Virus record (IMG/VR): IMGVR_UViG_3300030339_000017
DNA length: 64,000 bases
Direction: 5' to 3' (one strand)
Source of the DNA: an uncultured virus (IMG/VR IMGVR_UViG_3300030339_000017)
Lineage: Duplodnaviria > Heunggongvirae > Uroviricota > Caudoviricetes
Shown: in pieces, positions 1 to 64,000 of the stretch
Layout of the letters: the number at the start of each line of letters is the position of its first letter
Numbering within the stretch: position 1 is the stretch's first letter
Made by a program: the position numbers and the translations under genes
The notes under the pieces: generated by a model
Told to the model about the DNA's origin: nothing
Database searches by the model: none
The model's input: only the letters and a program-made list of their open reading frames with translations

Positions 1-1029
1 TTTCAATACTCTATCGAATTCACGCATACCCATTTCTCCTGTGAAAGCTACAAACTTACGTTCGTTAGTTCCAAGGATGTTATAAGACATATCAAATAAG
101 AAGTCTTCTAACAAATCGGCAGTTAATGAGGTATAGTATCTACGATTTGCAGGTGCAATTTGTTGCAATAAACCAGCTCCAATATATACTGGACGACCAT
201 TTGTTCCCATCAATTCAGTAGTACCATCAGCCTGTGCATTATATTTGCTATAAACTAATTGACGTTCTTGACGTTTATTCCATTCACGAGCAGCTTTCCA
301 TTCTTGGAAGTCTGACCATAAATATGAAGTTTTACCAGATTTAGGATCTTTCAAAGCGATTGCTAATACAGTACTATATGCAGCTCCAGTAATATCATAA
401 GACAAACGTACAGTTGTCAAGTGGTTATGTAGTTTGATATGAGTATTGTAGTTTATGATATCAGCTTCTTCTGAGTATTCTTCATAGGCAGAACCTAAAC
501 GAGATACTTGACATCCATTCAGTAAATATTTACCAGGAACATAAGATGCAGATTGACCATCAGCTAAGAAACAAGTATAAACCCATTCATTACCATCTTG
601 ATAAGGGGCTCCAGATACACGTAATTGGAATTCTTTATCATCCAATTCGATTATAGCACCAGGACCAAACCATTTATCTTCAAGAGATATCATAATAGGA
701 GTATTTCCAAGACCAGCCTGAGTGGTAGGACTAGAAATAGGACTTCCATTCCACTTAGCAGAACGAATAGTTACAGCTCTATCAGAGTCGATCATTACTG
801 ACCATCTGAATTCACGTTGATCGATCACCATAGTCTTACCAAGACCACCAGTTAAGAAGTCCAAGTTAGAGCTATATCCATCATCTTTTACTCCAAATAC
901 GTAAGAAATTACGCTTGATACTTCGTGAGGTTTAACCAACAATGCGTTAGATAACATGTTTTCGTCAACTAAGTCTGAAAACCATTTACCCCTATAAAGT
1001 TGCAGGTTATTTAAAATTCCATTTTCCAT
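1..1029 (-). CDS. Major capsid protein (runs off the window at position 1)
   Basis: Not in ORF track. ATG at 1029, frame open to position 1: MENGILNNLQLYRGKWFSDLVDENMLSNAL...GSAYEEYSEEADIINY...GRPVYIGAGLLQQIAPANRRYY, typical Crassvirales MCP; downstream of terminase and portal. Confidence 0.9.
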   Translation of the reverse strand, partial: MENGILNNLQLYRGKWFSDLVDENMLSNALLVKPHEVSSVISYVFGVKDDGYSSNLDFLTGGLGKTMVIDQREFRWSVMIDSDRAVTIRSAKWNGSPISSPTTQAGLGNTPIMISLEDKWFGPGAIIELDDKEFQLRVSGAPYQDGNEWVYTCFLADGQSASYVPGKYLLNGCQVSRLGSAYEEYSEEADIINYNTHIKLHNHLTTVRLSYDITGAAYSTVLAIALKDPKSGKTSYLWSDFQEWKAAREWNKRQERQLVYSKYNAQADGTTELMGTNGRPVYIGAGLLQQIAPANRRYYTSLTADLLEDFLFDMSYNILGTNERKFVAFTGEMGMREFDRVLK

Positions 1030-1061
1030 ATATGTATAAAACTAAGTTTTATTATTTATTA

Positions 1062-2156
1062 TTAGGGCCTCTTTATTAGTTGTTGCGATGCTATTGACCA
1101 TAGTGGAGTCGCAGACCCATTGTTTATTGATTGTTTAGAACCACCAACTTTATTTGTTTTTAAAGAATTTCTTAGTCTCTGTGTGGCAGAGGTCTCTCCG
1201 TCTCTTTTAGCTTGGGCAATTAATGCGTCGCCTTTCCATGTAAAGTATGCAGATTCAATAAGATTTTTTGTGGCTGATTCAGAGTATTTTTTTTGATATC
1301 CAGTTTTACCATCCGGACCAACCTTCAATAGAAATTCAGTAAAAGGTCTCTTTTCTTCTTTAGGTATTTTTATGCCACGAACGTCAGAAAGTGTTTCTAT
1401 TTGCTGAACAACGTTGTTGTAAAATTTTTGTTGCTCCTCTTCCTGCTGCTGATATACAATTTTCTGATTCTCTAATAGCTCTTTTCGTTTTTGCTCTTTT
1501 GATTCTTTTAAGAATTCTATAGCATCTGTAGCCTCGTCCTCCAATAAGTCAGCATCTTCATATTTTTCTATTTTTTTACTGATTTGAGCTTCGGTAAATC
1601 CTTTTTCTGATAGAAATGTTCTTACCAATCCTTTTTGAGTGTCAACATCTTCTATATTTAAAGATTCGTAATTAACATCAGATCCAGTGTTTGAATAATA
1701 CTCAGACAGATTACCTCCGTTCTTAACAAACTCATCTAGAGCTGCTATTTCATCATTGGCATATCTTGGTACACTATTAGCCTCTACAGTATTTTTCATG
1801 TAGGCTACAAAATCATCTACAGATTTTGGCTTTTCATCATCAGCAATATCAGACCATCCAACTTGTTCTGCTAGTGCATCAAAGAATGCCAATACCTGTT
1901 CCTTTTCGGATTCATCCACTTCAGGAGTATCATCGGTTGACTCATCACTATTTTCCTCTTCAGTATTTTCATTCTCTTCAGTAGATTCTGGAGTGTTATC
2001 ATCTGTGGTATCTTCTTCAGTCTCTACTGATTGAGTGTCAGTGCTAGTATCATTTGGGTCTTGAATTACTTCTACTCCCTTTAATTTAATATCTTCATTA
2101 GGTGACAGTGTATCAAACAGAGCATCAAATCCACCTAGTACGTTATTTTTATCCAT
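1062..2156 (-). CDS. Acidic conserved head-module protein, possible scaffold
   Basis: 364 aa, very acidic N-terminus, coiled-coil C-terminus, directly upstream of MCP as in crAss-like phages. Confidence 0.7.
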   Translation of the reverse strand: MDKNNVLGGFDALFDTLSPNEDIKLKGVEVIQDPNDTSTDTQSVETEEDTTDDNTPESTEENENTEEENSDESTDDTPEVDESEKEQVLAFFDALAEQVGWSDIADDEKPKSVDDFVAYMKNTVEANSVPRYANDEIAALDEFVKNGGNLSEYYSNTGSDVNYESLNIEDVDTQKGLVRTFLSEKGFTEAQISKKIEKYEDADLLEDEATDAIEFLKESKEQKRKELLENQKIVYQQQEEEQQKFYNNVVQQIETLSDVRGIKIPKEEKRPFTEFLLKVGPDGKTGYQKKYSESATKNLIESAYFTWKGDALIAQAKRDGETSATQRLRNSLKTNKVGGSKQSINNGSATPLWSIASQQLIKRP

Positions 2157-2182
2157 AATTGTTATTTATCAATTGTATATTT

Positions 2183-3031
2183 TTACCAATTCAGCATATT
2201 AGTATTGTCCAGGGGAGATACTTTCTGAATTTGTTTTGTCTTATTTCTATTGTTAAACCAGCTCGCAAGACCTTCTGATTTATCATTTTTTGGTTGACTA
2301 TTTATATATGTACCATGTTGATTCATATATACCGGAGCAGAATTAAGATTGGTAGTATCTACCATGTTTCTTATGTCATTACTTTTCTTTAGTATATTGT
2401 CCCTCACATCAATAACTTCTTTCCCATACAGTGGAGTCTTTTTAAAATCTATATTACCACCGGGAGGGATTGGTACTCCATAATAACTATTTTGAGGACT
2501 ATCACTTCCATTAGCATTTATTTTCCCAAGTCCATTATATGCTTGTATTTGGTGCAACTCATCATTGTATCCCAAATTAATTGCCATGTCTCTTTTTTGT
2601 CCAATGGTATATACCATATCATCTGTAGAGGATTCAGCCTTATCTGGGTGTTCCTGACCATGAAATATGTGTCCTGGATTTTCTGGGGTCGTCTTTCCCA
2701 TGCCGGATTCAACATAACTTATCGCAAGCGGAGTCCAAGGGTCCTCGCCCCTCTTTTTAGACATTCTTATTATATCTATTGCTGTAGCGGTTGGATATGT
2801 CCCATATTTATAATCTCTATTCGGATCCATTTCCTTTCCAGTGGTAGCTCTAATCTTCCTATTGTCTTGAATATATATTGAACTTGGAGTGGGATTAGAG
2901 CCTTTTTTTCTATCTAGGGCATTGGATTGAATCGGTTGAATATTATTTGGAGTAGTAGATGGTATCGTTGATAATTTTTGAGTATACTCATCGCCATTAT
3001 CAATAATTTTATTATCTAATATAGGTTCCAT
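2183..3031 (-). CDS. Putative lytic transglycosylase (SLT/lysozyme-like) protein
   Basis: LAISYVESG and IQAYNGLG resemble SLT motifs I and III. Confidence 0.5.
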   Translation of the reverse strand: MEPILDNKIIDNGDEYTQKLSTIPSTTPNNIQPIQSNALDRKKGSNPTPSSIYIQDNRKIRATTGKEMDPNRDYKYGTYPTATAIDIIRMSKKRGEDPWTPLAISYVESGMGKTTPENPGHIFHGQEHPDKAESSTDDMVYTIGQKRDMAINLGYNDELHQIQAYNGLGKINANGSDSPQNSYYGVPIPPGGNIDFKKTPLYGKEVIDVRDNILKKSNDIRNMVDTTNLNSAPVYMNQHGTYINSQPKNDKSEGLASWFNNRNKTKQIQKVSPLDNTNMLNW

Positions 3032-3034
3032 AAC

Positions 3035-5593
3035 TTATCTCTCCCCTGATGTTTTATTTTTTATAGCAGTTTTAGTTTTGAGTCTCTCTCTCTCCATTGC
3101 GGCCTTGTCTTTCATCTCTTGCAACTTCTTTTGGGTTTCGAGTTTTTTATTCTCTAATGCAATCTTTTTATTATCAATAGCATTTTTTGACTGGGCAATG
3201 ACGGCGTCAGATTCTATTTTCTTAGATTCTAGATTTCCTCTAAATTGGATTTCTCTTTCTTTTTGTTCTCTATCCATGGTAGCATTCATTTTATCTGCCT
3301 CATGTTGATCTCTCTGTATCGCTACATTCGCAATTTCCATAGGATCAGGTATTCCATCGTTATTCAAATCCATATCCTGTTGACCCTTATATGCATTAAG
3401 TTCGGCTACAGTAATCTTAGTCTCATTATCAGTATCAATCTTATATTTCTCAAGATCCATTTTTTGTTGGTCAACTGCAATCTGCTGTTGTTTAACTTCG
3501 TTTTGAGCTTGGATCTGTTGCATTTGATTCTGCTGTTCTTGCTCTTGCTGCTGTTGCTGAGTCTGTAATTGGATCTGTGCTATTTTAGATAACTTAGCTT
3601 TTATCTGAGTAACATTGTCTAATGTCATAATCTCAGCAATATCCAATAGGGTAGCTCCATTTTGCATGGCTGGTTGATATAGAGTTTTTAATTGTTCTAT
3701 ATTTTGTTGATCCTTAGTCGAGTCAGAGACGAATATATCGTAGTCTTCATAGAAGAAGTTTTCAGATAGATTCATAAATGTTCTAGTAGAGTCATTAAAT
3801 ACGTATTGTATATTCTTTCTTCCAGATCCTCTCCATGCTTCTTTTGCTGTGTTCAATAGTATTCTAAGAGCATTCTTTTTGGCCTGATTATGTATCCAAA
3901 ATAACGGTTCAGTAATATTAGCTGATTGAGTTACAGATCTCTCTACATTCCCAACCAATTCGCTAGAACTAATCGCACCTTGTCGCTGTTTACTGATACC
4001 TGATATCTCTGATATCATATCCTCTATCTTAGACATAATATTTATGTACTCACTTATCACATTAGACATAGTAAGATCTAGTGCAGATATTTGATTAAAC
4101 TGGCTGGCCTTTCCACCCTCTCTGCCTGGAATATCCCATCCATCCTCATATGGATTAACAAAGTTTACGCCAACAGAAGATAAATAATGCATCCATTTTG
4201 CTGGATCTATATTCATTGATTTAGGTATTTGGGTAATATCCATAGTAATTACCTTGCCTTTATCTCTAGCTAATGCTAACTCAAGCCTATACCATATGAT
4301 GATATACATATATTGCAGGGGCTTCATAATAGAGACTAACGATCTCGATTGAGAGTTAGTATTACTATATATAACTCCAGAGTATGGTAGTTTTTGAGAA
4401 TTAGGATTATCTGTAGATATTGCCTGATATTCTAAAGGTTGAATTCCAATATATAAATCCTCTCCAACTCTATAACCTTCCCATACTTCAATTACCCACT
4501 TCCAATCTATTGATAATTCCTCTCCTGTTACCATATAGTCCTCACTGACAACGACCTGTTCTGGTTCTCCGTTATCACTAATGATAGTTACAAAACCTAT
4601 CTTTTTATATGATTTCCATACAGCGTGCCACATATTAACTTGAGTAGCACTATTTACATTATTGCTACCAACAGTATCTACTACTCTCATGTCAATATGA
4701 TTATAATCCATAGCAGATGGAAAATCTTTTCCATAGGCACCAGTATTTGGATTGCTTCCAATTAATTCAAGAAGAGCATCTAAATCTTTTTCATTCATTT
4801 TATCAAACAGCCTATCATATACCTCTGTATATGCCATTCTCATTCTTCTTACGGCCCAATCTCCATCTTCTATAAATTCTAGATCTGGAGACCTATCATG
4901 ACCAAAATACATTGGATTTACTCTTTCCAGATTAGGCTCACCATTCTGTATGCCCGTATAGTATACTTCTTTACCAGCAATTATAGCGTCTTTCCATCCT
5001 TTATGAAACTCATGGTTTAATCCAAGCTTTTCTTTTAAGTAAGCCAAGGAGTGATATGCGCAATCTTCTGCTATATCCTTATAACTTTCCCCTATAAACG
5101 ATGCTATTTTTTCTGGTGGAGCGATTTCTCCTGATTGCAACTTTTCTTGAAACTGTTGAGCTGCTTCTGGAGTCATTCCTGCCATGAATTCTTCCATTAC
5201 ATAGTCAGTTATCATCTGTTTCATTTTGTCCTGAACGTCAGAAACAGCATCCTGGCTAGTTCTAATTACTCTGAAGTTAAATGGTCTTTTCGTCTCCTCT
5301 CCAAGAAGTAAATCAATTTTAGGTCTTATTATATTAAAGTCTTGAGGAGATGCAGGGAACCCATCCTCTTGAATAAATGGGTCAGTCACATATTTCAATT
5401 CCTCTACATGAAATACACTATTGTATAGATCATAATAGGATTGCATCTCTTCAAAATTAGTCCTTTCTGCTCCAGAAGGTACTGTCTCTCCCATACCAAT
5501 TATGTAATCGACACAGGCCTCTTTCCATTCATCAGTCTTCTTTTTAAATGGAAGTTTTTGAGGAGGGAACATTGTTGTAGCGTTATTTAGCAT
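3035..5593 (-). CDS. Portal protein
   Basis: 852 aa; FPPQKLPFKKK N-terminus, NIIRPKIDLLLGEE, Q-rich coiled-coil tail; adjacent to terminase. Confidence 0.9.
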   Translation of the reverse strand: MLNNATTMFPPQKLPFKKKTDEWKEACVDYIIGMGETVPSGAERTNFEEMQSYYDLYNSVFHVEELKYVTDPFIQEDGFPASPQDFNIIRPKIDLLLGEETKRPFNFRVIRTSQDAVSDVQDKMKQMITDYVMEEFMAGMTPEAAQQFQEKLQSGEIAPPEKIASFIGESYKDIAEDCAYHSLAYLKEKLGLNHEFHKGWKDAIIAGKEVYYTGIQNGEPNLERVNPMYFGHDRSPDLEFIEDGDWAVRRMRMAYTEVYDRLFDKMNEKDLDALLELIGSNPNTGAYGKDFPSAMDYNHIDMRVVDTVGSNNVNSATQVNMWHAVWKSYKKIGFVTIISDNGEPEQVVVSEDYMVTGEELSIDWKWVIEVWEGYRVGEDLYIGIQPLEYQAISTDNPNSQKLPYSGVIYSNTNSQSRSLVSIMKPLQYMYIIIWYRLELALARDKGKVITMDITQIPKSMNIDPAKWMHYLSSVGVNFVNPYEDGWDIPGREGGKASQFNQISALDLTMSNVISEYINIMSKIEDMISEISGISKQRQGAISSSELVGNVERSVTQSANITEPLFWIHNQAKKNALRILLNTAKEAWRGSGRKNIQYVFNDSTRTFMNLSENFFYEDYDIFVSDSTKDQQNIEQLKTLYQPAMQNGATLLDIAEIMTLDNVTQIKAKLSKIAQIQLQTQQQQQEQEQQNQMQQIQAQNEVKQQQIAVDQQKMDLEKYKIDTDNETKITVAELNAYKGQQDMDLNNDGIPDPMEIANVAIQRDQHEADKMNATMDREQKEREIQFRGNLESKKIESDAVIAQSKNAIDNKKIALENKKLETQKKLQEMKDKAAMERERLKTKTAIKNKTSGER

Positions 5594-5608
5594 TTTATGT
5601 TTGTGTTT

Positions 5609-7678
5609 TTAAATCCAATTAGTTTCGTGATCGCCAGTATCAATATCATTTAAACTACCATATGATCGGTTGAACCAATCTTTAGAGAATAAAGGCAAAT
5701 CAAATAAATCATTCTTTTTATAATCTTCTGTCTTCTTTTTTACATGAAGATTGTGTAATTGCTGTCTATATATCATTAGACATTGGAAGGCTCTTATTCT
5801 ATCAAAGTTGCCTTTATCATTATACTGTATTAATTCTTCTAGTAAAGGTTCTGATAATATCCTAGTAAGGTTTTTCTTGTTTGGGGCATATTCCTCATTT
5901 AACCATTCTTTTATCAATCCTTCACTATAGTCTATTATCTGGGTAGTCATGTGAATACCCTTTCTCCTTTGCACAGTAGACTTTCCAATTATATCAGATA
6001 TAATGTCTGGTTGATCAGCTAGAAGGTAGTCACAATGCTTTTGAGTAAAATATGGGAATATACCCTTTCTCTCGTTTTCGTATAAGAGTCTAGCGTTATA
6101 ATACTGCAAAAGCGTTCTTACGTTCTCATAATACTCCTCTGCAGTATCTGGCCTACCAGTATATTCTGCAACTATAATATCATAATACTCCTCAAAGTTC
6201 TGAAATCTTTTGTATATAAATGTAGACCCCAGTGATTGCGTTCCGGCCTTATCATGATCATACGGATCGCAACCAGCTATGTATAATTGTCCAGATGTAT
6301 CTTTACTGGGATGTTCCCATATTACTATAGATCCCTCGTGTTTATCGTCTCTACCCAATGGATACTTAGTTATGTCACCATTCTTTTTTATAGTCCACAT
6401 TAATTCTCCATTTACATAACTTAGATCTCCGACTTGTTTATACGCCTGAAGTTTTTTATTAGTCCTAATAGCCGCCAACTGAGCCATCAATTCCTTCTTT
6501 GGAAATATATTACCAGTAAGTTCTAATACGGCTTCCTGTGGAGTAAGTGGATTCTCAGCAATATATCTATCTATTGCCCTGGTATCAGAAGCTCCATCTA
6601 TTACTTTCTGTCTTTCAGATAATGCATATTCGATAGCTTTTGATTTTATACTATTTCCATTCTTATCCATATATAGACGCTTTCCGTCTAATCCTAGTAC
6701 AGACATGTTGGCATATACAGGGACAAAGAATGCACATTGACTTGCATCAGCTCCATCATCCCATACATTTGAGAATGATTTTACATTATAACCAGATGGG
6801 TTATAGAACATTTCTTTAAGTCCATCAAACCTACTCCCCTCATCTCCTCCAGTACCAAACGCAATCATTAATCCAAACGCAACACCGTCTTCTTCTACAG
6901 AAGGTCTAGCTATTTGCCATGCCTGTAATATATCCTTAAAAGACCCAGCCTCTTCCCATAAAATCAATTTACCACGCTTTCCACGAGCTCTATTTGGGTC
7001 GTTCTTTAGTGTAACTCCAATGATTTCAGATTTGTATCCAATTTCAATATCATTGCCCATTTCATCTTTAGTAAGGATAGACGCCCTTCTGTGAATGGCC
7101 TTATTTACTGCCTGTCTTTTCTTTGACCATGCAGTATGCTCATCTATGAAGGCCATTAAGTCCCATGCCTTAGTTAATAGTCCGTCCCTAACCAAATACT
7201 CAGTCTCAGATGCAATTGCATATGATTTAGAATCGGGAATAAGAAAGAAGTTTCTACATAACATGGAACTCCCTTTGAAGGAATACCCAGCACCACGTTT
7301 CTTTAGAACGACCATATGCTTTCCTTCCTCTTCTGCTTCATCTATCGCACTAAAATAATAGTAGTCATAGTCATAGAAGTCTGGAAACTCTCTAGTCTTC
7401 TCTCTCCTTTTCTTTATTTTCCCGTGCCTATCTTTATATGTAAATTCTACAAGCCTTAATATAGGGCAATAATTTAAGTAAAAGTAGTTATATCCGCTTA
7501 TCCAATCACCATCCTCTGACTCGTACCCATTAATACATCTTTCCTCTTCTTTGTGCCAATAGTCAAGATATTCCGTAGTCCCTTGAGGCGCGAAACAGTA
7601 AAGGCCATGCTCCTGGTAGTGGAGCGCAGCCTTTCGAAACTTATTTGAATTTGTTACCTTCTTCCTAAAGTCGATCAT
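5609..7678 (-). CDS. terL: Terminase large subunit
   Basis: Walker A-like KKRGAGYS, Walker B LILWEEAG, FGTGG, nuclease motifs GCDPYDHD and GNFDR. Confidence 0.93.
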   Translation of the reverse strand: MIDFRKKVTNSNKFRKAALHYQEHGLYCFAPQGTTEYLDYWHKEEERCINGYESEDGDWISGYNYFYLNYCPILRLVEFTYKDRHGKIKKRREKTREFPDFYDYDYYYFSAIDEAEEEGKHMVVLKKRGAGYSFKGSSMLCRNFFLIPDSKSYAIASETEYLVRDGLLTKAWDLMAFIDEHTAWSKKRQAVNKAIHRRASILTKDEMGNDIEIGYKSEIIGVTLKNDPNRARGKRGKLILWEEAGSFKDILQAWQIARPSVEEDGVAFGLMIAFGTGGDEGSRFDGLKEMFYNPSGYNVKSFSNVWDDGADASQCAFFVPVYANMSVLGLDGKRLYMDKNGNSIKSKAIEYALSERQKVIDGASDTRAIDRYIAENPLTPQEAVLELTGNIFPKKELMAQLAAIRTNKKLQAYKQVGDLSYVNGELMWTIKKNGDITKYPLGRDDKHEGSIVIWEHPSKDTSGQLYIAGCDPYDHDKAGTQSLGSTFIYKRFQNFEEYYDIIVAEYTGRPDTAEEYYENVRTLLQYYNARLLYENERKGIFPYFTQKHCDYLLADQPDIISDIIGKSTVQRRKGIHMTTQIIDYSEGLIKEWLNEEYAPNKKNLTRILSEPLLEELIQYNDKGNFDRIRAFQCLMIYRQQLHNLHVKKKTEDYKKNDLFDLPLFSKDWFNRSYGSLNDIDTGDHETNWI

Positions 7679-7691
7679 TACTGTTTATAGG

Positions 7692-7958
7692 TTATTTTCT
7701 TTTGAAAAGAGAAATAAATTTATAGTAGGTTGATTTTATCTTACTAATAAATTTATTAGCGTCTTTCTTTTTATCAACAACAATTACTTGTTCTACTTCT
7801 TTTGGTTTATTAACTACAGTTTTTGGTTTGTTGTAGTATCTCTTTTTTGATTTAGGTGTTTTTGTAACAACATCAGTATTTACTGGAGTTACTATGTCAG
7901 TTGCTGTAACTTCAGCAGCCTTATTGGCAGTGACATTTCTACTATCTACTTGTATCAT
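7692..7958 (-). CDS. Hypothetical basic protein
   Basis: 88 aa ORF in operon orientation. Confidence 0.6.
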   Translation of the reverse strand: MIQVDSRNVTANKAAEVTATDIVTPVNTDVVTKTPKSKKRYYNKPKTVVNKPKEVEQVIVVDKKKDANKFISKIKSTYYKFISLFKRK

Positions 7959-7981
7959 TATTTATATAATTAATTTGTATG

Positions 7982-8197
7982 TTAAACGTTATTATTATCG
8001 TTTTGTTTTATTTCATGCTGTTTAGAATACAACCCTTTTAATGCCAGTGTCATTCTGTCTCTGGAACCTAATACACTTATTTCCATTCTATCTAATTTCT
8101 TATATAGAATCATTGCTACAGTTAATAACTGTATCTGAATTACTATAAAAACTGTTATTAGTAATCCACCTATTTGTTGATATTCGGTTATTTGCAT
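7982..8197 (-). CDS. Small membrane protein
   Basis: One hydrophobic N-terminal helix. Confidence 0.55.
   Translation of the reverse strand: MQITEYQQIGGLLITVFIVIQIQLLTVAMILYKKLDRMEISVLGSRDRMTLALKGLYSKQHEIKQNDNNNV
7983..8008 (-). promoter_or_regulatory. Putative ECF-type late promoter (AAC-N16-CGTTT)
   Basis: Minus strand AAACaaaacgataataataaCGTTTA, upstream of ORF 7958 and terL. Confidence 0.55.
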
Positions 8198-8205
8198 GAT
8201 ATTAT

Positions 8206-8595
8206 TTAATTTATTCTCATTGTATCGAAGTACATTTCTTTACTTTCTATTAATTTCTTTATATTCTTCTGAGTATCACTCAGTTTAGATTCTCCTGATT
8301 TTATTTCTAAAAATACTATCTTATCGTCTTCGAATATTACATAGTCTATTGGATTGCCTAGGAAATGACATTTCTTTGGATTATACTTAAACTCCTTTAA
8401 AAATGGCGCTAAATTCTCTGATATTTGTCCAAGTCTAACTTCAGATGACTTCTTTTGTGACAATAGTCTATCATATGCCAGTCTAGATTTCTTTACTTCT
8501 AATCTGGCCTTTATCAATTGAGTGGCTAGTAATAAGCATATACCTATTACTAATATACTTGATAATGTATATCCTATTATAATATTGCTATCCAT
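8206..8595 (-). CDS. Membrane-anchored PD-(D/E)XK endonuclease (Endonuc_Holl-like)
   Basis: N-terminal TM; GQISENLAPF...FLGNPIDYVIF...FLEIKSG. Confidence 0.8.
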   Translation of the reverse strand: MDSNIIIGYTLSSILVIGICLLLATQLIKARLEVKKSRLAYDRLLSQKKSSEVRLGQISENLAPFLKEFKYNPKKCHFLGNPIDYVIFEDDKIVFLEIKSGESKLSDTQKNIKKLIESKEMYFDTMRIN

Positions 8596-9005
8596 ACTCC
8601 AGGGTTTTCTTTATCGACTGAATACCATTTATCATCTATTTGCATAGGAAATGGAAGTATACAATCCATATTGTCATCATCTATTATATCAAATGCTACC
8701 ATTAAGTCAAATACTATTTGGCATATATTGTGAAAATCAAACTTCGTCTTTGTCTGACGGACAAAGTGTACGCCAATTTTTATAGGACGTTGTTCTATAT
8801 GAGAAGAAATCAATTCTTTTATCTCTTGCATCGGGAAGACACATGGCCTCGTTTTGTAGTAGGAGACCTCTTTTCTCGACACTGAGTAGTGTTGTATTCC
8901 CATTTCTCTTAGGAATTTCCCAACTGTCTTCGAATGGAATACTCCTTTTGAAGTCGCTACTTTTGAATTCTTTGAACTCGGTATATTTCCCTTTATAAAC
9001 ACCAT
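8577..9005 (-). CDS. RusA-like Holliday junction resolvase
   Basis: GNIPSSKNS...DFHN...DLM...IIDDDN pattern of the RusA family. Confidence 0.65.
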   Translation of the reverse strand: MVFIKGNIPSSKNSKVATSKGVFHSKTVGKFLREMGIQHYSVSRKEVSYYKTRPCVFPMQEIKELISSHIEQRPIKIGVHFVRQTKTKFDFHNICQIVFDLMVAFDIIDDDNMDCILPFPMQIDDKWYSVDKENPGVWIAIL

Positions 9006-9124
9006 AACTTATCACTTTTCTTCCTTTTACTTTAAATACAAAAATGCCATCAACTTTAACACCATCTATAATTGGATTTTTTACTTTATATAGGTCGATA
9101 TTAAGTATGTCCGTGTCATACCAT

Positions 9125-9388
9125 TTATCTGATAATACTAAGTCCATCGTTATCATACTTCTCTATCATTTTAGATTCAAATTGTTTCAATATAGAATAT
9201 AGATTGCCCTCGTACTCCATCATCACTTCTTCTGGTAGTGTTATCTTTCCATTTAACAGCCCTAGATATGAGAATCTTTCTTCTTTAGTCATCTTATCCC
9301 ATATCTTAGTAAATGGATTCTTACTATTCTCATTAACTATCTTTTTAATAGTCTTATGTTTCTGTTTAAGTCTTTTTAATGAATCCAT
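9125..9388 (-). CDS. Hypothetical protein
   Basis: 87 aa, coupled to upstream ORF. Confidence 0.6.
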   Translation of the reverse strand: MDSLKRLKQKHKTIKKIVNENSKNPFTKIWDKMTKEERFSYLGLLNGKITLPEEVMMEYEGNLYSILKQFESKMIEKYDNDGLSIIR

Positions 9389-9924
9389 TACCTTTGTTTT
9401 GGTATTTCAAAATGACCTATCTCACTACCTCCCTGTACTCTGGTTGATTCCATCTCTTCTTTACGTACCTGTTTCTCTAATGAAGTGATAGATTTAATTG
9501 TCTTATCCAATTGCCCAGCCGCAGTTAATGCCTCTTTAACAGTCTTCATATCTAATGAACCAGTTATAATACTATTTAAATAGCCACTAATTGCTGCAAT
9601 TGCATTCCTAAATCCAGTCAACAACTGAAGTAGCAAAGTGTCTAAGAACTCTTTATATGAAGTCTCAGCGTATAGTATATCTTCTGTAGGTTCCCATCCT
9701 TCTTCAAAATATTCAGAACGAAGTTTTTTATCTCTGTATTCCAATGGCATTGATATGACATATGGACTATCTGGATGATATTTAAAGAATATATAGTCTA
9801 TATACTTCATAGCAATGTCTTTATCATCATACATATCCCATATTCTTTTGAAACATGGGATTGCCAATGTATCCTGATGAATTACTACCTTGCCGCCTAC
9901 AATATCTGCTAGTTTATTATTCAT
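9388..9924 (-). CDS. Conserved Crassvirales-type protein
   Basis: 178 aa with YIFF..HPDSPY and terminal RVQGG. Confidence 0.6.
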   Translation of the reverse strand: MNNKLADIVGGKVVIHQDTLAIPCFKRIWDMYDDKDIAMKYIDYIFFKYHPDSPYVISMPLEYRDKKLRSEYFEEGWEPTEDILYAETSYKEFLDTLLLQLLTGFRNAIAAISGYLNSIITGSLDMKTVKEALTAAGQLDKTIKSITSLEKQVRKEEMESTRVQGGSEIGHFEIPKQR

Positions 9925-10408
9925 TTACTATTTCTACTGAATTTTCAACTTTCGCATCTTCTGGAACAGAATCAACTTCTTCTATTTTTCCATCCAAGAT
10001 TTTAGATTCTTTTACTTTTACATCCATCTCTAATTCATTAATTTCAATCTTAGGGAGTTCAAATATAATTATTTTAGCGAATACCTCGCCTGCTTCATAG
10101 ATTGCTGGAATTGAGTCTGTATTAGTTTTAAATCTTGCAATAAGTTCTACTGGTTTACCTGAAAAGAATGTTGCTACAGAGTTAGTAAGAGCCAATGATC
10201 TGGCATACGCTGTATCATCTATAAATAACGCTGCTACATAACCTTCTGGAACTTCTATTTCAATTCCTGTTCTATACTCCAATACCAATCTACCATCCTT
10301 ACCAGCCCCTGTAGCTATTGCAGTACATGTTAAGTTAAATGAGTTACCATCAGTATTAATAACTGGAAGAACCGCTTTTTCGTCTAATTTCTTTAAATTT
10401 AATTGCAT
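9917..10408 (-). CDS. dUTPase-like protein, divergent
   Basis: KKLDEKAVLP...YRTGIEIEVPEGY...LTNSV...YEAGE; several catalytic motifs degenerate. Confidence 0.7.
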   Translation of the reverse strand: MQLNLKKLDEKAVLPVINTDGNSFNLTCTAIATGAGKDGRLVLEYRTGIEIEVPEGYVAALFIDDTAYARSLALTNSVATFFSGKPVELIARFKTNTDSIPAIYEAGEVFAKIIIFELPKIEINELEMDVKVKESKILDGKIEEVDSVPEDAKVENSVEIVNE

Positions 10409-10462
10409 ATATTTTGTTTTTTTAGTATCGGTCGCAAACTAGTTACGACCTATACATTCTAT

Positions 10463-10624
10463 TTATTTCTTATGATTCCATTTAGATGCATTTTGTGCAA
10501 ATACAGCCCTCTTCTTTGTGACTGGATTACTGGAATGAGTTAATTGCTCTGTAGTTTTACCAGTAACTTTTTTAGTTGCAGTAAATTTACCAACATTTTC
10601 TTTCTTTATATGTATCTTATCCAT
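10463..10624 (-). CDS. Small basic protein (53 aa)
   Basis: Not in ORF track: MDKIHIKKENVGKFTATKKVTGKTTEQLTHSSNPVTKKRAVFAQNASKWNHKK. Confidence 0.7.
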   Translation of the reverse strand: MDKIHIKKENVGKFTATKKVTGKTTEQLTHSSNPVTKKRAVFAQNASKWNHKK

Positions 10625-10636
10625 ACTATTTAGTTG

Positions 10637-11080
10637 TTAGCATTTTTTACCAGTACCTTTTTTAGGCATCTTTGGAGTTTTCTTTGTAATCATCTTATTA
10701 TTAATTTTAGTAGTTTTAACAACAGTATCAATACATTCTACGGTCCAACCTAGAAAGTACGCGTGCTGTTCTCCTCCTAAATCTATCTCTAACGCCTCAA
10801 TAAAATCATACACTTTATTAGTAAAATGGCATGCTTCATGAGCCATATTACTTGCACTTATTTCTCTTATTTTATTTAAAGATATAATTATTCCATACCT
10901 ATCCGTATCATTCTTTACTAATAGGTTTGTAGTTTTAGCAATCCAGATGTCATCACTATCTAATTCTATTGGTTTATTGTTATATTTATATCTAAACATA
11001 CTACAGATAGATTCATCTTCGCCTACCACTATCCATAACTTAACTGGATATATCTCTGGATCAAATTCGTGTATAGTCAT
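10637..11080 (-). CDS. HExxH (zincin-like) protein
   Basis: AHEACH plus downstream EQHAY. Confidence 0.6.
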   Translation of the reverse strand: MTIHEFDPEIYPVKLWIVVGEDESICSMFRYKYNNKPIELDSDDIWIAKTTNLLVKNDTDRYGIIISLNKIREISASNMAHEACHFTNKVYDFIEALEIDLGGEQHAYFLGWTVECIDTVVKTTKINNKMITKKTPKMPKKGTGKKC

Positions 11081-11087
11081 TAATAGT

Positions 11088-11279
11088 CTATTTGTATAAC
11101 ATTTTATTAAATACCTGATACATAAGGCATCCTTTTTCTTCTGATATACATTTATTTATTTGATTATCTGTCTTTTGACAATTCAATTTACATACTGATA
11201 TTGCGAATGCATTATTTGCTTTATTTATCGATATTCTTTTTGATTTTCCTTGCGTCATATATATCTCTTTTTTTACCAA
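11088..11279 (-). CDS. Hypothetical Cys-containing protein
   Basis: 63 aa ORF. Confidence 0.4.
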   Translation of the reverse strand: MVKKEIYMTQGKSKRISINKANNAFAISVCKLNCQKTDNQINKCISEEKGCLMYQVFNKMLYK

Positions 11280-11499
11280 TTAATCTCTTCTTTAATTTAA
11301 TCTTAAATAAATACGCAAACATAAATGTCTTTTCATTGTTAGGATCTGCCATTCTTCTAGATGCGAATATAAACGGATGATTACATATTACGCTTATTAT
11401 AGATCTATGTAAGTTATATTTTTTTGCTAATATAGAATATATGTCACTGGTACTATTATCCATTTTGGTTCTATTATTCTTATTGACGGATATATCCAA
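11221..11499 (-). CDS. HU/IHF-like DNA-binding protein, divergent
   Basis: Basic; IYSILAKKYNL..IISVIC..F...MFAYLFKIKLK pattern; start may be the second Met. Confidence 0.45.
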   Translation of the reverse strand: MDISVNKNNRTKMDNSTSDIYSILAKKYNLHRSIISVICNHPFIFASRRMADPNNEKTFMFAYLFKIKLKKRLIGKKRDIYDARKIKKNIDK

Positions 11500-11628
11500 T
11501 ATGGAATATCACTGTGTATAGTAATTTTTATATTACTGTTTTGTTTGTCTTTTCTTTCTTTCAGTAAAGAATTAAAGTACGATTGCTCTCCTACTTCATA
11601 TCCAATATCACTTTTGTTTTTAAAAATC

Positions 11629-12024
11629 CTACTGAATAATGACTTCTTCTTGTTGTAATAACTCATTTTGTTTAATTTTTAATATCATGGTTATCTGAAT
11701 CGTTCTATTACCTATTGGCTGCGGAATCAACGCTCTGTTTATTGTTAGTAGCCTATTCTCTATTACAAATATTTTCTTTCTAACAAATTTCTGTATGTAT
11801 CTACATAGATTATCTTTTGTTATACCTAGTGCTAGCATAACTAGCTTTCTATTCTCTGTGCAATCTATCGCTTTCTTACTTTTCCTATGCCTAGATACAT
11901 GTATTTCTAAGAATGCTGATAATAGTTCAATTTCTCTATTTGTTAATTCAAGTATTCCATTTAAGCTTTTTAAAAACTCATATCCAACATTGTCTATAGA
12001 TATTGTTTTTATAAACTTGTTCAT
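11629..12024 (-). CDS. Putative winged-helix DNA-binding protein
   Basis: LTNREIELL...LGITKDNLCRYIQKFVRKK. Confidence 0.5.
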   Translation of the reverse strand: MNKFIKTISIDNVGYEFLKSLNGILELTNREIELLSAFLEIHVSRHRKSKKAIDCTENRKLVMLALGITKDNLCRYIQKFVRKKIFVIENRLLTINRALIPQPIGNRTIQITMILKIKQNELLQQEEVIIQ

Positions 12025-12461
12025 TACGCTACTAATTTTTCTAGTAAATCAATCATATTGTGATATACAGTCTCTGCTTCATATAGATGATCTATTCTTT
12101 CTCCGGATACAAACTGCGTTTCCATCTCAGCTCTAACTTCTTTTAATTTGTTTATAAATTCTATAGATTTAAGATTTATTCTATTTTCAATTAAATAAAG
12201 CCTGTCTTTGGCATCCTCAAATTCTTCTCTAACTGATTTTGGAGCATAGTCTAATTTTGATTCAAACCATTCAGTTACCTGGAAATATTCATCCAATAAA
12301 TAGTCTTCAGTTATTTCCGTCCTATTATTTCTAGTAAATCCATTTCCAACTCTTTCAGAATTAAATACAAATGTATCTGTATTATTATTTCTTGTTGCTG
12401 TATCACCAATTTCTAATCCGTATATTGGTTTAGTTACTTCTACTGTTTTAATATTGTTCAT
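12024..12461 (-). CDS. Hypothetical protein
   Basis: 145 aa, first gene after promoter at about 12500. Confidence 0.65.
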   Translation of the reverse strand: MNNIKTVEVTKPIYGLEIGDTATRNNNTDTFVFNSERVGNGFTRNNRTEITEDYLLDEYFQVTEWFESKLDYAPKSVREEFEDAKDRLYLIENRINLKSIEFINKLKEVRAEMETQFVSGERIDHLYEAETVYHNMIDLLEKLVA

Positions 12462-12491
12462 TCTATTATATAATTTAATGTTCTATATATA

Positions 12492-12516
12492 TAAACGTAA
12501 ATAATTAAAAAAGGTT
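12492..12516 (-). promoter_or_regulatory. Putative ECF-type late promoter (AAC-N16-CGTTT)
   Basis: Minus strand AACcttttttaattatttaCGTTTA in an intergenic gap. Confidence 0.65.
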
Positions 12517-12787
12517 GTATGTATATGTAAGTTATTTTAAATAAAAAGGCCTAGAGAATAATCCCTAAGCCTAATCATTAAATAGAATTGAAAAACAAAC
12601 TTATGTTTATAATGTATTTGTGAGTTCTAAAATCTTTTGTATTAACAAACTTATTTCACTGGACTTTCCAGCTCTATTAAAAGAATCTATCGCTGCCGAT
12701 AGTGTTGTTATTGCATTTAATCTTAATTGTGTCTCCATTTTTTAGTATTATTTAATTTGAAAAAAGATTATAAATAGACTACTATAT

Positions 12788-13252
12788 TTAAATTTTAATA
12801 AACCCCATACTAGTTCTCTTTAGATTCATTGCCTCTACGGCTAATCTATCTACGATATCATTCCCAATTATTCCAGAATGACCCTTCACCCATTTAATTG
12901 TTATATGATTATGTTTACTTATTATTTTATATACATCTATCCAAAGATCTGGATTTTTAATTTTAGAGAATCCATTTAAACTCCATTTATTTAACCAACC
13001 GCAATTTATAGCATTTTCTATATATTTAGAATCAGTAAAGATAGTAACATTTTCTTTTTCTATATTTATAGTCTTGTCTATAGACATTTTTAATGCGCAT
13101 ATAAATCCGAATAACTCCATTCTATTATTAGTGGTATACTCGTTATATCCTGATTGAAATTCTATAGTAGAATCACTTTTTATTATTGCTGCTGCATATC
13201 CACCTGGACCAGGATTGCCCGAGCAAGCCCCGTCACACCATATACTTATCAT
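12788..13252 (-). CDS. rnhA: Ribonuclease HI
   Basis: DGACSGNPGPGG, TTNNRMEL, TDSKY, KNPDLW, WVKGHSG..GN..VD.LA. Confidence 0.95.
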   Translation of the reverse strand: MISIWCDGACSGNPGPGGYAAAIIKSDSTIEFQSGYNEYTTNNRMELFGFICALKMSIDKTINIEKENVTIFTDSKYIENAINCGWLNKWSLNGFSKIKNPDLWIDVYKIISKHNHITIKWVKGHSGIIGNDIVDRLAVEAMNLKRTSMGFIKI

Positions 13253-13893
13253 TACTTTACTTTTGCTAGAACTTCATAATGAGATATAAGTGCTGAGTCT
13301 TTGTATAGGTCAAAGTCTATTGATCTCTTATTTGGGTATACAATAGTATCTCCAATATTAATCTTCAACGTAATATCTGTATCTTTTACTGCTGACAATG
13401 ATACTGGCACTGCAATTACAATTCCTTTTCTAAGCATTGAGTCTGTTTCAACTTGCTTAATAGTCATTTGCATAATTGCATTACCTTCCTCGTCTTTTTC
13501 TCCCGAATCTTCTGGTACAGTAAGAGTTTTTGTTACCTTCTCAATATCTAATGGCTTAACCAATATCATATTAGAGAATTCATAACCTAATTTATCTGAA
13601 ATAGCTTGTGCTAAAGTAACATTATCCATGTTTTCAATTGAAGCAACATCTGCCACTGTTTGTTCTTGGATATCTTTTATATTTTCCATATTGTTTATTT
13701 CTATTATTTCGTCTTCATCATCATAAAGTAATTTCATGATGGTATCAACATTATTACTAATACTATCTATATATTCTATAGGCAGTTCTTTTATAAATTC
13801 TTTATTCTTCTTTTCTAGATCTATCAACCAATCCTCTTCTGGAACTTCAGACTTAATTACTTCAAATCCATACTTATCGTTTATCGGCATCAT
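13252..13893 (-). CDS. GroES/Cpn10-like co-chaperonin domain protein
   Basis: C-terminal ILVKPL...KGIVIAV...IGDTIVY...EVLAKV. Confidence 0.6.
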   Translation of the reverse strand: MMPINDKYGFEVIKSEVPEEDWLIDLEKKNKEFIKELPIEYIDSISNNVDTIMKLLYDDEDEIIEINNMENIKDIQEQTVADVASIENMDNVTLAQAISDKLGYEFSNMILVKPLDIEKVTKTLTVPEDSGEKDEEGNAIMQMTIKQVETDSMLRKGIVIAVPVSLSAVKDTDITLKINIGDTIVYPNKRSIDFDLYKDSALISHYEVLAKVK

Positions 13894-13982
13894 CTTTATC
13901 CTTCTTTAATACGCAGTCATTATCATATTTTGAATGCCATTTACCGCATCCTTGGCAATAACTATATTCTTTCATATATACC

Positions 13983-14009
13983 TAAACGTAATAAGTACTA
14001 TATTTGTTT
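13983..14009 (-). promoter_or_regulatory. Putative ECF-type late promoter (AAC-N17-CGTTT)
   Basis: Minus strand AAACaaatatagtacttattaCGTTTA. Confidence 0.55.
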
Positions 14010-14012
14010 TAA

Positions 14013-14261
14013 CTAATAGTCCCATTCTTTACTATTATCTCTAATATTATCTAGAGCAATCTTAGTGGTTTCATTCTGTATGGATATCTTATCGTAAAAT
14101 GTGCTTGAATTACTTGTTTTAAGCTCTTCTAATGATACTTTACTATTTAGTCTATACTTTCTCTTATTTATCTTTATAGGTCTCTTATACTCAAGCCTAG
14201 ACCACTCCCATTCACTCCTGGTTATCCATTGCATCTTCTTCTTTATACATTGTAACTGCAT
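14013..14261 (-). CDS. Hypothetical protein
   Basis: 82 aa ORF. Confidence 0.45.
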   Translation of the reverse strand: MQLQCIKKKMQWITRSEWEWSRLEYKRPIKINKRKYRLNSKVSLEELKTSNSSTFYDKISIQNETTKIALDNIRDNSKEWDY

Positions 14262-14560
14262 ATAGTATCTATTTATGTATTAAACACAATAATCCCCTTG
14301 AGAACTGGTCCATACCTCAGTTTGGCTTTCTAGGTCTTTTATTCATATCTGTACGTCCCTTTCGGTACACCCACACGCTTATCTCACTCTCCCCTCATTA
14401 GATACACATTCCTAAGAATAGTAACCCGCGCCATATGTTTTATTAATCTATTTGATACTACCGGAGAAAACTCATCACTTAAGCAACTACAATCCGATGT
14501 CTAACCCTTCTGCTTTCGCCCTCTGGGTGTGTTAGGTTGGGAAACCTAGTATCAACACCT

Positions 14561-14587
14561 ATAACGTAATAACTTCAAAAAGGTTTA
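14561..14587 (-). promoter_or_regulatory. Putative ECF-type late promoter at head of minus-strand region
   Basis: Minus strand TAAACctttttgaagttattaCGTTAT. Confidence 0.65.
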
Positions 14588-14632
14588 CACTAAAATGAAA
14601 ATTTTTTGAAAATAATTTAAAATAGTCCAAAT

Positions 14633-14740
14633 GTATGAGACCGTGAAACAAAATTTTTTGGTAAATTTAGAAAGTTGAGAGGATATACGAGAGCGTGAAA
14701 CTATTTTTTCAAACACCCCGTATGTATGAGCATGCGAAAC
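14633..14740. repeat. Three imperfect 17-bp direct repeats at the strand switch
   Basis: gtatgagaccgtgaaac (14633), atacgagagcgtgaaac (14685), gtatgagcatgcgaaac (14724). Confidence 0.65.
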
Positions 14741-14748
14741 TGTATTGT

Positions 14749-14808
14749 TCAAGCCCCCGGTATAGAAATTTAGCGGGAAACACCCCCGTCAACCTGCCGA
14801 AGTACAAT
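14749..14808 (+). promoter_or_regulatory. Two copies of putative early promoter motif
   Basis: TCAAGCCCCCGGTATAGA (14749), TCAACCTGCCGAAGTACA (14789). Confidence 0.5.
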
Positions 14809-15002
14809 CGAGAAGGCAATTCAATCCTCTATTATGTCGTGATGACATTCTTTTCCCCAATTGCGTTGCAGTGGTGAGTACGTCTTGTGTTGAAGCACTT
14901 AGATATCAGTTAGGAGACTGATAAGACTGGAAAGCCACTGCGTATCCTACTCAAGGGTATCAAATAGGCTAGAATTGGATTGCTTTTAAGTATTGTATGT
15001 AA

Positions 15003-15022
15003 TCAAGCTACCGATATAAATA
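15003..15022 (+). promoter_or_regulatory. Putative early promoter motif
   Basis: TCAAGCTACCGATATAAATA upstream of ORF 15099. Confidence 0.55.
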
Positions 15023-15098
15023 CGTAGAGTGAAAAACTCACGCGAGCGCGTAAGGACAGTATATAATCAACTAATATTAACAACTAATCATTATCAAA

Positions 15099-15449
15099 AT
15101 GAAGACATTCAACAGAGTAGACTGCATTAAGTGGTCAGTAATTGGCCTTATTCTAGGCTTATCAATCATATTGGCTACGTCGTGTAGCAGTCCTTCTCGT
15201 CAAAGAGCAGAACAAATTGCCAAACAATCTGCAGTAATTTCCGATACTATTCCACAGGATACTGTATGGCAATGCAGTGTAACTGGGTATAATGAAGGTG
15301 AGTTTGTCATTCAAAGGCCTAACATTTATTACAAATGCGGTTCTATTGAGTGTTTAAAGGCACTTGATAAAATATCCAAGGACTTCTATGTATCATGTGA
15401 TTCAGTAGTCATATATAAGCAGCAAATAACCTTATTAGACTACAATTAA
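15099..15449 (+). CDS. Putative lipoprotein
   Basis: Hydrophobic signal ending in LATSC lipobox. Confidence 0.6.
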   Translation: MKTFNRVDCIKWSVIGLILGLSIILATSCSSPSRQRAEQIAKQSAVISDTIPQDTVWQCSVTGYNEGEFVIQRPNIYYKCGSIECLKALDKISKDFYVSCDSVVIYKQQITLLDYN

Positions 15450-15568
15450 CTCATAGTATTTAACAGATAATTACTGTTCATACTTATTCTCCTAATACAG
15501 TAGCTCGGGTGGTCATTCTTCCCCTCGCTACTAAGAGTAAACATTAACAATAACTAACTATTATCAAA

Positions 15569-15757
15569 ATGGCAAAAATAACATTAAACAGTAAAAATGA
15601 AACTGAAATTACACTTTCGCAGAGAGAAGCTGCTGAATTAATAGACGTAATGACTCTTTACAAATTAAACTGCAACATAGTACGTAATCCGGAATTAATC
15701 CCAGTGGACCACTTTATATTTTGTCTGGCCGAAGTTCAATTAGACAAAGTATACTAA
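15569..15757 (+). CDS. Hypothetical protein
   Basis: 62 aa, TTATCAAAATG start context. Confidence 0.6.
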   Translation: MAKITLNSKNETEITLSQREAAELIDVMTLYKLNCNIVRNPELIPVDHFIFCLAEVQLDKVY

Positions 15758-15961
15758 CAAATTAAGTTATGAAAGAGTTCTTATCGTTATGCTTCACTAT
15801 AGCACTAATCATAATGGCGTTATGGGTAATTGGTAAAGACGTTATTAATCGTTTAAAACACTAATCATGGAAGACTATTATGATTCAGATATCACTGCAT
15901 TGCAGTACGATTTATTGTGTAGAATGCCTCAAAAGAGGATGTATTGACAGGTTGTTATCAG

Positions 15962-16013
15962 GCTGCAGGGATTTGCTCACTGGGTGAATTACTGCAGCTA
16001 GAGCCTTTTTTTT
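15962..16013 (+). terminator. Putative intrinsic terminator
   Basis: gctgcag...ctgcagc stem followed by a T run. Confidence 0.5.
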
Positions 16014-16019
16014 GGTTAA

Positions 16020-16039
16020 TCAAGCCACCGTTGTAGATA
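16020..16039 (+). promoter_or_regulatory. Putative early promoter motif
   Basis: TCAAGCCACCGTTGTAGATA just after terminator, upstream of ORF 16107. Confidence 0.55.
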
Positions 16040-16106
16040 GTTGCGGGGAGAGAAAGACTTCCATTAAACCCTTTATATAGTATTCACATTTAAAAACAAA
16101 CTCGTT

Positions 16107-16544
16107 ATGAAATTTCAAATTATCAGTGCCAAGGTAGCACAAGTAACAAAAGCAGGAGCCAATTTTGGCAAAGAATATATTGATGCAGTAGTTATTCCAG
16201 ACTCAATGTTTATGAGCGCAGAACACCGCACAATGATATTCCCAACATCGGCACAAATGACGGCATGGAAAGCTCAGATTGATGCAATCAATTCTGGTTC
16301 TCCAATGGCTTATCCTGCAAAGTATGTTGTTGTTAAGGTTAAAACTCCTTATCAAATCGTTCGCGAAGGTAAATTATTGCCTAATGTACACACAGAAATG
16401 CGTGTATTGGTTATGGTCGATCCTGAGACCAGTGAAGCAATTGAATCAGCAGATGGTATTGCAGCACAGACAATCAGTAATATGATTGCCAATAAGACCA
16501 TAGTTGCAGCACAGATTGATGCAGCTCCAATGGTAACTGCATAA
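16107..16544 (+). CDS. Hypothetical protein
   Basis: 145 aa ORF. Confidence 0.7.
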   Translation: MKFQIISAKVAQVTKAGANFGKEYIDAVVIPDSMFMSAEHRTMIFPTSAQMTAWKAQIDAINSGSPMAYPAKYVVVKVKTPYQIVREGKLLPNVHTEMRVLVMVDPETSEAIESADGIAAQTISNMIANKTIVAAQIDAAPMVTA

Positions 16545-16931
16545 AGATGCAATAGTGTTGACATAGTATGATGAATAAAGGATTAGTAAAGTATGTATAG
16601 TCAGTTGACCAAGAGGTTAGGCCACGATTATACTGCCTACTAATCCTTTACTTTGTTGTGTAGCACGTGGATTTGCTCAAATGGCAGCGATTAACGAGTA
16701 AAGTGTATTAATTAGCCTAAAAATAGGGTAAAATAGAGTAAAATTAGTGGGTGAAATAAGGTTGAAATAGGGTGACTATCTTGTTCTACCCTCTATCTAA
16801 CACTCTAAAAATACCTATACTTATATCATTAGTGTATTATATGGCCTTATAACGCATTTTAAGCCCTTTTAAGACACTTTAATCTAAAAGTAATACAAAC
16901 TATTAATCAATAATGAATAACACTTAAAACC

Positions 16932-17162
16932 ATGTCAACAGAGTTAGGCAAGTTAAAGGGGAAAATAGAAATCCCAGTTCCAGGAAGGATGGAAGTAACC
17001 TATATGGATACAGAGGTATCTTTAAATAGATTCTGGGGAGGTACAGAGAGAGGCGTTTCACTACAATTGATAGTTGAAAATGAAGCACATAGGTTTTCTT
17101 ATGTTCAACTATCAGAATACGAAGTTAAAATACTAAAGGATATATTAAACGAATACTTTTAA
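16932..17162 (+). CDS. Hypothetical phage protein
   Basis: 76 aa, RFWGG..RG..LQL. Confidence 0.65.
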   Translation: MSTELGKLKGKIEIPVPGRMEVTYMDTEVSLNRFWGGTERGVSLQLIVENEAHRFSYVQLSEYEVKILKDILNEYF

Positions 17163-17173
17163 ATCAATTAAAA

Positions 17174-17416
17174 ATGGCAAAAGAACTAGTGACAGTTCCA
17201 ATGGGGACTACAAAATTCAAAGGCTATGATAAGCCTAGATTTACAAAATCAAAAACATACAGACAAGAAATAAAGATTGGAAACGGCTCAGAAGATGCAA
17301 CATTGCTTGGTGAAAAAAGACAATTCATAGAAATATGTAGTAATTGTCACATGCCTTGGGGCGAACATATAGAAATTAGCAGCTGTCCAGAGCATCAAAT
17401 CATTAAATTCACTTAA
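17174..17416 (+). CDS. Hypothetical protein with CxxC..H..C
   Basis: CSNCHMPWGEH...CP. Confidence 0.6.
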   Translation: MAKELVTVPMGTTKFKGYDKPRFTKSKTYRQEIKIGNGSEDATLLGEKRQFIEICSNCHMPWGEHIEISSCPEHQIIKFT

Positions 17417-17427
17417 TCATAATCAAT

Positions 17428-17691
17428 ATGGCAAAGAAAAAAAAAGATACGTTCCAACTTCTACCATTGGAATATCTATTAAAGATAGGTAGAATAAAGA
17501 AAGCGCCACATGGAGGGTATCAAAGCAAAGATACAGGGATATGTATTCCAGAACAAATGCAACAAGACTGGAAAAATTCAATAGGGAAGGATATAAAGAT
17601 ATTTACAGAAAAGAAATACTCTTATTTATCAACTAAAGATAATGAAACATTCAAATGGTGGCATATAGAGAAAAAATGGTGTAAACCATAG
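17428..17691 (+). CDS. Hypothetical protein
   Basis: 87 aa ORF. Confidence 0.6.
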   Translation: MAKKKKDTFQLLPLEYLLKIGRIKKAPHGGYQSKDTGICIPEQMQQDWKNSIGKDIKIFTEKKYSYLSTKDNETFKWWHIEKKWCKP

Positions 17692-18205
17692 ATTTTATAG
17701 TTAGTAATAACTTTAAGATAACAAATAAAAATAATAGAATTATGTATTATCATCGTGATACATAGTTAAATATGCCCGCGTGAACTCAAGCGATATAAAA
17801 TGCATAATAAAACGATGAATAATACATAAAAATGCATAAGTTTGGGATGAGGGGGCCCTATTTAAAAAACTTAATAACTTCACAAGTCATTGAGTGCACC
17901 AGTTTCTACACAGTCAAGAAGGATGATTCCTAAGCCTTATGATAAAATTAATTTTGGCGGTTGAAATTCCGAAGATAATGTATAGTTTTAGGTGTAAAAT
18001 GCAATCCAATTTCATATGAAAAGACCGTTTTATTTAATGTCTCGAAAGCGTTTGAGATAGAGCAGACAGATAGTATAGACTGTCAAAAATAAAGGGGTGA
18101 AGATAGTAAGTCTACAAATCGTCGAATTAAATACGTGTAGCATTAGAACTTCACCCCGTTTTTAAAGAACAAAAACTAATTAATAATAATCAATATTATA
18201 AACAA

Positions 18206-18784
18206 ATGAAAAAATCTAAATGGATATTTCTTCAAATATCATTGTTATTAGTATTAATAGTGATGGTTTATGCCACATTTAAACAAGATTCAAATATAGA
18301 ACTATATCGGAATCAAAGAAATAAAGTCGAGGCAAGAATAAATTGGAATGGCTTAAATTACAGCAAAACAGCAACTCAAGAAGCTGCAGATATTGAACCA
18401 ATGGATCAGGTAAAAGATTTTAGTTATAGCTATAATCAAACTTTTAATAAAACAAATGATATACAAAGTAATATAAATAATTATTCAGATAATATGCAAT
18501 CATACAGACATGATGTAGAACAAGAATCTAATGATTATAATCAATTGCCTTTTGTATATAATTTAAGTAATAATAAAAAACAGGATCAATTGGTAAAGTA
18601 CGTGCCATTTGGCAATACTACAACACTATCTGAATCAGTTGATAATTCAACAAAGCAGGATTGCCATCCAATATGGCCTCCATGTCCACCTCCAAAAACA
18701 GTGCCAGTTGGAGATTGTTTAGGTGTAATGACAATTTTATTAGCAATTTACATTTCATTCAAATTTAAATCATTATCAAAATGA
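18206..18784 (+). CDS. Exported protein with PID-CTERM-like C-terminal sorting signal
   Basis: N-terminal signal/TM; PPCPPP linker, VPVGD, TM helix, basic tail. Confidence 0.55.
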   Translation: MKKSKWIFLQISLLLVLIVMVYATFKQDSNIELYRNQRNKVEARINWNGLNYSKTATQEAADIEPMDQVKDFSYSYNQTFNKTNDIQSNINNYSDNMQSYRHDVEQESNDYNQLPFVYNLSNNKKQDQLVKYVPFGNTTTLSESVDNSTKQDCHPIWPPCPPPKTVPVGDCLGVMTILLAIYISFKFKSLSK

Positions 18785-19965
18785 AAAAGAAACTATTAAC
18801 AATATTGTTTTTAATTGTATCACTTAGCTTGATTGCTAATGATAATACGCATTCAAAGTGGAATCTATCTGTAGAGGCAGGTTTAAATCGATTCGATGGA
18901 GACATTAATCAACCGTTGATTAATACATTTCCGGCTTCTATATGGAATCTAACAAGTGGATTAAATATAGAATACAAACTTACAGAAGTATGGGGTATAA
19001 GTATATCTGGGTATTATATACCAATAAAAGCAGATACATACTTAAATAATATACAGAAAGAAGTTCGAACTAAAATATCTGCAAGCAGTTTAAATACTAC
19101 TATAGACTTTACACATTTAATATTTCCATATTCGAAATCAAAGTTAACAGTTAATGGATCAGTAGGATTGGGATATGCATTCTATGTATATAATACGACA
19201 CCAAAGATGACTGCAAATGATATTAACTTTATATTATCCCCATCAAAAGGAATAAGCCCTGAGTTTCCAGTGTTAGATACATATGGAAATGCATTTACAT
19301 TACCAGTATCATTATATGCAAAGTATAATCTATCAAAATATTTTGATATTGGAATTAAAACTACATACATATGTTTTAATAAGGATAATTTAGAAGGAAT
19401 TTGGACATATAAAGGAGTAACGAATGATGGTATAGGATTAGCTACATTATTCGTAAGTTATAAATTCAACCCAATAGAGTATTCTGATAAGCCAATTGAT
19501 TTAAGTTCTAAAGTCAATAAGTTAAATTACGATTTAAAGAATCTTAATAAACAAGTTGATAAACAGAATAAAAAGATTGATTCATTATCTGCCTATATTT
19601 TAAATAAAAAAGAGAATATAACAGAAAGAGATACAATAATTGATAATGTTTATTCTATTTACTTTGACTTTGATAAATCAAATCTTGATGACTGGGCTTT
19701 AATAACAATAAGTAAAGTAGCAAAGCAAATGATTGATAATCCAAAAGATAGAATAGTTATTGTTGGATATTGTGATTGGATGGGAACAGTTCCTTATAAT
19801 TACAATTTAAGTGACAGAAGAGTTGCAAGAGCTAAGAATGAACTAATAAATGTTTGGGGAATAAATCCAGGAAGAATAACAACTAACGGAAAAGGAAAAC
19901 TATATGACCCAAAAATGAAGTATCGTCCAAATAGACGTTGCGATTTTATATTTGGAACATTATAA
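18781..19965 (+). CDS. OmpA family outer-membrane protein
   Basis: Signal peptide, beta-barrel region, coiled coil, C-terminal IYFDFDKS...GYCDWMG...YNYNLSDRR...NRR. Confidence 0.9.
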   Translation: MKKKLLTILFLIVSLSLIANDNTHSKWNLSVEAGLNRFDGDINQPLINTFPASIWNLTSGLNIEYKLTEVWGISISGYYIPIKADTYLNNIQKEVRTKISASSLNTTIDFTHLIFPYSKSKLTVNGSVGLGYAFYVYNTTPKMTANDINFILSPSKGISPEFPVLDTYGNAFTLPVSLYAKYNLSKYFDIGIKTTYICFNKDNLEGIWTYKGVTNDGIGLATLFVSYKFNPIEYSDKPIDLSSKVNKLNYDLKNLNKQVDKQNKKIDSLSAYILNKKENITERDTIIDNVYSIYFDFDKSNLDDWALITISKVAKQMIDNPKDRIVIVGYCDWMGTVPYNYNLSDRRVARAKNELINVWGINPGRITTNGKGKLYDPKMKYRPNRRCDFIFGTL

Positions 19966-20263
19966 ATTAATAATCAATATTATGGCAAAGTATGTAAAAA
20001 CAATTAAAAAATTAAGTGATGGAACTATCGCTAAAGTAGGAATAATAGTTCGATGGGGAAGGGTGCAATATCCAAATATGGAAAATTCAGTTGGAAGAAT
20101 AGAGAAAATAAAAACTGATAAAGACAGAGAAATTGATAACGATGAAGTATTAGTTATATATCCAGATGGAGATGACTCTCGTTTATTGTCTTATCTAACT
20201 GTAGCTACTAAAGAAGAAAGGAAAATATATTATGAGCAACTCCAAATTCATTCCAAAAATTGA
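19952..20263 (+). CDS. Hypothetical protein
   Basis: ORF; real start probably the second Met (MAKYVK). Confidence 0.55.
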   Translation: MEHYKLIINIMAKYVKTIKKLSDGTIAKVGIIVRWGRVQYPNMENSVGRIEKIKTDKDREIDNDEVLVIYPDGDDSRLLSYLTVATKEERKIYYEQLQIHSKN

Positions 20264-20561
20264 CGAAGGTACATACATATGTTGGGTAAATAAAGTTCCA
20301 CATAGTGTTCCTATGTTACAAGGAGTAGACTTCATTAAATCTAAAGTAGTCGTATCTGGAATTCCACCAGAGATAATTTCAAAGGTTTTATATTTAACAC
20401 AAAACAATTAAGATGAAACGTAAAACATTTTATTACAAATTGCTATTATTTTGGTTCTTATCGATATTAGTAGCATTATTAGTTGGTGCACATAGAATTG
20501 GATTATTTGGAGACAAAGCAACGCCGAAAGTTTATTATGAACCAAAAACAAAAGAAGAAAG

Positions 20562-20873
20562 ATGAAACAGTTTAGAAACAAATTATTAGAACTTTTGATT
20601 TATAAAATGCTAGGTTATTTAATTGAATTTGGTTTATTTCCTACCAAAATGGAATTCTGGGAAGAGTCAGATGAAATTGTATGTAACATGTATTTTACAA
20701 AAAAGAAGACGAAAGAAGATGGTGTGAAAAATTACGATATCACCAAAAGCACAACTGAATTATCAGAGCCAGAAATTGCATTTAGTCAATTAATTAAAAT
20801 GCAACAAAAACATCTTCCAGGTAGAGGAGACTCTCCTAAAAGAACAAAACATTTACCAGGTTATTTGGAATAA
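20562..20873 (+). CDS. Hypothetical protein
   Basis: 103 aa ORF. Confidence 0.55.
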   Translation: MKQFRNKLLELLIYKMLGYLIEFGLFPTKMEFWEESDEIVCNMYFTKKKTKEDGVKNYDITKSTTELSEPEIAFSQLIKMQQKHLPGRGDSPKRTKHLPGYLE

Positions 20874-20891
20874 CAATTAAAAATTCAATCA

Positions 20892-21041
20892 ATGAAAAAA
20901 GTATTATTTTTATTATGCATCTCTATGATGCTATTTGCAGTATCTACTAATGTAGATGCAAGAGGACATAAATCCTCAGGTATTCATGCTTCAAAAGGAG
21001 CTGGACATCACAGTACAGGACGTACACATAAGTGTAAGTAA
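20892..21041 (+). CDS. Small secreted His/Gly/Lys-rich peptide (49 aa)
   Basis: Not in ORF track: MKKVLFLLCISMMLFAVSTNVDA-RGHKSSGIHASKGAGHHSTGRTHKCK. Confidence 0.6.
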   Translation: MKKVLFLLCISMMLFAVSTNVDARGHKSSGIHASKGAGHHSTGRTHKCK

Positions 21042-21094
21042 CAAACAAGTTAAGCTAGTTATTAAACAGCAACACTAAACTTCAAAATACGGAA

Positions 21095-22625
21095 TAAGCT
21101 TATGCAAGAACCCAATGCGATTACTAGTGAAAGGGGTGAGATTCCCCGTTAACATGTCATTTCTACTTCCAAAGGGTAGACTATCAAAGAATTATATATA
21201 GATAGAACATGGATAGGCAAAAAGGTCGAGTAGTAGAGATGTTACCATATTGTGGTATTATGACAAATCGAGAAGTAGACAGCACCTGCAAGTAGAGGTA
21301 TAACTACACGCTAAATATAGAATCTGGTACTACACTTCAGCCAGACGTTGTGAAACGAAGAGTAAGTGAGGCGAGACCAGGTGAAAAATCCTAGATATAT
21401 AACATATGTAATAAATATTTTCATGTTAATTACCGGACTTGAATAATATCTATGGAAGTTTGACGCGGCTGACCAAAAGGCATTGATAATGAGACGAAAT
21501 CTGATCTTTAGAAATATAGAAAAGAAGTGTAAGCAATTGATGTAGCGAGCTATGCGGATGGATATTATAATGGAGGTGAGAATAGGGAGAGATCCTTGAA
21601 TATTAACAATTTTCTAGAAAAATGGAGATAATCCACAGTTTAGTTGATCATTTTAGACTAAGCAAAACGTACCCGGACGTGCCGGTTTTTGGATAAACGA
21701 CCTTAAATTAGGTACCATTTAACTGCTTATCAATTTGCAAGGAAGATGCAAGTAAACTGCCGACCACGAATTAGAGTGTGAAACGGAGCAGTTCAGATGA
21801 CTACTTAGGCTGAACAAAACCACTATTCAACTACTTAGAAACTATTCGTAGTGTATAAGAGAAATGAATATCCGTATAAAGTCGGATGAGTGCTCATGTA
21901 AAATATTGAGAATGTGTGGAATTAGAACCATGGCTTTGCCAACAAATACTAATGATTGGTTAAGACTGACCCGTTTTCTAGAGATAGCTTTTGGTGAAAC
22001 TAGATGATTAGTTAAGAACTATAGAAAGCCAGATTTCGCTGGACATATTGGATAGGGTTGAAGTTCAATTGATTGGTTAAGAACCAAAAGAGATCGACTG
22101 TCTCATCTAAACAGTCCAAATCGAGTAATAATGCACAGGCTCGACAGATAGGTGACATGCTAGGCCTATAATAACAAAGCTAACCTAAGCTCAGTGAAAT
22201 GCTGGAAAGAAGGTAAGGTGGCAACCCGAATATGCATTGTCCCGTCAAAGATCTGTTTGACAAACTCCTATTCTAACTATTTTTCGCGAGACAGAAAGAA
22301 TAGTCCGTGACGTACGAAGAACGGATAATGAGTGCAGAAACATGAAAAAACAAAGCAAAAACTAGTTAGAGAAACTAGTGTGGAATTCAAGCAAAAGATA
22401 GCAAGAAGTTATCTAATCCCGTTATAGCCGGCGAATACAGAGGGGTCTGAATACCTATTAGTAATCTTGCATAGAAAGTATCACAATTACATTGTAGGCA
22501 ATGCGCCCGACATTGGATAAAAAACTCTAAGTTCAAAAGATTACTACCTAGCATGAAACGGGCTTGAACGCCGCTATCCTTATCTAAACATAAGACAAGT
22601 ATACCCTTGATTGGGATGCTAGGAA
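21095..22625 (+). ncRNA. Candidate giant structured ncRNA A (about 1.4-1.5 kb)
   Basis: No ORF of 60 aa or more; 21101-07 pairs with 22467-73 and 21119-28 with 22457-66; nested internal helices; ends just before a tRNA. Confidence 0.6.
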
Positions 22626-22635
22626 CAAATAAAAT

Positions 22636-22709
22636 TGGAGGATCATCTAATTTGGTTAGGATGTAACTCTGATAAAGTTATAAACCCGGTTCGAGGCCGG
22701 GCCCTCCAA
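22636..22709 (+). tRNA. tRNA-Ile(GAT)
   Basis: TGGAGGA/CCCTCCA acceptor (one mismatch), TAACT-CTGATAA-AGTTA, CCCGG-TTCGAGG-CCGGG; no encoded CCA. Confidence 0.8.
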
Positions 22710-22967
22710 CAAATAAAAATAAGAGTGCGTATGGAATAACAATAATTCAGGACGCAGAGCGAAAAGCCGTAAGTCGGGAGCGATATCTCATGGGTACATA
22801 TCTGAAAAATACACTCTTATTCTCTCAAAAAAATCAAGACTATGCGTATATGTCAGCCTAGAACAAGGTCGCACTTATTCGGAAGTTAATAGTAGAATGT
22901 GTTCAAATCTATTATAAACATAGAATGAAAAGATTTGTCTTGATTTTCACTTTTAAATTATAAATAT

Positions 22968-23150
22968 ATGGCAAAGAAATTAGAACAAATTAAAAGTATT
23001 ATACAATATGCAAAGAATTGTGTAAATAAAGGAAAAGAAATATATCCTTTAATCTATTATTGCGAATACAAAGAAGCTGGATGCCATTCAACTTCACATT
23101 GTCCATATTACAATATAAAATACAATAAACCAAAAAATGTCGCTACTTAA
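22968..23150 (+). CDS. Small Cys-rich hypothetical protein
   Basis: 60 aa ORF. Confidence 0.45.
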   Translation: MAKKLEQIKSIIQYAKNCVNKGKEIYPLIYYCEYKEAGCHSTSHCPYYNIKYNKPKNVAT

Positions 23151-23222
23151 TAGGATGATAGCCCTATTGAGGCAATGGAAACCAGCAATGGGTTGAAGGG
23201 TTCGAATCCCAAAAGCGGCGCA
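23138..23222 (+). ncRNA. tRNA-like element, non-canonical
   Basis: Terminal stem tgtcgct/agcggcg, GGG-TTCGAAT-CCC T-arm, 9-bp hairpin cttaatagg/cctattgag; no standard anticodon arm. Confidence 0.5.
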
Positions 23223-23459
23223 AACAAAACTCAGTCGTAAGGGATATTACGAATACCTCTAGAAGCAGATATAGGGAAGCTTCTTTCAAAAAGATATAAA
23301 CATTTAATAATCAATATAAAATGAGTAAAACTTTAAGATTAAGAACGAAAGAATATCAGGGTGTTCCTGAATCAGATGTAAAATCATTACGGAAAAATGG
23401 TGCAATTCGCAAGCAAACAAAGATGACACCATATCAACCAAATAAAGAAAGGATTTGAT

Positions 23460-23834
23460 ATGGAATGGACAAAAGAGGCATTAAATAGAACGGCCATCCA
23501 AATAAAAAATATGGCCCATGGAAAAAGAATTCTTAAATTTTACAAATCGTATGGATTTGATACAAATGGATTCTTATCTTCAATTCCAAGTGTAAAAAAC
23601 CGATATTATTGTGTTGCTTACGGAAAAGTATTATATGGAACAAACCCAATAGGATTTGAAATTATCAAACTCCCTACAAAACCTCGTCGTAAATTTCCAC
23701 GAGAAATGATGATATCTAATGACAAAGAAAACTGGCAATCTTTCCCAGTAGAAGGAAAGTTCAAAAGAAAATTCCTAGTATACGTAGGATGGGGAGAATA
23801 CAAAGCATGGGAATATGCAAAAGAAATTGATTAG
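23460..23834 (+). CDS. Hypothetical phage protein
   Basis: 124 aa; FPREMMISND...WEYAKEI. Confidence 0.65.
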   Translation: MEWTKEALNRTAIQIKNMAHGKRILKFYKSYGFDTNGFLSSIPSVKNRYYCVAYGKVLYGTNPIGFEIIKLPTKPRRKFPREMMISNDKENWQSFPVEGKFKRKFLVYVGWGEYKAWEYAKEID

Positions 23835-23976
23835 TTCTCGCCAGGATTAATCAAAAGGTGGAACTGTTTGGTCTTACCATGCCAAATAGCCCTGGGGTAT
23901 CTAGAATCGTGATTAGTCGTGAAATAGGTACCCCTTTATCAGAATTTAATTTATTAATCAATAATAATTTACAAAA

Positions 23977-24510
23977 ATGAGAAAAACAATAAATAATGAA
24001 TTAATTAGGAAATTTAATCCTTGCTACGATCCAAAAGAGATAATAAAAAACGAAAAAGAATACTTAAAAATATCAAAATGGATTTCTAAGTATAGAGCAA
24101 AAGTCAAAAAACCAAATGAAATTATTTGGCTATTATGTAGAGGAGAATTTATGTCAGATAAAGATATGAGATTATTTGCCGTATGGTGCGCAAGAGAAGC
24201 AATTAAATCTCAAAAATTAGTAGATGAAAGAAGTTTGAACGCAATAGATATTGCAGAAAAATTTGCAAATGGAGAAGCCTCAGTAGAAAATTTATCAGCA
24301 GCAAGGTCAGCAGCAAGGTCAGCAGCATGGTCAGCAAGGTCAGCAGCAGGTGCAGCAGCAGAGGCAGCAGCATGTGCAGCAGCATGTGCAGCAGCATGTG
24401 CAGCAGCAAGTGCAGCAGCATGTGCAGCAGCATGTGCAGCAGCATGTGCAGCAGCAAGTGCAGCAGCAATTGAAAAACAAATAGATAAATTGATAACATA
24501 TTTTTATTAA
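23977..24510 (+). CDS. Phage protein with Ala-rich tetrapeptide repeats
   Basis: RLFAVWCAR...AIDIAEKFANGEAS then AARS/AAAC repeats. Confidence 0.75.
   Translation: MRKTINNELIRKFNPCYDPKEIIKNEKEYLKISKWISKYRAKVKKPNEIIWLLCRGEFMSDKDMRLFAVWCAREAIKSQKLVDERSLNAIDIAEKFANGEASVENLSAARSAARSAAWSARSAAGAAAEAAACAAACAAACAAASAAACAAACAAACAAASAAAIEKQIDKLITYFY
24296..24468 (+). repeat. 12-bp coding tandem repeat (gcagcagcatgt / tcagcagcaagg)
   Basis: About 14 units encoding AAAC/SAAR. Confidence 0.9.
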
Positions 24511-24535
24511 ACTTCAATTAAAACTTATTATCAAA

Positions 24536-25027
24536 ATGAATGATGTAGAAAAAGAGATTTGTCTTGAGTTGATAACTCATGCAAATAACAAAACAGAAGT
24601 AAAAAATGTAATGAATGAAACATTCAAAGCATTAAACAAAAAAGAATTGAATGTATTTATAAATGAAAGTTGGAAAAAAAGAAAACTGACAAGTAAGATA
24701 TCAATGTCTAATCTAGAATATAGAGAGAAAAGAGATTTATTGCAATCGCTACTTATTAAAAAAGCGTTTGGAGAAATTAAGCATATTTATGTAACAATAA
24801 ACAAGTGCTTAAGCAAAGATACTCCATTCGATATGTATAAGTCAATGATTGGAACTGGTAATCTTTATGTTCAAAGGAGGGAATTACAAAGAGGATCTGA
24901 AGTAGAGTTATTGAGATTCGATGAAAATGGAATCAAAATTCTAGTTGAAGATCTAAATTGGAAAGGATATGAATTCTATTTCTTAGTGTACGATATTAAT
25001 TGTCGTAATTACATAAGAATAGAATAA
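24536..25027 (+). CDS. Hypothetical protein
   Basis: 163 aa ORF. Confidence 0.65.
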   Translation: MNDVEKEICLELITHANNKTEVKNVMNETFKALNKKELNVFINESWKKRKLTSKISMSNLEYREKRDLLQSLLIKKAFGEIKHIYVTINKCLSKDTPFDMYKSMIGTGNLYVQRRELQRGSEVELLRFDENGIKILVEDLNWKGYEFYFLVYDINCRNYIRIE

Positions 25028-25030
25028 AGA

Positions 25031-25097
25031 AGTACGGCCCGCTAGGTCGTTTGATTCGTCAGGAAGACCGGGCTAGCATATGCCCGCACCTCCACCA
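25031..25097 (+). ncRNA. ssrA: Permuted tmRNA, acceptor piece
   Basis: GAA-GAC, T-arm CGGGC/GCCCG, then CACCTCC-A-CCA; pairs with GGGGGTG at 25203 giving G3:U70. Confidence 0.8.
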
Positions 25098-25100
25098 AAA

Positions 25101-25189
25101 CTATCATGTAATACGTAATGGCAAAATCGATTATGTCATCCATAGCAATATGGTTGTATCGTTGCGGGTTTGAGTCCCGCCATGGTAGC
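25101..25189 (+). ncRNA. tRNA-like element in the tmRNA intervening segment
   Basis: 8-bp CTATCATG/CATGGTAG stem, T-arm GCGGG-TTTGAGT-CCCGC, central arm ending in ccata-GCAA-tatgg; no clear anticodon. Confidence 0.65.
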
Positions 25190-25202
25190 ATTAAATTAAT
25201 AC

Positions 25203-25357
25203 GGGGGTGACCAGCATTGATTCGGACAAGATGATAACGAATAGGACTGCACAATGTCTATAACAGGCAATAAAACAATCCAAATCAACAACTACGTAGG
25301 CCTTGTAGCCTAATAGCCTAGAATGTACCTATCAGGCACGTGAGCAAATGCCGCACG
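25203..25357 (+). ncRNA. ssrA: Permuted tmRNA, coding piece; tag (A)GNKTIQINNYVGLVA
   Basis: 5' GGGGGTGACCAGCATTGA; ATAACA-GGC resume context at 25266; TAA TAG stops from 25311; terminal pseudoknot ggca/tgcc plus cgtg/cacg. Confidence 0.8.
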
Positions 25358-25367
25358 TTATATTCAA

Positions 25368-26102
25368 TTGTTACCTGATAGGGTTTTATTATTAATCAAT
25401 AGTAATATGGGAAAAGAACCAAGAGAATTTATTAAAAACCTAGAAATAGGAAAGACTTATATACTAGTTTGGTTTGATTTCATATTTATTGGAATATTGA
25501 AAGATAAAACCTGGAGAAATGAGTCCTATGAAGTGCTAGTTTTCGAAAGTGAACAGCAATACATATCAAATAGAAATGAAGTATCAAAAATGCTTCATAA
25601 AGAAGGAGGTAAAACTCAATTATATTGCACTAATTCTATTATATTCGAAAATAATATAATAGATGGAAAGTACTATGATTGGTTTATGTCAAAAATGAAG
25701 TCAGTAAATATCAGTAAAGTTAATGGCAAAAATACTATAGTCAATACAGGAATAGCAAAAAGTATGATTATAAAGGATTTATCAAAGATTTTACAGAGAA
25801 GAGAACTGTCTTTATTTGAAGATATATTAAATAGTAAAGGCGTTATACTAGTCCAAAACTATCAAAAAAAATACAGAGACATCGTTTCGTCTCAAGAAGA
25901 CCAAATGCCATTTAATGTAGAATTTCCAATTAAAAAATGCGAAATGTATCCAGAATTAGATGCAGAAGTAGAATTAACCATCAATGGACAAACAATGTCT
26001 TCATCAATGAAATATGCTCATGAGTTTTTTAACGAATGGAAAGGACATATTAATGCTGGATTAGTAATTTTTAAAATGAAAAAATTATGCCAAAAAAAAT
26101 AA
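25368..26102 (+). CDS. Hypothetical protein
   Basis: ORF; real start probably at MGKEPR. Confidence 0.65.
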   Translation: MLPDRVLLLINSNMGKEPREFIKNLEIGKTYILVWFDFIFIGILKDKTWRNESYEVLVFESEQQYISNRNEVSKMLHKEGGKTQLYCTNSIIFENNIIDGKYYDWFMSKMKSVNISKVNGKNTIVNTGIAKSMIIKDLSKILQRRELSLFEDILNSKGVILVQNYQKKYRDIVSSQEDQMPFNVEFPIKKCEMYPELDAEVELTINGQTMSSSMKYAHEFFNEWKGHINAGLVIFKMKKLCQKK

Positions 26103-26204
26103 AAAAAACAATAAGCTCCGAAACTGCAATATTAGATGATAAAAGTTATTTAGTATTTCATAATTGGAAAAAAGAAGCCAAATTGAAATGGAGGTTCTGT
26201 AAAA

Positions 26205-26729
26205 TTGATTGACATAGGATTTATAGGTGATCCTCATTTTGGACATGAGGCAATAGCAAATATTCGTGGCTTTACTGATATTGATAAATACAATCAAGAA
26301 GTAATCTATCGAATTAATTCGGTATTACATAAACGGTCATTACTTTATTTAATGGGAGATATTACAATGGAAAATTCAAAGTGGTATCATTTATTAGATG
26401 AAATAAAAGCAAGAATTGTAGTTATTGGAGGAAATCACGACTTAAGAAAAGATTTTCCAGAACTAATGAAACATGTAGAAGCCGTAATAGGGACTCTAAA
26501 ATATCATGGAGCTATTTTTACGCATATACCAATTCATACTCAGGAAGTAAACAGATTTTTATTTAATGCTCATGCTCATACGCACGAAGAATTAATAAAA
26601 AGATGGGCTTATGAGGCTGGTGGATATACGGCAAGGGAAGAAATAGATAAAAGATATACATGTCTTAGTTGGGATAGACTCGAGGGCATACCTTGGTCTT
26701 GGGAACAAATACTAAATAGTAGAAAATAA
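26205..26729 (+). CDS. Calcineurin-like metallophosphoesterase
   Basis: GDPHFGH, MGD, GNHD, THIP, HAHTH. Confidence 0.9.
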   Translation: MIDIGFIGDPHFGHEAIANIRGFTDIDKYNQEVIYRINSVLHKRSLLYLMGDITMENSKWYHLLDEIKARIVVIGGNHDLRKDFPELMKHVEAVIGTLKYHGAIFTHIPIHTQEVNRFLFNAHAHTHEELIKRWAYEAGGYTAREEIDKRYTCLSWDRLEGIPWSWEQILNSRK

Positions 26730-26745
26730 TTTAAAATCATATCAA

Positions 26746-27000
26746 ATGAATGAAATCAAAGTAAAAGAGATTTACAAGATAAAGGCGTTAGTAGAAAGGC
26801 TATTAGCTATTCCTGACAAAAAGATTGTAAGAACCAAGAAAGTAAAAAAGTTGGTTAAATTAAGATCCGGTAAAACGATATTGCGAATTCAAAAAAAGCA
26901 ATATACAGTGTTACAGGCACTGGGGAAAAAGCAAAATCAGCTTTTAGAAAGAAAGCAAGAACAATTGAAACAGTTGAAAATTGAATTAAAAATCTCGTAA
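26746..27000 (+). CDS. Basic hypothetical protein
   Basis: 84 aa, Lys-rich. Confidence 0.6.
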   Translation: MNEIKVKEIYKIKALVERLLAIPDKKIVRTKKVKKLVKLRSGKTILRIQKKQYTVLQALGKKQNQLLERKQEQLKQLKIELKIS

Positions 27001-27014
27001 AAACCACTATCAAA

Positions 27015-27140
27015 ATGAGCAAAACATTGAAGCAAAAAAGAATCTTGAAAATGAAAAAATCTTTGAGAGCTTGGGTTAGAGCCGGAAAACTAGCTATAGC
27101 AAGAACAAAGGATCGCACCGGAGAAGTAAAACAAAATTAA
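27015..27140 (+). CDS. Small basic protein (41 aa)
   Basis: MSKTLKQKRILKMKKSLRAWVRAGKLAIARTKDRTGEVKQN; TATCAAAATG start context. Confidence 0.55.
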   Translation: MSKTLKQKRILKMKKSLRAWVRAGKLAIARTKDRTGEVKQN

Positions 27141-27154
27141 ATTCAATTATCAAA

Positions 27155-27403
27155 ATGAGCAAAGTAAAATGTAAACGCGCAATTAGAAGAGTTGCAAACA
27201 GATCAAAAGTAATTGAACTTATTGAAGTTGGATTACCATTTGCCAGTAAAAAATCAATTACAAAAGGAGCGAATCCTTCTCAAGATGATAAAGACATGGT
27301 AAAATTACTGAAATCGGAAGGAAAATCCGTTACAGAAGCATGGAAGATAGTTCGTACGTCGAACTACAAAATCAAAAAAGAGTTGAAAAAGAAAGCGGCC
27401 TAA
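27155..27403 (+). CDS. Basic hypothetical protein
   Basis: 82 aa, TTATCAAAATG start. Confidence 0.65.
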   Translation: MSKVKCKRAIRRVANRSKVIELIEVGLPFASKKSITKGANPSQDDKDMVKLLKSEGKSVTEAWKIVRTSNYKIKKELKKKAA

Positions 27404-27444
27404 AACGCATTTTAAAGCCCGCTAGAGCATTTAATCTAGCAACT

Positions 27445-27518
27445 GGACCGATAATTCAACTGAATAGAATCGTGCCCTTCTATGGCGCTTGTTGGGGGTT
27501 TGAGTCCCTCTCGGTTCA
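27445..27518 (+). tRNA. tRNA-Arg(TCT)
   Basis: GGACCGA/TCGGTTC, ATTC/GAAT D-stem, GTGCC-CTTCTAT-GGCGC, GGGGG-TTTGAGT-CCCTC. Confidence 0.88.
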
Positions 27519-27533
27519 CTAAATTAATTTAAT

Positions 27534-28001
27534 ATGAAAATATCATTCGATTTTGATGGTACACTTTCAAGGAGAGACGTACAAGAGTATGCAAAAGAAC
27601 TTATATTGTTAGGAATGGAAATATATGTAGTTACAAGCAGATATCAATATTTAAATAGAGAAGATGGATTGTCAGTAGATAATTCAGATCTATGGGAAAT
27701 AGTAAATGAACTCGGTATCAAACCTAAAAACCTGGTATTTACAGAAATGAAATGGAAATCAGAATTCTTTAAAGATAATAATGAATTTGCATTTCATTTA
27801 GATGATTATTATTCAGAATTAATAAGAATACAAAAAGCATCAAAAGTTCCAGCTATTTCTGTAAATGGAAATTGGAAGAAAAAATGCAATAAGGCAATTA
27901 AAAATTATAAATCAAAACCAAATAAAGTAATTAATTATGAGGAAAAGATTAAAAACGGCTTTCACATTTATGTGGATAAAAGAAAGGTCGTTTCAGAATA
28001 G
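27534..28001 (+). CDS. HAD-superfamily hydrolase
   Basis: ISFDFDGTL, VVTSR, K, HLDD. Confidence 0.8.
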   Translation: MKISFDFDGTLSRRDVQEYAKELILLGMEIYVVTSRYQYLNREDGLSVDNSDLWEIVNELGIKPKNLVFTEMKWKSEFFKDNNEFAFHLDDYYSELIRIQKASKVPAISVNGNWKKKCNKAIKNYKSKPNKVINYEEKIKNGFHIYVDKRKVVSE

Positions 28002-28161
28002 CCGTATACTGAAATAGAAGGGAGTATAGTAAGAAATTAACTACATTCCTACAAGATAAAACAAAAGTGTCACCTGCAGGCGAAGTTGTTACGGAGTCGG
28101 GGTCCCCTAAAAGACATAGATTAATCACTCGGGGTTGTGATTTTTCATTAAACTTAAAATT

Positions 28162-28707
28162 ATGAACACAAAAGAGGCAATAGAACTTGCTAAGGTGGGT
28201 TCAGAAAAAGCATTTACATACCTATATAATACGTATCATAAAGTAATTTATAGTAATATTTATTATATAGTAAAAAACAAAGATGTAGCTGATGATTTAT
28301 TATCAGAGACATTTTTAAAAGCGTTCAAGAATATAGATAAATTCACAAAAGATATTTCATTTGAAATGTGGTTAAAAACCATAGCTAATAATCATAGTAT
28401 TGACTTTATTCGTAGTATAAATAAAGAACAAAACAATGTTTATGTAGATGATGATTTACTAAAAGAATTTATCTATACAGATAATAGCAATCCTGAAAAG
28501 GAATTGATCAAGAAAGAAGAATATGGTAGGTTTGAACGAGGATTAGTAAGCCTTAGCAAGAAACAAGAAGAGGTATTAAGATGTAGATATAATGACAATA
28601 TGTCCTATAAGGAAATAGCTGAAAAATTAAATCTAAGTATTGGTACAATTAAACATTATATTCATCGTTACAAAAATAAATTAATTACAAATATTAACAA
28701 CCAGTAA
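28162..28707 (+). CDS. ECF-type RNA polymerase sigma factor
   Basis: Region 2 (AF..LY...ADDLLSETFLKAF...FEMWLKTIANNHSIDFIR) and region 4 (LSKKQEEVL...MSYKEIAEKLNLSIGTIK). Confidence 0.93.
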   Translation: MNTKEAIELAKVGSEKAFTYLYNTYHKVIYSNIYYIVKNKDVADDLLSETFLKAFKNIDKFTKDISFEMWLKTIANNHSIDFIRSINKEQNNVYVDDDLLKEFIYTDNSNPEKELIKKEEYGRFERGLVSLSKKQEEVLRCRYNDNMSYKEIAEKLNLSIGTIKHYIHRYKNKLITNINNQ

Positions 28708-28718
28708 AACAAAACAAA

Positions 28719-29123
28719 ATGAAAACAAGACATCAAATCTTAGTTATTGGAGCGAAATTCGTTTCTTTGACTCTTTTTGCAGCTTTATTGGGGGTAGGAT
28801 CTGGAAATTTTGTAAGAAATAATCAGAAATTATTAGCTGAAGCACCAACTGTAGTTGTAGTACAGAATGAAACAGCTAAAGATCTTTCTTACATACAATT
28901 AAAAGATTCAAAATGTGTTTTGTCAAGCATCAAAACGTATACACAAAAAGAAGTAGTCATTTCTACTTTTGTAACTCCACGAGAGATTGTGATGAATGCG
29001 ATAGAAGCCAGACGGCAAGACCAACGGAAAATTTCGTTGAACAACATTTATACTCCCAGAGTAACAAACACTTATTTCCCATACAAAGCAAGGGGCGACT
29101 CAATACATGTAAATACGAGTTAA
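28719..29123 (+). CDS. Membrane-anchored hypothetical protein
   Basis: N-terminal TM, directly after sigma gene. Confidence 0.6.
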   Translation: MKTRHQILVIGAKFVSLTLFAALLGVGSGNFVRNNQKLLAEAPTVVVVQNETAKDLSYIQLKDSKCVLSSIKTYTQKEVVISTFVTPREIVMNAIEARRQDQRKISLNNIYTPRVTNTYFPYKARGDSIHVNTS

Positions 29124-29211
29124 CTGACATAGAAGCAGTGAAACCCAGAGTACAAAAAAGAGTTAAATTATTTTCAAACAATTATCAAAATTAAAAAAGG
29201 AGGTAAATAAA

Positions 29212-30213
29212 ATGGATACGGAAAAAGCAGGACGGGGAGACCGGCCTGGAATTCAAAACCTACGCATGGATGTGAAAGACATGCTAAACTATCGTAAGGT
29301 TTTAGAGAGTAAAAGAACTGAAGCATTTGATCGTGGAGATACTGAAAAGTATACAAGATTGAGTAAACAATGCGACGTCATGGATATGGTATTCGATACC
29401 ATTTATATCGCGACCATTGAAGACCAATTGCCTACGTTTAAGGCTTTATTAGGAAGCGATTTCGATATTAGCTCTTTAAAATTAGCGCTACCTGAATATA
29501 AGTCTGCAGAAATTGTGGATGACACACAGGTAAAAATAGAGTTTGTTGAAGAAAAACCAGTAGCAGAAGAGGTTAAGACAGGAAAGCCAAAAGCAAAAGC
29601 TAAGGAAATCCCTGAACCACAGAACTATATGGATCAGATCGAACGACTTATGTCAAAAAATATTGCAGATAATATTTTACCTGCAATTAAATTGTATTTA
29701 GAAAATACTGGAAAGGAATTACTACCAAGTGATGCCTATAAAGAAATCAAAGAACTACTACCGAATTGTCGTATACCACGCGTATATGATGCTTCATTAG
29801 CCTATGATTTCTTACACAATGGTCCATTGTCAGTATTTTGGTTCGTAAAGAAGCATATGCCAGAATTATCTGAAACCGAAGTTGGAAGATTGGTTGAAAT
29901 GGCTGTTTTAAATACAATCGTAAATGAGGAAACTCCATTTACAAAAGCAAAAGAATTAGAAGATTTCTTAAAATCTGGCTTTAGTCGGAAGCAAATTAAA
30001 CTCTGGAAAGAAGATCCCAAAAAGGATGAAGTGGTTAAACTTTATGTGCAGAAAGTCTCTGCAGAGACCCTTAGTACTTTGAAGATGTCTCAAGAAGAGT
30101 TTATTGATAAGCAAATCGGAAGAATTATTGCTGCAATGAGTCCAAGTCTACGGGCCGGGATAGAAAAGAAAAATGGACGTAAGCCATATGTCGAAAATGG
30201 CTATCCTTGTTAA
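29212..30213 (+). CDS. Hypothetical protein
   Basis: 333 aa, preceded by AAGGAGGT. Confidence 0.75.
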   Translation: MDTEKAGRGDRPGIQNLRMDVKDMLNYRKVLESKRTEAFDRGDTEKYTRLSKQCDVMDMVFDTIYIATIEDQLPTFKALLGSDFDISSLKLALPEYKSAEIVDDTQVKIEFVEEKPVAEEVKTGKPKAKAKEIPEPQNYMDQIERLMSKNIADNILPAIKLYLENTGKELLPSDAYKEIKELLPNCRIPRVYDASLAYDFLHNGPLSVFWFVKKHMPELSETEVGRLVEMAVLNTIVNEETPFTKAKELEDFLKSGFSRKQIKLWKEDPKKDEVVKLYVQKVSAETLSTLKMSQEEFIDKQIGRIIAAMSPSLRAGIEKKNGRKPYVENGYPC

Positions 30214-30256
30214 ATTAGGATTTCGACAGTGTAATCAATACATAAAAATAATCAAA

Positions 30257-30661
30257 ATGAAATCATGGATTCTTGGAATTCTATGGTTTTTAACAGTTTC
30301 AATATCAGCATATGCATACAGTGTTAATAACACTAATGTAGTTAAAGAAAATAATTTTGTAGCAGAAAATTCTACCAAAATTGAAGTTCCAAGAATTAAA
30401 TTCTATAGCGATGATGGTTTTGCAAACTGTTTAGACCGGAATAGCCAACAGCAAATAAAACAGATAGTAAATCTGCCGGAAATATGTGTAAAACTACATA
30501 TACGGAAAAGTAAAACTTTACTTAATAAAGATAAAAGTGTAGAATCAGTAGATAGAAATGAATTCGAAGAGCTAGAGACTCTTGATGTTCCGACAGTATA
30601 TCTACAAATAGATCCTATACAAATATCAAATACAGATTTAAATAATTATCTAAATACATAA
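30257..30661 (+). CDS. Secreted or membrane hypothetical protein
   Basis: Likely start MKSWILGILWFL... inside track ORF 30173-30661. Confidence 0.6.
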   Translation: MKSWILGILWFLTVSISAYAYSVNNTNVVKENNFVAENSTKIEVPRIKFYSDDGFANCLDRNSQQQIKQIVNLPEICVKLHIRKSKTLLNKDKSVESVDRNEFEELETLDVPTVYLQIDPIQISNTDLNNYLNT

Positions 30662-30664
30662 ATC

Positions 30665-31021
30665 ATGACTCCTCAAATTCAGGTAATTCGCATGAAGAGT
30701 GCGAGATTAAAAAGGCTTTATGAAGCTAGAATAAAAGCGGCAGAACTCCGATATGTACAATTGTATGGAGATGAATTTCTAACAGATCCGCTAAAAGAGT
30801 TAATAAGTCGTCTTGATTCAAAAATCAAGGTGATAGAGACTGAAATACAAGGAGAAATAAAGACAATCACTGGCTATAATGATAACATACATGTAAAAGT
30901 TCACTACATAAGCCAGGCAGAAATTAAAGCCGGTATATTAAATCTATCATTGGCTGACGATGGTAAAGATTTTCTAGACCTAAACACAGGCGAAATTGTG
31001 TTATATCAATTGATCAGTTAA
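30665..31021 (+). CDS. Hypothetical protein
   Basis: 118 aa ORF. Confidence 0.65.
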   Translation: MTPQIQVIRMKSARLKRLYEARIKAAELRYVQLYGDEFLTDPLKELISRLDSKIKVIETEIQGEIKTITGYNDNIHVKVHYISQAEIKAGILNLSLADDGKDFLDLNTGEIVLYQLIS

Positions 31022-31024
31022 AAT

Positions 31025-32310
31025 CTGGCACCGCAGATATGCGGTTTCAATATATATTCGAATCGAGTTATTATCGAATTAAAATAAGCAGTTAGATAAC
31101 AAAAATGAGATTACCATACTATTTTAGTAGAGATATGTAATTAAAATGCGGCGGGGGGCTGTCGCTATATAAAACGTCCAAAAATAATATGAAGGTTTAC
31201 GTAGTTTCCCCACCTTTAAACAACGCGATAAAGGAAACAGTGTACGCAATAGCATAGTCATATTGCCCGCAGGTTTAAGCTTCTTAGCGAATCAAGAAGT
31301 AGGTGTCTAGGTTTTGAAACCGGCCCAGGCGAAAGCCGATTAAATACGAATTATTAGTACAGTAATAATTAACGGCAATCACGAATCCAAATATTAACTT
31401 TGATTGTGAATGAGTATGCTTCTCTAAAAGCAAGTCGCTAGTGGTGGCGAAGAACATGAACCACAAACAATTCTTTAGAGTACCTTAGAAAAGTACGCGG
31501 CCTTTAATAAAGTAAGACCAAAAGAATAGTAATTAGCAAGAGATGTGAGCCGCAACTCACATAAGCAGCACATATTACAATAAATCAGCCTTCAAGTTAT
31601 GGTTAGTTCATAAATTTCCTATAGGAATAAGGAAGATAATATAGATTAAGATCGTTCATGTTGGATTCGATCACAAAAGAAAAACATGAGCAGGGAGCTT
31701 TGCAGAAGCGAACCGGCTATATAACCAACAGAACTGCAAAAACCCGCGAATCAGGGAATATGATATGCGTGAGCAGAAGCAAATATAGGCTCTTTAATAT
31801 ATTTCAGCCCGACAGAAATATAGATCGTCCTTAAGTGGGACTATACACTTTATTAGTCTATAAATACTACTTATGGACAGCATTTTTAGTAGGTATCTCC
31901 CTATCTCGGAGAATATTGAATAGCGAAAAACATTATGTCTGGTAGCAATGCAAGTAGAAAACATAGAACTACTATAAAAGCTTATGTCTACATTTCAAAG
32001 GATGACACGATCCAGAAGAAATGAAATACGTCCTGAAGTTTAGAATCCTTGGAAATACACGATAAAAACCAAGAAGAACACATGAAAGCAAGCCGGTCCA
32101 AACGGTACACAAACTATTAGTATTCCAATAGGAATAAGGGTAGCCCTTGCCTGATGTTAATAAAAGTAGTCACTAAATAGGGATTAAATGCAAAGTTAAG
32201 AAGTTCTTTAAAAACTTCATGTGCACAATATTCAAGGATTGTCTTAGGAATTTTAGAACACCAATAATTAAAAAAGTTAGGAGCTAATACAAGATTCGCA
32301 CACAATGGTT
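31025..32310 (+). ncRNA. Candidate giant structured ncRNA B (about 0.9-1.3 kb)
   Basis: No plus-strand ORF; dense hairpins; 31046-53 complementary to 31913-20. Confidence 0.55.
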
Positions 32311-33061
32311 TTTATTATATTTTTTCAACAAAAAGTATAAATTAATAAATAACATTTTTATATATTGCAGACAATTGTAGATAAATAAGACTATGAATCT
32401 TATTTAAAAAAGTATATTAAAAATGATAAATTTTGGAGACTCCCATGTTTATAAATCAATTTATTAATATAACATATTAAGAGCGATTTAAACCACTTTT
32501 ATGCAGTTATAGTAACATATATCAGTAAGACGTATAAACTGTCTTAAATCGCATGCAAATGGCCTTATTTGGCCTAAATACAGTTTGAATAGCTCTGTCC
32601 ACATTGAAGAATGCCTATTTCCAAAGCATAGATAAATGTATAGGTTAACTTGAGTAGGTGAAGATCCTACATACTATAGTAAATAGTATAACTAATTATT
32701 TTTATGAAATATAAAAATCAAATAAACACGATTTATGTAAGAACTCGGTAGAGAAAGCTTATATATTAATACAAGAATTACGTATCGTACTATAAAGTTG
32801 ACATTGCGGCTCAGATAGATAACCGAAAGGGTTCAAAACAGGCTGAGAGTTAAGGACGTAATTTATATTTTATATTTTCAGAAACTATCCAATCAAATTC
32901 TTTAAATGTAGTTGGCAGTTATGGAAGCCCATGCGAGTGACAACAGATTTTAGCAATATTATCAAAGAGGGTGCATCATTCCAACAAATTGGATTTTCCA
33001 ATACACAAACAAATTAATTATCAAAATAAGTAAATAATCAATATTAAAAAAGGAGGTCAAA

Positions 33062-33535
33062 ATGAATACAAAGAACACAGCAGCGCGGAAATTATTTATT
33101 GGCGCAGATATTTTCACGTTGAAACAAGTAGATGTAGATGACAATCATGTCCGGAAAGACAAAGAAAATCGTATCGAAGTAAAAGCGACCCTAGTTACAC
33201 CAAAAGTAATTCATGTAAATGAAGTAAAAGGTGTAAAAGGTATGGGTGGACAAGATATCATTATTGTTAATGGTGGAGAAAACAAAATCTCTATCCCAGC
33301 GAATTATCAATTCGTTGAAGATGCAAAAAACTTCGACATTGAGAAAAGCAATGAATCTCGCCCGCAATTTTTCGCAGACCATAAATCAGCCGTAGAAATT
33401 GCAAATGCCCATAATACAGGCGAATTAATTCGCTTGCAAATTATCAAAGAAGATTTGGAAAGCCAAATCAAGGCATTGAAAGATGTCATTAATGCAAATG
33501 TAGCCCAATCCGGTCTATATAGCAACGAAGACTAA
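33062..33535 (+). CDS. Hypothetical protein
   Basis: 157 aa, preceded by AAGGAGGT. Confidence 0.75.
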   Translation: MNTKNTAARKLFIGADIFTLKQVDVDDNHVRKDKENRIEVKATLVTPKVIHVNEVKGVKGMGGQDIIIVNGGENKISIPANYQFVEDAKNFDIEKSNESRPQFFADHKSAVEIANAHNTGELIRLQIIKEDLESQIKALKDVINANVAQSGLYSNED

Positions 33536-33557
33536 TCATTTTAATTCATAATCAATT

Positions 33558-34076
33558 ATGAATAAGGTTAGTTTAAATGAATATGATAAGCACAGACTAT
33601 CTGAGTTAATCATATTCTTACTGGACCCCTCTGGAAAATTTGCAATAAATTCGAAAGGGGAAGTTTATTTCGGTAGAGTAAATTATTTAACGCTAATTTT
33701 TAGCCGAGGAAGTGATGATCATCATGATTTCTACGAAATAATTAAAATGCTGATTAATAAAATCATTGAAATAAAAGGGGAGAGCCCTTTTGTTAGGCAA
33801 TTATGTGACAGCGCTATTGAGTCGTTTCTTGAAACGAATGATAGAGCTACCGTAATAAAATCAATCTATACTGCATATACTTTAACAGAGGAACCGCAAC
33901 AGGGAAGTCAAGAACAAGAGATGCATTTTCCAGAAATAAAGATTGAGACGCAGGAGCAAAGATTACCGCTATTTGGTAGTCATACTATCTTTGAACAACA
34001 AAATAGAACACCAGACTTAGCCCGTGATTTCGCAGCATTATTAAATCAGGCAAGAGTGGTTTTCATTAAAGAATAA
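33558..34076 (+). CDS. Hypothetical protein
   Basis: 172 aa ORF. Confidence 0.7.
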   Translation: MNKVSLNEYDKHRLSELIIFLLDPSGKFAINSKGEVYFGRVNYLTLIFSRGSDDHHDFYEIIKMLINKIIEIKGESPFVRQLCDSAIESFLETNDRATVIKSIYTAYTLTEEPQQGSQEQEMHFPEIKIETQEQRLPLFGSHTIFEQQNRTPDLARDFAALLNQARVVFIKE

Positions 34077-34358
34077 TGCATTAAAAATAATATAATAGCC
34101 ACAGGTAACACTTTAAAATCAAGATTTATGTTTATGGGAGTAACATCATAAAAGTAAATATAAAGAATGAATAGCTATACAAAATATATTACAATAATGT
34201 AGCAATAACATATGCATTTGGTTAGTTTTCTTAACCGAAATCAATACACCAAATGCATATGCAAATTGGACTAAGGTAGGGATATTCTTAGCCCAACACA
34301 GGAAGACTTATATACTTTTAGATTAAGTAGTATTAATCAATAAAAATATATAATCAAT

Positions 34359-34823
34359 ATGAAAAACAATAAAAAAACATTGACTCCAGAGGAGTTAATA
34401 ACAGAACGTGTAGCATGCATTTTAGATATTAAACAATTATGGACTATTATTATCAATAATAATATTATTCCAAATGGCATGCAACAAAAATTTAATTTAA
34501 ATGCTGTTTACGAGCAAATTAAAAAAGCTGAAATTAAATTAGTAGAAATTAAAACAGCGATTCAACTTGCTAATTTAGGATTTACTAATCTTACTGAGAT
34601 TCCTGCAAACAATATTCAATCCTCTATTTATCTTCTTCAACAATTGAAAGAGCGAGTAGTAAAATTGAATGCCATTTCTACTAAAAAAGAAGATGGAGAA
34701 TCTGTAGTTCTTACTCGAAAATTCATTAGTAAAGAAATTGAACTATTGAATAATGAAATCAGTAAAATTGAAGAAAAATTAATCGTCTTCAATTCGAAAG
34801 TAAACTTTGAAATAGCAGCATAA
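34359..34823 (+). CDS. Coiled-coil hypothetical protein
   Basis: 154 aa ORF. Confidence 0.7.
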   Translation: MKNNKKTLTPEELITERVACILDIKQLWTIIINNNIIPNGMQQKFNLNAVYEQIKKAEIKLVEIKTAIQLANLGFTNLTEIPANNIQSSIYLLQQLKERVVKLNAISTKKEDGESVVLTRKFISKEIELLNNEISKIEEKLIVFNSKVNFEIAA

Positions 34824-34911
34824 AAAAACAACAAAGAAGTAACGGTGAATATGCCTTCAGAAAGCATAGGTGAGTTCAATCCTCATAACTTTAACAAAAA
34901 GAGAGACAACC

Positions 34912-35187
34912 ATGAAAACGGAACAACTCAAAAAAATTGAAAAATTATTAAAGGATCAAAAGTCTGGTTTTTATAAGTTTATCAAAAAAAATAAAGGACT
35001 AAAGCACCTTATGAGGGACTATATAAAAGGAGATTTAGAGTATTTATATGATTTTTATATCTCTAAAAAAGACCCAGAATGGAATAGAAGAATGGCTACT
35101 AGTATGACCACATTCGATATGGATTGGAACCCATTAGTAGACAAAAAACTTTTAAATAGATTGAATAATGAGACCAATAATAAATAG
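34912..35187 (+). CDS. Hypothetical protein
   Basis: ATG at 34912 within track ORF 34870-35187. Confidence 0.55.
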   Translation: MKTEQLKKIEKLLKDQKSGFYKFIKKNKGLKHLMRDYIKGDLEYLYDFYISKKDPEWNRRMATSMTTFDMDWNPLVDKKLLNRLNNETNNK

Positions 35188-35788
35188 TATTAAAAATTAT
35201 ATCAGCAGAAAATGTGCTAGTATAAAATACCAATTAGACTTCCTAAAAGTTTTAAATTCGCCATTAAAAGGATTAAGACTTAGATGGTATTTTGGAAAGA
35301 TTCAAGTTGGTACGCCGTATTTTCTACCAAGAAAGTGGGTAAAAATGACTAAGGTCGATTGCGAGGAATCTTTGAATAGAGATATAAAAGGATGTTTACC
35401 GCAATATACTCAAAATAGAACCTGGGAATATTATAAAAACCATAAAAAACCAGTGCCTATTAAATATTTTGGATTTCATTTCACAACACTTGGTTGGAAA
35501 ACTAAATGGGACAATTACAGATTTGAATGGAACCCAATATTATCAATAGTAATTTTTGGAAAACAATTAGCTATTTGGATTAAACCGAATATAGATCCAA
35601 AATGCATGGATGGTATTTACTGGGAAGTCTGGTTAAATTATGAATATAAAACCAATAAACTATTAAGTAAAAAGAATAGATTATTGCAATTAAAAAAGAT
35701 GTATTCATGCACATGGGGAAGCAACAAAGATGGATATATAGATTATTATCCTTACATATTAAAAAAGAAATACAATGAGACCAATTGA
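35168..35788 (+). CDS. Hypothetical phage protein
   Basis: 206 aa, aromatic-rich. Confidence 0.7.
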   Translation: MRPIINSIKNYISRKCASIKYQLDFLKVLNSPLKGLRLRWYFGKIQVGTPYFLPRKWVKMTKVDCEESLNRDIKGCLPQYTQNRTWEYYKNHKKPVPIKYFGFHFTTLGWKTKWDNYRFEWNPILSIVIFGKQLAIWIKPNIDPKCMDGIYWEVWLNYEYKTNKLLSKKNRLLQLKKMYSCTWGSNKDGYIDYYPYILKKKYNETN

Positions 35789-36257
35789 AAGAATAGATAA
35801 CTTTATAAGAAAAGTTGATTGGGAGAAACTTTGTGAAAAGTGGGATATAGATCCAAAAAGAAATTTCTTAAACAAGAAATATTTATCTTATTGGAAAAGC
35901 CACCCAGATCAACGAATAGGCCAGGTTTTAATTAACTTAGGACTAATTGACGATTCAATGGAAAGATGGTGTATAGAAGAACATGATTTATTAATCGAAC
36001 AGGGAATACAACCTGAAGATTGTATCTACTGGACTTCGATATATGATAAAGATGGCAATGTGTTAGATGAACCTTCAACTAGATTAATCAATACATTATC
36101 AAAAGATCATGTAAAAAATATATTAGATTTCATGGAAAAACATAATGGAAGAATATCAGCGAATACAGCTCTTGCATTTCAAAATGTTTTAAATAAAGAA
36201 GAGATAACTTTTGATGAAAATTCAGAAGTACCAGAATATCTGCCAATGGCAGCGTAA
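35775..36257 (+). CDS. Hypothetical protein
   Basis: MRPIERID...WKSHPDQRIGQVL. Confidence 0.7.
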   Translation: MRPIERIDNFIRKVDWEKLCEKWDIDPKRNFLNKKYLSYWKSHPDQRIGQVLINLGLIDDSMERWCIEEHDLLIEQGIQPEDCIYWTSIYDKDGNVLDEPSTRLINTLSKDHVKNILDFMEKHNGRISANTALAFQNVLNKEEITFDENSEVPEYLPMAA

Positions 36258-36313
36258 TACAAATCATATCAAAATATATCAGAACTAATTTTTAACTTTA
36301 AAGTAAAAATAAA

Positions 36314-36880
36314 ATGCTGATAGAAATAGATTTGGAAGAGGCGAGACGTCTCAAAATCAACATGAATCAGTTCGTATTAATAAGTTTATTAATGTCAAAT
36401 AGCGATATCAAATCGCTGCTGGATGTTATCCCCATCAGCGAAGATGACGTAAATAAACTTATATCAAAAGATATATTAACAAAAGAATCAGTTTTTGATT
36501 CGAAAGATTTTTCAAAATTAATCATAAATGACGACTTTAAAAATAAAGTAAAAGTCAAGGATTTCTTTACTGAATTCTTTGATGCTTACCCAGCTTCAGT
36601 AACACGTACTGATGGACTTAAAGACTATTTACGGGGAGATATATCTCGTTGTAGAAAGTATTATACTAAGGAAGTTGGAAATATTCGAAGCAAACATGAC
36701 CACATGATGGAGTGTTTAAAATTCGAAGTAGAAGCAAGAAAAAGAGCAGGATCATTAGGATACATGAAAAGAATGTCCAAATGGCTACTTTCAGAAGAAT
36801 GGCTTCTTTATGATGAATTTATGAAAGATAAGAAGATACAAAAACAAGCAGGAACAATATATGGAACAGATATCGAGTAA
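36314..36880 (+). CDS. Putative replisome organizer / helicase loader
   Basis: FFTEFFDAYP...YMKRMSKWL..EEW; overlaps DnaB start. Confidence 0.6.
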   Translation: MLIEIDLEEARRLKINMNQFVLISLLMSNSDIKSLLDVIPISEDDVNKLISKDILTKESVFDSKDFSKLIINDDFKNKVKVKDFFTEFFDAYPASVTRTDGLKDYLRGDISRCRKYYTKEVGNIRSKHDHMMECLKFEVEARKRAGSLGYMKRMSKWLLSEEWLLYDEFMKDKKIQKQAGTIYGTDIE

Positions 36881-38118
36881 GAAAGTACTTGGATATAGGC
36901 ACATATCAACTGCTACAAATGAAATTGTTAATTATATTCAAGATAGACGTAAAAAACGAGTAAAATCACTTGCTACACGATGGCCTAAGTTTAATAGACT
37001 AGCCATGGGTGGTATAGAGCCAAATGTTATATATACTATAGCAGGAGTCTCTGGAAGTGGTAAATCTTCGTTTGTTAATACATTAGAGACTGATTTAATA
37101 GATCTAAATCCAGATGAAGACATTGTCATACTTAGTTTCAGTTTTGAAATGCTAAGCTCAAGACAGGTCGGAAGAAAACTATCATATAAGCTAAAAAAGA
37201 CTACTTCTGAATTATACAGTGCCTCCGAAAAGGGACTTGTTACAGAAGAAGAATATGCAGATGTAGAAAAGGAGGCGAAATCCATAATGAACTATCCAGT
37301 TTATTATGTCGATACTCCTGGGAACGTGCAAGAAATAGCAAATACAATAAAATTCTTTCAAGATACATTTGCAAAAAACAAATGGCTTGTAGTTATCATA
37401 GATCATACCTTATTGATTAAGGGAAGTGGAACTGGTAATGAAAGAGAAATCATAGTGGATTTAGAAAAAGAACTAATAGGAGCAAAGAAAGTTGGTAAAA
37501 CTTCTATTATACAAATATCACAAATGAATAGAAATATTGAATCTCCCGAGAGACTGAATAATAATTCATTGCATTATCCTCAGCGCAGCGATTTGTCATC
37601 AAGCGATGCAGTATTTCAAGGATCTGACTATGTAATAGTAATACATAGACCAGAAGTTCTTGGTTTGCTATCTTATGGATATAATAATCTTCCTGTAAAG
37701 GATTGCATATACCTTCATTTTCTAAATAAATGGAACTTTGCTGCGTAATCAGCATCGAAAATTTGGTGAATTGCTGGAAAATCCTGAAGAGGACAATCAG
37801 CAGCCAAGACTTATTTTAAATGGATAAGTAAGGTTCAACGACTAGATATTGAAACTGTTAAATACAGAATATATATATATCCACGAGCGCCAAACACCCT
37901 ACATGGGTGATGATATAGTCTGAACTGCAAATATAACAAAAGAAATTGCAGATATATAGGATAAAGAGCCTATATGATAACAAATTTGAAAAAATAGAGA
38001 AGGCGATATAAAGATCCTCAAGTTTATAAATGATTTAAAATATAATAATCTAAAAGAACCAGAAGAAGAGGATGAAAAGACAATAGGCCAACAATCATTA
38101 GAATTTGAAAAAAAATAA
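36861..38118 (+). CDS. dnaB: DnaB-like replicative helicase, spliced (36861-37723 + 37989-38118, 330 aa)
   Basis: GVSGSGKS, IIDH, SQMNR, SDL; splicing restores YLHFL-KNREG. Confidence 0.9.
37724..37988 (+). mobile_element. Group I intron without ORF (265 nt) in dnaB
   Basis: Exon ends in U with P1 (ttct/ggaa); core aattgctggaaa, aatcagcag, ttcaacgactaga, gatatagtc; terminal G. Confidence 0.9.
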
Positions 38119-38122
38119 AATT

Positions 38123-38656
38123 ATGGATAACAAAAATAAATTTGCAGTTAAACTGCCATCATTTCTTAACGACATTAATTTATTGTATAAAACTAGTTTA
38201 GTAGATACAATTATTGATAAGTATCCACATTTAACTATGGCCGGTATTGATACCCCATACGAAACATCACGTGGAAATAAGATTAATGGTGTTGAAAATG
38301 CAAAACCAAACGATTATATTACCTTTGGAACCTCTCGTACACATGATGTGAATTGGATGAGCAAAGGAGAAGAAGATACATTTAATTATTTGAATCGTAC
38401 TGGAGTTCCTGTATATGATCTGCAAAAAGATTATAGTAAGGTAATGTACAATTTGGATAAATTTGCGACCGCAAACAAACCAAAAGAAACTTGTAATTGT
38501 GATTATTGCAATTATAATAAAGTACAGAAATTTGATGCTTTTACAAAGGTTGGATATACTATTATTCCAACACCAAAAGTGACTCCAACATATTGCTATG
38601 GATATTTTAATCCATATTATACAGTAAGAGTGACTACAATTAGCATTAAATTTTAA
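38123..38656 (+). CDS. Hypothetical protein
   Basis: ATG at 38123 within track ORF 38105-38656. Confidence 0.65.
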   Translation: MDNKNKFAVKLPSFLNDINLLYKTSLVDTIIDKYPHLTMAGIDTPYETSRGNKINGVENAKPNDYITFGTSRTHDVNWMSKGEEDTFNYLNRTGVPVYDLQKDYSKVMYNLDKFATANKPKETCNCDYCNYNKVQKFDAFTKVGYTIIPTPKVTPTYCYGYFNPYYTVRVTTISIKF

Positions 38657-38747
38657 TAAAACCAAAGACGATCAAATATCAAATAATAACATATAATATC
38701 AAACTTTATCCAATCATGTTCGTTTTTATGTAAAAATAAAAATAGTT

Positions 38748-40622
38748 ATGATAACATTACCGATTATTAAAAGCTCGCCAAAAGCTTCTAATCCTCGATT
38801 CTTAGTTTATTTCGGTAAACCTAAATCTGGAAAGACAACTCTAGCATCTACTTTAGAAAATAATTTAATTATTGATTTAGAAGATGGTACTGATTTCTTA
38901 TCAGCATTAGTATTAAAAGCAACAAATATAACAGAATTATCTGAAATAGCAGCAGCTATAAAACAAGCAAATACACAGGCAGGAAAATTCGTTTATAACT
39001 ATATAACTATAGATAATGGAACGAAATTAGAAGAAATGTCTATGTCTCTAGCATTAAAATTATACAGAGAAACTCCACAGGGGAAGAACTATACTGAAGA
39101 TGTTAGAAAATTGCCAAACGGTAAAGACCAGCGCCGTTGTAAAACCAACCTAATTGCGGGAATACTCAATGTTTATATGTACTACTAATTAATAGTGATA
39201 TATAATTAGGACCTATTGTAATGGATAGGGTATAGTAAAAACTATATAAATAAGAGGGAATCCGCAGCGAAGTCACTTACGTAAATATATTACAACAAGA
39301 CAAACAAAATCTTGATAGATACGTTTACATAAGTGATATGCTCATCGACTATCGAAACCACGCAGTAGCGGAAGGGAGTAGAGTAGAGTGTATCTAGTAA
39401 ATACATTCGAAACGGTTGGATTATGAAATTTGAAAAAAGTAAAGAAATAGAAGAAATATCATGTGTATATGGAATCTATAATATAAAAACAAAAAAATGG
39501 TATATTGGATCTACCATAAATCTAAAGAATAGAATAAACAGACATTTATTTGAATTAAAAAAAGAAAAACACCACTCAAATAAATTACAAAGATCATTTA
39601 TTCTCTATGGTCCTAAGAATTTTGAATTATTTATATTGAAAAATATAGAAAAAGATAAAGTCAAGGACTTAAGCAAAGAAGAAGATTTATATATAAAGAA
39701 ATTAGATTCAGTAGAAAATGGATATAACATATCACTAAATACCAACAACCCACATATTGTGAAATTATCAAAAATACAAATTGATAAAGCCGCAAATTCA
39801 CATAAAATATCAATTATAGCATTAGATTTTAATGGCAATTTTATAAAAAGATATTCAAGTATAACAGAGGCGTCAAAAGAATTAAATACTAGTTCTTCTA
39901 ACATAAGTCAATGTTGCAAAAATAATGGGAATATAACATGTAAAGGGTTTTTATTTTTATATGAAAAAGATTACAATGTAAATAAAAAATACAAAAGGGA
40001 ACGTTATGAAATGAATAAATCTCATAAAAATAAAATAATTTATAAAGCACAAACTCAAAAAAAAGCAAGAAAAATAAATTGTATAGATAATGACTTAAAT
40101 TTCTTATCAATATCAGAATTTGAAAATTATTTTAAAATGAGAAAAGACTCATTAAGAGAAAAAATTAAAATAACGAAAAATGAAATGTATTTTACATGGA
40201 ATTCTATGAATTTTATATTATCAAAAAGTAATAGTAAGATATAGTCAGTTCAGGCTGGATGGCTTTTCGTAAGAGAAGCTTTCTTTAAGATTATAGATAT
40301 ATTTAAAACACTATCACCAACATTGATATTAATATGTCACGTCAAAGACGCTATGATTAATAAAGATGGAAAAGAGTTAAGCGAAATGTCTATAGATTTG
40401 TCAGGTAAGACTGCAAGATTAGTTGCTGCAGATGCAGATGCAATTGGTTTTGTATATAGAAAAAAGAATCAAACGATTATGAATTTTAACGGTGGAGGAG
40501 ACTTTATCGTAGAAGCAAGGCAAGAACATTTAAGAGGAAAAGAGATAGTTGTTGCAGAATCTAATGAAGATAATGTGATTACTACTTATTGGGAAAGAAT
40601 TTTCATACCAAGTAATGAATAA
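38748..40622 (+). CDS. Sak4-like AAA ATPase, spliced (38748-39122 + 40254-40622, 247 aa)
   Basis: FGKPKSGKTT, IDLEDG, ITID; splicing gives LPNG-AGWLFVRE...ILICH...DLSGK...DAIG. Confidence 0.85.
39302..39327 (+). promoter_or_regulatory. Intron-internal ECF-type promoter
   Basis: AAACaaaatcttgatagataCGTTTA, about 100 nt upstream of endonuclease ATG. Confidence 0.6.
39423..40244 (+). CDS. GIY-YIG homing endonuclease with NUMOD1-like region
   Basis: CVYGIYN...WYIGST.NL..R...H; GYN; YSSITEASKEL..SSSNISQCC. Confidence 0.92.
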   Translation: MKFEKSKEIEEISCVYGIYNIKTKKWYIGSTINLKNRINRHLFELKKEKHHSNKLQRSFILYGPKNFELFILKNIEKDKVKDLSKEEDLYIKKLDSVENGYNISLNTNNPHIVKLSKIQIDKAANSHKISIIALDFNGNFIKRYSSITEASKELNTSSSNISQCCKNNGNITCKGFLFLYEKDYNVNKKYKRERYEMNKSHKNKIIYKAQTQKKARKINCIDNDLNFLSISEFENYFKMRKDSLREKIKITKNEMYFTWNSMNFILSKSNSKI

Positions 40623-40634
40623 AAAATAAAGAAT

Positions 40635-41273
40635 ATGATATTTAGCACGCAAAACGCATTCGGCGTTGAAAAAAAAGATGTAGCTTATTTAGATGGTGGG
40701 ATTCATGAAGATGCCCTATTTGTAGGTGTTAGAAAAGAAAAATCTACCAATGGAAATCTATTTATTGAATTCGAATTCAGTAAAGATGGAAGTAAATTAA
40801 CCCATACTGAATGGGAGCCAAATAAAAATGAAGGACAATCTGATGAAGATTTTAATTCAAAAGCAAACAACCAAGTTGCAAGAATATTGCAAATAATGGG
40901 TGTATTTTATTCAAAAGAAGAATTACAGAATTTTACTTTCGAAGCGTTTGATACATTATATTCATGGGTTAAATCTCTAATGGATGTAGTAGATAAAACA
41001 AAGAAATTAAGAATTAAAGCGGTATACGGACAATCTGGTTTTACTAGTTTGCCTAAATACGCAAAATATACTTTTATTGAAAGCATGGATATCCCTAAAG
41101 ATAAGAGTAAGATAAAGGAATTAGTAATAGATACATTTAAACGACCACGATTAGGTGATACGGAAGTAAATTCATTGTCATCATCAACAGTATTTGGCGC
41201 CTCAAATGTAGAAGCAGCTACTGAAATAAATATAATGAACAAGACGGCCGATATTGTAACTTCGCCTTTTTAA
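40635..41273 (+). CDS. Putative single-stranded DNA-binding protein
   Basis: Between Sak4-like ATPase and primase; C-terminal PF. Confidence 0.55.
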   Translation: MIFSTQNAFGVEKKDVAYLDGGIHEDALFVGVRKEKSTNGNLFIEFEFSKDGSKLTHTEWEPNKNEGQSDEDFNSKANNQVARILQIMGVFYSKEELQNFTFEAFDTLYSWVKSLMDVVDKTKKLRIKAVYGQSGFTSLPKYAKYTFIESMDIPKDKSKIKELVIDTFKRPRLGDTEVNSLSSSTVFGASNVEAATEINIMNKTADIVTSPF

Positions 41274-41291
41274 TAAATAATAATTATTAGT

Positions 41292-42269
41292 ATGTTTAGT
41301 ACTGATACGATATTACAAACACAAAAATCTAATCCAAAATTAACACAAAAAGACATATTAGAAAAAATATCAGAATATAATATATTTACTAAGTATTTAG
41401 GTGAATTTAAAATTGGGTATATATATAATAGTCCTCTTAGAGATGATGCAAATCCATCTTTTGGAATATTCACTAGTAAAAAGACTGGGAGCCTATTATA
41501 TAAAGATTTATCAAGTGATGATTGTGGAAATGTATTTAAGTTCGTAAAGAAATTAAAGAATTTAGGTACGTATGCTGAAGTCTATGAAGAAATATTAAGT
41601 AATTTTAATACGACTTTAGATAATGGACTAAAGAATACACATAACCCAACAAAAGCGAAAGAGAAGAATATCACTGTGACTAGAAAGAGATTCAATTTAT
41701 TTGATATTAATTTCTGGAATAGCTTTGGAATAACAGTAGAAACATTAAAGAAGTACAATGTATCAGCAATCGCAAAATATTATGTAAATAATGAAGAGCG
41801 AGATACATATAGATTAGAAAATCCTATCTATTGCTATAAAGTATTTGATAAATTTAAAATATACAAACCATTTGGAACTAAACTATTCAAATGGAGAAGT
41901 ACGCTTGGAGAGTTAGACATACAAGGGTTCGAGCAATTACCAATGAATGGAGATTTGCTTGTAATAACAAAAAGTCTTAAGGATGTCATGGTCTTACATG
42001 AAATGGGATATAATGCAATTGCTCCTCCGAGTGAAAGTGTTACAATTCCAGAACAAGTTATATCGAATATAAGAAATAGATTCAAAAAAATAGTATTATT
42101 TTACGATAGAGATAAGGCAGGTGTAATGTATTCTAGAAAGATATCTAGATTATATAATTTACCAGCAATTTTTATTAATAAAAAATACAAAACAAAAGAC
42201 ATTAGCGATTTGGTAAAAAACATAGGGATGCAAGAAGCAAAAAATGTATTTAATCAAATGATTAATTAA
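41292..42269 (+). CDS. DNA primase (TOPRIM)
   Basis: SPLRDDANPSF, ITKSLKDVM, FYDRDKAG, KDISD. Confidence 0.88.
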   Translation: MFSTDTILQTQKSNPKLTQKDILEKISEYNIFTKYLGEFKIGYIYNSPLRDDANPSFGIFTSKKTGSLLYKDLSSDDCGNVFKFVKKLKNLGTYAEVYEEILSNFNTTLDNGLKNTHNPTKAKEKNITVTRKRFNLFDINFWNSFGITVETLKKYNVSAIAKYYVNNEERDTYRLENPIYCYKVFDKFKIYKPFGTKLFKWRSTLGELDIQGFEQLPMNGDLLVITKSLKDVMVLHEMGYNAIAPPSESVTIPEQVISNIRNRFKKIVLFYDRDKAGVMYSRKISRLYNLPAIFINKKYKTKDISDLVKNIGMQEAKNVFNQMIN

Positions 42270-42399
42270 TAATGGAAGGGCATTAGCTTGGAAGTTAAAT
42301 ACTAGAAATAGTATAATAGGAGCGATACCTATATGCCCGACGGATGAGGGGCAATGATTTAAGTAATATATTAAACAAAAATTTAACAATTATATCAAA

Positions 42400-43623
42400 A
42401 TGATCATAAAATCAAATAATAATAATACTTGGTTATTGCAACCAGAAGATATTAAAGAGTTTCTAGGAATGGAAACAGAAAAATACGTAGTAATTAACAA
42501 AGAAACAAATGAATATTCTATCGAGAATCTTAACGAATTTGTCGTTACAGAGGCTTGGGTAGATGAAGTAATTGATGGTCGAAAACTACGAAAAATTAAA
42601 AAAGACATTCTAAAAGAATTCGGCAACGAACTTCTTAAAGAATATTCAACAACAGATAAAATCTATAAATCGTTATGCGAAAGCGGGTTTATCAATATGG
42701 CTGGACCGTCAGAAGTAATTAAAAATGCTCTGGCAAATAATATGAATTTGATTTTATATGGTCCTGGTGGTTTTGGTAAATCAGAAGTATGTGATGCCTT
42801 ATTTGGTGGAACGCTACTAAAAGATCGCGTATTTGTACAATCATTGTCTGAGGCTACTACAGAGGAAGATTTATTCGGTGGAATCAAAATGAAGAAATTC
42901 TTAGATTCTGGCGAAAAAGAATACTTAGTAGAAAACTCATTTGCAAATAAAGAAATCGTCATTTTTGAAGAAATCTTTGACGCTCCAGCTCGAGTTTTGG
43001 CTGCATTGAAAGATACATTAACTTCCAAAGAGGTTCGTAATGGAAATCAACGATTCCCAATTAAGACAAAGATCATTATTGGTCTTACTAATAAAACTTT
43101 CGATGAAATTATTGAAGACGACTCTACTGAGGCTTTGACTCAGCGTTTTCCAATTTCATATAAATTTCAGTATGCTATCAATCGATTAAATACTGCAAGT
43201 TTAATTTTGAATCGTCATTCAGATTTCGATAAACTAAAATTAGCCGCAATCGTAGAGACTATTCAGAATATGAAAGATTTATCTCCACGTAAAATTCTTG
43301 AAATGGCTAAATATGTCAAAAATCTTGATGTTAAAAATAATCGTAATTATTCAGAAAAGATTACGAATAATCTAATGACACCAGTTATTGATTATATCAA
43401 AATGAAAAAAACTGTTGACATGGATAAAATTCTATTCAATGAAGTAGTTGCTTTGAAGAAAGATATCAAAGACGAAAATATTCGTGATTACGACTCATTT
43501 GTTGACGCTTACAATAATTTAGGTGTCTTACTAGCAAACTGCGCTGGAGAAGCCCCTATGACATTGCAATTGCAATCTGAAATCAATATATTGCTTGAAC
43601 TTTTAGAAAACAAACTAAAATGA
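42400..43623 (+). CDS. MoxR/RavA-like AAA+ ATPase
   Basis: LYGPGGFGKS, EEDLFG, IFEEIFDA, ALTQRF. Confidence 0.85.
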   Translation: MIIKSNNNNTWLLQPEDIKEFLGMETEKYVVINKETNEYSIENLNEFVVTEAWVDEVIDGRKLRKIKKDILKEFGNELLKEYSTTDKIYKSLCESGFINMAGPSEVIKNALANNMNLILYGPGGFGKSEVCDALFGGTLLKDRVFVQSLSEATTEEDLFGGIKMKKFLDSGEKEYLVENSFANKEIVIFEEIFDAPARVLAALKDTLTSKEVRNGNQRFPIKTKIIIGLTNKTFDEIIEDDSTEALTQRFPISYKFQYAINRLNTASLILNRHSDFDKLKLAAIVETIQNMKDLSPRKILEMAKYVKNLDVKNNRNYSEKITNNLMTPVIDYIKMKKTVDMDKILFNEVVALKKDIKDENIRDYDSFVDAYNNLGVLLANCAGEAPMTLQLQSEINILLELLENKLK

Positions 43624-44888
43624 TATCAGGTCACAATTCAGATAAATGCTTTTTAGATATGAAATACAATCTGGAGGAAGAAGATGTCAAAAAGATTGTG
43701 TTAGCTAAAAAGGGAATGAAATCTCATGCTGATTATTTGGAGAAAAAGAATACGGTTTCCTTTTATAATCTTATGAATGGAATTACAGTTACACCAAATA
43801 AGGAGGAACTTAAAGAAGCTAAGAATTTAAGATATATGCATGACCACTTTGAAGATATAATAATTCCAAGTATATATAACAATGTATCTGGATATGAATC
43901 TCAGAGTTCTTTCTATAAGGATTCAAAAGATCCTTTAACGAAAGATATTGCATATAAAACAGAGACCTTATCTGCTTCTGCAAAATACGAAGAAGGAAGT
44001 TTTTTGAAAAAATCAATTAGTTCTTTATATAAGGAATTCTACGAACAATATTCCGTAGAAGAAGAGGAACAAAATCAACAGAATGGACAAGGAAAATCCG
44101 AAAAAGGAGAACCTTCAAAAGAAGAAATTGAGTCCGAAGCAGAAAAAATTTCAAAAATGACAGTATGTGAAGAAAGTCCAGAAGATGATACAGAGGCGGA
44201 TTTACCAGAAACAAAAGGATTAGAAAGATTAAAAGGATATAATCAATTTGAAGCCTGGTTAAAAAGTCTAAAGGGTGTAGATACATCAAAGAAAATGTTA
44301 AAACAAATAACAAAGACTTCTGATTTACAAAAAGTATCTGCTAGTCAATTAGCAATGCCAAGAGGTTTACTGATGAAAAAGATTTCTAACAAGGAATTGT
44401 ACTGTAAACAAAAAGTAGATTCAAAGAGATTTATGCATATTATGACTGATCGATCCGGTAGTATGGGAGATTATCATGAATGGAGAAATCAATTTATTAT
44501 AAAAGCTTTTGAAGATTGTATAAAAATTGGTATAGATATTGAAACTGAGTTTTGGAACACAAAACTTCATTTAGAAGGAACATTTAGCCCTCAAAAGATA
44601 AAAACAGCAAAAGATTTAGCAGAAAAAACATTGTCAATACGTCCTGATGGAGGTGATGATATGGGTAGATGTATTCTACAGAAACTAAAACTGTTGAAGA
44701 AACAAAAAAGCACACAGTATATTTTATGTATTTCAGATGGAACTGGTTCGATAAGTTCGTACGAGCAGAAAGATGAGATATATGAAATTGCTGCATCAAA
44801 AAATATTGAATTTAAATTCGTTTTATTTTCAAAAAATAACGACATGCATGGGACAAAACAAGAAGACATGTTCTATGTGTATGAATAA
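43620..44888 (+). CDS. VWA (MIDAS) domain protein
   Basis: DRSGSM, DGGDD, CISDG; overlaps the AAA gene. Confidence 0.8.
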   Translation: MISGHNSDKCFLDMKYNLEEEDVKKIVLAKKGMKSHADYLEKKNTVSFYNLMNGITVTPNKEELKEAKNLRYMHDHFEDIIIPSIYNNVSGYESQSSFYKDSKDPLTKDIAYKTETLSASAKYEEGSFLKKSISSLYKEFYEQYSVEEEEQNQQNGQGKSEKGEPSKEEIESEAEKISKMTVCEESPEDDTEADLPETKGLERLKGYNQFEAWLKSLKGVDTSKKMLKQITKTSDLQKVSASQLAMPRGLLMKKISNKELYCKQKVDSKRFMHIMTDRSGSMGDYHEWRNQFIIKAFEDCIKIGIDIETEFWNTKLHLEGTFSPQKIKTAKDLAEKTLSIRPDGGDDMGRCILQKLKLLKKQKSTQYILCISDGTGSISSYEQKDEIYEIAASKNIEFKFVLFSKNNDMHGTKQEDMFYVYE

Positions 44889-45206
44889 TATCATGCATAT
44901 GAACGCAGACAAAGATATAGATGATTACCTTTAATGGTATTCATAAAAGAATATAATTAGATTAATTAGTATATTTATTAGAATAACATAGACAATTCAT
45001 GTTTATAAACTAATTTCGACGAGGATGGTTATAATAGACAGCAAGATATATAATATTATCATAATCGATTTTATTATAAGATCCGCTGGTGATATGCAGA
45101 ACTGATAACAGCAAATTAAATATAAGCAAACATGGTGTAAGTCCATGATAAATAGAAACATAATATAAACATATTAAACGAGAGTGAAAATTAAAGGGTT
45201 TACTCA

Positions 45207-45245
45207 AATGGTCAATAGTCTTTTAATAGGGACTATTGACCATTA
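45207..45245. terminator. Strong hairpin, possible terminator
   Basis: aatggtcaatagtc...gactattgaccatt. Confidence 0.55.
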
Positions 45246-45272
45246 TTATTTATTACATTAAATAGAAAACAA

Positions 45273-45668
45273 ATGAAAAAACTATTATATAATTTCCTAA
45301 TCAATTTTTTGTCAAAGAAAACTTTACTAGAAATAGAGAAAAGAAAATTTATTCTAGAAAAAGAGCTGGCTATACTTGAGTCTGACTACTATATTAAAAG
45401 GCTACGAAGTGGTTACTATACGCAACAAGATTTAACTGCTGTAGAAAAGGATTTATTCTATAAAAAAGCTGAAGTCAAAAGCCTTAATGATTCTGTCAAA
45501 GTTAAACAATTAGAACTTTCAATTCAATCAGAAAAAGATGCTATTGTTATAGCTGAACAACAAAAAAGAATTAATAATCTAGGTATTGAAAAAGATAGTT
45601 TATTAAGGATCATAGACAATCTTGTTAGACAAATCGCTCCTCAAAAAGTTGAAATAATAAAAGCATAA
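45273..45668 (+). CDS. Coiled-coil hypothetical protein
   Basis: 131 aa ORF. Confidence 0.65.
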   Translation: MKKLLYNFLINFLSKKTLLEIEKRKFILEKELAILESDYYIKRLRSGYYTQQDLTAVEKDLFYKKAEVKSLNDSVKVKQLELSIQSEKDAIVIAEQQKRINNLGIEKDSLLRIIDNLVRQIAPQKVEIIKA

Positions 45669-45672
45669 TATC

Positions 45673-46671
45673 ATGAAAGTTGAAATACCTTATTATGAAG
45701 ACACGAGTCGTATCTCGAGATCAAGTTTAAATTGGTTTAAAGTATCTCCTAGGTATTTTAAAGACAAATTAGATGGATTGATTCCAAATGAGACTTCATC
45801 TGCAATGGAAAATGGCACAATGAAACATGCCTATTTATTGCAACAGGATGAATTCAAAAAGATGTATAGGATATTAGATTTCGGCGTACCAACATCTGCT
45901 CAACAAAAACAATTCTGCTTAGACTATATTGCAAGTAAAGCTACTACAGTCAATTTAAAGGCTTTAGAGGCGTTTAAAAGCAATTATAGTATAAGTGGTA
46001 AGACAGATGAAGAACTAGCCTTAAAAGGGCTAGAAATGGCCTTAAAACTAAAGTCATACATAAAATGGCTTAGAGGAAATGAGACTGGTCAGAAAACAAT
46101 GACATGGGCTCAATTAAACTCATTAAAGAAGACAAAAGAAAACGTTATTCTTCACAAGAAGGCTAACGAATTATTATTTAAAAATGGAGATTCATCAGAC
46201 TATTTTTCTCAAAATGAATTCCATATAAATTGGGAGATACCAATAATAGGAGGAGGAGTATTACAATGTAAATCTTTATTAGATAGAATTGTAATTGACT
46301 ATGAAAATAAGATAGTAAAACTAATAGATATCAAAACGACAATCAGTAATGCTGATTTTACTACATCATTCAAGAAATATGGATATGGCATGCAAATGGC
46401 ATTTTATTGGATGGCTATAGTTTGGTATTTTAAGAATGAACTAAATATTGACATAGAAGAATTTAAAAATGAAACATATATTATTGCCATAGAAAATGGC
46501 AGTAATGAAGTCAGGGTTTTTGATGTTCCAGAAAATACTATTATATACGAAATAGCAAACATAACACAAACATTATCACAAATAGATTGGCATATGCGAA
46601 ACAATTTGTGGAATTATTCAAGAGAATATTATGATGGTGACGGCACAGAATCGTTACTATATGATATTTAA
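45673..46671 (+). CDS. PD-(D/E)XK exonuclease (DUF3799/RecE-like)
   Basis: ISRSSL, GTMKH, KSLLDR...IDIKTT, Y..QMAFY. Confidence 0.85.
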   Translation: MKVEIPYYEDTSRISRSSLNWFKVSPRYFKDKLDGLIPNETSSAMENGTMKHAYLLQQDEFKKMYRILDFGVPTSAQQKQFCLDYIASKATTVNLKALEAFKSNYSISGKTDEELALKGLEMALKLKSYIKWLRGNETGQKTMTWAQLNSLKKTKENVILHKKANELLFKNGDSSDYFSQNEFHINWEIPIIGGGVLQCKSLLDRIVIDYENKIVKLIDIKTTISNADFTTSFKKYGYGMQMAFYWMAIVWYFKNELNIDIEEFKNETYIIAIENGSNEVRVFDVPENTIIYEIANITQTLSQIDWHMRNNLWNYSREYYDGDGTESLLYDI

Positions 46672-47203
46672 AGAGACAATAAATACATCGTTGCTATTTT
46701 TATTACCATTAGTAGCACGAGAGAATGAAAATTATTTGGATTATACGCAAGCATCAAATCTATTTAGTAAAAGGGATGATAGTTTTATAAACGGATATAA
46801 TAAAGATATAAATAAACCCTGGTTAGACAGGCATGTATTTTTATTATTTAATGCGGCAATAGATCCAATGTTAAGCCAGTATTGGCTAAAAAGCAATGAA
46901 AATTATACTTCTAATTACGCAATAAGAAAAGACGGAATATTCTATCAGATATATTCATATAGAATACCTGATAAATATGAAGACGATTATAAAAAAATAA
47001 TAGAAGGTCAATATAAAGACATATCAGATGAAACTAAAGCAGTGATAATTAATTTTTGGGAAACAAATACGAATTCCCTCCTATTTAATTCAATGTATGG
47101 AAAATCATCGGTACTAGGGAAAATAGAATCAGAGGACATTGAAGAGGTAGATTTTATCAAATCAAAGGAAGAGATTCTAGAAAAAATAATGGAAGATATG
47201 TAA
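46631..47203 (+). CDS. Hypothetical protein
   Basis: Last plus-strand gene; likely start MIFKE. Confidence 0.7.
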   Translation: MMVTAQNRYYMIFKETINTSLLFLLPLVARENENYLDYTQASNLFSKRDDSFINGYNKDINKPWLDRHVFLLFNAAIDPMLSQYWLKSNENYTSNYAIRKDGIFYQIYSYRIPDKYEDDYKKIIEGQYKDISDETKAVIINFWETNTNSLLFNSMYGKSSVLGKIESEDIEEVDFIKSKEEILEKIMEDM

Positions 47204-47207
47204 ATAG

Positions 47208-47247
47208 AAAAGCCATAGAAGGGGATTAGTCTTTCTATGGCTTTTTT
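47208..47247. terminator. Bidirectional intrinsic terminator
   Basis: aaaagccatagaag...tttctatggctttttt between convergent genes. Confidence 0.85.
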
Positions 47248-47289
47248 GTATGTACTGGCTACTAGATTTGTAGCAATCGCAACAATTTT

Positions 47290-50200
47290 TTACAGGAATC
47301 GAGTTACCTTAGGAGGTTTTCTATGGCCTCTGGTCCTTCCTATTGAAGGGTCTTTAGGTCCTGCAATATTGAAGATTGGTCCAATATTCTTTTGCATATA
47401 TTTTACTTTTGGTTCAAGGTCCGGATGTAAAAAATATTCATAAATACTCTTTCCTATAGGGGTCAGTTTTATAACCTGCTTTTCCCACTTTGGAAGACCC
47501 TTGTACTGCCCCCTACCAACTGCATCTCCGTACGTTCCATCCTCGAAAGAAGATAGTATTTCTCCCATAACATCTAATTGATTAGTTGCTGCAGTTGGGC
47601 TCTTTAAGATACTTAAAGCGTCATATGGAGAATACACTGCATTTTGTTGATATAACGTTCTCATAGCTAATACATATAGTTGAGTCTCTGCAGAAGGCTT
47701 TTCTTTATCTTTATCTGGCTTACTTGGTTTAAGTAAACTACATAATAAGGCTACGCCGAACATATACTTTATTTCATTTGCAGTTTTCTTTACATTATAT
47801 ACTTGATGCGCATCAGCATGATCCATAGTTTCTCTAAGGGGCTTAATTAGATTTGCTGTCAAAACATTCAGTAAACATTTAAAGCCAGTTTTAGATGTAA
47901 ATGGGGTTATGTACTGACCTTCATCCATTTGCTCCTTAGCATAGCTATACATCTTCCCACTAAACTTATCCTGTGCAGCACTAAGCATCCAGCCTCTAAA
48001 TAGCATTAAAGAACTGGCTATTGCATTTGTATTAATAGCATTTCTATCTGCGCTAGATAGCATACCATGTAATTTATCAGATAGAGTTCTTACTTGTAGA
48101 TTTACTGCTGAAACTACTTCATCTGTAGCATATTTTCTAAATTCTGGTAATATTGTTAGTTGTCCGGACTTTTTATCTATAGTAAACGCATCCCATAAAT
48201 TATTTGGCAATGCATTAAATATCTTAGTGGCTTCTTTTCTACCTAGTCCTGGATTTTCTGTCATGAATTTAGTAGCAAATTGATTTCTATTTATATATGT
48301 GTCTCCAGATAGTTTATATCCTCTATATACAGATCCAAGTATTCTTGATTTTACTATAAAGTCTCCTGCGGTATATACATTATATACAAGATGCTCCTTT
48401 GCATAATTAATAGCTTGAATTCCATTACTGCCCTTAGATGACTCTATATCATTAATTGATATATCATTTAGCCTCATCATTGCTACTAATTTATTATTAA
48501 ATCTTCTAGTAGTAAGTGAAGTAAGTGCCTCAGGAAGCGTTTTAAGGAGATCTAAGCTACTTTCTCTTAAGTCATGTCTATTTATTAACTGCGCAATATC
48601 AGCCTCTGTTTGGAGGCTTAATTCAGACATAGTAAAGTTGGAGAATGCGACTAATGGGTTCCAGCCTAAGGTGACTGCCCTGAACCAACTATAAATTCCT
48701 CTAAGCGGCTTAGCTATATCGACAGAATAACCAGTAAAGGGCAAATGCACTGTCATTCTAGACGATCTTATACCAAACATTTCCCTATCTACCATGCCTT
48801 GAGCCCTTCTAAGTGCGTATGTGTTGCCTGCGGCACCAGCTACTATATCTTCTTTTGATATATTCTTCTTTGCCCCAGATTCAAACATAGTCCTTAGATA
48901 TGACTTATTAGAAGCAGAAGTCCTATTCATAGCTTCCATATATACCTGAATATCAGGCAATGCTTCTGATTGTCTCCTGAAATTAGCAGCAGCAGAATAA
49001 TACATAGCATACGAATGTATTAAATCTTTACTGATAGCATTAGGATTTTCTAAAGTCCTTTTATAGAATGTTGGAAGATTTTTTATAGGAGAGTTGTCCG
49101 GTCTAAATTTAGAGTCTATTTCTCCGCCAAAATCACTTTCTTCTGATTTTACAGCAACGGATCTCTTTATTTCATTCCATATGCCTTTGCCTATATTATC
49201 CTCTGCGAACATTCTTCTAAGTGAACCTGCGGATATTTGAGGCATTTTAAGTGGATTCTGTTTATTAGCATAGCTATACATAGAATCGGCCTCGGTCTTC
49301 ATATTAACCAACTTGTCATAGAAATCCTTCTTTAGTGGATCTTTGATTACATTGTTATATTCTTTGGAATTATCGTATAATGACTTCTTAGGCTGTATCC
49401 CAAATTTCTCTAATGAGTTATCGTAATTCTTATTTAGCCAGGGCGAGTCTTCATCAAATGTAGACCATACAGAATTAGGGAAACTTCTATCTATTAGCTT
49501 TTGATCTATTGGCTCTATTTTAGTCCAATATGGTTTTGGAGTTTCAGACACTCCATCTCTACCTATTATATGGTTATTTCTAAACCATTCACTTGATATT
49601 AACTGTTCAGAAGCACTTCCAGTTGCCATTTGAGAGTATTTTTCATATTCAGATAGATATTGTTTTGTTTTTACTAACTTAGCAATATCTTTGAATTCTG
49701 GACTAGATTTTTTATCTGGGTATTGTTTGTATTTAGCTAGTAAATCATTAGCTTCATCAACCCAATCTTTAGCATTCTTATTCCCAACCCTAGAAGATTC
49801 GAGCCTATCAACTCTAACTCCCATTGTATCTGGATCTCTAAATGACTTTAGTATTGATTGTTTTTGATCATATAAAGCCTGCCACTCTGGAGCCTGCTCT
49901 GCCTTCTCTATGGCATCCAGTTGGTCCCAGAATTTCTGATCTATAAGTTCCTTAGTGTTTGCCTTAATCCATTTCTGATAGTTTTCTGGAGACAATTCTT
50001 TCTTAGCCTCGTCTCTAGCTGAATTAAATGCGTCTCTATTTACTTTGTATTTTAGATTTTCGCTTTTTACTCTATTGTATTCGGCTATTTCTTTGGCTAT
50101 TTCTAAGTCGACACCAGTTTTAGGTAATCCATTGCCCTGCTGTCTATCAGATGCCAAGAATGCCCTATCCTTCTTCAAAGTAAATAGTCTTTCTTTGTCC

Positions 50201-52887
50201 TCTTTTGACATACTAAATACGTCTAATACTCCATTTTTCTTAGTGTATTTATCATATATAGCCATTATAGGGGCGTTTATCTCGTCTAATACATCAACAG
50301 CTACTGGTGATAGATTATGTTTCAATTCATAATACTCGGGGACAAATCTTCTTTCTGAATGTTTTGAATAGAAATCATCAATTTTCTTTATGTAATTAGA
50401 ATAATCAACTGGGTCTATAGGAGTATCATACGGACTTTGTAGATTAAATTCCTCTTTTATTGAATTAAGGAATTTAGTTCTATTTAAATCAAATAATCCA
50501 TACTTTAATGGAGATACTAGGAACCCGGTAAATTTACCTTCATGAGATTCCATGAATTTAGTAAATGAAGTATATGGATTGCCTTTACTAAAAGCTTTAG
50601 CAGATGCAGTAAGCTTTGGAATCCATTGGCTATTATTTACATCATATCTAACCTGATTTTGAACATTAGTCATATACCTACTAAGAGCCCTAATCCTTTC
50701 TACTCTAGAAAATGTAGGAGACCCAATAAATGTAGATACTAATGAAACATCTTTTGGTATTACAAATGTACCATATTTGAATTCATCTTTAGACGTTGTA
50801 GATCCAGATGCCTCTGATATATAGTTAAACCAGTTCCTAAAACTATATTCAAGTAATGGAGTAAATTTATCTCGTAGGTTTTGAAATGAAGCCTTTACCG
50901 ATTGTAATTGATTCTGAAACTTCTCTAGCTCTTTCTTATCCTCGTGCTTATTGTATATACTATCCTTATTGTCGTTTATCTCATTAATAGCATCTATAGA
51001 GTGATTAAACATTTTCAAGAAGTCATTATATAAACCCATTAGAGATTTTGCATCTATTTCGTTTCCAAGACTCATTTCTCTGGTCATATCATTAAGAGTC
51101 TTCTCTGCTATAGAACCTTGATTTAATGCATATGAAATAAAGTCCATAGCCGCCTTGGTTTCGCTTTCTCTTTCTATATTCTTTATAGTTCTATTTAGTT
51201 CCTCTGTTACTACTTTTGATACAGATGAATCATTCTTAAGAATATTAAGTCTTGATTTAAGTCCAGATATAATATCATCTTTTGTAGACATTGCCTTTTC
51301 AAGCATATCGCCTCTAGTCCATGATATATCTCTAGTTCTCTGTAAATTAAATCCAGCAGCTTCTACTTTTTCATCAGATCTTACTAGATCATTTGCTACT
51401 CCTTTTATGAAGTCGTCAAGAGATTTAGGATTATTTTCATATAACCAATCCTTAAGCAATTCAGAGTCTTTGAAACTCAATCCGAAGTTATCTATATATT
51501 GATCTACTGTGAATCCATTATTAAGTTTATAGAATTCATCATCTCCAGCGTCTAATATCTTTCCTGCAGAATCTATAATTGACTCTCTTTCCTCTTCTCC
51601 GCCTAGTAATCTTACTTTTCCTTCTCCGTATAGCGCCCACTTAGCTATATCGCTTAATGTAACGTCCTTGTTAAGTATATCTACCTCATCTGAATCAATC
51701 CCAAAGATATGCTTAATAGTGTCTGTAAATGCCTTAAAATAGCCTTTAACGGCTTCTACGAATCCTACATTCTTTTCGTGGTCTATAAGAGACTTAAATT
51801 CCTTATCAAGAGCGGCATTTATTATCTCATCATTTAATATATCTGTAGATAAATTGTCATTCTTATATAAATCAGTAATCTCAGCCTCATGACCCTCTAT
51901 AAGCTTAGATTGCTTTAGCAGATTATCATATACAGATCTTAAACTGTCGTCATTTCTAAGTGACTCTAGAAATGGATGCCCAAATATCTCATGCAGAGCA
52001 GTAGTCTCGTTAGCATAATCGCTAACTATATATGCTGATTTAGTCTTTGGATCGTATATACCAGGGATTCCATCTTCATATTCTGGAAATATAGTTTTTG
52101 CTTCTATTGCATTTATTGCTTTATAGTTAATTCCGGTTCTATCGCTAAGATTATCTGCAATAGAGAATACGGCCATTTTAGTATCTGGGCTAACTCGCCT
52201 TAATTTAGATACATTTTCAGTAAGATCTAATGTTCGCTTAGCATTATCCTCTACGGAATATATTTTAGGAGCAGATTCGCTTACTACAGTATCACTTTTT
52301 GACTCTAGTCCACTAAATTTATTAGTAAAATCAAATTGCTGTTGTGGTGTATATGATTTTGACTCCTTTAATGTCTTTAAAGCCTCTATAGACGCATCAT
52401 TGTATGGAGCTTCAGATCTAGCAGAGAGTCTACTAATTTTACCTTCAATATCGGCAGGTTTATTTACCTTTATTAATGACCATCCATTTTTATCTGGATT
52501 GCCTTTTGTACCGTCCTTTAATTCTAGTTCATAGTGATAATCAGCATTTTGAGACAGTAGGTAATTATTCTTTTTGGATATAGTCGATTTTAAGTCGATA
52601 ATACCCTTTCTATCCAGTGACGAACCATATGATTTACCTATGCTCTCTTTTACTGAAGATTTTGATACTGCTTCTCTAGAATTATTACTTGGTTTAACTA
52701 CAATATTTTCTTTAATCTCTTGATCTTCATCTGCCTTGTTTTGCAGTAGATCTTCTTTAGTCGGCCATTTATCGACACCGTTGTTTCGTTGCCATACCGC
52801 TATTTTAGCTGCAGCAAGAGCTGGATGAAGATTTAACTCCTCTGCCAGCTCTTGTACATCTTTATTTTTGTAATTTACACAATTCAT
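47290..52887 (-). CDS. Giant virion (ejected cargo) protein with zincin-like HEIFGH motif
   Basis: 1865 aa, next to virion RNAP gene as in Crassvirales. Confidence 0.75.
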   Translation of the reverse strand: MNCVNYKNKDVQELAEELNLHPALAAAKIAVWQRNNGVDKWPTKEDLLQNKADEDQEIKENIVVKPSNNSREAVSKSSVKESIGKSYGSSLDRKGIIDLKSTISKKNNYLLSQNADYHYELELKDGTKGNPDKNGWSLIKVNKPADIEGKISRLSARSEAPYNDASIEALKTLKESKSYTPQQQFDFTNKFSGLESKSDTVVSESAPKIYSVEDNAKRTLDLTENVSKLRRVSPDTKMAVFSIADNLSDRTGINYKAINAIEAKTIFPEYEDGIPGIYDPKTKSAYIVSDYANETTALHEIFGHPFLESLRNDDSLRSVYDNLLKQSKLIEGHEAEITDLYKNDNLSTDILNDEIINAALDKEFKSLIDHEKNVGFVEAVKGYFKAFTDTIKHIFGIDSDEVDILNKDVTLSDIAKWALYGEGKVRLLGGEEERESIIDSAGKILDAGDDEFYKLNNGFTVDQYIDNFGLSFKDSELLKDWLYENNPKSLDDFIKGVANDLVRSDEKVEAAGFNLQRTRDISWTRGDMLEKAMSTKDDIISGLKSRLNILKNDSSVSKVVTEELNRTIKNIERESETKAAMDFISYALNQGSIAEKTLNDMTREMSLGNEIDAKSLMGLYNDFLKMFNHSIDAINEINDNKDSIYNKHEDKKELEKFQNQLQSVKASFQNLRDKFTPLLEYSFRNWFNYISEASGSTTSKDEFKYGTFVIPKDVSLVSTFIGSPTFSRVERIRALSRYMTNVQNQVRYDVNNSQWIPKLTASAKAFSKGNPYTSFTKFMESHEGKFTGFLVSPLKYGLFDLNRTKFLNSIKEEFNLQSPYDTPIDPVDYSNYIKKIDDFYSKHSERRFVPEYYELKHNLSPVAVDVLDEINAPIMAIYDKYTKKNGVLDVFSMSKEDKERLFTLKKDRAFLASDRQQGNGLPKTGVDLEIAKEIAEYNRVKSENLKYKVNRDAFNSARDEAKKELSPENYQKWIKANTKELIDQKFWDQLDAIEKAEQAPEWQALYDQKQSILKSFRDPDTMGVRVDRLESSRVGNKNAKDWVDEANDLLAKYKQYPDKKSSPEFKDIAKLVKTKQYLSEYEKYSQMATGSASEQLISSEWFRNNHIIGRDGVSETPKPYWTKIEPIDQKLIDRSFPNSVWSTFDEDSPWLNKNYDNSLEKFGIQPKKSLYDNSKEYNNVIKDPLKKDFYDKLVNMKTEADSMYSYANKQNPLKMPQISAGSLRRMFAEDNIGKGIWNEIKRSVAVKSEESDFGGEIDSKFRPDNSPIKNLPTFYKRTLENPNAISKDLIHSYAMYYSAAANFRRQSEALPDIQVYMEAMNRTSASNKSYLRTMFESGAKKNISKEDIVAGAAGNTYALRRAQGMVDREMFGIRSSRMTVHLPFTGYSVDIAKPLRGIYSWFRAVTLGWNPLVAFSNFTMSELSLQTEADIAQLINRHDLRESSLDLLKTLPEALTSLTTRRFNNKLVAMMRLNDISINDIESSKGSNGIQAINYAKEHLVYNVYTAGDFIVKSRILGSVYRGYKLSGDTYINRNQFATKFMTENPGLGRKEATKIFNALPNNLWDAFTIDKKSGQLTILPEFRKYATDEVVSAVNLQVRTLSDKLHGMLSSADRNAINTNAIASSLMLFRGWMLSAAQDKFSGKMYSYAKEQMDEGQYITPFTSKTGFKCLLNVLTANLIKPLRETMDHADAHQVYNVKKTANEIKYMFGVALLCSLLKPSKPDKDKEKPSAETQLYVLAMRTLYQQNAVYSPYDALSILKSPTAATNQLDVMGEILSSFEDGTYGDAVGRGQYKGLPKWEKQVIKLTPIGKSIYEYFLHPDLEPKVKYMQKNIGPIFNIAGPKDPSIGRTRGHRKPPKVTRFL

Positions 52888-52890
52888 TTA

Positions 52891-53247
52891 TTAGTTCTTT
52901 AGGAATCTAAGTTTATATAAAGTACCTGTTATTAATTCAAGAATATCGTCACATATCTGCTGTGAATAACCATCTGTTAGATTTTCTCTGAAACTAGAAT
53001 AGTCTGATACTTTTAACTTAAGATATGTCACTGGGTTTAAGCCTTCATTTATTTCAAAAGAAGGATATCCTTTGATAATACCATATTTACCTTGATACGA
53101 CTCTATGAACCTATCTCTAAGGTCTACTATGTCCTGGTATAATGTATTTAATGCCATATGCACAGCAAAACTATCGGTCTGCAAGTGTGCTATGTGGATG
53201 TTTGTTTCTAGCTCAAATAGACTAGATGCGAATTCTTCTACTTTCAT
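52891..53247 (-). CDS. Ferritin/Dps-like protein (DUF5856-like)
   Basis: HIAHLQT.SFA.H.AL..LY...D.F.ESYQGKYG...LYKLRFL. Confidence 0.75.
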   Translation of the reverse strand: MKVEEFASSLFELETNIHIAHLQTDSFAVHMALNTLYQDIVDLRDRFIESYQGKYGIIKGYPSFEINEGLNPVTYLKLKVSDYSSFRENLTDGYSQQICDDILELITGTLYKLRFLKN

Positions 53248-53252
53248 ATTAT

Positions 53253-56200
53253 TTAATTACAATTTTTAAAATTTTCTATTTCTTCATCAGTCATTCTGGC
53301 TAATTCATCACTTGTTATTTTATCTAATCCCATTTTGATAAACTTATCATTTAATGAAGATATCTCATCTTCAGATAACTTCCCAAATTCAGACCTAGAC
53401 TTATCACTATCTGAACTACGTACATCAGTATTACTATTGATATCAGTGTTGATATTTTCTTTATTAGTTTCATTTCTAAATTCGTATTCTTTTGGAAGGA
53501 TTAGATTGTCTGGAATATAGTTACCAGATTTACCACTATTTATGTCGTTAATATGCTTAATTTCACTTCTAACATCTTCAACAGAATACGACTCGTCTGC
53601 AGAGTCAATTCTTGGTACATAAAATTTCTTATTCGGCTCATTATTTGCATCCTCAAAGAAACTTGCTAATTCTTCTCCTATATCATCAATTGATAAGCCT
53701 TTTTGGCTCTGTTTAAATACTTTTTGCAAATGAGAAGACTCAATTTCATCTGGAGTATACTCTCTATTTGTCTCATTCTTCTGTAATTCAGTACTATTTA
53801 CCACATCGCTATCACCAGTTTTAATGTCAGCAGTATCAGTAGGAGTAATCCCACTCATCTGCATATTATCTAATTCAGGTTCATTATTAATAGTATCAGA
53901 TACGATATTGTCTAACGAATTATCTTCAGATGGTGTTCTATTATCATTCGATTCACTTACAACTCCATCAAAATAATCTTTTGATACTCCATTTTTCTCT
54001 AGTTCATATGTAATTAATTTAGCATAATCCTTAGAAGCCTGAGAGCTTTCGTCATCTTTAAGTATAGTCAATGCGTATTTATACATGGCAGAATTAACCT
54101 GCTCTTCAGTATACCCTTGATTGTACAAATCTTCATACATAGTCTCCGCCACATCTTCGTGATTATCTATTTTCTTTGCCAACTCATTATATTCTGATAT
54201 TTTGTCATGTAAAACGACTGTAGTATCGTCTGGCTGAACGTTATGAACTGCCTTGTTATTTAGTATAGAATCTTTAGATATTGGCTCAAACGTATCAAAT
54301 GGTTCATATGAATTATTAGGGACTCTAGCAGCTTGAAATTTAGAATCCGAATTATATTCTTTTACTAATTTTCTAGTAAGCGCTTTAAATTCCTCATTAG
54401 TATATGTGTGATTTTCATCTACCTTTCCAAGTTCAGATAAGTTGTTGGATGGTATTATTGATTTGTCTAATCCGTATTCTAGTATGGATCTACCTGATAC
54501 CTTTTCACTTTTCTTATCTACAGCTATATATACAGGTTCTACGGTCTCTCCATTTCTAACGATGCCAATCTGTCTATATAATATGGTAGTACTATTATTT
54601 GCTCTGTCGGTATATGGAACTTTTAAGTAAGGATTGAATATTGGGTTATCCTCCAAATCAAGACTTACTGCTCTAGCATTTTCATGTATGAATATTGCAT
54701 CATGAGTAAGACCTTTAGCAAACTCCTGTCTAGATGGAATAGTTGGCATACTTACGAAGTTATCACCATCTTTATAGTGAGTTCTTACTTGAGGAACAAT
54801 TTTGTCATCAAACCAATTATTCACAAATAATTCCCTCATTGACTTTTCTTCATTTTCAAATGCAACTGGACTATTAGACAAGTCTGATAATCTCTTAGAT
54901 ATATAATCACCATATCCTAGTTCTTCTCTAACATCTTCACTCGCTTTTACTTGATTAAATGCTCCATTCTCTCCATTTGAAAAGAATTGATATAACATAA
55001 AATCAGTAGCGAATTTCTTGACATCTGGAAGCGGACTTTCTAGTAACTCTCCCCAATACTCTTTTACCTCAGTAGACGTAGCATCATCTTTTATAGAAGA
55101 AGTAACATAAATATGGTCAGGTCGTTGATTCAATTCATCTATCTTTGATATCTCTGGATTTATATTCTTGAATAATGTATTATTTTCCATTACTCCGTAA
55201 CCATCCTCATTATTTGATATCTTTTGTTTTAATCTATAAAGCTGCTTAGCAACGCTATTTTGACCAAAGAATATGTCTTTTACATCTGTATTGTTCTCTT
55301 TAGCATAATTTAGCCAGAAATCAGACTTTAGCATAGTATCAGAAGAGTTCGCTATTTTTAATATAGTTTCTTCTGGAGTTATATTTCTAGAGGATGTTAA
55401 TCCGGCGGCTCTATCTATAAAATCAGCCACAGACTGAGTGGTTCTAAAGAATCTTCCCCTGCCAAGAGTATTCGCAGCGTCTACAGCATTTCTAAGTTTT
55501 GAATCTAAGAATGTAGAACCAAAATAACTAGTCGCATTTCTAAATACGCCTTTATTACCAAGGCTCTTAATCGATTCTACGTTCTTAGCAAATAGATTTA
55601 TAGAGGTTATGCTATTATTCCATTTCTTGTTATCTACCTGAGAGTATTTTACAAGCTCTGCTAATGACTTAGCAAATGGAGTTAATTCATTAAACGTATC
55701 AGCCACTAATAACTGATTGTATAAGTACTTAAATGAATTTCTATCAGAACCTAATTGCTCCCTTAGATATGGCAAACTTAATACATGGTCATTGGATAGT
55801 ATTTTATGCTTAGCATCATCATACTTTTCTAGACCATCCATAAGTCTTTTTTTGACTCCATCGGGATCTCCTTCGACTCTTATGGCGTCCATCGCTCTGT
55901 TCTTGTATTTAGCATAGGTCAGTTTAGATAATAGACTTTGCATTTCAGAATCAGAAACATTTTTAGGCCTGCCATACTGGCTACTATTCATTCTTATAGA
56001 ATCTGCAATATCTTTTAATATTGGTTGAGATGTAAAGTAGAATGTATTTTTGCCTATACCTGTTCTAAGCAGCAAATTAACCATATTATGAGTATATGGG
56101 TTTACATTTAATCTTACTATATATGGATCTTTTTCAGCATCTACGTGAGCATTTATAAGTGCAGACTCCCAGTCTAGAATTCTAAGGCCATCATTTCCCA

Positions 56201-59200
56201 CTATATTGTGTAGACTTTGCATTCCAAATTTCTTTATAGGGCCCCTACTTATAAATTCTAATTCGCCTTGTTGAGTAAGAACGTGATTTGAATTGTTTAA
56301 TGCGTATGGAGCAATACCAGACTTACTAGTTATAAATTCCTCTTTCTTCTGAGATTGAAATGCCGGAGTTAAATACTTGAATGCATAACTATCTTTTTCC
56401 GATGGAGATAAGTTCTCTATATCCTTAAGAATAGATCCTTTTAATTCGTCAGTCACGGTATCAAGTGGCTGTCTAGTTTCCTGTATATTATTTGGATCAG
56501 TAAGAACAGCATGAAATGTATCTAGGAGCCTATTTTGAACAGCCTCTTTCGAATTCAAATTATAAACGTCTTCGCCAAACTCTCCTTTAATGTTATCATC
56601 AAATTTAACTTTAGACATTTTACCATTCTCGTCTAACTTGTAATTATATCTAGCCAAAAACAATTTATCAATATCAAAGTCAGATCCAGTTAATTTAGTG
56701 AACTCATCTGGAAGAACTATTGTGTCTCCAATATTTGATGGAAGAACATCTGCTATTCTAAGTGATGACATTGAAGATAATCCCTGTGTAGGAACACGAT
56801 ATCCAATTGATGACGGTCCTGATTTTTCTCCAATTATATCATTGTCTATCAGCCATTGTTTTTGAGAAGTAAAGTCTTGTAGTTCCGTAGGAATTATATC
56901 TTTATATAAATTTATAGATACGACACAGTCCATCGAGCCATCTTTATTCAAGAAATTCAGTTTTTTGCCATCATTTATTAGGTATTTACCATTAGTTTTT
57001 TCCTCAAACTTTTCTTGAGTAAAATCAGATGCCTTTAATTTGGTAGCAGATCTATCTAACCCAAATGGCGTCATTTGAATAAACATTCCACCTGGAGTCT
57101 CAACATCTATTACTCTTTTGCCCACATTAGACATTATTCTAGATTCAATCCATTTCCAGTCTAATAAAGCCTGTAATGGATATCTCTTTTTATCAGCAGA
57201 TGTTCTAGCTAATTTTTCTACAATATCTGATGACATTCCAGATTCATCTGCATCTTTAGATAGCAAATTATACAATTTACCATCATCTGCAGTATCAACC
57301 CCTAACTCTTTGTTAAAGCTAATGCCTAGTTCATGAGTAAGAGACGCAAACCCTTTGTTAGATAAGGCTATATTAGCCCTTCTTGATGCATCTAGTATAT
57401 CTTTACCACTAGCTCCTCTAGAATCCTTAAAATCTATGTTAGAATACGTTCTAGATGGGTCTATATTAGATAAAGCGACCTTATTGGCCTGAGTACCTAA
57501 ATTTAACTCACTTGATTCATGTGGATCTGTTATCAACTGTCTTCTCAGGTATTTATATTGTTGAGAAGTAGTTTGCATTTGAGATAAGTCATTTATACTT
57601 GATTTGTCATCAGAATAATACGACATTGAGTTTTCATGACCAACTTTAACAGCACTATCAAATGCTACCATGTCTATTTTAGATAAAGTAGGGTCTACTG
57701 AATTCATTCTTTCATACAATGGAGCTAAATCACCACCGGCTAAAGTCTTAAATAAGCAGAACATAGCCATCTTATCCAACTTAGGAACGTTTACATTAAA
57801 ATCTGGATTTAGTTTGTCTCCGAAATATATCATCTTTAATGGTTTCAATGCCATAGACAATACTTCGTTATATTTCTTAGGGTCTGACATCCACGAAGAA
57901 TCATCAGACTCCAGCATATCAAATGCATTTTGCATTTTAGGGCTCCATTCTCCAAGCATTTGTACTATATTCCTATAGAATGCTGGAGATACTATTACGG
58001 TAGCATCAGTTTGATTTATCCTATTTTTACCATACCCCTCGAAACTGTTCTTTACTTCTTTTAATCCTGCAGCGAACTCGCCTTCATTAAGTTTTTGTAA
58101 CTTCTTTAACTCAAGAGATGATTCTTCGTTCTTTTCTCCGGTACTATATTCATTTCTAATTAAATCCTCTAGATTGTATATAGTCTCTTTACCAGATGAT
58201 TTAAGATTTTCATTTATCGAATTAGACAAGAACTTGCTTTTCAATTCATTAAATTGCTGACTCTCTACTAAATTATCTTTTAGTTCGGTAGAAGTAAATT
58301 CTTCTAGACCATGAAGTCTATGTCCAATAGGCCAATCAGTCCTAAGATTTGTGCCAGTAGATAATATAGAAGATAAACGCTTGATTTTAGTATCTGGATC
58401 TGAGTAGAATGCAGGGTCTTTAGATATTATCTTTTCAAATTCATTTACAGATATGATACCATTAACCATCCCCTCTCCAATCATTTGTATTACAGCGGCT
58501 TGGTCTTCGTAGTTATTGTACTTCCCTTTAAATATAGATCTGCTAGCCTCTCTATAGTTCTTATTAAATTCTCCTCTATCAAGAAGTTTGTTCTCTAATG
58601 TATGTATATTTTTGCCATCATACTCTATAACGCCTATTTTACTGGCATATTCTAGTTCTTTATATAAACCTTCAGTAAGAGCACTGTTCATTAGATTATC
58701 CCTAGCTGAACTTGCTGACTCAACAGAGTCTGACTCTTTATTGGTGACAAATGTTTTCTCAAGTAAATCTAGAGCTTTAGTTAGACCATTTTCAGGATCT
58801 ACTTTAACAGCATTGTCTAAATATGAATTCAAGCCTTTATTCCATGACTTTTCTTCTCCATCTAGAATTATGCTAGGTTTTACGTCTCCAAAATGTCTAA
58901 ATCTTAGACCATTACCATGATTTCCGGCCCATCTTTCTCCAGTTTCAGGATTCTTTCCTTTGTAATGATAAGTATCAAGTAATTTACTTTCATCTCCGTT
59001 TGCAGATTGATAGTCTTTCCAGGCTGATTTTATTGAGTTCAACTCGGCAATAAAGTATTCTCCAATTTGAGACTTAGCCTCATTTCCAAAGTTAATATTT
59101 ATTATATTCGAGTGAGTGCCATCTCCATTGTCGACAACGTCCCTACTATATGATATGTTCTCATGAACTAATTTTAGACCATTCATGAACATATATGTCT

Positions 59201-62200
59201 TTTTCCCTGCCATAGTAGGTAAAACCATATAATCCTTAGACATAGCAGACATCTTCATTACGTAGTCCTCTGCTGGAGATATTCCAAAATAATCTCTACC
59301 TCTGTCTTTAGTCTCGTCTTCGTATAGTTTAACAAACGTCTTTAATGAAATTCCTTTAGACTCTCCAGTTTTAAGTTGATTAAATACTCTAGATCCGTTT
59401 GGAACCAATACTTCAGAACCATTTATCATTCTAGATTCAACCCTGCCTCTATTATAGTCAGATGCAAGTAGTTTATCAGAAATAGAAGGGTCGGTTCCGA
59501 GCTCTCTAACTCTATCAGATATAAAGCTATTTAATGATATTTGATATAATTTAGCTCCATCAGCGCCTAATACAGTAACTTCTTCTGGTGATGGATGCAC
59601 CTTGACATAAGCAGCAGCAAGTGTCTTAGAGAAGCTTTCTCCAAGAAATATGTTCTTTACTGAATTTTCTATGCTAGCTCCGGTATATCTATTCTTTTTA
59701 AATACAGAACCCTCGTTCTTTATAAGAGTACTTAGGACGTTATTAAATAGAATAGACATCTTACCAGACTTAGTACTAAGTAGGTAGTCCTTTAATGTAT
59801 TTATAGACTCCTCTGGGCCATATTTATTATCAGAGAGTAAATATTCTATAGTTTCATTATCTATATTTATTCCAACCTTATTGTATAATCCGGTTATTTC
59901 ATTTATGACTGCAGATCTTCCTGTAGAATTAGTTATATCTATACCATTCTTTTCCCAGTTATTTGGATTTGCAATTCCAGTTCTAAACCTGTCAACTAAT
60001 GATTTTACATATTCTTTATTGAATGTTCTATTTCCGTCTTTATCTGGAGTAAAAATATTATCATCCATTGAGAACATCTGTCCCCATGCGGCAGGAAGAG
60101 TTTTAGTTGCAGTATCTACATCGCTATCCATTACGGTAAATAAAGATGATATTTGATCTGCTGACTGTAATTTCTCTTTATACCCTATATTAATGAACTC
60201 ATGACGCATACTAAACATCGTATTCCAGAACTGAGTCTTAAAATCTTCACTTAGTATAGGCTTACCATTAGAATATGTTTCGTTTAATCTACCAATAAGG
60301 TTTTTATAGAATGCATTGTTTTCTGATAGTCTCTGTATCTTACCCATCATGCCTTCTACAGTGCTCTCATTAGACAAATGACTAATCATAGTATTCCATG
60401 ACTCAGAGAATGGTATAAACTTCTTAAATCCTGTTAGCGGATCAATTACTGGCTTAATAGAATTATTTTCAAGTATAGAGTGAGGCATTGTTGCGATGAA
60501 CATCTTAACGCCAGTACGAATATTATCCTTTTTAGATATTTCATAAGAAGCCTTCATATGCGCAGAAGCTTCATCAGCTATTTGATTTGAGCTACTATCA
60601 GTTTCATTATGTTTATCTATCTCACGTATACCCATGTCGGATAGAGACGAAATCATCTTCGGCTTAAATACAGTATCAAACTTATCATATATCTCGCTAA
60701 ATACTTCTTTCTTTTCTCCTTCTGGAGCGGAATCAGCACTTGCTTTAATAGTTGCCTTTAGCCTATCGAAATTTATATCCTTTACATTCTTGTCTATTCC
60801 ATTTACTCCATTTAATTTAAACAGATAGTACATAAGACCATCTCTTACACTAAATAACTGAGAGTATGTACTTATAGTCTTTAGTCCTAATTCTTTTATT
60901 CCATAATCTGCAGACTCTCCGTATTCGGATTTAAATTCTCTAAGACTATTTTCATTAATTTTATGGCCTTTAAACACCCCTAGGTCTATATCCTTATATA
61001 GTCTATCTAGGCTAGACGGGCTTAAATTGAGTAATTTCTTAGTAAAGTTAACTATACGCCTAAAGAACCTATTTATATAGAACGAATCTTTAGGTTCAGT
61101 TCCTGCCAATTTGTATTTTCTAAATCCTTCCGCAAGATATTCCTCAATTCCTTTGTTGGTGGCATTTTTCATTGAAGGAACCTCTTCTCTTACTTTGTTG
61201 TAAGTTCTAAGTCTTTCAGCCCTAGAAAACATAAGTAGTGATACCCTGTGGAATGCTTCGTGGTACGCAGTTCCTTCTTCTGCCCCTTTCCATAATCTAA
61301 TAGAATCCTGTAACATCATGCCCATTGCTTGCTTGTCATTCGCAGTGGTAAGAATATGGTCTAATACTTCTATTTCATCCTCCTTTAACCCTAATTTATC
61401 AGTAAGCCATTTAGACTCTACAGCAACATTTATAGTCCTATTTATCTTATCTTTAAGCAACGAATTTGCACTAGGCGCTACCTCGTCTGGATCTTCCATG
61501 GGTATACCATCCAGGTCGTCGAATGTTGGAGTATTTTCTATTTTTTCAGATTCCGGATTAATAGGAGTTGAGTCAAGTGATTCGGAAAATGTTTCAACCT
61601 TTTCTGCATATTTAGAATTAAGCTCAGTAAGTTCTGAAGTCGCTTCTCCAAGAGCATTCAATATACTTTCGTTTGGCTGTGTTTCAGCTAAATGAAGCAA
61701 TGCATCTACCTCTTTAGTCTTATTATCTATCTGGGTCTGAATTTCGCCACTAGACACGTCTAATTTGCCATTTTCAGCCTCTCTAACGAACTTTCCCCCA
61801 TTGGTTAATACAAATGGTATAGAATCCTCATTAACCATCTTAAACTCGCCTAAATGCATAAATGGAGGAGTAAAGATATCATCAGTAGCATCTGAAAGTA
61901 TCTTACCATTTTTCATCATCCATGCTGTCCATGTGAGATTCATGTCATCTTTTGTAATAGATAAATCTTTTGCAAAATAGACAGATTTTATATCCCTTGT
62001 CTCATCATTAAATAACTTATTTAAAGAAGGAAATAATTCAGATACTCTAATATCATTATTATTATCATCAACTAAATGCGTTTTATCTAACGTCCAGTGT
62101 AGATTATTTTTTATAAATTCTTTTATTGCAGAAACTCCTTTCTCGGTAGGGACTTCATCAAATAGAATTGAGTTGCCACCGATTACCAATGATGACGAAT

Positions 62201-64000
62201 TTTCATCAATATAGAATTGTTTAGAAAGAAGAAATCCTTTGTCCTTAGCTCTCTCTTCACTTACTATAGTTTTTTGACCAAAGTTAATAAGCTTCTCTAG
62301 CATATATTCTGGAGAAATACCAGTCTCAACTTCTTTGCCACCTTTTATTGGATTTCCATTTTCATCTCCAATAATGCCTTTTACATTATTATCTCTAAAT
62401 CCAGGAAGTAGTTTGTTTACAAAATCTATTACACTTGAGTCTTCTCTACTAAATTGTTTCAAGTTGACATGAACTGGTCTTTCTTTTCCGTCTCCATTAC
62501 CATCTACCATTAAGTAGACATTACCGGTATTAGATTCCATAGTCTCTCTACCGATCCTAGTACCATAAGCATCCATAAGTTCATTGAACCCATCAACACC
62601 CATTCCTATTCTCAACCTAGTAGACTTAGACGACACTAAAGACCAATCTGTTTTTCCATCAATTTTCTGTATTCCAAAACCAGGTATCTCATCTATATTT
62701 CTTTGCTTATGTATAGAATATGTACTACCATCTTCATTTGTTCTTATTTCCTCTTCTTTTATAGTTGCGTTTATTCCATTTACTAAAGTAATAGAAGTAG
62801 CAACCAATTTTCTAGGAGTATCAGACATTCTATTTACTGGAAGTATATATAAATCAATTATATTCCTTCTAAGCGTGTTTAATTCTTCAATATCCGATGA
62901 TGTGGGACTAGATTCACCAACTCTGACTGGAGCTAATGGATCTCTGACTAGTGCTAAATACTCCCCTTCATGAGGACCTCCAGCCTTAGTTATTTTTACA
63001 AATATCTTAGCTAATGGGTATGTAGTATCGTGACCAGGAGTAAATATATTATTATCATCTCCACCCACATGTATTTCAAAAGTGCAACCAGATAACGCAT
63101 CTTTAGAATTAAGCATATCGCCTAATTGCTTAGCACTTCTGAATCCTTTCTTGTCTTTTGATAGGCTTTTAAATGATTTTGCAGCAGAATCTGAAAATTC
63201 GCCAAAGAACAGCCTACTGGCTCTAAATGCGCTTTTACTTGGATCTGCTTGATCTATTTGCACTTTTACTGACTCTTCTTTAGTTGCTTCAGATGAAGAA
63301 TTGGATCCGGCTATTGTGATATCCTGAATATCATCTGGATGAGCTAATTTTAGGTTGTTCATCGCATTTTCGGCATCTACAGCATCCTTTTCATTTATAT
63401 CAGGAATATATTCATCACTAATTAATGGAATATCTGAAGAATCTTCAGTTGAAACCGACTCAATAGAAGGAGTTATTGGAGTATTTTCATTCTCAAATGC
63501 AGACTCTCTCTCATTAGGCTCTCCAAGTGGTATATCTGGAACTGATTTTGGCTTAGTTTCATCTACAGGAGGGATAGTATTTTTTAAATTATCTATGCTA
63601 GAATCTTCTGTAGGGACTGAATCTTGTTTAATTGGCTCAGTTGGCTTAACTTGTTCTTCTGGAACTATAGGTTCTGAAGTTTTATTTCCAAGTATATATT
63701 CTGATTGAACAGTCTGTACTTTTGTTCCAGGAGATGATACTGCAAATGTAGATGCAATATCATGATTATCTTTAAATGAGTTTAATGATTCCTCCTTTTG
63801 ATTGGCGACTGTGCTATCGGCTGATTCAGCAGCTCTAGAATCTCTATAATCATCTAACTTCTCTGATACAAATTTATCATGAGCATCAGAACTCATTCTT
63901 ATATACGAGGAGCTACCATCCTTTTTGTACTTTAAATCGTACCCAAGGAATTTGCCTTGCATCAGTGTATCATATAAAGTACCAGCCTTAGCTGCAATAT
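53253..64000 (-). CDS. Virion RNA polymerase polyprotein (start lies beyond the window)
   Basis: YRVPTQG...TGSDFDIDKLF catalytic motif of crAss-like RNAP; HEAFH zincin motif; frame open from 63962 to 64000. Confidence 0.92.
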   Translation of the reverse strand, partial: IAAKAGTLYDTLMQGKFLGYDLKYKKDGSSSYIRMSSDAHDKFVSEKLDDYRDSRAAESADSTVANQKEESLNSFKDNHDIASTFAVSSPGTKVQTVQSEYILGNKTSEPIVPEEQVKPTEPIKQDSVPTEDSSIDNLKNTIPPVDETKPKSVPDIPLGEPNERESAFENENTPITPSIESVSTEDSSDIPLISDEYIPDINEKDAVDAENAMNNLKLAHPDDIQDITIAGSNSSSEATKEESVKVQIDQADPSKSAFRASRLFFGEFSDSAAKSFKSLSKDKKGFRSAKQLGDMLNSKDALSGCTFEIHVGGDDNNIFTPGHDTTYPLAKIFVKITKAGGPHEGEYLALVRDPLAPVRVGESSPTSSDIEELNTLRRNIIDLYILPVNRMSDTPRKLVATSITLVNGINATIKEEEIRTNEDGSTYSIHKQRNIDEIPGFGIQKIDGKTDWSLVSSKSTRLRIGMGVDGFNELMDAYGTRIGRETMESNTGNVYLMVDGNGDGKERPVHVNLKQFSREDSSVIDFVNKLLPGFRDNNVKGIIGDENGNPIKGGKEVETGISPEYMLEKLINFGQKTIVSEERAKDKGFLLSKQFYIDENSSSLVIGGNSILFDEVPTEKGVSAIKEFIKNNLHWTLDKTHLVDDNNNDIRVSELFPSLNKLFNDETRDIKSVYFAKDLSITKDDMNLTWTAWMMKNGKILSDATDDIFTPPFMHLGEFKMVNEDSIPFVLTNGGKFVREAENGKLDVSSGEIQTQIDNKTKEVDALLHLAETQPNESILNALGEATSELTELNSKYAEKVETFSESLDSTPINPESEKIENTPTFDDLDGIPMEDPDEVAPSANSLLKDKINRTINVAVESKWLTDKLGLKEDEIEVLDHILTTANDKQAMGMMLQDSIRLWKGAEEGTAYHEAFHRVSLLMFSRAERLRTYNKVREEVPSMKNATNKGIEEYLAEGFRKYKLAGTEPKDSFYINRFFRRIVNFTKKLLNLSPSSLDRLYKDIDLGVFKGHKINENSLREFKSEYGESADYGIKELGLKTISTYSQLFSVRDGLMYYLFKLNGVNGIDKNVKDINFDRLKATIKASADSAPEGEKKEVFSEIYDKFDTVFKPKMISSLSDMGIREIDKHNETDSSSNQIADEASAHMKASYEISKKDNIRTGVKMFIATMPHSILENNSIKPVIDPLTGFKKFIPFSESWNTMISHLSNESTVEGMMGKIQRLSENNAFYKNLIGRLNETYSNGKPILSEDFKTQFWNTMFSMRHEFINIGYKEKLQSADQISSLFTVMDSDVDTATKTLPAAWGQMFSMDDNIFTPDKDGNRTFNKEYVKSLVDRFRTGIANPNNWEKNGIDITNSTGRSAVINEITGLYNKVGINIDNETIEYLLSDNKYGPEESINTLKDYLLSTKSGKMSILFNNVLSTLIKNEGSVFKKNRYTGASIENSVKNIFLGESFSKTLAAAYVKVHPSPEEVTVLGADGAKLYQISLNSFISDRVRELGTDPSISDKLLASDYNRGRVESRMINGSEVLVPNGSRVFNQLKTGESKGISLKTFVKLYEDETKDRGRDYFGISPAEDYVMKMSAMSKDYMVLPTMAGKKTYMFMNGLKLVHENISYSRDVVDNGDGTHSNIININFGNEAKSQIGEYFIAELNSIKSAWKDYQSANGDESKLLDTYHYKGKNPETGERWAGNHGNGLRFRHFGDVKPSIILDGEEKSWNKGLNSYLDNAVKVDPENGLTKALDLLEKTFVTNKESDSVESASSARDNLMNSALTEGLYKELEYASKIGVIEYDGKNIHTLENKLLDRGEFNKNYREASRSIFKGKYNNYEDQAAVIQMIGEGMVNGIISVNEFEKIISKDPAFYSDPDTKIKRLSSILSTGTNLRTDWPIGHRLHGLEEFTSTELKDNLVESQQFNELKSKFLSNSINENLKSSGKETIYNLEDLIRNEYSTGEKNEESSLELKKLQKLNEGEFAAGLKEVKNSFEGYGKNRINQTDATVIVSPAFYRNIVQMLGEWSPKMQNAFDMLESDDSSWMSDPKKYNEVLSMALKPLKMIYFGDKLNPDFNVNVPKLDKMAMFCLFKTLAGGDLAPLYERMNSVDPTLSKIDMVAFDSAVKVGHENSMSYYSDDKSSINDLSQMQTTSQQYKYLRRQLITDPHESSELNLGTQANKVALSNIDPSRTYSNIDFKDSRGASGKDILDASRRANIALSNKGFASLTHELGISFNKELGVDTADDGKLYNLLSKDADESGMSSDIVEKLARTSADKKRYPLQALLDWKWIESRIMSNVGKRVIDVETPGGMFIQMTPFGLDRSATKLKASDFTQEKFEEKTNGKYLINDGKKLNFLNKDGSMDCVVSINLYKDIIPTELQDFTSQKQWLIDNDIIGEKSGPSSIGYRVPTQGLSSMSSLRIADVLPSNIGDTIVLPDEFTKLTGSDFDIDKLFLARYNYKLDENGKMSKVKFDDNIKGEFGEDVYNLNSKEAVQNRLLDTFHAVLTDPNNIQETRQPLDTVTDELKGSILKDIENLSPSEKDSYAFKYLTPAFQSQKKEEFITSKSGIAPYALNNSNHVLTQQGELEFISRGPIKKFGMQSLHNIVGNDGLRILDWESALINAHVDAEKDPYIVRLNVNPYTHNMVNLLLRTGIGKNTFYFTSQPILKDIADSIRMNSSQYGRPKNVSDSEMQSLLSKLTYAKYKNRAMDAIRVEGDPDGVKKRLMDGLEKYDDAKHKILSNDHVLSLPYLREQLGSDRNSFKYLYNQLLVADTFNELTPFAKSLAELVKYSQVDNKKWNNSITSINLFAKNVESIKSLGNKGVFRNATSYFGSTFLDSKLRNAVDAANTLGRGRFFRTTQSVADFIDRAAGLTSSRNITPEETILKIANSSDTMLKSDFWLNYAKENNTDVKDIFFGQNSVAKQLYRLKQKISNNEDGYGVMENNTLFKNINPEISKIDELNQRPDHIYVTSSIKDDATSTEVKEYWGELLESPLPDVKKFATDFMLYQFFSNGENGAFNQVKASEDVREELGYGDYISKRLSDLSNSPVAFENEEKSMRELFVNNWFDDKIVPQVRTHYKDGDNFVSMPTIPSRQEFAKGLTHDAIFIHENARAVSLDLEDNPIFNPYLKVPYTDRANNSTTILYRQIGIVRNGETVEPVYIAVDKKSEKVSGRSILEYGLDKSIIPSNNLSELGKVDENHTYTNEEFKALTRKLVKEYNSDSKFQAARVPNNSYEPFDTFEPISKDSILNNKAVHNVQPDDTTVVLHDKISEYNELAKKIDNHEDVAETMYEDLYNQGYTEEQVNSAMYKYALTILKDDESSQASKDYAKLITYELEKNGVSKDYFDGVVSESNDNRTPSEDNSLDNIVSDTINNEPELDNMQMSGITPTDTADIKTGDSDVVNSTELQKNETNREYTPDEIESSHLQKVFKQSQKGLSIDDIGEELASFFEDANNEPNKKFYVPRIDSADESYSVEDVRSEIKHINDINSGKSGNYIPDNLILPKEYEFRNETNKENINTDINSNTDVRSSDSDKSRSEFGKLSEDEISSLNDKFIKMGLDKITSDELARMTDEEIENFKNCN

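Follow-up and report, generated by a model that had tools for sequence, protein, structure and literature searches.

A probable family of large, modular structured RNAs in crAss-like phages from peat and permafrost

The window, by which we mean the whole analysed stretch of 64,000 nucleotides of an uncultured virus (IMG/VR record IMGVR_UViG_3300030339_000017), contains a segment of 2,094 nt (20874-22967) in which neither strand has an open reading frame of at least 60 amino acids. It is the longest such gap of the window and is placed in the replication/early gene block. An initial annotation, made from the sequence alone, had noticed this ORF-free stretch and proposed a large non-coding RNA gene upstream of a tRNA; the gap is real. 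Stop reassignments (TAG=Q, TGA=W, TAA=Q, singly or paired) open no frame across the region, in which every frame contains at least three of each stop. Eight stop-to-stop frames were compared with Pfam and PHROG; all matches fell under the curated cut-offs and revealed no gene remnant. An ORF of 47 amino acids at 21864-22007 is frame-shifted by a natural 65-to-100-nt module swap. The region thus has no coding frame, as expected for the gene of a structured non-coding RNA. Its GC content is 0.37-0.41, compared with about 0.27-0.30 in the flanks, and the GC skew does not turn there. The RNA of the region is rich in purines. The hexamer GUGA(A/G)A shows a 19-fold enrichment relative to the remainder of the window, which is not significant when measured against the composition of the region itself and corrected for the number of k-mers. 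No intergenic motif common to the region and the other gaps of the window was found, and the longest complementarity to possible antisense targets within the window, 14 nt, is at the level of chance.

The region matches no known RNA family. At gathering thresholds, Rfam 15, which includes GOLLD, ROOL, OLE, HEARO and raiA, recognises only the tRNA and a distant group I intron (37713-37951; Intron_gpI, 80.2 bits) in the whole window. Between 20800 and 23100, a cut-off of E <= 10 adds to the tRNA no more than two matches at the level of chance, and at E <= 1 the corresponding loci of two related phages, V3 and G005, give one chance snoRNA match. The initial annotation had seen neither a group I core nor a group II domain V, and the Rfam models agree. 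For a group I intron, defined by its P3-P8 catalytic core and by insertion in a host gene, the model has no match in the region, which is not flanked by exons. Group II introns have a D1-D4 core, domains V and VI, and 5' GUGYG and 3' AY boundaries; they have no match at E <= 10, and the conserved 3' hairpin described below, with 5-6 bp and a 12-nt loop, does not have the shape of domain V. Ribosomal RNA, suggested by the order 16S then tRNA-Ile(GAU), has no Rfam match either, and blastn and nhmmer comparisons with the E. coli rrnH operon gave nothing beyond chance words. As to a tRNA, a tmRNA or a decayed tRNA array, ARAGORN and Rfam give only the tRNA-Ile; relaxed ARAGORN searches of the + strand add nothing at ps80 and only giant-intron artefacts at ps70 with introns. 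A literature search returned no description of a large non-coding RNA in crAss-like phages; the candidates in an excerpt of PMC10690425 average 67 nt.

Diverged homologs of the region are present in two related crAss-like phage lineages, G005 and V3. The portal protein of G005 is 70% identical in amino acid sequence to that of the window phage. The primase of V3 is 58% identical and is encoded 19.7 kb downstream of the RNA copy, the same distance as in the window. The G005 copy aligns in seven collinear blocks (73-82% identical to the window) and the V3 copy in three (71-84%), with a core of about 564 nt and the whole 5' part missing. Order and orientation of the blocks are strictly collinear across all three lineages, and the blocks are interleaved with lineage-specific insertions. 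The flanking ORFs lack conservation between lineages, apart from one weak match (35% over 54 amino acids). The V3 core has no + strand ORF of at least 40 amino acids save the final bases of an upstream 122-aa ORF, and on the RNA's strand of the G005 copy none reaches 70 amino acids, the longest being a 66-aa TTG frame over the copy's first bases.

The family is seen in a small clade. BLAST and an RNA model detected no homolog in 38 of 40 other portal-relative records, including four rated at least 90% complete, and chance-like matches in the other two (E 0.19 and 0.57); many of these records are fragments short of the locus. The RNA model R1, run on 43 records, returned its source records and the same two matches. 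With the window as BLAST query, G005 was the sole match among 10 portal-relative records; the G005 copy as query gave none in 39 records, and blastn of the window and V3 copies found no match in the 'phages' collection. IMG/VR pattern searches (three patterns from lineage-specific parts, one from the tRNA) yielded either the near-identical record G001 only or nothing. A metagenome 18-mer hit seven loci, of which only L016 is real and represents the same genome (100% identity), and 20-mers in the genome collection gave no match and then one chance match. Three further records, G002-G004, share with the window only the 394-aa OmpA-domain gene through which they were found, and their lack of the RNA is therefore uninformative. 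The phosphoesterase gene of the window phage has no close relatives.

Table 1. Features of the RNA locus and its 3' neighbourhood (positions in the window).
Feature	Position	Strand	Description
Block B0, first block conserved with G005	21126-21147	+	GGGG-UGAGAUU-CCCC hairpin; 18/22 identical to L086rc 778-799; absent in V3
Block B1	21151-21184	+	Invariant AACAUGUCA, then hairpin 21164-21169/21175-21180 with conserved CCAAA loop; 77% identical to G005
Domain II, start of three-lineage core	21417-21612	+	Block B2, 11-bp helix, GNRA-type hairpin, conserved GAAUAUUAAC
Blocks B3 (21636-21669) and B4 (21698-21724)	21636-21724	+	G005 only; 82% and 78% identical
Central domain	21789-21887	+	Hairpin 21791-21796/21810-21815; 13-bp bulged helix 21824-21837/21856-21870; invariant hairpin at 21870-21887
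Swappable peripheral module	21887-21951	+	65 nt replaced by 100 other letters in X15 and X16 contigs; flanks collinear
Motif UGAUURGUUAAGA(AY), three copies	21953-21965, 22005-22019, 22070-22085	+	One copy each in V3 and G005
Two adjacent hairpins	22096-22101/22111-22116, 22121-22125/22140-22144	+	Variable loops
3' block conserved with V3	22267-22327	+	Long hairpin closed by CUAUUCU/AGAAUAG, then terminal hairpin; 80% identical over 61 nt
Window-specific spacer between RNA and tRNA	22328-22635	+	Lower RNA-run depth; folds locally
tRNA-Ile(GAU) (DNA anticodon GAT)	22636-22710	+	ARAGORN; Rfam tRNA 43.5 bits

The features of the region are listed in Table 1. In G005, block B0 begins 5 nt past the stop of the upstream ORF, and B0 is likely to be the 5' limit of the family RNA in the window phage. 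In the hairpin of B1, two of the six pairs are changed on both sides with pairing kept. Domain II, 71% identical to V3 over 206 nt, contains the 11-bp helix 21443-21453/21558-21568 and the hairpin AGGGA-GAGA-UCCUU (21584-21597), whose GNRA-type tetraloop, of the form G-N-R-A, is GAGA here and has changed to GAAA in the V3 copy. Its predicted structure, calculated with RNAalifold on the same alignment as was used for scoring, has 38 pairs, with 91.2% of 114 cells paired and 7 double changes (3/500 shuffles; slid controls 0-2). An alternative for the 5' strand, pairing UGUUAAU with AUUAACA and retaining the GNRA hairpin, fits about equally. Between B3 and B4, a CCGG-ACGUG-CCGG hairpin is specific to the window; V3 has a shorter, unalignable segment at B3/B4.

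The central domain is 84% identical to V3 and 73% to G005. Its bulged helix encloses a small variable hairpin and is followed by the invariant AUCCG-UAUAAAGU-CGGAU. Of its 25 pairs, 98.6% of 69 cells are paired, and the 5 double changes compare with 1.9 +/- 1.0 in shuffles (1/500 as good) and 0-1 in slid controls. In the UGAUURGUUAAGA(AY) motif, R and Y covary in four of the five copies, as A..U twice and G..C twice, as read off the alignment. All six strain variants within 22096-22144 (22102, 22104 with two alleles, 22108, 22127 and 22131) are in the loops of the two adjacent hairpins and none in their 22 stem positions. In the 3' block, CUAUUCU/AGAAUAG becomes CUAUUAU/AUGAUAG in V3, with one double and one single change. 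The terminal hairpin (22304-22325), UCCGU-GACGUACGAAGA-ACGGA, changes from G-C to G-U and from U-A to U-G. Invariant U-G and G-U pairs, which the opposite strand would turn into A-C mismatches, and the GNRA-type loops point to an RNA of the + strand. Helices thus appear to be kept by compensatory changes among the three related phages; the counts rest on few events, since there are three lineages in all and the G005 contig ends inside the RNA gene. Large non-homologous replacements and deletions (21887-21951 and a possible skip of 22216-22296) show that much of the length of the RNA is dispensable.

The window copy by itself folds no better than shuffles, either whole or in any of ten sub-domains. 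The eight helices of the initial annotation are all found where it placed them; taken with folding energy alone they are no better than chance. The segment 21095-22625 has 28 complementary 8-mer pairs, compared with 20.9 +/- 5.5 in 200 dinucleotide shuffles, 22 of which reach 28; 7-, 9- and 10-mers behave in the same way, with two complementary 10-mers observed and 1.5 in shuffles. The minimum free energy (MFE) of 21326-22325 has a z of -0.24 on the + strand (6/20 shuffles as good) and -0.03 on the - strand, and ten sub-domains range from +0.32 to -1.25. In the same test, the first 1000 nt of E. coli 16S reach -2.43 and the window's own group I intron -2.49. The compact V3 core has a z of -2.14 (2/100 shuffles as good). 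A real structured RNA can go unnoticed by the folding energy of a single sequence if its signal is diluted by lineage-specific insertions. With respect to the single-sequence MFE fold, seven or eight of 12 strain-variant sites are unpaired, two keep their pair as G-U and two break it.

Comparison with the homologs sorts the helices of the initial annotation. Compensatory changes back two of the eight, ATAATATCT/GGATATTAT and GTTCAG/CTGAAC, while at least two are contradicted. In G005, helix TTAACATG 21149/CATGTTAA 21422 is interrupted by two mismatches without compensation, and V3 does not have its 5' arm; TCTACTTC/GAAGTAGA overlaps the covarying local hairpin 21164-21180 and loses its partner in G005. 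The GGGG/CCCC hairpin is kept in G005, but only weakly, and CCTAGCAT/ATGCTAGG falls in the window-specific spacer. The two closing helices are not conserved: V3 is without both arms, the 5' arm differs in G005, and the 3' arm is unreadable there because the contig ends first.

The RNA contigs indicate that the region is transcribed. In all three peat or permafrost metatranscriptome runs (X12, X15 and X16, selected because they include this stretch, and from libraries of a kind that may contain DNA and does not in itself demonstrate transcription), contigs lie over about 21176-22311 and are 3- to 30-fold deeper than the flanking genes. The evidence consists of assembled contigs, not reads, with one depth figure per contig. 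The deepest contigs of the 20-kb stretch are 21199-22311 in X12 (depth 72.4), 21454-22285 in X15 (18.9) and 21524-22215 in X16 (15.3); the remaining listed contigs on phage genes in these runs have depths of 2-6, and the DNA run X9 is flat (1-10). Over 21315-21490, X15 and X16 have depths of only 2.5-4.3. The RNA accumulates far above the neighbouring mRNAs and is transcribed with the early/replication gene block. Cover is absent at 20770-21175 and past 22420, which proves nothing. No spliced joint was seen in the RNA contigs over the region.

The 3' end of the RNA, at about 22311, is discrete. The high-depth X12 contig stops there and continues into sequencing-adapter letters, and contigs of relatives diverge after 22324 and 22327; contig ends may in general be assembly breaks at strain variants. 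The adapter letters are presumably of the read-2 type, which would make 22311 a + sense 3' end if the library was dUTP-stranded. Two contigs of lower depth enter the spacer (22186-22419, depth 9.6; 22261-22411, depth 2.6). The spacer has no similarity in V3 and a z of -2.12 for its own fold, with a local helix 22459-22468/22537-22546.

The initial annotation drew a single RNA of about 1.5 kb (21095-22625), closed by the two terminal helices and with a 3' end possibly set by processing of the tRNA-Ile. Both the MFE and the centroid folds of 21095-22480 do keep the closing helices, low-depth RNA contigs extend to 22419, and a read-through precursor is plausible with the tRNA on the same strand. 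However, the closing arms (21101-21128 and 22457-22473) are outside the conserved blocks and the high-depth contigs, both are missing from V3, and complementary 10-mers are at chance. The 3' arm has a perfect local 10-bp partner at 22537-22546, which is used in the MFE fold of the spacer. The high-depth contig ends 325 nt short of the tRNA, in a hairpin that V3 shares, and there is no tRNA within 2 kb of the V3 copy; the tRNA-Ile is a neighbour and no conserved part of the family locus. Nor does the 'giant' size hold as a family trait, the extra length of the window copy over the shared core consisting of lineage-specific insertions. We therefore regard an RNA of this extent as quite improbable. 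Somewhat better placed, yet still unlikely, is a row of smaller independent elements (hairpin modules, small RNAs, or leaders that regulate the downstream tRNA and genes in cis) co-assembled by chance. The modular layout, with insertions, duplications and swaps between conserved blocks, would suit it, as would the absence of the entire 5' part from V3; covariation backs local and medium-range helices, up to about 125 nt apart, and none tying domains together, and a contig over several elements does not establish a single transcript. Against it stand the single RNA contig 21199-22311 of uniform high depth and the strict collinearity of the blocks in three lineages. Moreover, there are 14 promoter-like sites in the region, with 12.1 expected, and no terminator-like site on its + strand, neither signal exceeding shuffles.

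Two other readings are very improbable. One takes the region as a replication origin or protein-binding DNA, with UGAUURGUUAAGA as an iteron- or operator-like site and the RNA as a primer or activating transcript. The three sites are partly palindromic, 13-16 nt long and set at intervals of 52 and 65 bp, or some 5 and 6 helical turns, in an ORF-free region of the replication/early block with a purine-rich RNA; but V3 and G005 have a single copy of the motif each and no array, the region has more GC than its flanks, not more AT, and shows no turn in GC skew, and compensatory changes with one-strand G-U pairs point to selection on RNA pairing. The other, in which a hypervariable accessory region holds decayed genes or a transcribed spacer without function, has to account for blocks that at 71-84% nucleotide identity outlast unrecognisable neighbouring protein genes, for double changes that preserve helices, for the high RNA abundance and for hairpins invariant over 19 nt between lineages in which the portal is only 70% identical. 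It draws on the large strain-level replacements and indels, the turnover of flanking ORFs between lineages, the assemblies of two records that break within the region, and the window copy's lack of an energy signal.

We consider it probable that about 21126-22327 of the + strand encodes a structured, non-coding RNA from a family that had not been described before and that is carried by a small clade of crAss-like phages from peat and permafrost, because RNA contigs, two diverged homologs, compensatory changes and the lack of any Rfam match agree. To this extent the large RNA gene of the initial annotation is borne out, on the + strand. The RNA is about 1.2 kb long in the window phage and about 0.56 kb in V3. 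It would be modular, with a core of about 560 nt made up of domain II, the central domain, the UGAUURGUUAAGA hairpin motif and the 3'-terminal hairpin block; lineage-specific modules inserted, duplicated or swapped in this core would bring it to about 1.2 kb in the window phage. Most molecules would end at about 22311, inside the conserved loop of the terminal hairpin, and a minority may run on through the phage-specific spacer toward the tRNA-Ile. We infer that the end at 22311 arises by cleavage or processing. Most likely, though with low confidence, the RNA would work in trans during infection, as a stable RNA or RNP that serves as scaffold, decoy or possibly catalyst, with the strictly conserved hairpin loops as putative sites of tertiary or protein contact. 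More speculatively, it may be the founding member of a group of large, modular, highly expressed structured RNAs specific to crAss-like phages. In these, an invariant set of hairpin loops, made up of the CCAAA loop, the UAUAAAGU loop and the AAG triloop motif, would bring about assembly with RNA or protein like that of the GOLLD and ROOL cages, and the RNA would mature by site-specific cleavage in the conserved 3'-terminal hairpin, either autocatalytic or carried out by a dedicated nuclease.

Phages are known to carry few large structured RNAs. Among these are GOLLD and ROOL, which have recently been shown to build surprising RNA-only assemblies. GOLLD, an ornate large RNA known from Lactobacillales phages and from lake metagenomes, is multi-domain, with variable peripheral modules. 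The RNA described here is likewise phage-encoded, non-coding, multi-domain and several hundred nucleotides or more in length, also has variable modules at its periphery, and adjoins a tRNA in its window copy. It differs in having no Rfam match, in its non-conserved tRNA neighbourhood and in its hosts, peat crAss-like phages. ROOL, the rumen-originating ornate large RNA, often borne by phages or prophages near tRNAs, is also large and structured, and its size of roughly 0.6 kb is close to that of the V3 core. The new family has no Rfam match to it and no common motifs detected, and tolerates a doubling of length by insertions. The stable RNAs C and D of phage T4, and other small stable RNAs encoded in phage tRNA regions, are about 120-140 nt long and tRNA-like. 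Like the RNA described here, they are stable, non-coding and encoded beside phage tRNA genes in the same orientation, and are probably cut from a common precursor; here, however, even relaxed ARAGORN settings give no tRNA-like fold on the + strand, and the RNA has 5-10 times their length. Self-splicing introns of groups I and II are large structured RNAs of phage genomes too, but the present element is not inserted in a gene and the intron models are silent in the region.

The family adds a different phage group and habitat, crAss-like phages of peat and permafrost, to the large phage RNAs. Its compact (about 564 nt) and expanded (about 1.2 kb) forms delimit a core and dispensable modules for structural work, and the discrete end within a conserved hairpin is a concrete biochemical lead. 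In natural communities the RNA already stands out by its abundance as a transcript. Run X16 contains the RNA of V3 itself too, since the loose-end letters at 22003 and 22327 in it correspond, by eye, to L096 2072-2093 and 2229-2258.

The gene-free stretch at the centre of this analysis probably encodes a structured, non-coding RNA, one of a gene family carried by a small clade of crAss-like phages from peat, as judged from three lineages and from expression data in the form of contigs. As the initial annotation had observed, the region lacks ORFs: from 20874 to 22967 neither strand has one of 60 amino acids or more, which makes this the longest gene-free stretch in the window, with the flagged region at its centre. 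Reassigning TAG, TGA and TAA singly or in pairs opens no frame (each frame contains at least three of each stop codon), and none of the stop-to-stop frames scores above the cut-offs for any Pfam or PHROG family. GC content is 0.37-0.41 in the region and 0.27-0.30 alongside. The phage is crAss-like, on account of its portal, large terminase, 1865- and 3569-residue proteins, primase and intron-split DnaB-like helicase.

Patterns from the middle of the region retrieved the same genome or one nearly identical record and nothing else, and two scans of a prokaryote genome collection gave no genuine match. The portal protein led to 40 IMG/VR relatives, and BLAST of the region on their records gave one match, G005 (portal 70% identical), the contig of which starts inside a diverged copy of the RNA, on the expected strand and side. 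Seven collinear blocks, 73-82% identical between G005 and the window, alternate with segments that cannot be aligned and whose lengths are similar or differ greatly; one hairpin and one motif show no change across 19 nt each. Scanning IMG/VR with 16 nt of the invariant hairpin revealed a third lineage, V3, identical in three records. The gene of its primase (58% amino acid identity) lies downstream of the RNA by 19.7 kb, a spacing also seen in the window, making the RNA locus syntenic. The ORFs directly flanking the RNA are unrelated among the three phages, bar one weak match. Apparent relatives found through the neighbouring OmpA-domain gene were rejected, having nothing else in common with the window. 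Two independent IMG/VR assemblies break inside the RNA gene, the near-identical record G001 (starting at window 21698) and G005 (inside its copy); such breaks would be expected if module swaps between strains fragment assemblies, and the family is therefore probably under-sampled in contig collections.

Features of the RNA locus, matches in the V3 lineage and contigs from metatranscriptome runs (window positions)
Feature	Position	Length or strand	Remark
RNA extent	~21126 to ~22327	+, ~1.2 kb	
5' extension of RNA			absent from V3
UGAUURGUUAAGA module			triplicated in window
Insertion	21725-21821	97 nt	relative to G005
Swappable module	21887-21951	65/100 nt	
tRNA-Ile(GAT)	22636-22710		
V3 match	21410-21609		71% identity
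V3 match	21789-21886		84% identity
V3 match	22267-22327		80% identity
X12 RNA contig	21199-22311	1169 nt	depth 72.4
X15 RNA contig	21454-22285		depth 18.9
X16 RNA contig	21524-22215		depth 15.3

All eight helices listed in the initial annotation were located at the coordinates given there; on this single sequence they are within chance expectation. Perfect complementary 8-mer pairs in 21095-22625 number 28, against 20.9 ± 5.5 in dinucleotide shuffles (28 or more in 22 of 200), and there is likewise no excess at k = 7, 9 or 10. The minimum free energy of 21326-22325 has z-scores of -0.24 (+ strand) and -0.03 (- strand), ten sub-domains range from +0.32 to -1.25, and 200-nt windows across the region fold no better than flanking genes. 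In the same test, E. coli 16S rRNA (first 1000 nt) scored -2.43 and the group I intron of the window -2.49. Taken alone, the region folds no better than shuffled controls, an outcome that the initial annotation had named as counting against its proposal. The compact V3 core (568 nt) reaches -2.14, comparable to these positive controls, so the flat energy of the window copy most likely reflects dilution by lineage-specific insertions. Rfam 15, also proposed there as a check, yields only the tRNA in the region, even at E ≤ 10, and no family for the V3 and G005 copies.

Compensatory changes exceed those in shuffled or slid pairings in the central domain and domain II, and are also evident in a 5' hairpin. 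The central domain (21789-21887) has 25 pairs, with 98.6% of 69 cells paired and five pairs changed on both sides yet still paired, against 1.9 ± 1.0 in shuffles (1 of 500 reaches the observed number) and 0-1 for slid partners. Its 13-bp bulged helix contains three double changes, the previously listed GTTCAG/CTGAAC hairpin has G-C replaced by U-A in V3, and its small apical hairpin reads ACUA/UAGU in the window versus GCAU/AUGC in V3. Domain II (21417-21612) has 38 pairs, 91.2% of 114 cells paired and seven double-changed pairs, a count reached in 3 of 500 shuffles (slid partners, 0-2), in a structure predicted from the alignment on which it was scored, a bias in its favour, and with ambiguous pairing of the outermost 5' strand. 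Its best helix is another from the initial list, ATAATATCT/GGATATTAT, lengthened to 11 bp. The 5' hairpin (21164-21180), common to the window and G005 only, has an invariant loop and two of six pairs double-changed. There are three copies of the motif UGAUURGUUAAGAAY in the window and a single one in V3 and in G005; R and Y covary in four of these five copies (A..U twice, G..C twice). In the 3' block, CUAUUCU/AGAAUAG becomes CUAUUAU/AUGAUAG in V3; the terminal hairpin changes solely in G-U-compatible ways. The RNA is assigned to the + strand by G-U pairs that do not vary and by tetraloops of the GNRA type (GAGA versus GAAA).

The stretch is present in 24 peat or permafrost runs among those listed, six of them metatranscriptomes; contigs of three RNA runs and one DNA run were placed on window 13001-33000. 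The transcript anticipated by the initial annotation is represented by RNA contigs over the region, the deepest in each of the three RNA runs compared; other phage-gene contigs listed for these runs have depths of 2-6, and depth in the DNA run is even, at 1-10. These are single depth figures per contig from runs picked for holding the stretch, with ends that may be assembly breaks, and the RNA libraries are flagged as not showing transcription and possibly containing DNA, the depth comparison being with neighbouring genes and one DNA run. The X12 contig passes at 22311 directly into adapter-like letters, which we take to be the Illumina read-2 adapter; many fragments thus end exactly there, and if the library was dUTP-stranded, this junction is the 3' end of a + sense RNA. 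RNA contigs of lower depth extend to 22419. The 65-nt swappable module is exchanged for 100 other letters in the X15 and X16 contigs, and within 22096-22144 all six variant sites (substitutions or indels) fall in the loops of two adjacent hairpins. Two X16 loose ends, compared by eye, read as V3 sequence adjoining shared blocks, indicating that V3 RNA is likewise present. Directly 3' of the V3 RNA lies a GC-rich, apparently non-coding stretch of about 430 nt (2229-2660 of the V3 locus, L096), unrelated to the window spacer, of which at least the first 39 nt are present in X16.

The RNA is delimited by the first block shared with G005 and by the 3' edge of the last block that V3 also has, the point at which the RNA contigs of relatives diverge; the core common to all three lineages is about 0.56 kb. 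What survives of the large RNA first proposed is a probable RNA gene with conserved helices, of shorter span. Its closed 1.5-kb form is improbable, because the two closing helices, like TTAACATG/CATGTTAA and TCTACTTC/GAAGTAGA, either lack conservation or are at odds with local hairpins that covary, and because the main 3' end, which falls within the conserved terminal hairpin's loop, lies 325 nt before the tRNA. That distance, and the presence of the tRNA beside the RNA in the window phage only, also speak against an end set by tRNA processing. A row of independent small elements rather than one RNA would agree with the helices supported by covariation, none of which is a long-range link between domains; we consider it unlikely, if less so than the closed form. 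Very little probability is given to an origin- or operator-like DNA region, and equally little to a non-functional spacer.

The RNA gene lacks coding capacity and has grown by modules; its RNA reaches a high steady-state level in nature and has a discrete 3' end, conserved helices and loops that are strictly conserved. GOLLD and ROOL resemble it as long, non-coding RNAs of several domains that phages carry, but by model match the window RNA belongs to neither, nor to any Rfam family. Searches of open papers yielded no description of such an RNA in crAss-like phages, and we rate it as a new family of large phage ncRNA, from three lineages and with expression seen in contigs. During infection it may be a stable RNA or RNP that works in trans, with the invariant loops as putative contact sites, and the end at 22311 could result from specific cleavage, self-catalysed or by a nuclease. 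Any particular function is held with far less confidence than the RNA gene itself.

Directly upstream of the RNA, 20860-21110 folds strongly (z -3.72; none of 200 shuffles as good); it overlaps a 49-residue ORF with a signal-peptide-like start and is not among the abundant stretches of the RNA runs. A perfect 11-nt direct repeat, AACAAATAAAA, lies on both sides of the tRNA (22624-22634 and 22708-22718), and at the swappable-module edge 21939-21953 resembles the tRNA 3' end plus trailer at 13 of 15 positions; these may be traces of tRNA cassette insertion. Within a 177-residue ORF (23977-24510), the GC-rich (0.46), low-complexity repeat at 24150-24600 is marked by numerous joints and loose ends and by a 3-nt indel among strains, in RNA and DNA runs alike, identifying it as a length-variable coding repeat. 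An ECF-type sigma factor (Sigma70 regions 2 and 4; 28162-28707), encoded within the same + strand block, is a candidate director of phage middle or late promoters. The DnaB-like helicase gene is split by the group I intron at 37713-37951 (Rfam 80.2 bits), with a GIY-YIG-type homing endonuclease gene about 1.5 kb downstream; the intervals 36861-37748, 38105-38656 and 39423-40244 belong with this set. G003, a 213-kb IMG/VR record (L027-L037) of an unrelated large phage sharing only the OmpA-domain gene with the window, has 25 tRNAs within about 12 kb, among them a tRNA whose anticodon is TCA. Translation table 11 leaves many gaps without ORFs in this genome, and TGA may be a sense codon there.

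Follow-up and report, generated by a model that had tools for sequence, protein, structure and literature searches.

Sequence evidence for a circularly permuted tmRNA gene with a nested tRNA-shaped RNA in a crAss-like phage from peat

Transfer-messenger RNA (tmRNA) is an RNA that frees stalled ribosomes, and few viruses of Bacteroidota are as abundant as the crAss-like phages. The question raised by the locus studied here is whether such a phage, from peat soil, carries a working tmRNA gene whose two halves stand in reverse order. The window, meaning the whole 64,000-nucleotide stretch of IMG/VR record IMGVR_UViG_3300030339_000017 that was analysed, holds this locus on its plus strand, and a preliminary description had read it as a circularly permuted tmRNA gene with a G3:U70 pair, an atypical T-loop and a tag of its own. 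Each of these points is supported. We give a probability of about 80% to the reading developed below, in which the locus is a functional, circularly permuted tmRNA gene of a crAss-like lineage that descends from the one-piece tmRNA of Bacteroidota hosts.

Layout and detection of the permuted gene

Inspection of the locus reveals the 3' half of the tRNA-like domain, with its T-arm and CCA end, upstream of the 5' half, and the two are separated by 105 bases (Table 1). This is the gene order of the permuted form, and sequence comparison confirms a back-to-front ("two-piece"), shortened tmRNA gene. The halves form a 7-bp acceptor stem that contains G3:U70 (G25205:T25091) and leads into a discriminator A and a CCA end, with the T-stem stacked directly on the acceptor 3' strand. 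Two features that are usual for tmRNA, although not defining, are absent from the gene: the canonical 7-nt T-loop, replaced by TAGCATAT, and a D-loop analogue containing GG, which is present in host and other phage copies and reads ACCAG here. No pseudoknot is evident before the tag.

Table 1. Coordinates of the permuted tmRNA gene and its parts within the window
Feature	Position	Strand	Evidence
Permuted tmRNA gene	25031..25393	+	
Acceptor piece: 5' tail, helix-2 3'-side strands, T-arm, acceptor 3' strand, A, CCA	25031..25097	+	sequence; RF04321 alignment
Acceptor-piece helix-2 strands: P2c CGGCC (25035-39), P2b TCGTT (25047-51), family-invariant TAGGTC (25043-48)	25035..25051	+	
P2a strand: TC (25059-60) and GAA (25063-65), with partners GA (25225-26) and TTC (25221-23)	25059..25065	+	RF04321 alignment; compensatory change
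T-arm: 5-bp stem CGGGC (25069-73) / GCCCG (25082-86), 8-nt loop TAGCATAT (25074-81)	25069..25086	+	paired in 18/18 sequences
Acceptor 3' strand CACCTCC (25087-93), discriminator A (25094), encoded CCA (25095-97)	25087..25097	+	7/7 pairs in 18/18 sequences
Intervening segment, probably excised: AAAC (25098-25101), nested element, spacer (25189-25202)	25098..25202	+	between CCA and G1
Nested tRNA-like element, 87 nt	25102..25188	+	consensus fold with L114; seven-member covariation
Coding piece, 5' part: acceptor strand GGGGGTG (25203-09), D-loop analogue beginning ACCAG, P2a, P2b AACGA (25236-40), ATAGG (25241-45), P2c GACTG (25245-49), small hairpin, ATAACA before the resume codon	25203..25265	+	
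Tag reading frame GNKTIQINNYVGLVA, from GGC 25266 to GCC 25310, then TAA TAG	25266..25316	+	
Coding piece, 3' domain: CCTAG (25317-21), GTAC (25325-28; possible pairing with acceptor-piece tail), hairpin, T-run	25317..25393	+	

At the 3' end, a 9-bp stem (25328-36 / 25374-82) encloses an inner hairpin (25338-42 / 25354-58) and is followed by G TTTT ATTATT, with the T-run at 25384-87. The end at 25357 given in the preliminary description falls inside this hairpin; the gene probably ends near 25393 in a terminator-like structure, and the two pieces, previously put at 67 and 155 nt, measure rather about 67 and about 190 nt. A consensus terminator scanner lists no plus-strand site here, the loop of the hairpin being longer than the scanner's limit.

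A copy 81% identical to the window's lies in L114, a complete related phage genome with the same gene order, and identical order is found in identical contigs of other assemblies (L001-L003, L321 and L323). Because the same order recurs in these assemblies and in L114, an assembly rearrangement, a possibility raised in the preliminary description, is excluded. The flanking proteins (24536-25027 and 25407-26102), used as IMG/VR baits, recover the same phage only, at 100% identity, and G001 is this phage too. Four sequencing runs compared with the locus consist of contigs and give no RNA ends. One run, guessed to be RNA, covers only 25265-25450 of the locus.

Standard finders respond weakly or not at all. 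RF04321 (tmRNA_permuted) aligns end to end over 25036-25313 with 34.5 bits and an E-value of 2.6e-5 (601 bases searched), which lies below its gathering score of 47; the alpha_tmRNA model gives 19.9 bits at the locus against a cut-off of 50, and the two other lineage models among RF01849, RF01850 and RF01851 give no match there. Of the two programs proposed earlier as checks, Rfam lends the gene a full-length alignment that stays under the threshold, and ARAGORN calls no tmRNA in the window. Rfam at gathering thresholds reports nothing at the locus, RF04321 finds no match whatever in L114 with E up to 1, and in blastn none of 50,697 phage records matches the locus. Since standard finders miss this variant, phage tmRNAs are under-counted.

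Covariation, tag conservation and the nested RNA

Each RNA part was compared with L114, the only diverged relative of the window's exact variant that was found. Identity is 84% in the acceptor piece and 87% in the nested element, compared with 50% in spacer 25189-25202 and 42-50% across spacer and downstream DNA, which places the conservation on the RNA parts. Compensatory changes convert one acceptor pair from G:C to A:U and one P2a pair from A:U to G:C, and they alter two pairs each in the T-stem and the 3' stem. In the consensus fold of the 3' hairpin with L114, 2 of 22 pairs are changed on both sides yet kept, both of them in the outer stem.

A wider comparison used 18 sequences (12 permuted phage, 2 one-piece phage and 4 host). 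Every acceptor and T-stem pair is standard in all 18 and G3:U70 is invariant. Acceptor pairs 5-7 vary among three to four pair types, the T-stem's five pairs among two to four. The same 8-nt T-loop sits on five different T-stems (window, L114, L320, L279 and L324), in one-piece and two-piece genes alike. P2b is fully paired in all 12 permuted sequences, in five distinct combinations with three pair types at pairs 3-5, and P2c forms 4/5 pairs in the window and 5/5 in 10 of the 12. Pairs were counted by anchored extraction, because a MAFFT alignment of the 12 sequences did not bring the acceptor 3' strands and G1 positions of the different types into register.

These comparisons also revise the helix-2 pairings first proposed. 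TTC/GAA falls within P2a, which carries a compensatory change in L114; the register that the family supports is TCGTT (25047-51) with AACGA (25236-40). The pairings ATTCGT/ACGAAT and GGTC/GACT are possible but invariant in L114, and they overlap the family-consistent register. For CTAGG/CCTAG the sole support is three C-to-T changes that keep G-U pairs, and this pairing competes with an intramolecular extension of the 3' hairpin.

Acceptor pairing and tag frame, whose conservation had been proposed as a check, are both kept in relatives. The L114 tag is GEKTIQINNYVGLMSA, its frame maintained despite a 3-base length difference; within the shared core KTIQINNYVGL the Asn, Tyr, Val and Leu codon changes are all synonymous, and the final residues differ (LVA in the window, MSA in L114). 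Family tag ends such as ...NYVGLVA, ...DYTRIAA and ...DYTRLSA resemble the host ...NYALAA, and the phage tags are longer than, and different from, those of the host.

Overlooked in the preliminary description is a conserved tRNA-shaped RNA in the 105-base spacer. Its 7-bp acceptor stem (25102-08 / 25181-87) is followed by a discriminator G, and the fold comprises a long arm (loop GGCAAAAT), a short arm capped by a GNRA loop and a T-arm of GCGGG-TTTGAGT-CCCGC. The arms end in 4-nt and 10-nt loops and there is no anticodon loop. Across seven distinct family members, 96.9% of cells are paired and 12 of 24 pairs are changed on both sides, a result that none of 500 shuffles reaches, with slid controls at 32-46%. 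Members of this family also occur as free-standing genes beside tRNAs in other phages. Identification as a tRNA was rejected: although acceptor stem and T-arm covary, no arm of the element ends in a 7-nt anticodon loop, ARAGORN does not call it, and Rfam finds no tRNA match with E up to 10 when 25096-25202 is searched alone. That Rfam search of the spacer yields no Y-RNA-like or ribozyme match either.

Origin, proposed function and alternatives

Homologous permuted genes are present in 12 of 50 related crAss-like records searched, as counted among the better-scoring RF04321 rows, and arrangement and break point are common to all 12. Eight score above the RF04321 cut-off (50-55 bits) and four further clear homologues reach 25.6-41.5 bits; matches in L096 and L097 (20.8 and 19.9 bits), which resemble coding sequence, were set aside. 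The same permuted order is found in L114, L320 and 9 other phage sequences. Of 14 related crAss-like loci, 2 are recognised by ARAGORN as permuted tmRNA, and RefSeq carries the label 'transfer-messenger RNA, SsrA' at the homologous site in 5 of 16 matching records (including cr125_1 and cr115_1). By its TAGGTC and GAATAGG motifs, P2b/P2c and break point, the window's gene belongs, as judged from sequence, to this RefSeq-annotated family. cr118_1, the closest named relative, retains a broken acceptor piece only, with nothing annotated, and is a real relic.

The family also shows an affinity to Bacteroidota. A 16-base motif of the phage coding piece matches mostly Bacteroidota genomes, one-piece tmRNA genes begin 9 bases before it in 12 of 23 such loci checked, and in one phage type 26 consecutive bases of the 3' domain are identical to a Bacteroidaceae tmRNA. 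Because the family's tRNA-like domain matches one-piece Bacteroidota tmRNA, the permutation is independent of the alpha-, beta- and cyanobacterial lineages, and on sequence grounds the crAss-like family is a separate origin of the permuted form derived from that one-piece tmRNA. The independent permutation proposed earlier holds in this sense; an origin of the permutation in this phage is not supported, given the 12 of 50 records that share the arrangement. None of 401 sampled Bacteroidota genomes yielded the T-arm variant of the window. Pattern GGCTAGCATATGCC gave 72 stretches, only 3 of them with the acceptor strand adjoining, and in a metagenome scan 6 of 7 stretches were tmRNA genes, the seventh (L325) being a chance match.

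If functional, the gene would be transcribed with the surrounding plus-strand block, ending at the hairpin and T-run near 25383-93. The 25031-25097 half would pair with the half from 25203 via acceptor stem, P2a, P2b and P2c, host tRNA-processing enzymes could cut 5' of G25203 and at the nested element, and trimming of the 4-nt AAAC tail would expose the encoded CCA. Three RNAs would result: the ~67-nt acceptor piece, the ~190-nt coding piece and, set free from between them, the tRNA-shaped RNA at ~87 nt. G3:U70 would lead to alanine charging by host AlaRS, host SmpB and EF-Tu would deliver the RNA to stalled ribosomes, and translation would resume at GGC 25266 to add (A)GNKTIQINNYVGLVA, a tag with a host-like end. 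Every step of this scheme is predicted, from transcription and the cleavage sites through charging to the rescue of ribosomes and what becomes of the proteins tagged. Binding to host SmpB, EF-Tu and processing enzymes is not assured, because the 8-nt T-loop is not of the usual kind and the D-loop analogue lacks GG.

Three alternatives bear on this reading. A tRNA-like decoy or regulator instead of a rescue RNA, charged or bound by host factors, would chiefly rival host tmRNA or take its place, or use its own tag to give tagged proteins another fate. It would fit the phage tags, which are longer than and unlike those of the host; and since a search of 5 phage records (3 complete) turned up no SmpB gene, the phage RNA must compete for the host protein. 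A phage form reduced to the tRNA domain, DS6A, is reported to inhibit host tmRNA (PMC11915505). A pure decoy has no use for the complete resume context, conserved tag frame and double stop seen here, however, and the C-terminal tag residues resemble host tags, so we regard this explanation as improbable. We consider it rather more doubtful still that the gene is a decaying relic of a once working tmRNA, inactive through its odd T-loop and D-loop, even though it scores under model cut-offs, its elbow is altered and cr118_1 provides a true case of decay. At 19% divergence the helices are all kept by compensatory changes and the tag frame by synonymous ones, the RNA parts are far better conserved than spacer and flank, and the recurrence of the odd T-loop on five different, fully paired T-stems of both gene forms argues for a selected variant rather than decay.

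That the resemblance is due to chance, that the region is a small protein gene or that the assembly is at fault has very little to recommend it. ORFs of 30-70 codons overlap the region and one 40-codon frame is open in L114, but that frame has no start codon there and the 70-codon minus-strand frame is interrupted by two stops. Against this explanation stand also the full-length structural match and the recurrence of the order in independent assemblies and a phage family; as far as sequence comparison reaches, this explanation is refuted.

Within the reading of a functional permuted tmRNA, a further and tentative suggestion is that the gene is a mosaic within crAss-like phages, rearranged or exchanged in modules, with the spacer as a slot for a passenger RNA. 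The rewired corner (8-nt T-loop, altered D-loop and encoded CCA) occurs on one-piece and two-piece genes, and L320 joins it to a helix-2 body of the gut-phage type. Because the same corner is found on both forms, permutation, reversal or module swapping may have taken place inside phages and not once in a host. One transcript cut by tRNA enzymes would then yield three RNAs, and processing of the passenger at its own 5' and 3' ends would help to set the coding piece and the CCA end free.

The family, at ~260 nt about two thirds of the ~390 nt host RNA, would represent a natural minimal tmRNA. The tRNA 'elbow' is thought to matter for SmpB binding, and the window's copy suggests that this elbow can be rebuilt and that an excised spacer can carry another structured RNA.

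Comparison with known tmRNAs

The RefSeq gut crAss-like tmRNAs (Crassvirales, Suoliviridae; cr125_1, NC_055900.1 87913-88362; cr115_1, NC_055898.1 42525-42886) have the gene order and break point in common with the window's copy, as well as the invariant motifs TAGGTC (acceptor piece) and GAATAGG (coding piece), P2a, P2b, P2c and G3:U70, together with an A/G-rich context before the GGC resume codon and tags of 13-16 residues ending ...Y..(R/G)(I/L).A. They differ in T-loop (8 nt in the window versus TTCGACT or TTCGAGT), in the bases after the acceptor strand (ACCAG versus xxTGG) and in P2c (CGGCC/GACTG versus TTGAC/GTCAA). Unlike them, the window's copy encodes its CCA, carries an 11-12-base insertion before the resume codon and ends in a terminator-like hairpin where the gut forms have a downstream tRNA or tRNA-like minihelix; its phage comes from peat and the RefSeq relatives from the gut.

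Two-piece tmRNAs are known from Alphaproteobacteria, a betaproteobacterial lineage and cyanobacteria (RF01849-RF01851, merged as RF04321). The window's gene is like them in having a CCA-bearing acceptor piece upstream, an intervening segment and a coding piece, so that the tRNA-like domain is built from two RNAs. It differs in its separate origin, its much shorter length, the lack of evident pseudoknots and the low alpha_tmRNA score, and the tRNA-like domain and D-loop motif of the crAss-like family match one-piece Bacteroidota tmRNA, unlike those lineages. A one-piece Bacteroidota example (L154, 442-835; about 390 nt, tag GNNNFALAA) shares G3:U70, P2a, a GGC resume codon followed by AAT and a similar tag end (NYVGLVA in the window versus NYALAA), and related phage types share 16- and 26-base runs with Bacteroidota tmRNA. 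Unlike the window's copy, the Bacteroidota RNA is in one piece, has four-pseudoknot size and a canonical T-loop, and does not encode CCA.

The window's T-arm is found on one-piece phage and metagenome tmRNAs, namely L279/L319 (a 97.6-kb crAss-like genome) and L324. These share T-loop TAGCATAT, GGGGGTG/CACCTCC, an ACCA tail and, following the acceptor strand, A(A/C)CAG, but they are not permuted, measure about 390-425 nt and have long tags and a different body. L324, with the same elbow variant, passes the Rfam tmRNA cut-off at 71 bits.

The preliminary description had held phage tmRNAs to be one-piece, whereas PMC9004378 (2022) reports 53 two-piece phage tmRNAs, and copies of the bacterial two-piece forms occur in marine phages such as Melnitz (PMC9004378); PMC11915505 lists 79 phage tmRNAs. 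The latter also describes an intact tRNA-Ala gene within the intervening sequence of a permuted tmRNA, which it calls a unique feature. The window's spacer resembles this case in placing a tRNA-shaped RNA in the segment that would be removed on maturation, and differs in that its insert has no anticodon loop and is called a tRNA by neither ARAGORN nor Rfam. Novelty within crAss-like phages, also implied earlier, is not supported: RefSeq labels homologues as tmRNA, and supplementary file 2 of PMC9004378 gives them as "Permuted". Our full-text literature search found no paper describing a crAss-like phage tmRNA, only that database label and table row. The kind is already present in public records, and the window's copy stands apart from its relatives in four features: the 8-nt T-loop shared with one-piece phage tmRNAs, the encoded CCA, the terminator-like 3' end and the nested RNA.

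Phage setting and anatomy of the locus

The portal and large terminase of the window match crAss-type PHROGs (E 1e-157 and 1e-146, respectively), and by these markers the window is a crAss-like phage. A tblastn search with the terminase matched 160 phage records, mostly crAss-like phages of Bacteroides, Flavobacterium and Cellulophaga; the enzyme of the uncultured phage cr118_1 (Crassvirales, Suoliviridae) is 68.7% identical. Peat metagenome runs contain the window's DNA (24 rows from 23 studies), and six of these may be its source. The tmRNA locus is part of a block of plus-strand genes, flanked by two small function-unassigned ORFs and near two tRNA genes on the same strand. Elsewhere in the window, Rfam places a group I intron (80.2 bits) that begins at the 3′ end of an ORF for a DnaB-like helicase, with a GIY-YIG-type homing endonuclease ORF ~1.5 kb downstream.

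Inspection of the locus recovers every element that the preliminary description had reported, including an acceptor stem of seven pairs with G:U at the third and a tag frame closed by two stops. ARAGORN, a check proposed there, did not call the gene in the window, and Rfam gave no match at the locus with gathering thresholds. Under relaxed thresholds (24900-25500), the merged Rfam tmRNA_permuted model RF04321 aligned across all 213 of its positions at a score below its cut-off (34.5 bits, E 2.6e-5, cut-off 47); the alpha_tmRNA model reached 19.9 bits. Judged by its sequence, the gene is a genuine permuted tmRNA gene.

Coordinates of features in the window and in related records
Feature	Location	Detail
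Acceptor 3′ strand	25087-93	CACCTCC, then discriminator A, then CCA ending at 25097
Acceptor 5′ strand	25203-09	GGGGGTG, 105 bases downstream of CCA end
T-stem	25069-73 / 25082-86	CGGGC/GCCCG, enclosing 8-nt loop TAGCATAT
P2b	25047-51 / 25236-40	TCGTT with AACGA
P2c	25035-39 / 25245-49	CGGCC with GACTG, 4/5 pairs
Tag frame	from 25266	begins GGC, encodes GNKTIQINNYVGLVA, stops TAA TAG
3′ stem	25328-36 / 25374-82
RF04321 alignment	25036-25313
Nested element	25102-25188	T-loop region 25164-25180
Portal	3035-5593 (-)
Large terminase	5609-7678 (-)
tRNA-Ile	22636-22710
tRNA-Arg(TCT)	27445-27519
Group I intron	37713-37951 (+)	listed with ORFs 36861-37748, 38123-38656, 39423-40244
cr118_1 remnant (L326, NC_055872.1)	~700-770
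RAGATH RNAs, gut relatives	L084 1109-1236; L088 1373-1494, 73-218; L091 1808-1929, 3097-3242; L094 2817-2962; others
Downstream tRNA or minihelix	L084 1821-1893; L089-L091 1379-1453; L320 17-85; L124 (cr125_1) ~1885-1930; L327 (cr115_1) ~760-800

Relatives, covariation and the tag

Flanking proteins used as queries retrieved the same phage alone and no diverged relatives, so the terminase was used to gather relatives, yielding 80 IMG/VR contigs. A search of the whole records of 50 with RF04321 gave matches over the cut-off in eight (50-55 bits); inspection identified four lower matches (41.5, 41.5, 30 and 25.6 bits) as clear homologues, and two of 20 bits were rejected because they resemble coding sequence. 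ARAGORN made permuted-tmRNA calls at only 2 of 14 loci. When one homologous gene was compared with GenBank phages by blastn, 16 records matched, all of them either crAss-like or gut phage contigs lacking annotation, and the feature beneath the match is 'transfer-messenger RNA, SsrA' in five of them; the feature tables examined were those of cr125_1 and cr115_1. Searched at the DNA level, 30 records related by terminase contained one true relative of the window's variant, L114, which lies in a complete genome of 93.9 kb bounded by terminal repeats (81% identity across 335 bases). RF04321 did not detect this copy at all.

Two side observations concern the wider group. The closest named relative, cr118_1, keeps a decayed acceptor piece alone, in which a TAGGTT motif and one half of the T-arm survive; the partner strand is missing and the site carries no annotation. 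In gut crAss-like relatives, RAGATH-7-assoc (133-140 bits) and RAGATH-9 (122 bits) RNAs adjoin the permuted tmRNA, the former ending 6 bases ahead of it in L088 and L091; Rfam finds neither in the window.

Pairwise alignment with L114 reveals compensatory exchange in several helices. At acceptor pair 7, G:C is replaced by A:U; at the first two T-stem pairs, C:G and G:C give way to G:C and A:U; and in P2a (like P2b and P2c, a helix-2 pairing between the two pieces) one A:U pair becomes G:C. Three pairs of the 3′ stem differ, two by compensation and one by wobble. Fixed anchors were also used to extract helices from 18 genes, of which 12 are permuted and 2 one-piece phage genes and 4 come from hosts. 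Standard pairs occupy all 7 acceptor and all 5 T-stem positions in 18/18, with G3:U70 invariant, three or four pair types at acceptor pairs 5-7 and two to four across the five T-stem pairs. P2b, defined as five bases from the TC of invariant TAGGTC with the five preceding invariant ATAGG, is fully paired in all 12 permuted sequences through five distinct combinations. The ATTCGT/ACGAAT pairing proposed earlier overlaps this register, differs from it and is invariant in L114. In the gut-phage (L084) type, GGATGAA occupies both strands, one per piece, of the P2a-P2b internal loop, and this symmetric purine-rich loop might be a defined motif.

The tag of L114 is GEKTIQINNYVGLMSA, with synonymous codon changes at Asn, Tyr, Val and Leu of the shared core, and its frame is intact despite a 3-base length change. 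Identity to L114 is 84% in the acceptor piece, 87% in the nested element, 78% in the coding 5′ part, 73% in the tag, 74% in the 3′ domain, 50% in the second spacer and 42% in DNA beyond the T-run. A 70-codon minus-strand ORF across the locus has two stops in L114.

The altered tRNA corner and the origin of the family

The T-arm motif occurs in 72 IMG/VR stretches, three with an adjoining acceptor strand, and a longer pattern in seven stretches of JGI metagenomes, six of them tmRNA genes. Altered-elbow genes were retrieved from the window's phage, L114, L320/L322 (a further permuted variant; RF04321 43.5 bits, tag GKMLINDYTRLSA), L279/L319 (one-piece, in a complete 97.6-kb crAss-like genome; terminase 33% identity, 29.7 bits with the Rfam tmRNA model RF00023) and L324 (one-piece; RF00023 71 bits, over the cut-off). 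All five types share one T-loop, each on a T-stem of its own, and an encoded ACCA; their acceptor strand is followed by A(A/C)CAG, in contrast to xxTGG in other phage and host genes. L320 joins the altered corner to a gut-type helix-2 body (TTGAC...TAGGTCAT, GAATAGGTCAAT). Among 401 genomes sampled from the phylum to which a Bacteroidales MAG belongs, none has the T-arm pattern, even with one mismatch allowed. We read the altered corner as a phage-borne variant that may move from one gene body to another. Contigs from runs X7, X15 and X21, compared over 25203-25450, match the tag and 3′ domain at 95% or more, with a different tRNA-like domain or a short or different spacer upstream, which suggests recombination inside the tmRNA gene.

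In species-representative genomes, mostly Bacteroidota, >120 stretches match a motif of 16 bases taken from the gut-phage type (D-loop and P2a region). ARAGORN, applied to 23 of these stretches, recognised in 12 a standard tmRNA in one piece, ~390 nt long and with its start 9 bases ahead of the motif, with tags GENNYALAA, GNNNFALAA, GETSYAFAA and similar; the remaining 11 include non-Bacteroidota chance matches and three Bacteroidales loci that look one-piece by eye. The gut-phage acceptor piece also has a 26-base run in common with the Bacteroidaceae tmRNA 3′ end. From this run and the motif, the crAss-like phage family's tmRNA is judged to derive from a one-piece Bacteroidota tmRNA. The independent permutation proposed earlier agrees with this affinity, its origin being separate from the lineages (alpha-, beta- and cyanobacterial) that, according to PMC11915505, RF04321 was built on.

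Spacer cargo, the 3′ end and known permuted tmRNAs

The nested element in the spacer has a cloverleaf-like fold: an acceptor stem of 7 bp, one arm of 7 bp closed by loop GGCAAAAT, another of 5 bp closed by a GNRA loop, and a canonical T-arm directly next to the 3′ strand of the acceptor stem; it lacks an anticodon loop and is not called as a tRNA by ARAGORN or Rfam. Its T-loop TTTGAGT, unusual in having U at the usual C56, is common to the phage tRNA-Arg(TCT). Eight of 11 IMG/VR occurrences of a 17-base motif are the same element, six of them free-standing genes in other phage contigs, several adjoining tRNAs. Across seven distinct members, 96.9% of cells are paired and 12/24 pairs are changed on both sides, including 6/7 acceptor pairs; 0/500 shuffles score as high, and slid controls are 32-46% paired. 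One free-standing member (L332 392-474; acceptor stem GGGTGAG/CTCATCC with G3:U70; weak tmRNA-model match, 19.7 bits) looks like a tRNA-domain-only mini-tmRNA.

The insert of L320 is also tRNA-shaped, differs in sequence and begins its acceptor stem immediately after the tmRNA CCA; spacers of other family members are unrelated sequences of 17 to 166 bases. The insert is therefore, on this comparison, exchangeable cargo and no required part. RNase P and RNase Z would be expected to act on its acceptor/T-arm minihelix, which would help to free both tmRNA pieces. PMC11915505 terms unique a permuted tmRNA whose intervening sequence contains an intact tRNA-Ala.

No SmpB gene (PF01668) was found in five phage records, three of them complete, so host SmpB would have to serve the phage tmRNA in place of a phage one. 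The view that phage tmRNAs are one-piece does not stand: PMC9004378 reports 53 two-piece phage tmRNAs, found by ARAGORN among 18,146 genomes. In its supplementary file 2, 'crAss' appears 14 times, and CrAssphage cr115_1, cr114_1, cr273_1 and cr125_1 are listed as 'Permuted'. With homologues listed there and already labelled SsrA in records, the claim of novelty fails. Full-text literature on permuted or two-piece tmRNA, ssrA and crAss-like phages yielded no account of a crAss-like phage tmRNA, the matches examined citing ARAGORN or mentioning host SsrA only; the biology of this family is without description in the searchable literature.

In other family members, the stop is followed ~45 bases on by a tRNA, which is tRNA-Ile in three, or by a minimal hairpin of acceptor and T-arm, and tRNA processing may set the coding-piece 3′ end there. 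The tRNA downstream of the L320/L322 variant (L320 16-85 (-), L322 771-839 (+)) is called 'tRNA-???' by ARAGORN, with a two-base anticodon (aa), and scores 47.6 bits with the Rfam tRNA model. The window copy is a divergent permuted-tmRNA variant overlooked by standard finders, with a rebuilt elbow, an encoded CCA and, nested in its spacer, an element whose tRNA-shaped RNA family is otherwise free-standing; in contrast to other family members, its coding piece has a terminator-like hairpin at the 3′ end instead of a downstream tRNA or minihelix.

Follow-up and report, generated by a model that had tools for sequence, protein, structure and literature searches.

A conserved gene-free gap of an uncultured crAss-like phage is predicted to encode large structured RNA

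The analyzed DNA (hereafter, the window) is a stretch of 64,000 nt from an uncultured virus of the Caudoviricetes (IMG/VR record IMGVR_UViG_3300030339_000017). The source phage is crAss-like: its large terminase is 59–69% identical to those of uncultured crAss-like phages, e.g., cr118_1, and its portal and terminase were assigned to PHROG families with E values of 1e-146 or lower. Contigs of its kin are 91–97 kb long; two are rated 100% complete, and one of these has terminal repeats. Within the window, a block of genes on the + strand extends from 15.1 to 47.2 kb and contains a long gap without open reading frames (ORFs), with all neighboring genes on the same strand. The gap and its flanks are as follows.

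30665-31021, + strand: upstream flanking gene (118 aa)
31022-33061, + strand: whole ORF-free gap (2040 nt), between the 118-aa gene and the 157-aa gene
33062-33535, + strand: downstream flanking gene (157 aa)

An earlier note on this DNA, made from its letters alone, had described positions 31025–32310 as an ORF-free region with hairpins in series and had proposed that it is a second large RNA (RNA B), distinct from another candidate of the same phage (RNA A). No ORF of at least 60 aa spanning the reported region was found under translation table 11, with TAG read as Q, or under table 4, and the lack of ORFs was thus confirmed; the extent of the gap was larger than had been stated. Replication genes are located downstream of the gap (helicase at 36861, primase at 41292). 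The nearest tRNA gene (27445–27519) lies 3.5 kb upstream, and a group I intron (37713–37951) lies 5 kb from the gap; according to the search of the whole window with Rfam 15 at the gathering score, this intron and one tRNA were the only matches. The GC-skew turn is located near 14 kb, away from the gap. Comparison of the neighboring genes with Pfam and PHROGs gave no match with a trustworthy score. The modeled structure of the 157-aa protein (pLDDT 81) consists of a small beta-barrel and a long helix and has no match in the PDB at E ≤ 0.001 (best E value, 0.5), and a homologue search with this protein found only the protein itself and one other (53% identity). The predicted structure gives no lead to a function or to an RNA-binding partner.

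Among GenBank phages, nothing similar was found by BLASTN of the gap or by TBLASTN with the 157-aa and 333-aa neighbors. Relatives were obtained from IMG/VR and from metagenome contigs, one of them via the 333-aa neighbor and the others via exact patterns taken from conserved blocks. The exact 18-mer scan yielded four loci, of which two (L008 and L009) were chance matches; the pattern scan of metagenomes yielded 15 loci, of which eight were chance matches, having no other motif and a profile match at the pattern alone. After de-duplication, the set comprised eight sequences: the window, L040, L043, L038, L039, L045, L037, and L047. In all eight, a syntenic ORF-free gap of 1731–2212 nt separates homologues of the same two genes. 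The flanking proteins share only 40–54% identity among the relatives, a distance at which neutral DNA is not expected to align, yet blocks of the gap still do, with a nucleotide identity of 70–93%.

The longest stop-to-stop frame in any of the eight gaps has 98 aa or less, and such frames occupy no homologous place and vary in strand. Reading through TAA gives frames no longer than 198 codons, again at non-homologous places. TBLASTX among the gaps returned the same blocks in several frames and on both strands, with internal stops. The lack of a shared frame and the frame-inconsistent TBLASTX matches exclude a gene, a small conserved peptide, and an inherited pseudogene common to the gaps. With an ORF-free gap in eight of eight divergent relatives, the stretch is not a decayed gene, one of the outcomes that, according to the earlier note, would refute its proposal. 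The comparison of these sequences shows that selection preserves base pairs and invariant single strands rather than a reading frame.

According to the conservation profile and the alignments, the gap has five parts, namely, a 5' domain, a middle, a 3' domain, a tail, and a poorly conserved stretch, with the domains in the same order in all eight gaps. The main features are listed below.

31030-31045, + strand: hairpin ACCGCA-loop-TGCGGT immediately downstream of the stop codon of the 118-aa gene (5/7 alignment rows)
about 31105-31340, + strand: conserved 5' domain, ~235 nt (conservation profile, alignment)
31340-31880, + strand: variable middle with subfamily-specific modules; no consensus structure obtained
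about 31890-32305, + strand: conserved 3' domain, ~420 nt, 11 helices (covariation)
32025-32190, + strand: most conserved core, a multi-helix junction within the 3' domain (core alignment)
32428-32450, + strand: conserved tail hairpin of 8 bp, 5 of them compensatory
about 32484-32575, + strand: tail module common to 5/8 sequences (by eye); local fold z −2.48
32740-33040, + strand: poorly conserved stretch (column identity 0.12–0.32), with a window-specific insertion in the alignment

The 3' domain was folded with RNAalifold on an unguided MAFFT alignment, which gave 11 helices with a total of 55 pairs; at 33 of these pairs, both sides have changed in at least one sequence with pairing retained (compensatory changes). 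In an independent count, 93.4% of 424 cells were paired, compared with 32.2–38.1% when the partners were slid by 1–3 columns, and the 33 compensatory pairs compare with 6–13 in the slid controls. None of 500 shuffles equaled the 3' domain on any of five measures, and 76 cells were doubly changed. Taking the structure from the same alignment inflates the contrast with the slid controls, but it cannot yield the 76 doubly changed cells. The structure is derived from eight sequences only. In the core, covarying helices are accompanied by elements without any variation, namely, one helix and several single strands; the invariant single strands are GAAGTTTAGAA, CAAGC.GGTCCAAAC.GTACACAAA, CCCTTGCCT, and GTCACTAAATAGG. 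Invariant strands set among covarying helices are the signature of a putative binding or active site. The covariance model of the core (R1) recovered all eight members at 105–172 bits and gave no match on eight chance loci.

For the 5' domain, position-anchored and shift-tolerant tests with decoys were used because MAFFT misaligns several of its helices; an exhaustive all-against-all search for stems in the MAFFT alignment produced 52 candidates, mostly spurious, and was too noisy for use. The elements of this domain are as follows.

31148-31179, + strand: candidate pseudoknot 1, formed by S1 (31148-31152/31161-31165) and S2 (31156-31159/31176-31179)
31190-31238, + strand: pseudoknot 2, H-A (31190-31196/31212-31218) crossed with H-B (31204-31209/31233-31238) (decoy tests)
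31240-31255, + strand: hairpin H-C (alignment)
31274-31300, + strand: invariant TTTAAGCTT, then hairpin H-D (31280-31285/31294-31299)
31310-31313/31318-31321, + strand: hairpin H-E (alignment)
31328-31337, + strand: GNRA hairpin GGC-GAAA-GCC, with the GGC/GCC stem in 7/8 sequences

H-B is paired in 40 of 40 cells in all eight sequences with seven distinct helix sequences (decoy maximum, 37), and H-A is paired in 39 of 40 cells (decoy maximum, 34), with the variants AUGGU/GCCAU, GAGGU/GCCUC, and AAGGU/ACCUU. The order of the strands (A5' < B5' < A3' < B3') makes H-A and H-B a pseudoknot, and this predicted pseudoknot 2 is well supported. In the raw MAFFT columns, S2 shows full pairing in seven of eight rows (GGGC:GCCC, GGAC:GUCC, and GGGC:GUCC, with an A-U/G-C exchange), and S1 is fully paired in four of eight rows, with one A-C in three more. 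As the shift-tolerant decoy test did not separate S2 from the decoys, candidate pseudoknot 1 is graded as likely. The TTTAAGCTT strand is invariant in eight of eight sequences. H-D is paired in 47 of 48 cells (decoy maximum, 42) with the stems CUUCUU, CUUCGC, CUUCUC, and CUUUCA, and the stem of the GNRA hairpin is held even with a long loop insertion in the relative L039.

All ten pairings listed in the earlier note are present in the sequence at the places given there, and the relatives divide them. Support was found for CTTCTT/AAGAAG (which is H-D), for GGC-GAAA-GCC (seven of eight sequences), and for GCGGC/GTCGC, which is fully paired in four of eight sequences and has one A-C in three more. 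The ACCGCA/TGCGGT hairpin next to the upstream gene is likewise kept (five of seven rows), with one change, to ACCGTA/TACGGT in a single row, that is compensatory by eye; it is not followed by a T-run and is unlisted in the terminator scan. The ATGTGAG/CTCACAT pairing recurs as a hairpin with changed stems in four of eight sequences (by eye). The AATTATT, GTTCATGTT, TTTGCAG, and ATATTTC hairpins, all from the variable middle, found no such backing: this region is 463–748 nt long among the eight sequences, and its RNAalifold consensus fold contains 0 pairs. One helix of the middle (31746–31753/31761–31768) has three compensatory pairs, yet 8 of its 55 cells are unpaired. The long-range pairing TTCAATAT/ATATTGAA was rejected because its 3' arm overlaps a covarying hairpin (31893–31900/31908–31916). 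A long-range complement of 8 nt is, by estimate, expected by chance in 1.3 kb.

Folding of the window's own sequence tells little by itself. The ten 150-nt pieces covering 31101–32600 have z values of +0.49, −0.60, +1.06, −0.86, −0.48, −0.85, +0.04, +1.74, −1.43, and −2.48 (mean, −0.34), and ten flanking coding pieces have a mean of −1.46. The gap is therefore no more stable than shuffled sequence, with only the piece 32451–32600 (z −2.48) standing out, and the hairpins offered as evidence in the earlier note, while present, do not exceed chance in the single sequence. Since single-sequence folding does no better than shuffles, the case for a structured RNA rests on the comparison among relatives.

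In the 3' domain, G-U and U-G pairs number 53 and A-C and C-A pairs number 5, and some positions are G-U in eight of eight or seven of eight sequences; on the minus strand, these G-U pairs would be mismatches. The GAAA tetraloops read correctly on the + strand only. For the whole gap, the RNAalifold energies of the two strands are equal (−145.6 and −144.9), and the pairs predicted on both strands give only 31 G-U against 24 A-C. The RNA is placed on the + strand with moderate-to-high confidence, though the tested structure was itself predicted on that strand, which is a bias. Scans with promoter and terminator consensus sequences revealed no signal marking the ends of the gap and no internal sites above shuffle expectation, and matches to the Bacteroidota −7 motif TAnnTTTG were not enriched (94 found, 90 expected).

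The gap or a part of it was found in 24 sequencing runs, including 20 DNA runs (labeled peat metagenome) and four RNA libraries with small word shares. Words from the gap itself served to select the RNA runs, and positions 15001–35000 were compared with their contigs; the habitat labels of these low-share runs were not used as evidence. Contigs from the RNA libraries (four of four runs, 1–3 mismatches) match 31204–31354, 31235–31302, 31329–31569, 31468–31618, 31544–31694, and 31631–32032 and form a continuous tile over 31204–32032, running from the 5' domain through the middle into the beginning of the 3' domain. Their depth over the gap is 2–5, like that of pieces of coding genes, and the contigs carry neither strand nor ends, with DNA carry-over possible. 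No contig of the four RNA runs covers 32343–35000, this lack of cover being weak evidence in turn. For 31204–32032, the contigs show presence and continuity in RNA libraries, and no more than that; as a sign of transcription, this is weak evidence.

A separate observation concerns RNA A (21199–22311), which was not used in the choice of runs. Its depths in the four runs were 72, 19, 6, and 9, compared with 2–6 elsewhere, which gives it the appearance of a genuinely abundant RNA. When the window was searched with a profile of the gap, no further copy turned up, and RNA B and RNA A are therefore unrelated in sequence. With strong covariation, contigs in RNA libraries, and no second copy, the proposal of a second, distinct large structured RNA is supported; the hairpins visible in the single sequence are not the evidence that carries it.

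Considered together, these data make a functional structured RNA on the + strand very probable. It is probable, with less assurance, that a large non-coding RNA is encoded on this strand of the gap, by a single gene or by closely spaced modules. Whether a single RNA spans the 5' and 3' domains is evenly balanced: no helix supported by covariation joins the two, and the candidates for a closing helix are weak, with 7 of 40 and 10 of 48 cells unpaired. RNA B would probably be made from an early/middle rightward transcription unit, like the long non-coding RNAs of the phage phi14:2 discussed below, and persist as a stable folded RNA that may act through its architecture. The invariant 3' junction could then be the site at which a factor from the host or the phage, or another copy of RNA B, is bound or sequestered, in the manner of the large phage RNAs GOLLD and ROOL; this architectural or sequestering mechanism is a tentative suggestion, more doubtful than the existence of the RNA. 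Antisense pairing or coding seems an unlikely mode of action. A bolder version, which is improbable, would put both domains on one transcript of 1.2–1.7 kb and make the 3' junction the active site of a new ribozyme or the assembly interface of an RNA-only particle resembling the GOLLD and ROOL cages, working with the unrelated and more abundant RNA A.

The main rival among the alternatives replaces the one giant RNA with two to five structured RNAs in a row, either separate genes or processed modules, a reading that we hold to be possible but on the unlikely side. It would account for the patchy distribution of the parts: about 125 columns are missing from L047 where the 3' domain begins, L037 lacks pseudoknot 1, a UCC/GGA hairpin found in six of eight sequences is absent from the window and L038, and the tail module occurs in five of eight only; in addition, the middle has no consensus fold and no well-supported long-range helix links the domains. 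However, the contigs from RNA libraries cross the domain borders (31204–31354, 31329–31569, and 31631–32032), promoter- and terminator-like sites inside the gap do not exceed shuffle expectation, and the domains keep one order in eight of eight sequences. GOLLD, as far as the consulted part of its description goes, likewise joins a variable and a conserved part in one RNA.

The other explanations are considerably less probable than separate modules. The gap could be a cis-acting untranslated region, either a structured 5' leader of the 157-aa gene or its operon or a long stabilizing 3' UTR of the upstream mRNA, as it shares the strand of both neighbors, no terminator or promoter was detected between the flanking genes, the order of upstream gene, gap, and downstream gene is strict in eight of eight sequences, and a conserved hairpin directly follows the upstream stop codon. 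Against this, the best-conserved domains lie 750–1950 nt upstream of the start codon, whereas the adjoining 300 nt are the least conserved, and RNA contigs cover 31204–32032 and are lacking over 32343–35000 (weak evidence). Known bacterial and phage leaders are, to our knowledge, far shorter than two kilobases, and we consider this reading highly improbable. An element acting as DNA, such as an origin of replication, an array of protein-binding sites, or a packaging site, would suit a long non-coding stretch upstream of replication genes and those blocks, such as helix 3, that are conserved in sequence without variation. It is rendered very improbable indeed by pairing that compensatory changes keep in 33 of 55 pairs, by the strand-asymmetric excess of G-U, the GNRA loops, and the pseudoknots, which are features of a folded single strand, and by a GC-skew turn that lies elsewhere. 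Recoding and introns are both known in crAss-like phages, according to the part of PMC7886860 that was available, and a group I intron is only 5 kb away; nevertheless, the chance that the gap is an intron, the remnant of a gene, or a gene that uses a different genetic code is next to negligible. No frame opens with TAG read as Q or TGA read as W, TAA read-through gives at most 198 codons at non-homologous places, and the frame is missing from all eight divergent lineages. Both flanking genes are complete, with their own stop or their own start and ribosome-binding site, and are separately conserved in eight of eight sequences, and no group I or II intron model matched the gap at E ≤ 10. Over all of these, we prefer the reading as a large non-coding RNA encoded on the + strand.

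The preferred reading was compared with known RNA families and with other phages. Rfam gave no family match for 30800–33200 at E ≤ 10, and therefore none to GOLLD or ROOL, which we take to be Rfam RF01998 and RF03087, respectively. The loci of four relatives gave three chance-level matches at E ≤ 1 (two miRNA models and STnc410), whose 21.6–26 bits are below half of the gathering scores (50–98 bits). Large structured RNAs without an assigned function are uncommon, and new areas of RNA biology, such as ribozymes, riboswitches, and RNA cages, have come from every new class. With eight diverged sequences, clear domain borders, one well-supported and one candidate pseudoknot, and an invariant junction, RNA B is ready for in-vitro transcription, chemical probing, and cryo-EM. 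If it is a single transcript of 1.2–1.7 kb, it would be the largest structured non-ribosomal phage RNA known.

The closest parallel within crAss-like phages is Cellulophaga phage phi14:2, for which, in the part of the report at hand, two early long non-coding RNAs are described at the g004-g005 and g005-g006 junctions (10.1101/2020.03.07.982082). They are transcribed rightward, exceed the level of most genes, and are persistent, with a function 'to be determined' according to the same text (10.1101/2020.03.07.982082). The phi14:2 record has no annotated gene at 2905–4601. Like RNA B, these RNAs belong to a crAss-like phage and are long and ORF-free, situated ahead of the replication genes in a rightward block and sharing the strand of their neighbors; their flanking genes are unrelated to those of RNA B. 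No homology was detected by nhmmer with the gap profile in phi14:2 positions 1–12000, nor by R1, which covers the 3' core only, on the whole phi14:2 record of 100,418 nt at E ≤ 1. No published structure of the phi14:2 RNAs was found in the sources, as far as these were accessible. Beyond the phi14:2 remark, the literature on crAss-like phages that was searched describes no large structured RNA: the words non-coding, noncoding, and intergenic are absent from PMC7886860, and in the portion of PMC12386605 that was available, 'non-coding region' is used for a retroelement template only. The phi14:2 RNAs outnumber most mRNAs, and a similar trait now appears in an unrelated peat-associated crAss-like clade; by analogy, this suggests that kilobases of structured RNA may be a general trait of this very abundant order of phages.

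GOLLD and ROOL are described, in the accessible part of the source, as large, ornate phage RNAs that form RNA-only cages (10.1101/2024.12.08.627333). To judge from that part, GOLLD resembles RNA B in being phage-borne, very large, and heavily structured, with pseudoknots and with conserved and variable parts; the conserved span of RNA B is longer, about 1.2 kb compared with 'many members exceeding 800 nt'. GOLLD and ROOL are often located beside tRNA genes, whereas RNA B, also in a phage, has its nearest tRNA gene 3.5 kb away. ROOL shares with RNA B the character of a large, ornate RNA of phages or prophages with multiple pseudoknots and, in the text consulted, has no known protein partner; RNA B is about twice as long as the 659-nt ROOL example given there and belongs to other hosts and another phage group. 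From the comparison of its eight sequences, the RNA B locus is real, conserved, and highly structured, and it represents a new family within a known kind of large phage RNAs.

A 28-nt gene-start motif, similar to ATAATCAATATTAAAAAAGGAGG, was found at approximately 33033-33060 and 29180-29207 (89% identity), and precedes both the 157-aa gene immediately downstream of the gap that holds RNA B, the large structured RNA of the window, and the 333-aa gene upstream of it. Ahead of the 157-aa gene, AATCAA, part of a TAATCAAT-like motif, is invariant in all seven alignment rows. The 28-nt motif may be a phage promoter or a translation signal. In addition, a gene encoding a sigma-factor-like protein is located 2.3 kb upstream of RNA B, and this candidate sigma factor could define the promoters of the RNA B gene block.

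28162-28707: phage-encoded sigma-factor-like protein (PHROG 1740, E 1e-28)

Analysis of six relatives with a syntenic RNA B gap (L040, L043, L039, L045, L037 and L047) revealed a small hairpin module, UCC-UUAAAU-GGAGAA, in two places in the RNA, one in the 5' domain (columns 169-183 of alignment A3) and one in the 3' core (columns ~45-60 of alignment A5). The 3' core copy is present in four of the six, and two relatives show covariation from UCC/GGA to UCG/CGA in it. Both copies have been lost from RNA B of the window.

The window contains further stretches without long ORFs, including that of RNA A.

13893-15099: no ORF of at least 100 aa; divergent region separating leftward and rightward gene blocks
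16544-18206: no ORF of at least 100 aa
20873-23460: RNA A stretch, large and ORF-free, with RNA-library contigs at 21199-22311
22636-22710: tRNA-Ile(gat) inside the RNA A stretch (ARAGORN)

Of everything in the 15-35 kb region, RNA A has by far the highest coverage in the four metatranscriptome runs, with depths of 72, 19, 6 and 9 versus 2-6 elsewhere. Two complete relatives (G002 and G003) carry conserved blocks of this stretch. A 65-nt piece of RNA A (21886-21952) is exchanged for 100 other letters in two of the runs, which suggests a swappable module. As for tRNAs, the Rfam scan of the window at the gathering score reported 27445-27518 as the sole tRNA, and did not report the tRNA-Ile.

Downstream, a helicase locus is associated with a group I intron, into which the 3' end of the helicase ORF runs; a possible second helicase exon is the ORF at 38105-38656.

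36861-37748: DnaB-like helicase ORF
37713-37951: group I intron (Rfam RF00028, 80 bits)
39423-40244: GIY-YIG-type homing endonuclease gene

The remaining features are two giant ORFs, for which no PHROG match at E ≤ 1e-5 was found.

47290-52887: minus strand, ORF of 1865 aa
53253-63962: minus strand, ORF of 3569 aa

Because of their size and place, these ORFs fit the virion-packaged giant proteins of crAss-like phages, RNA polymerase included, and are considered candidates for such proteins.
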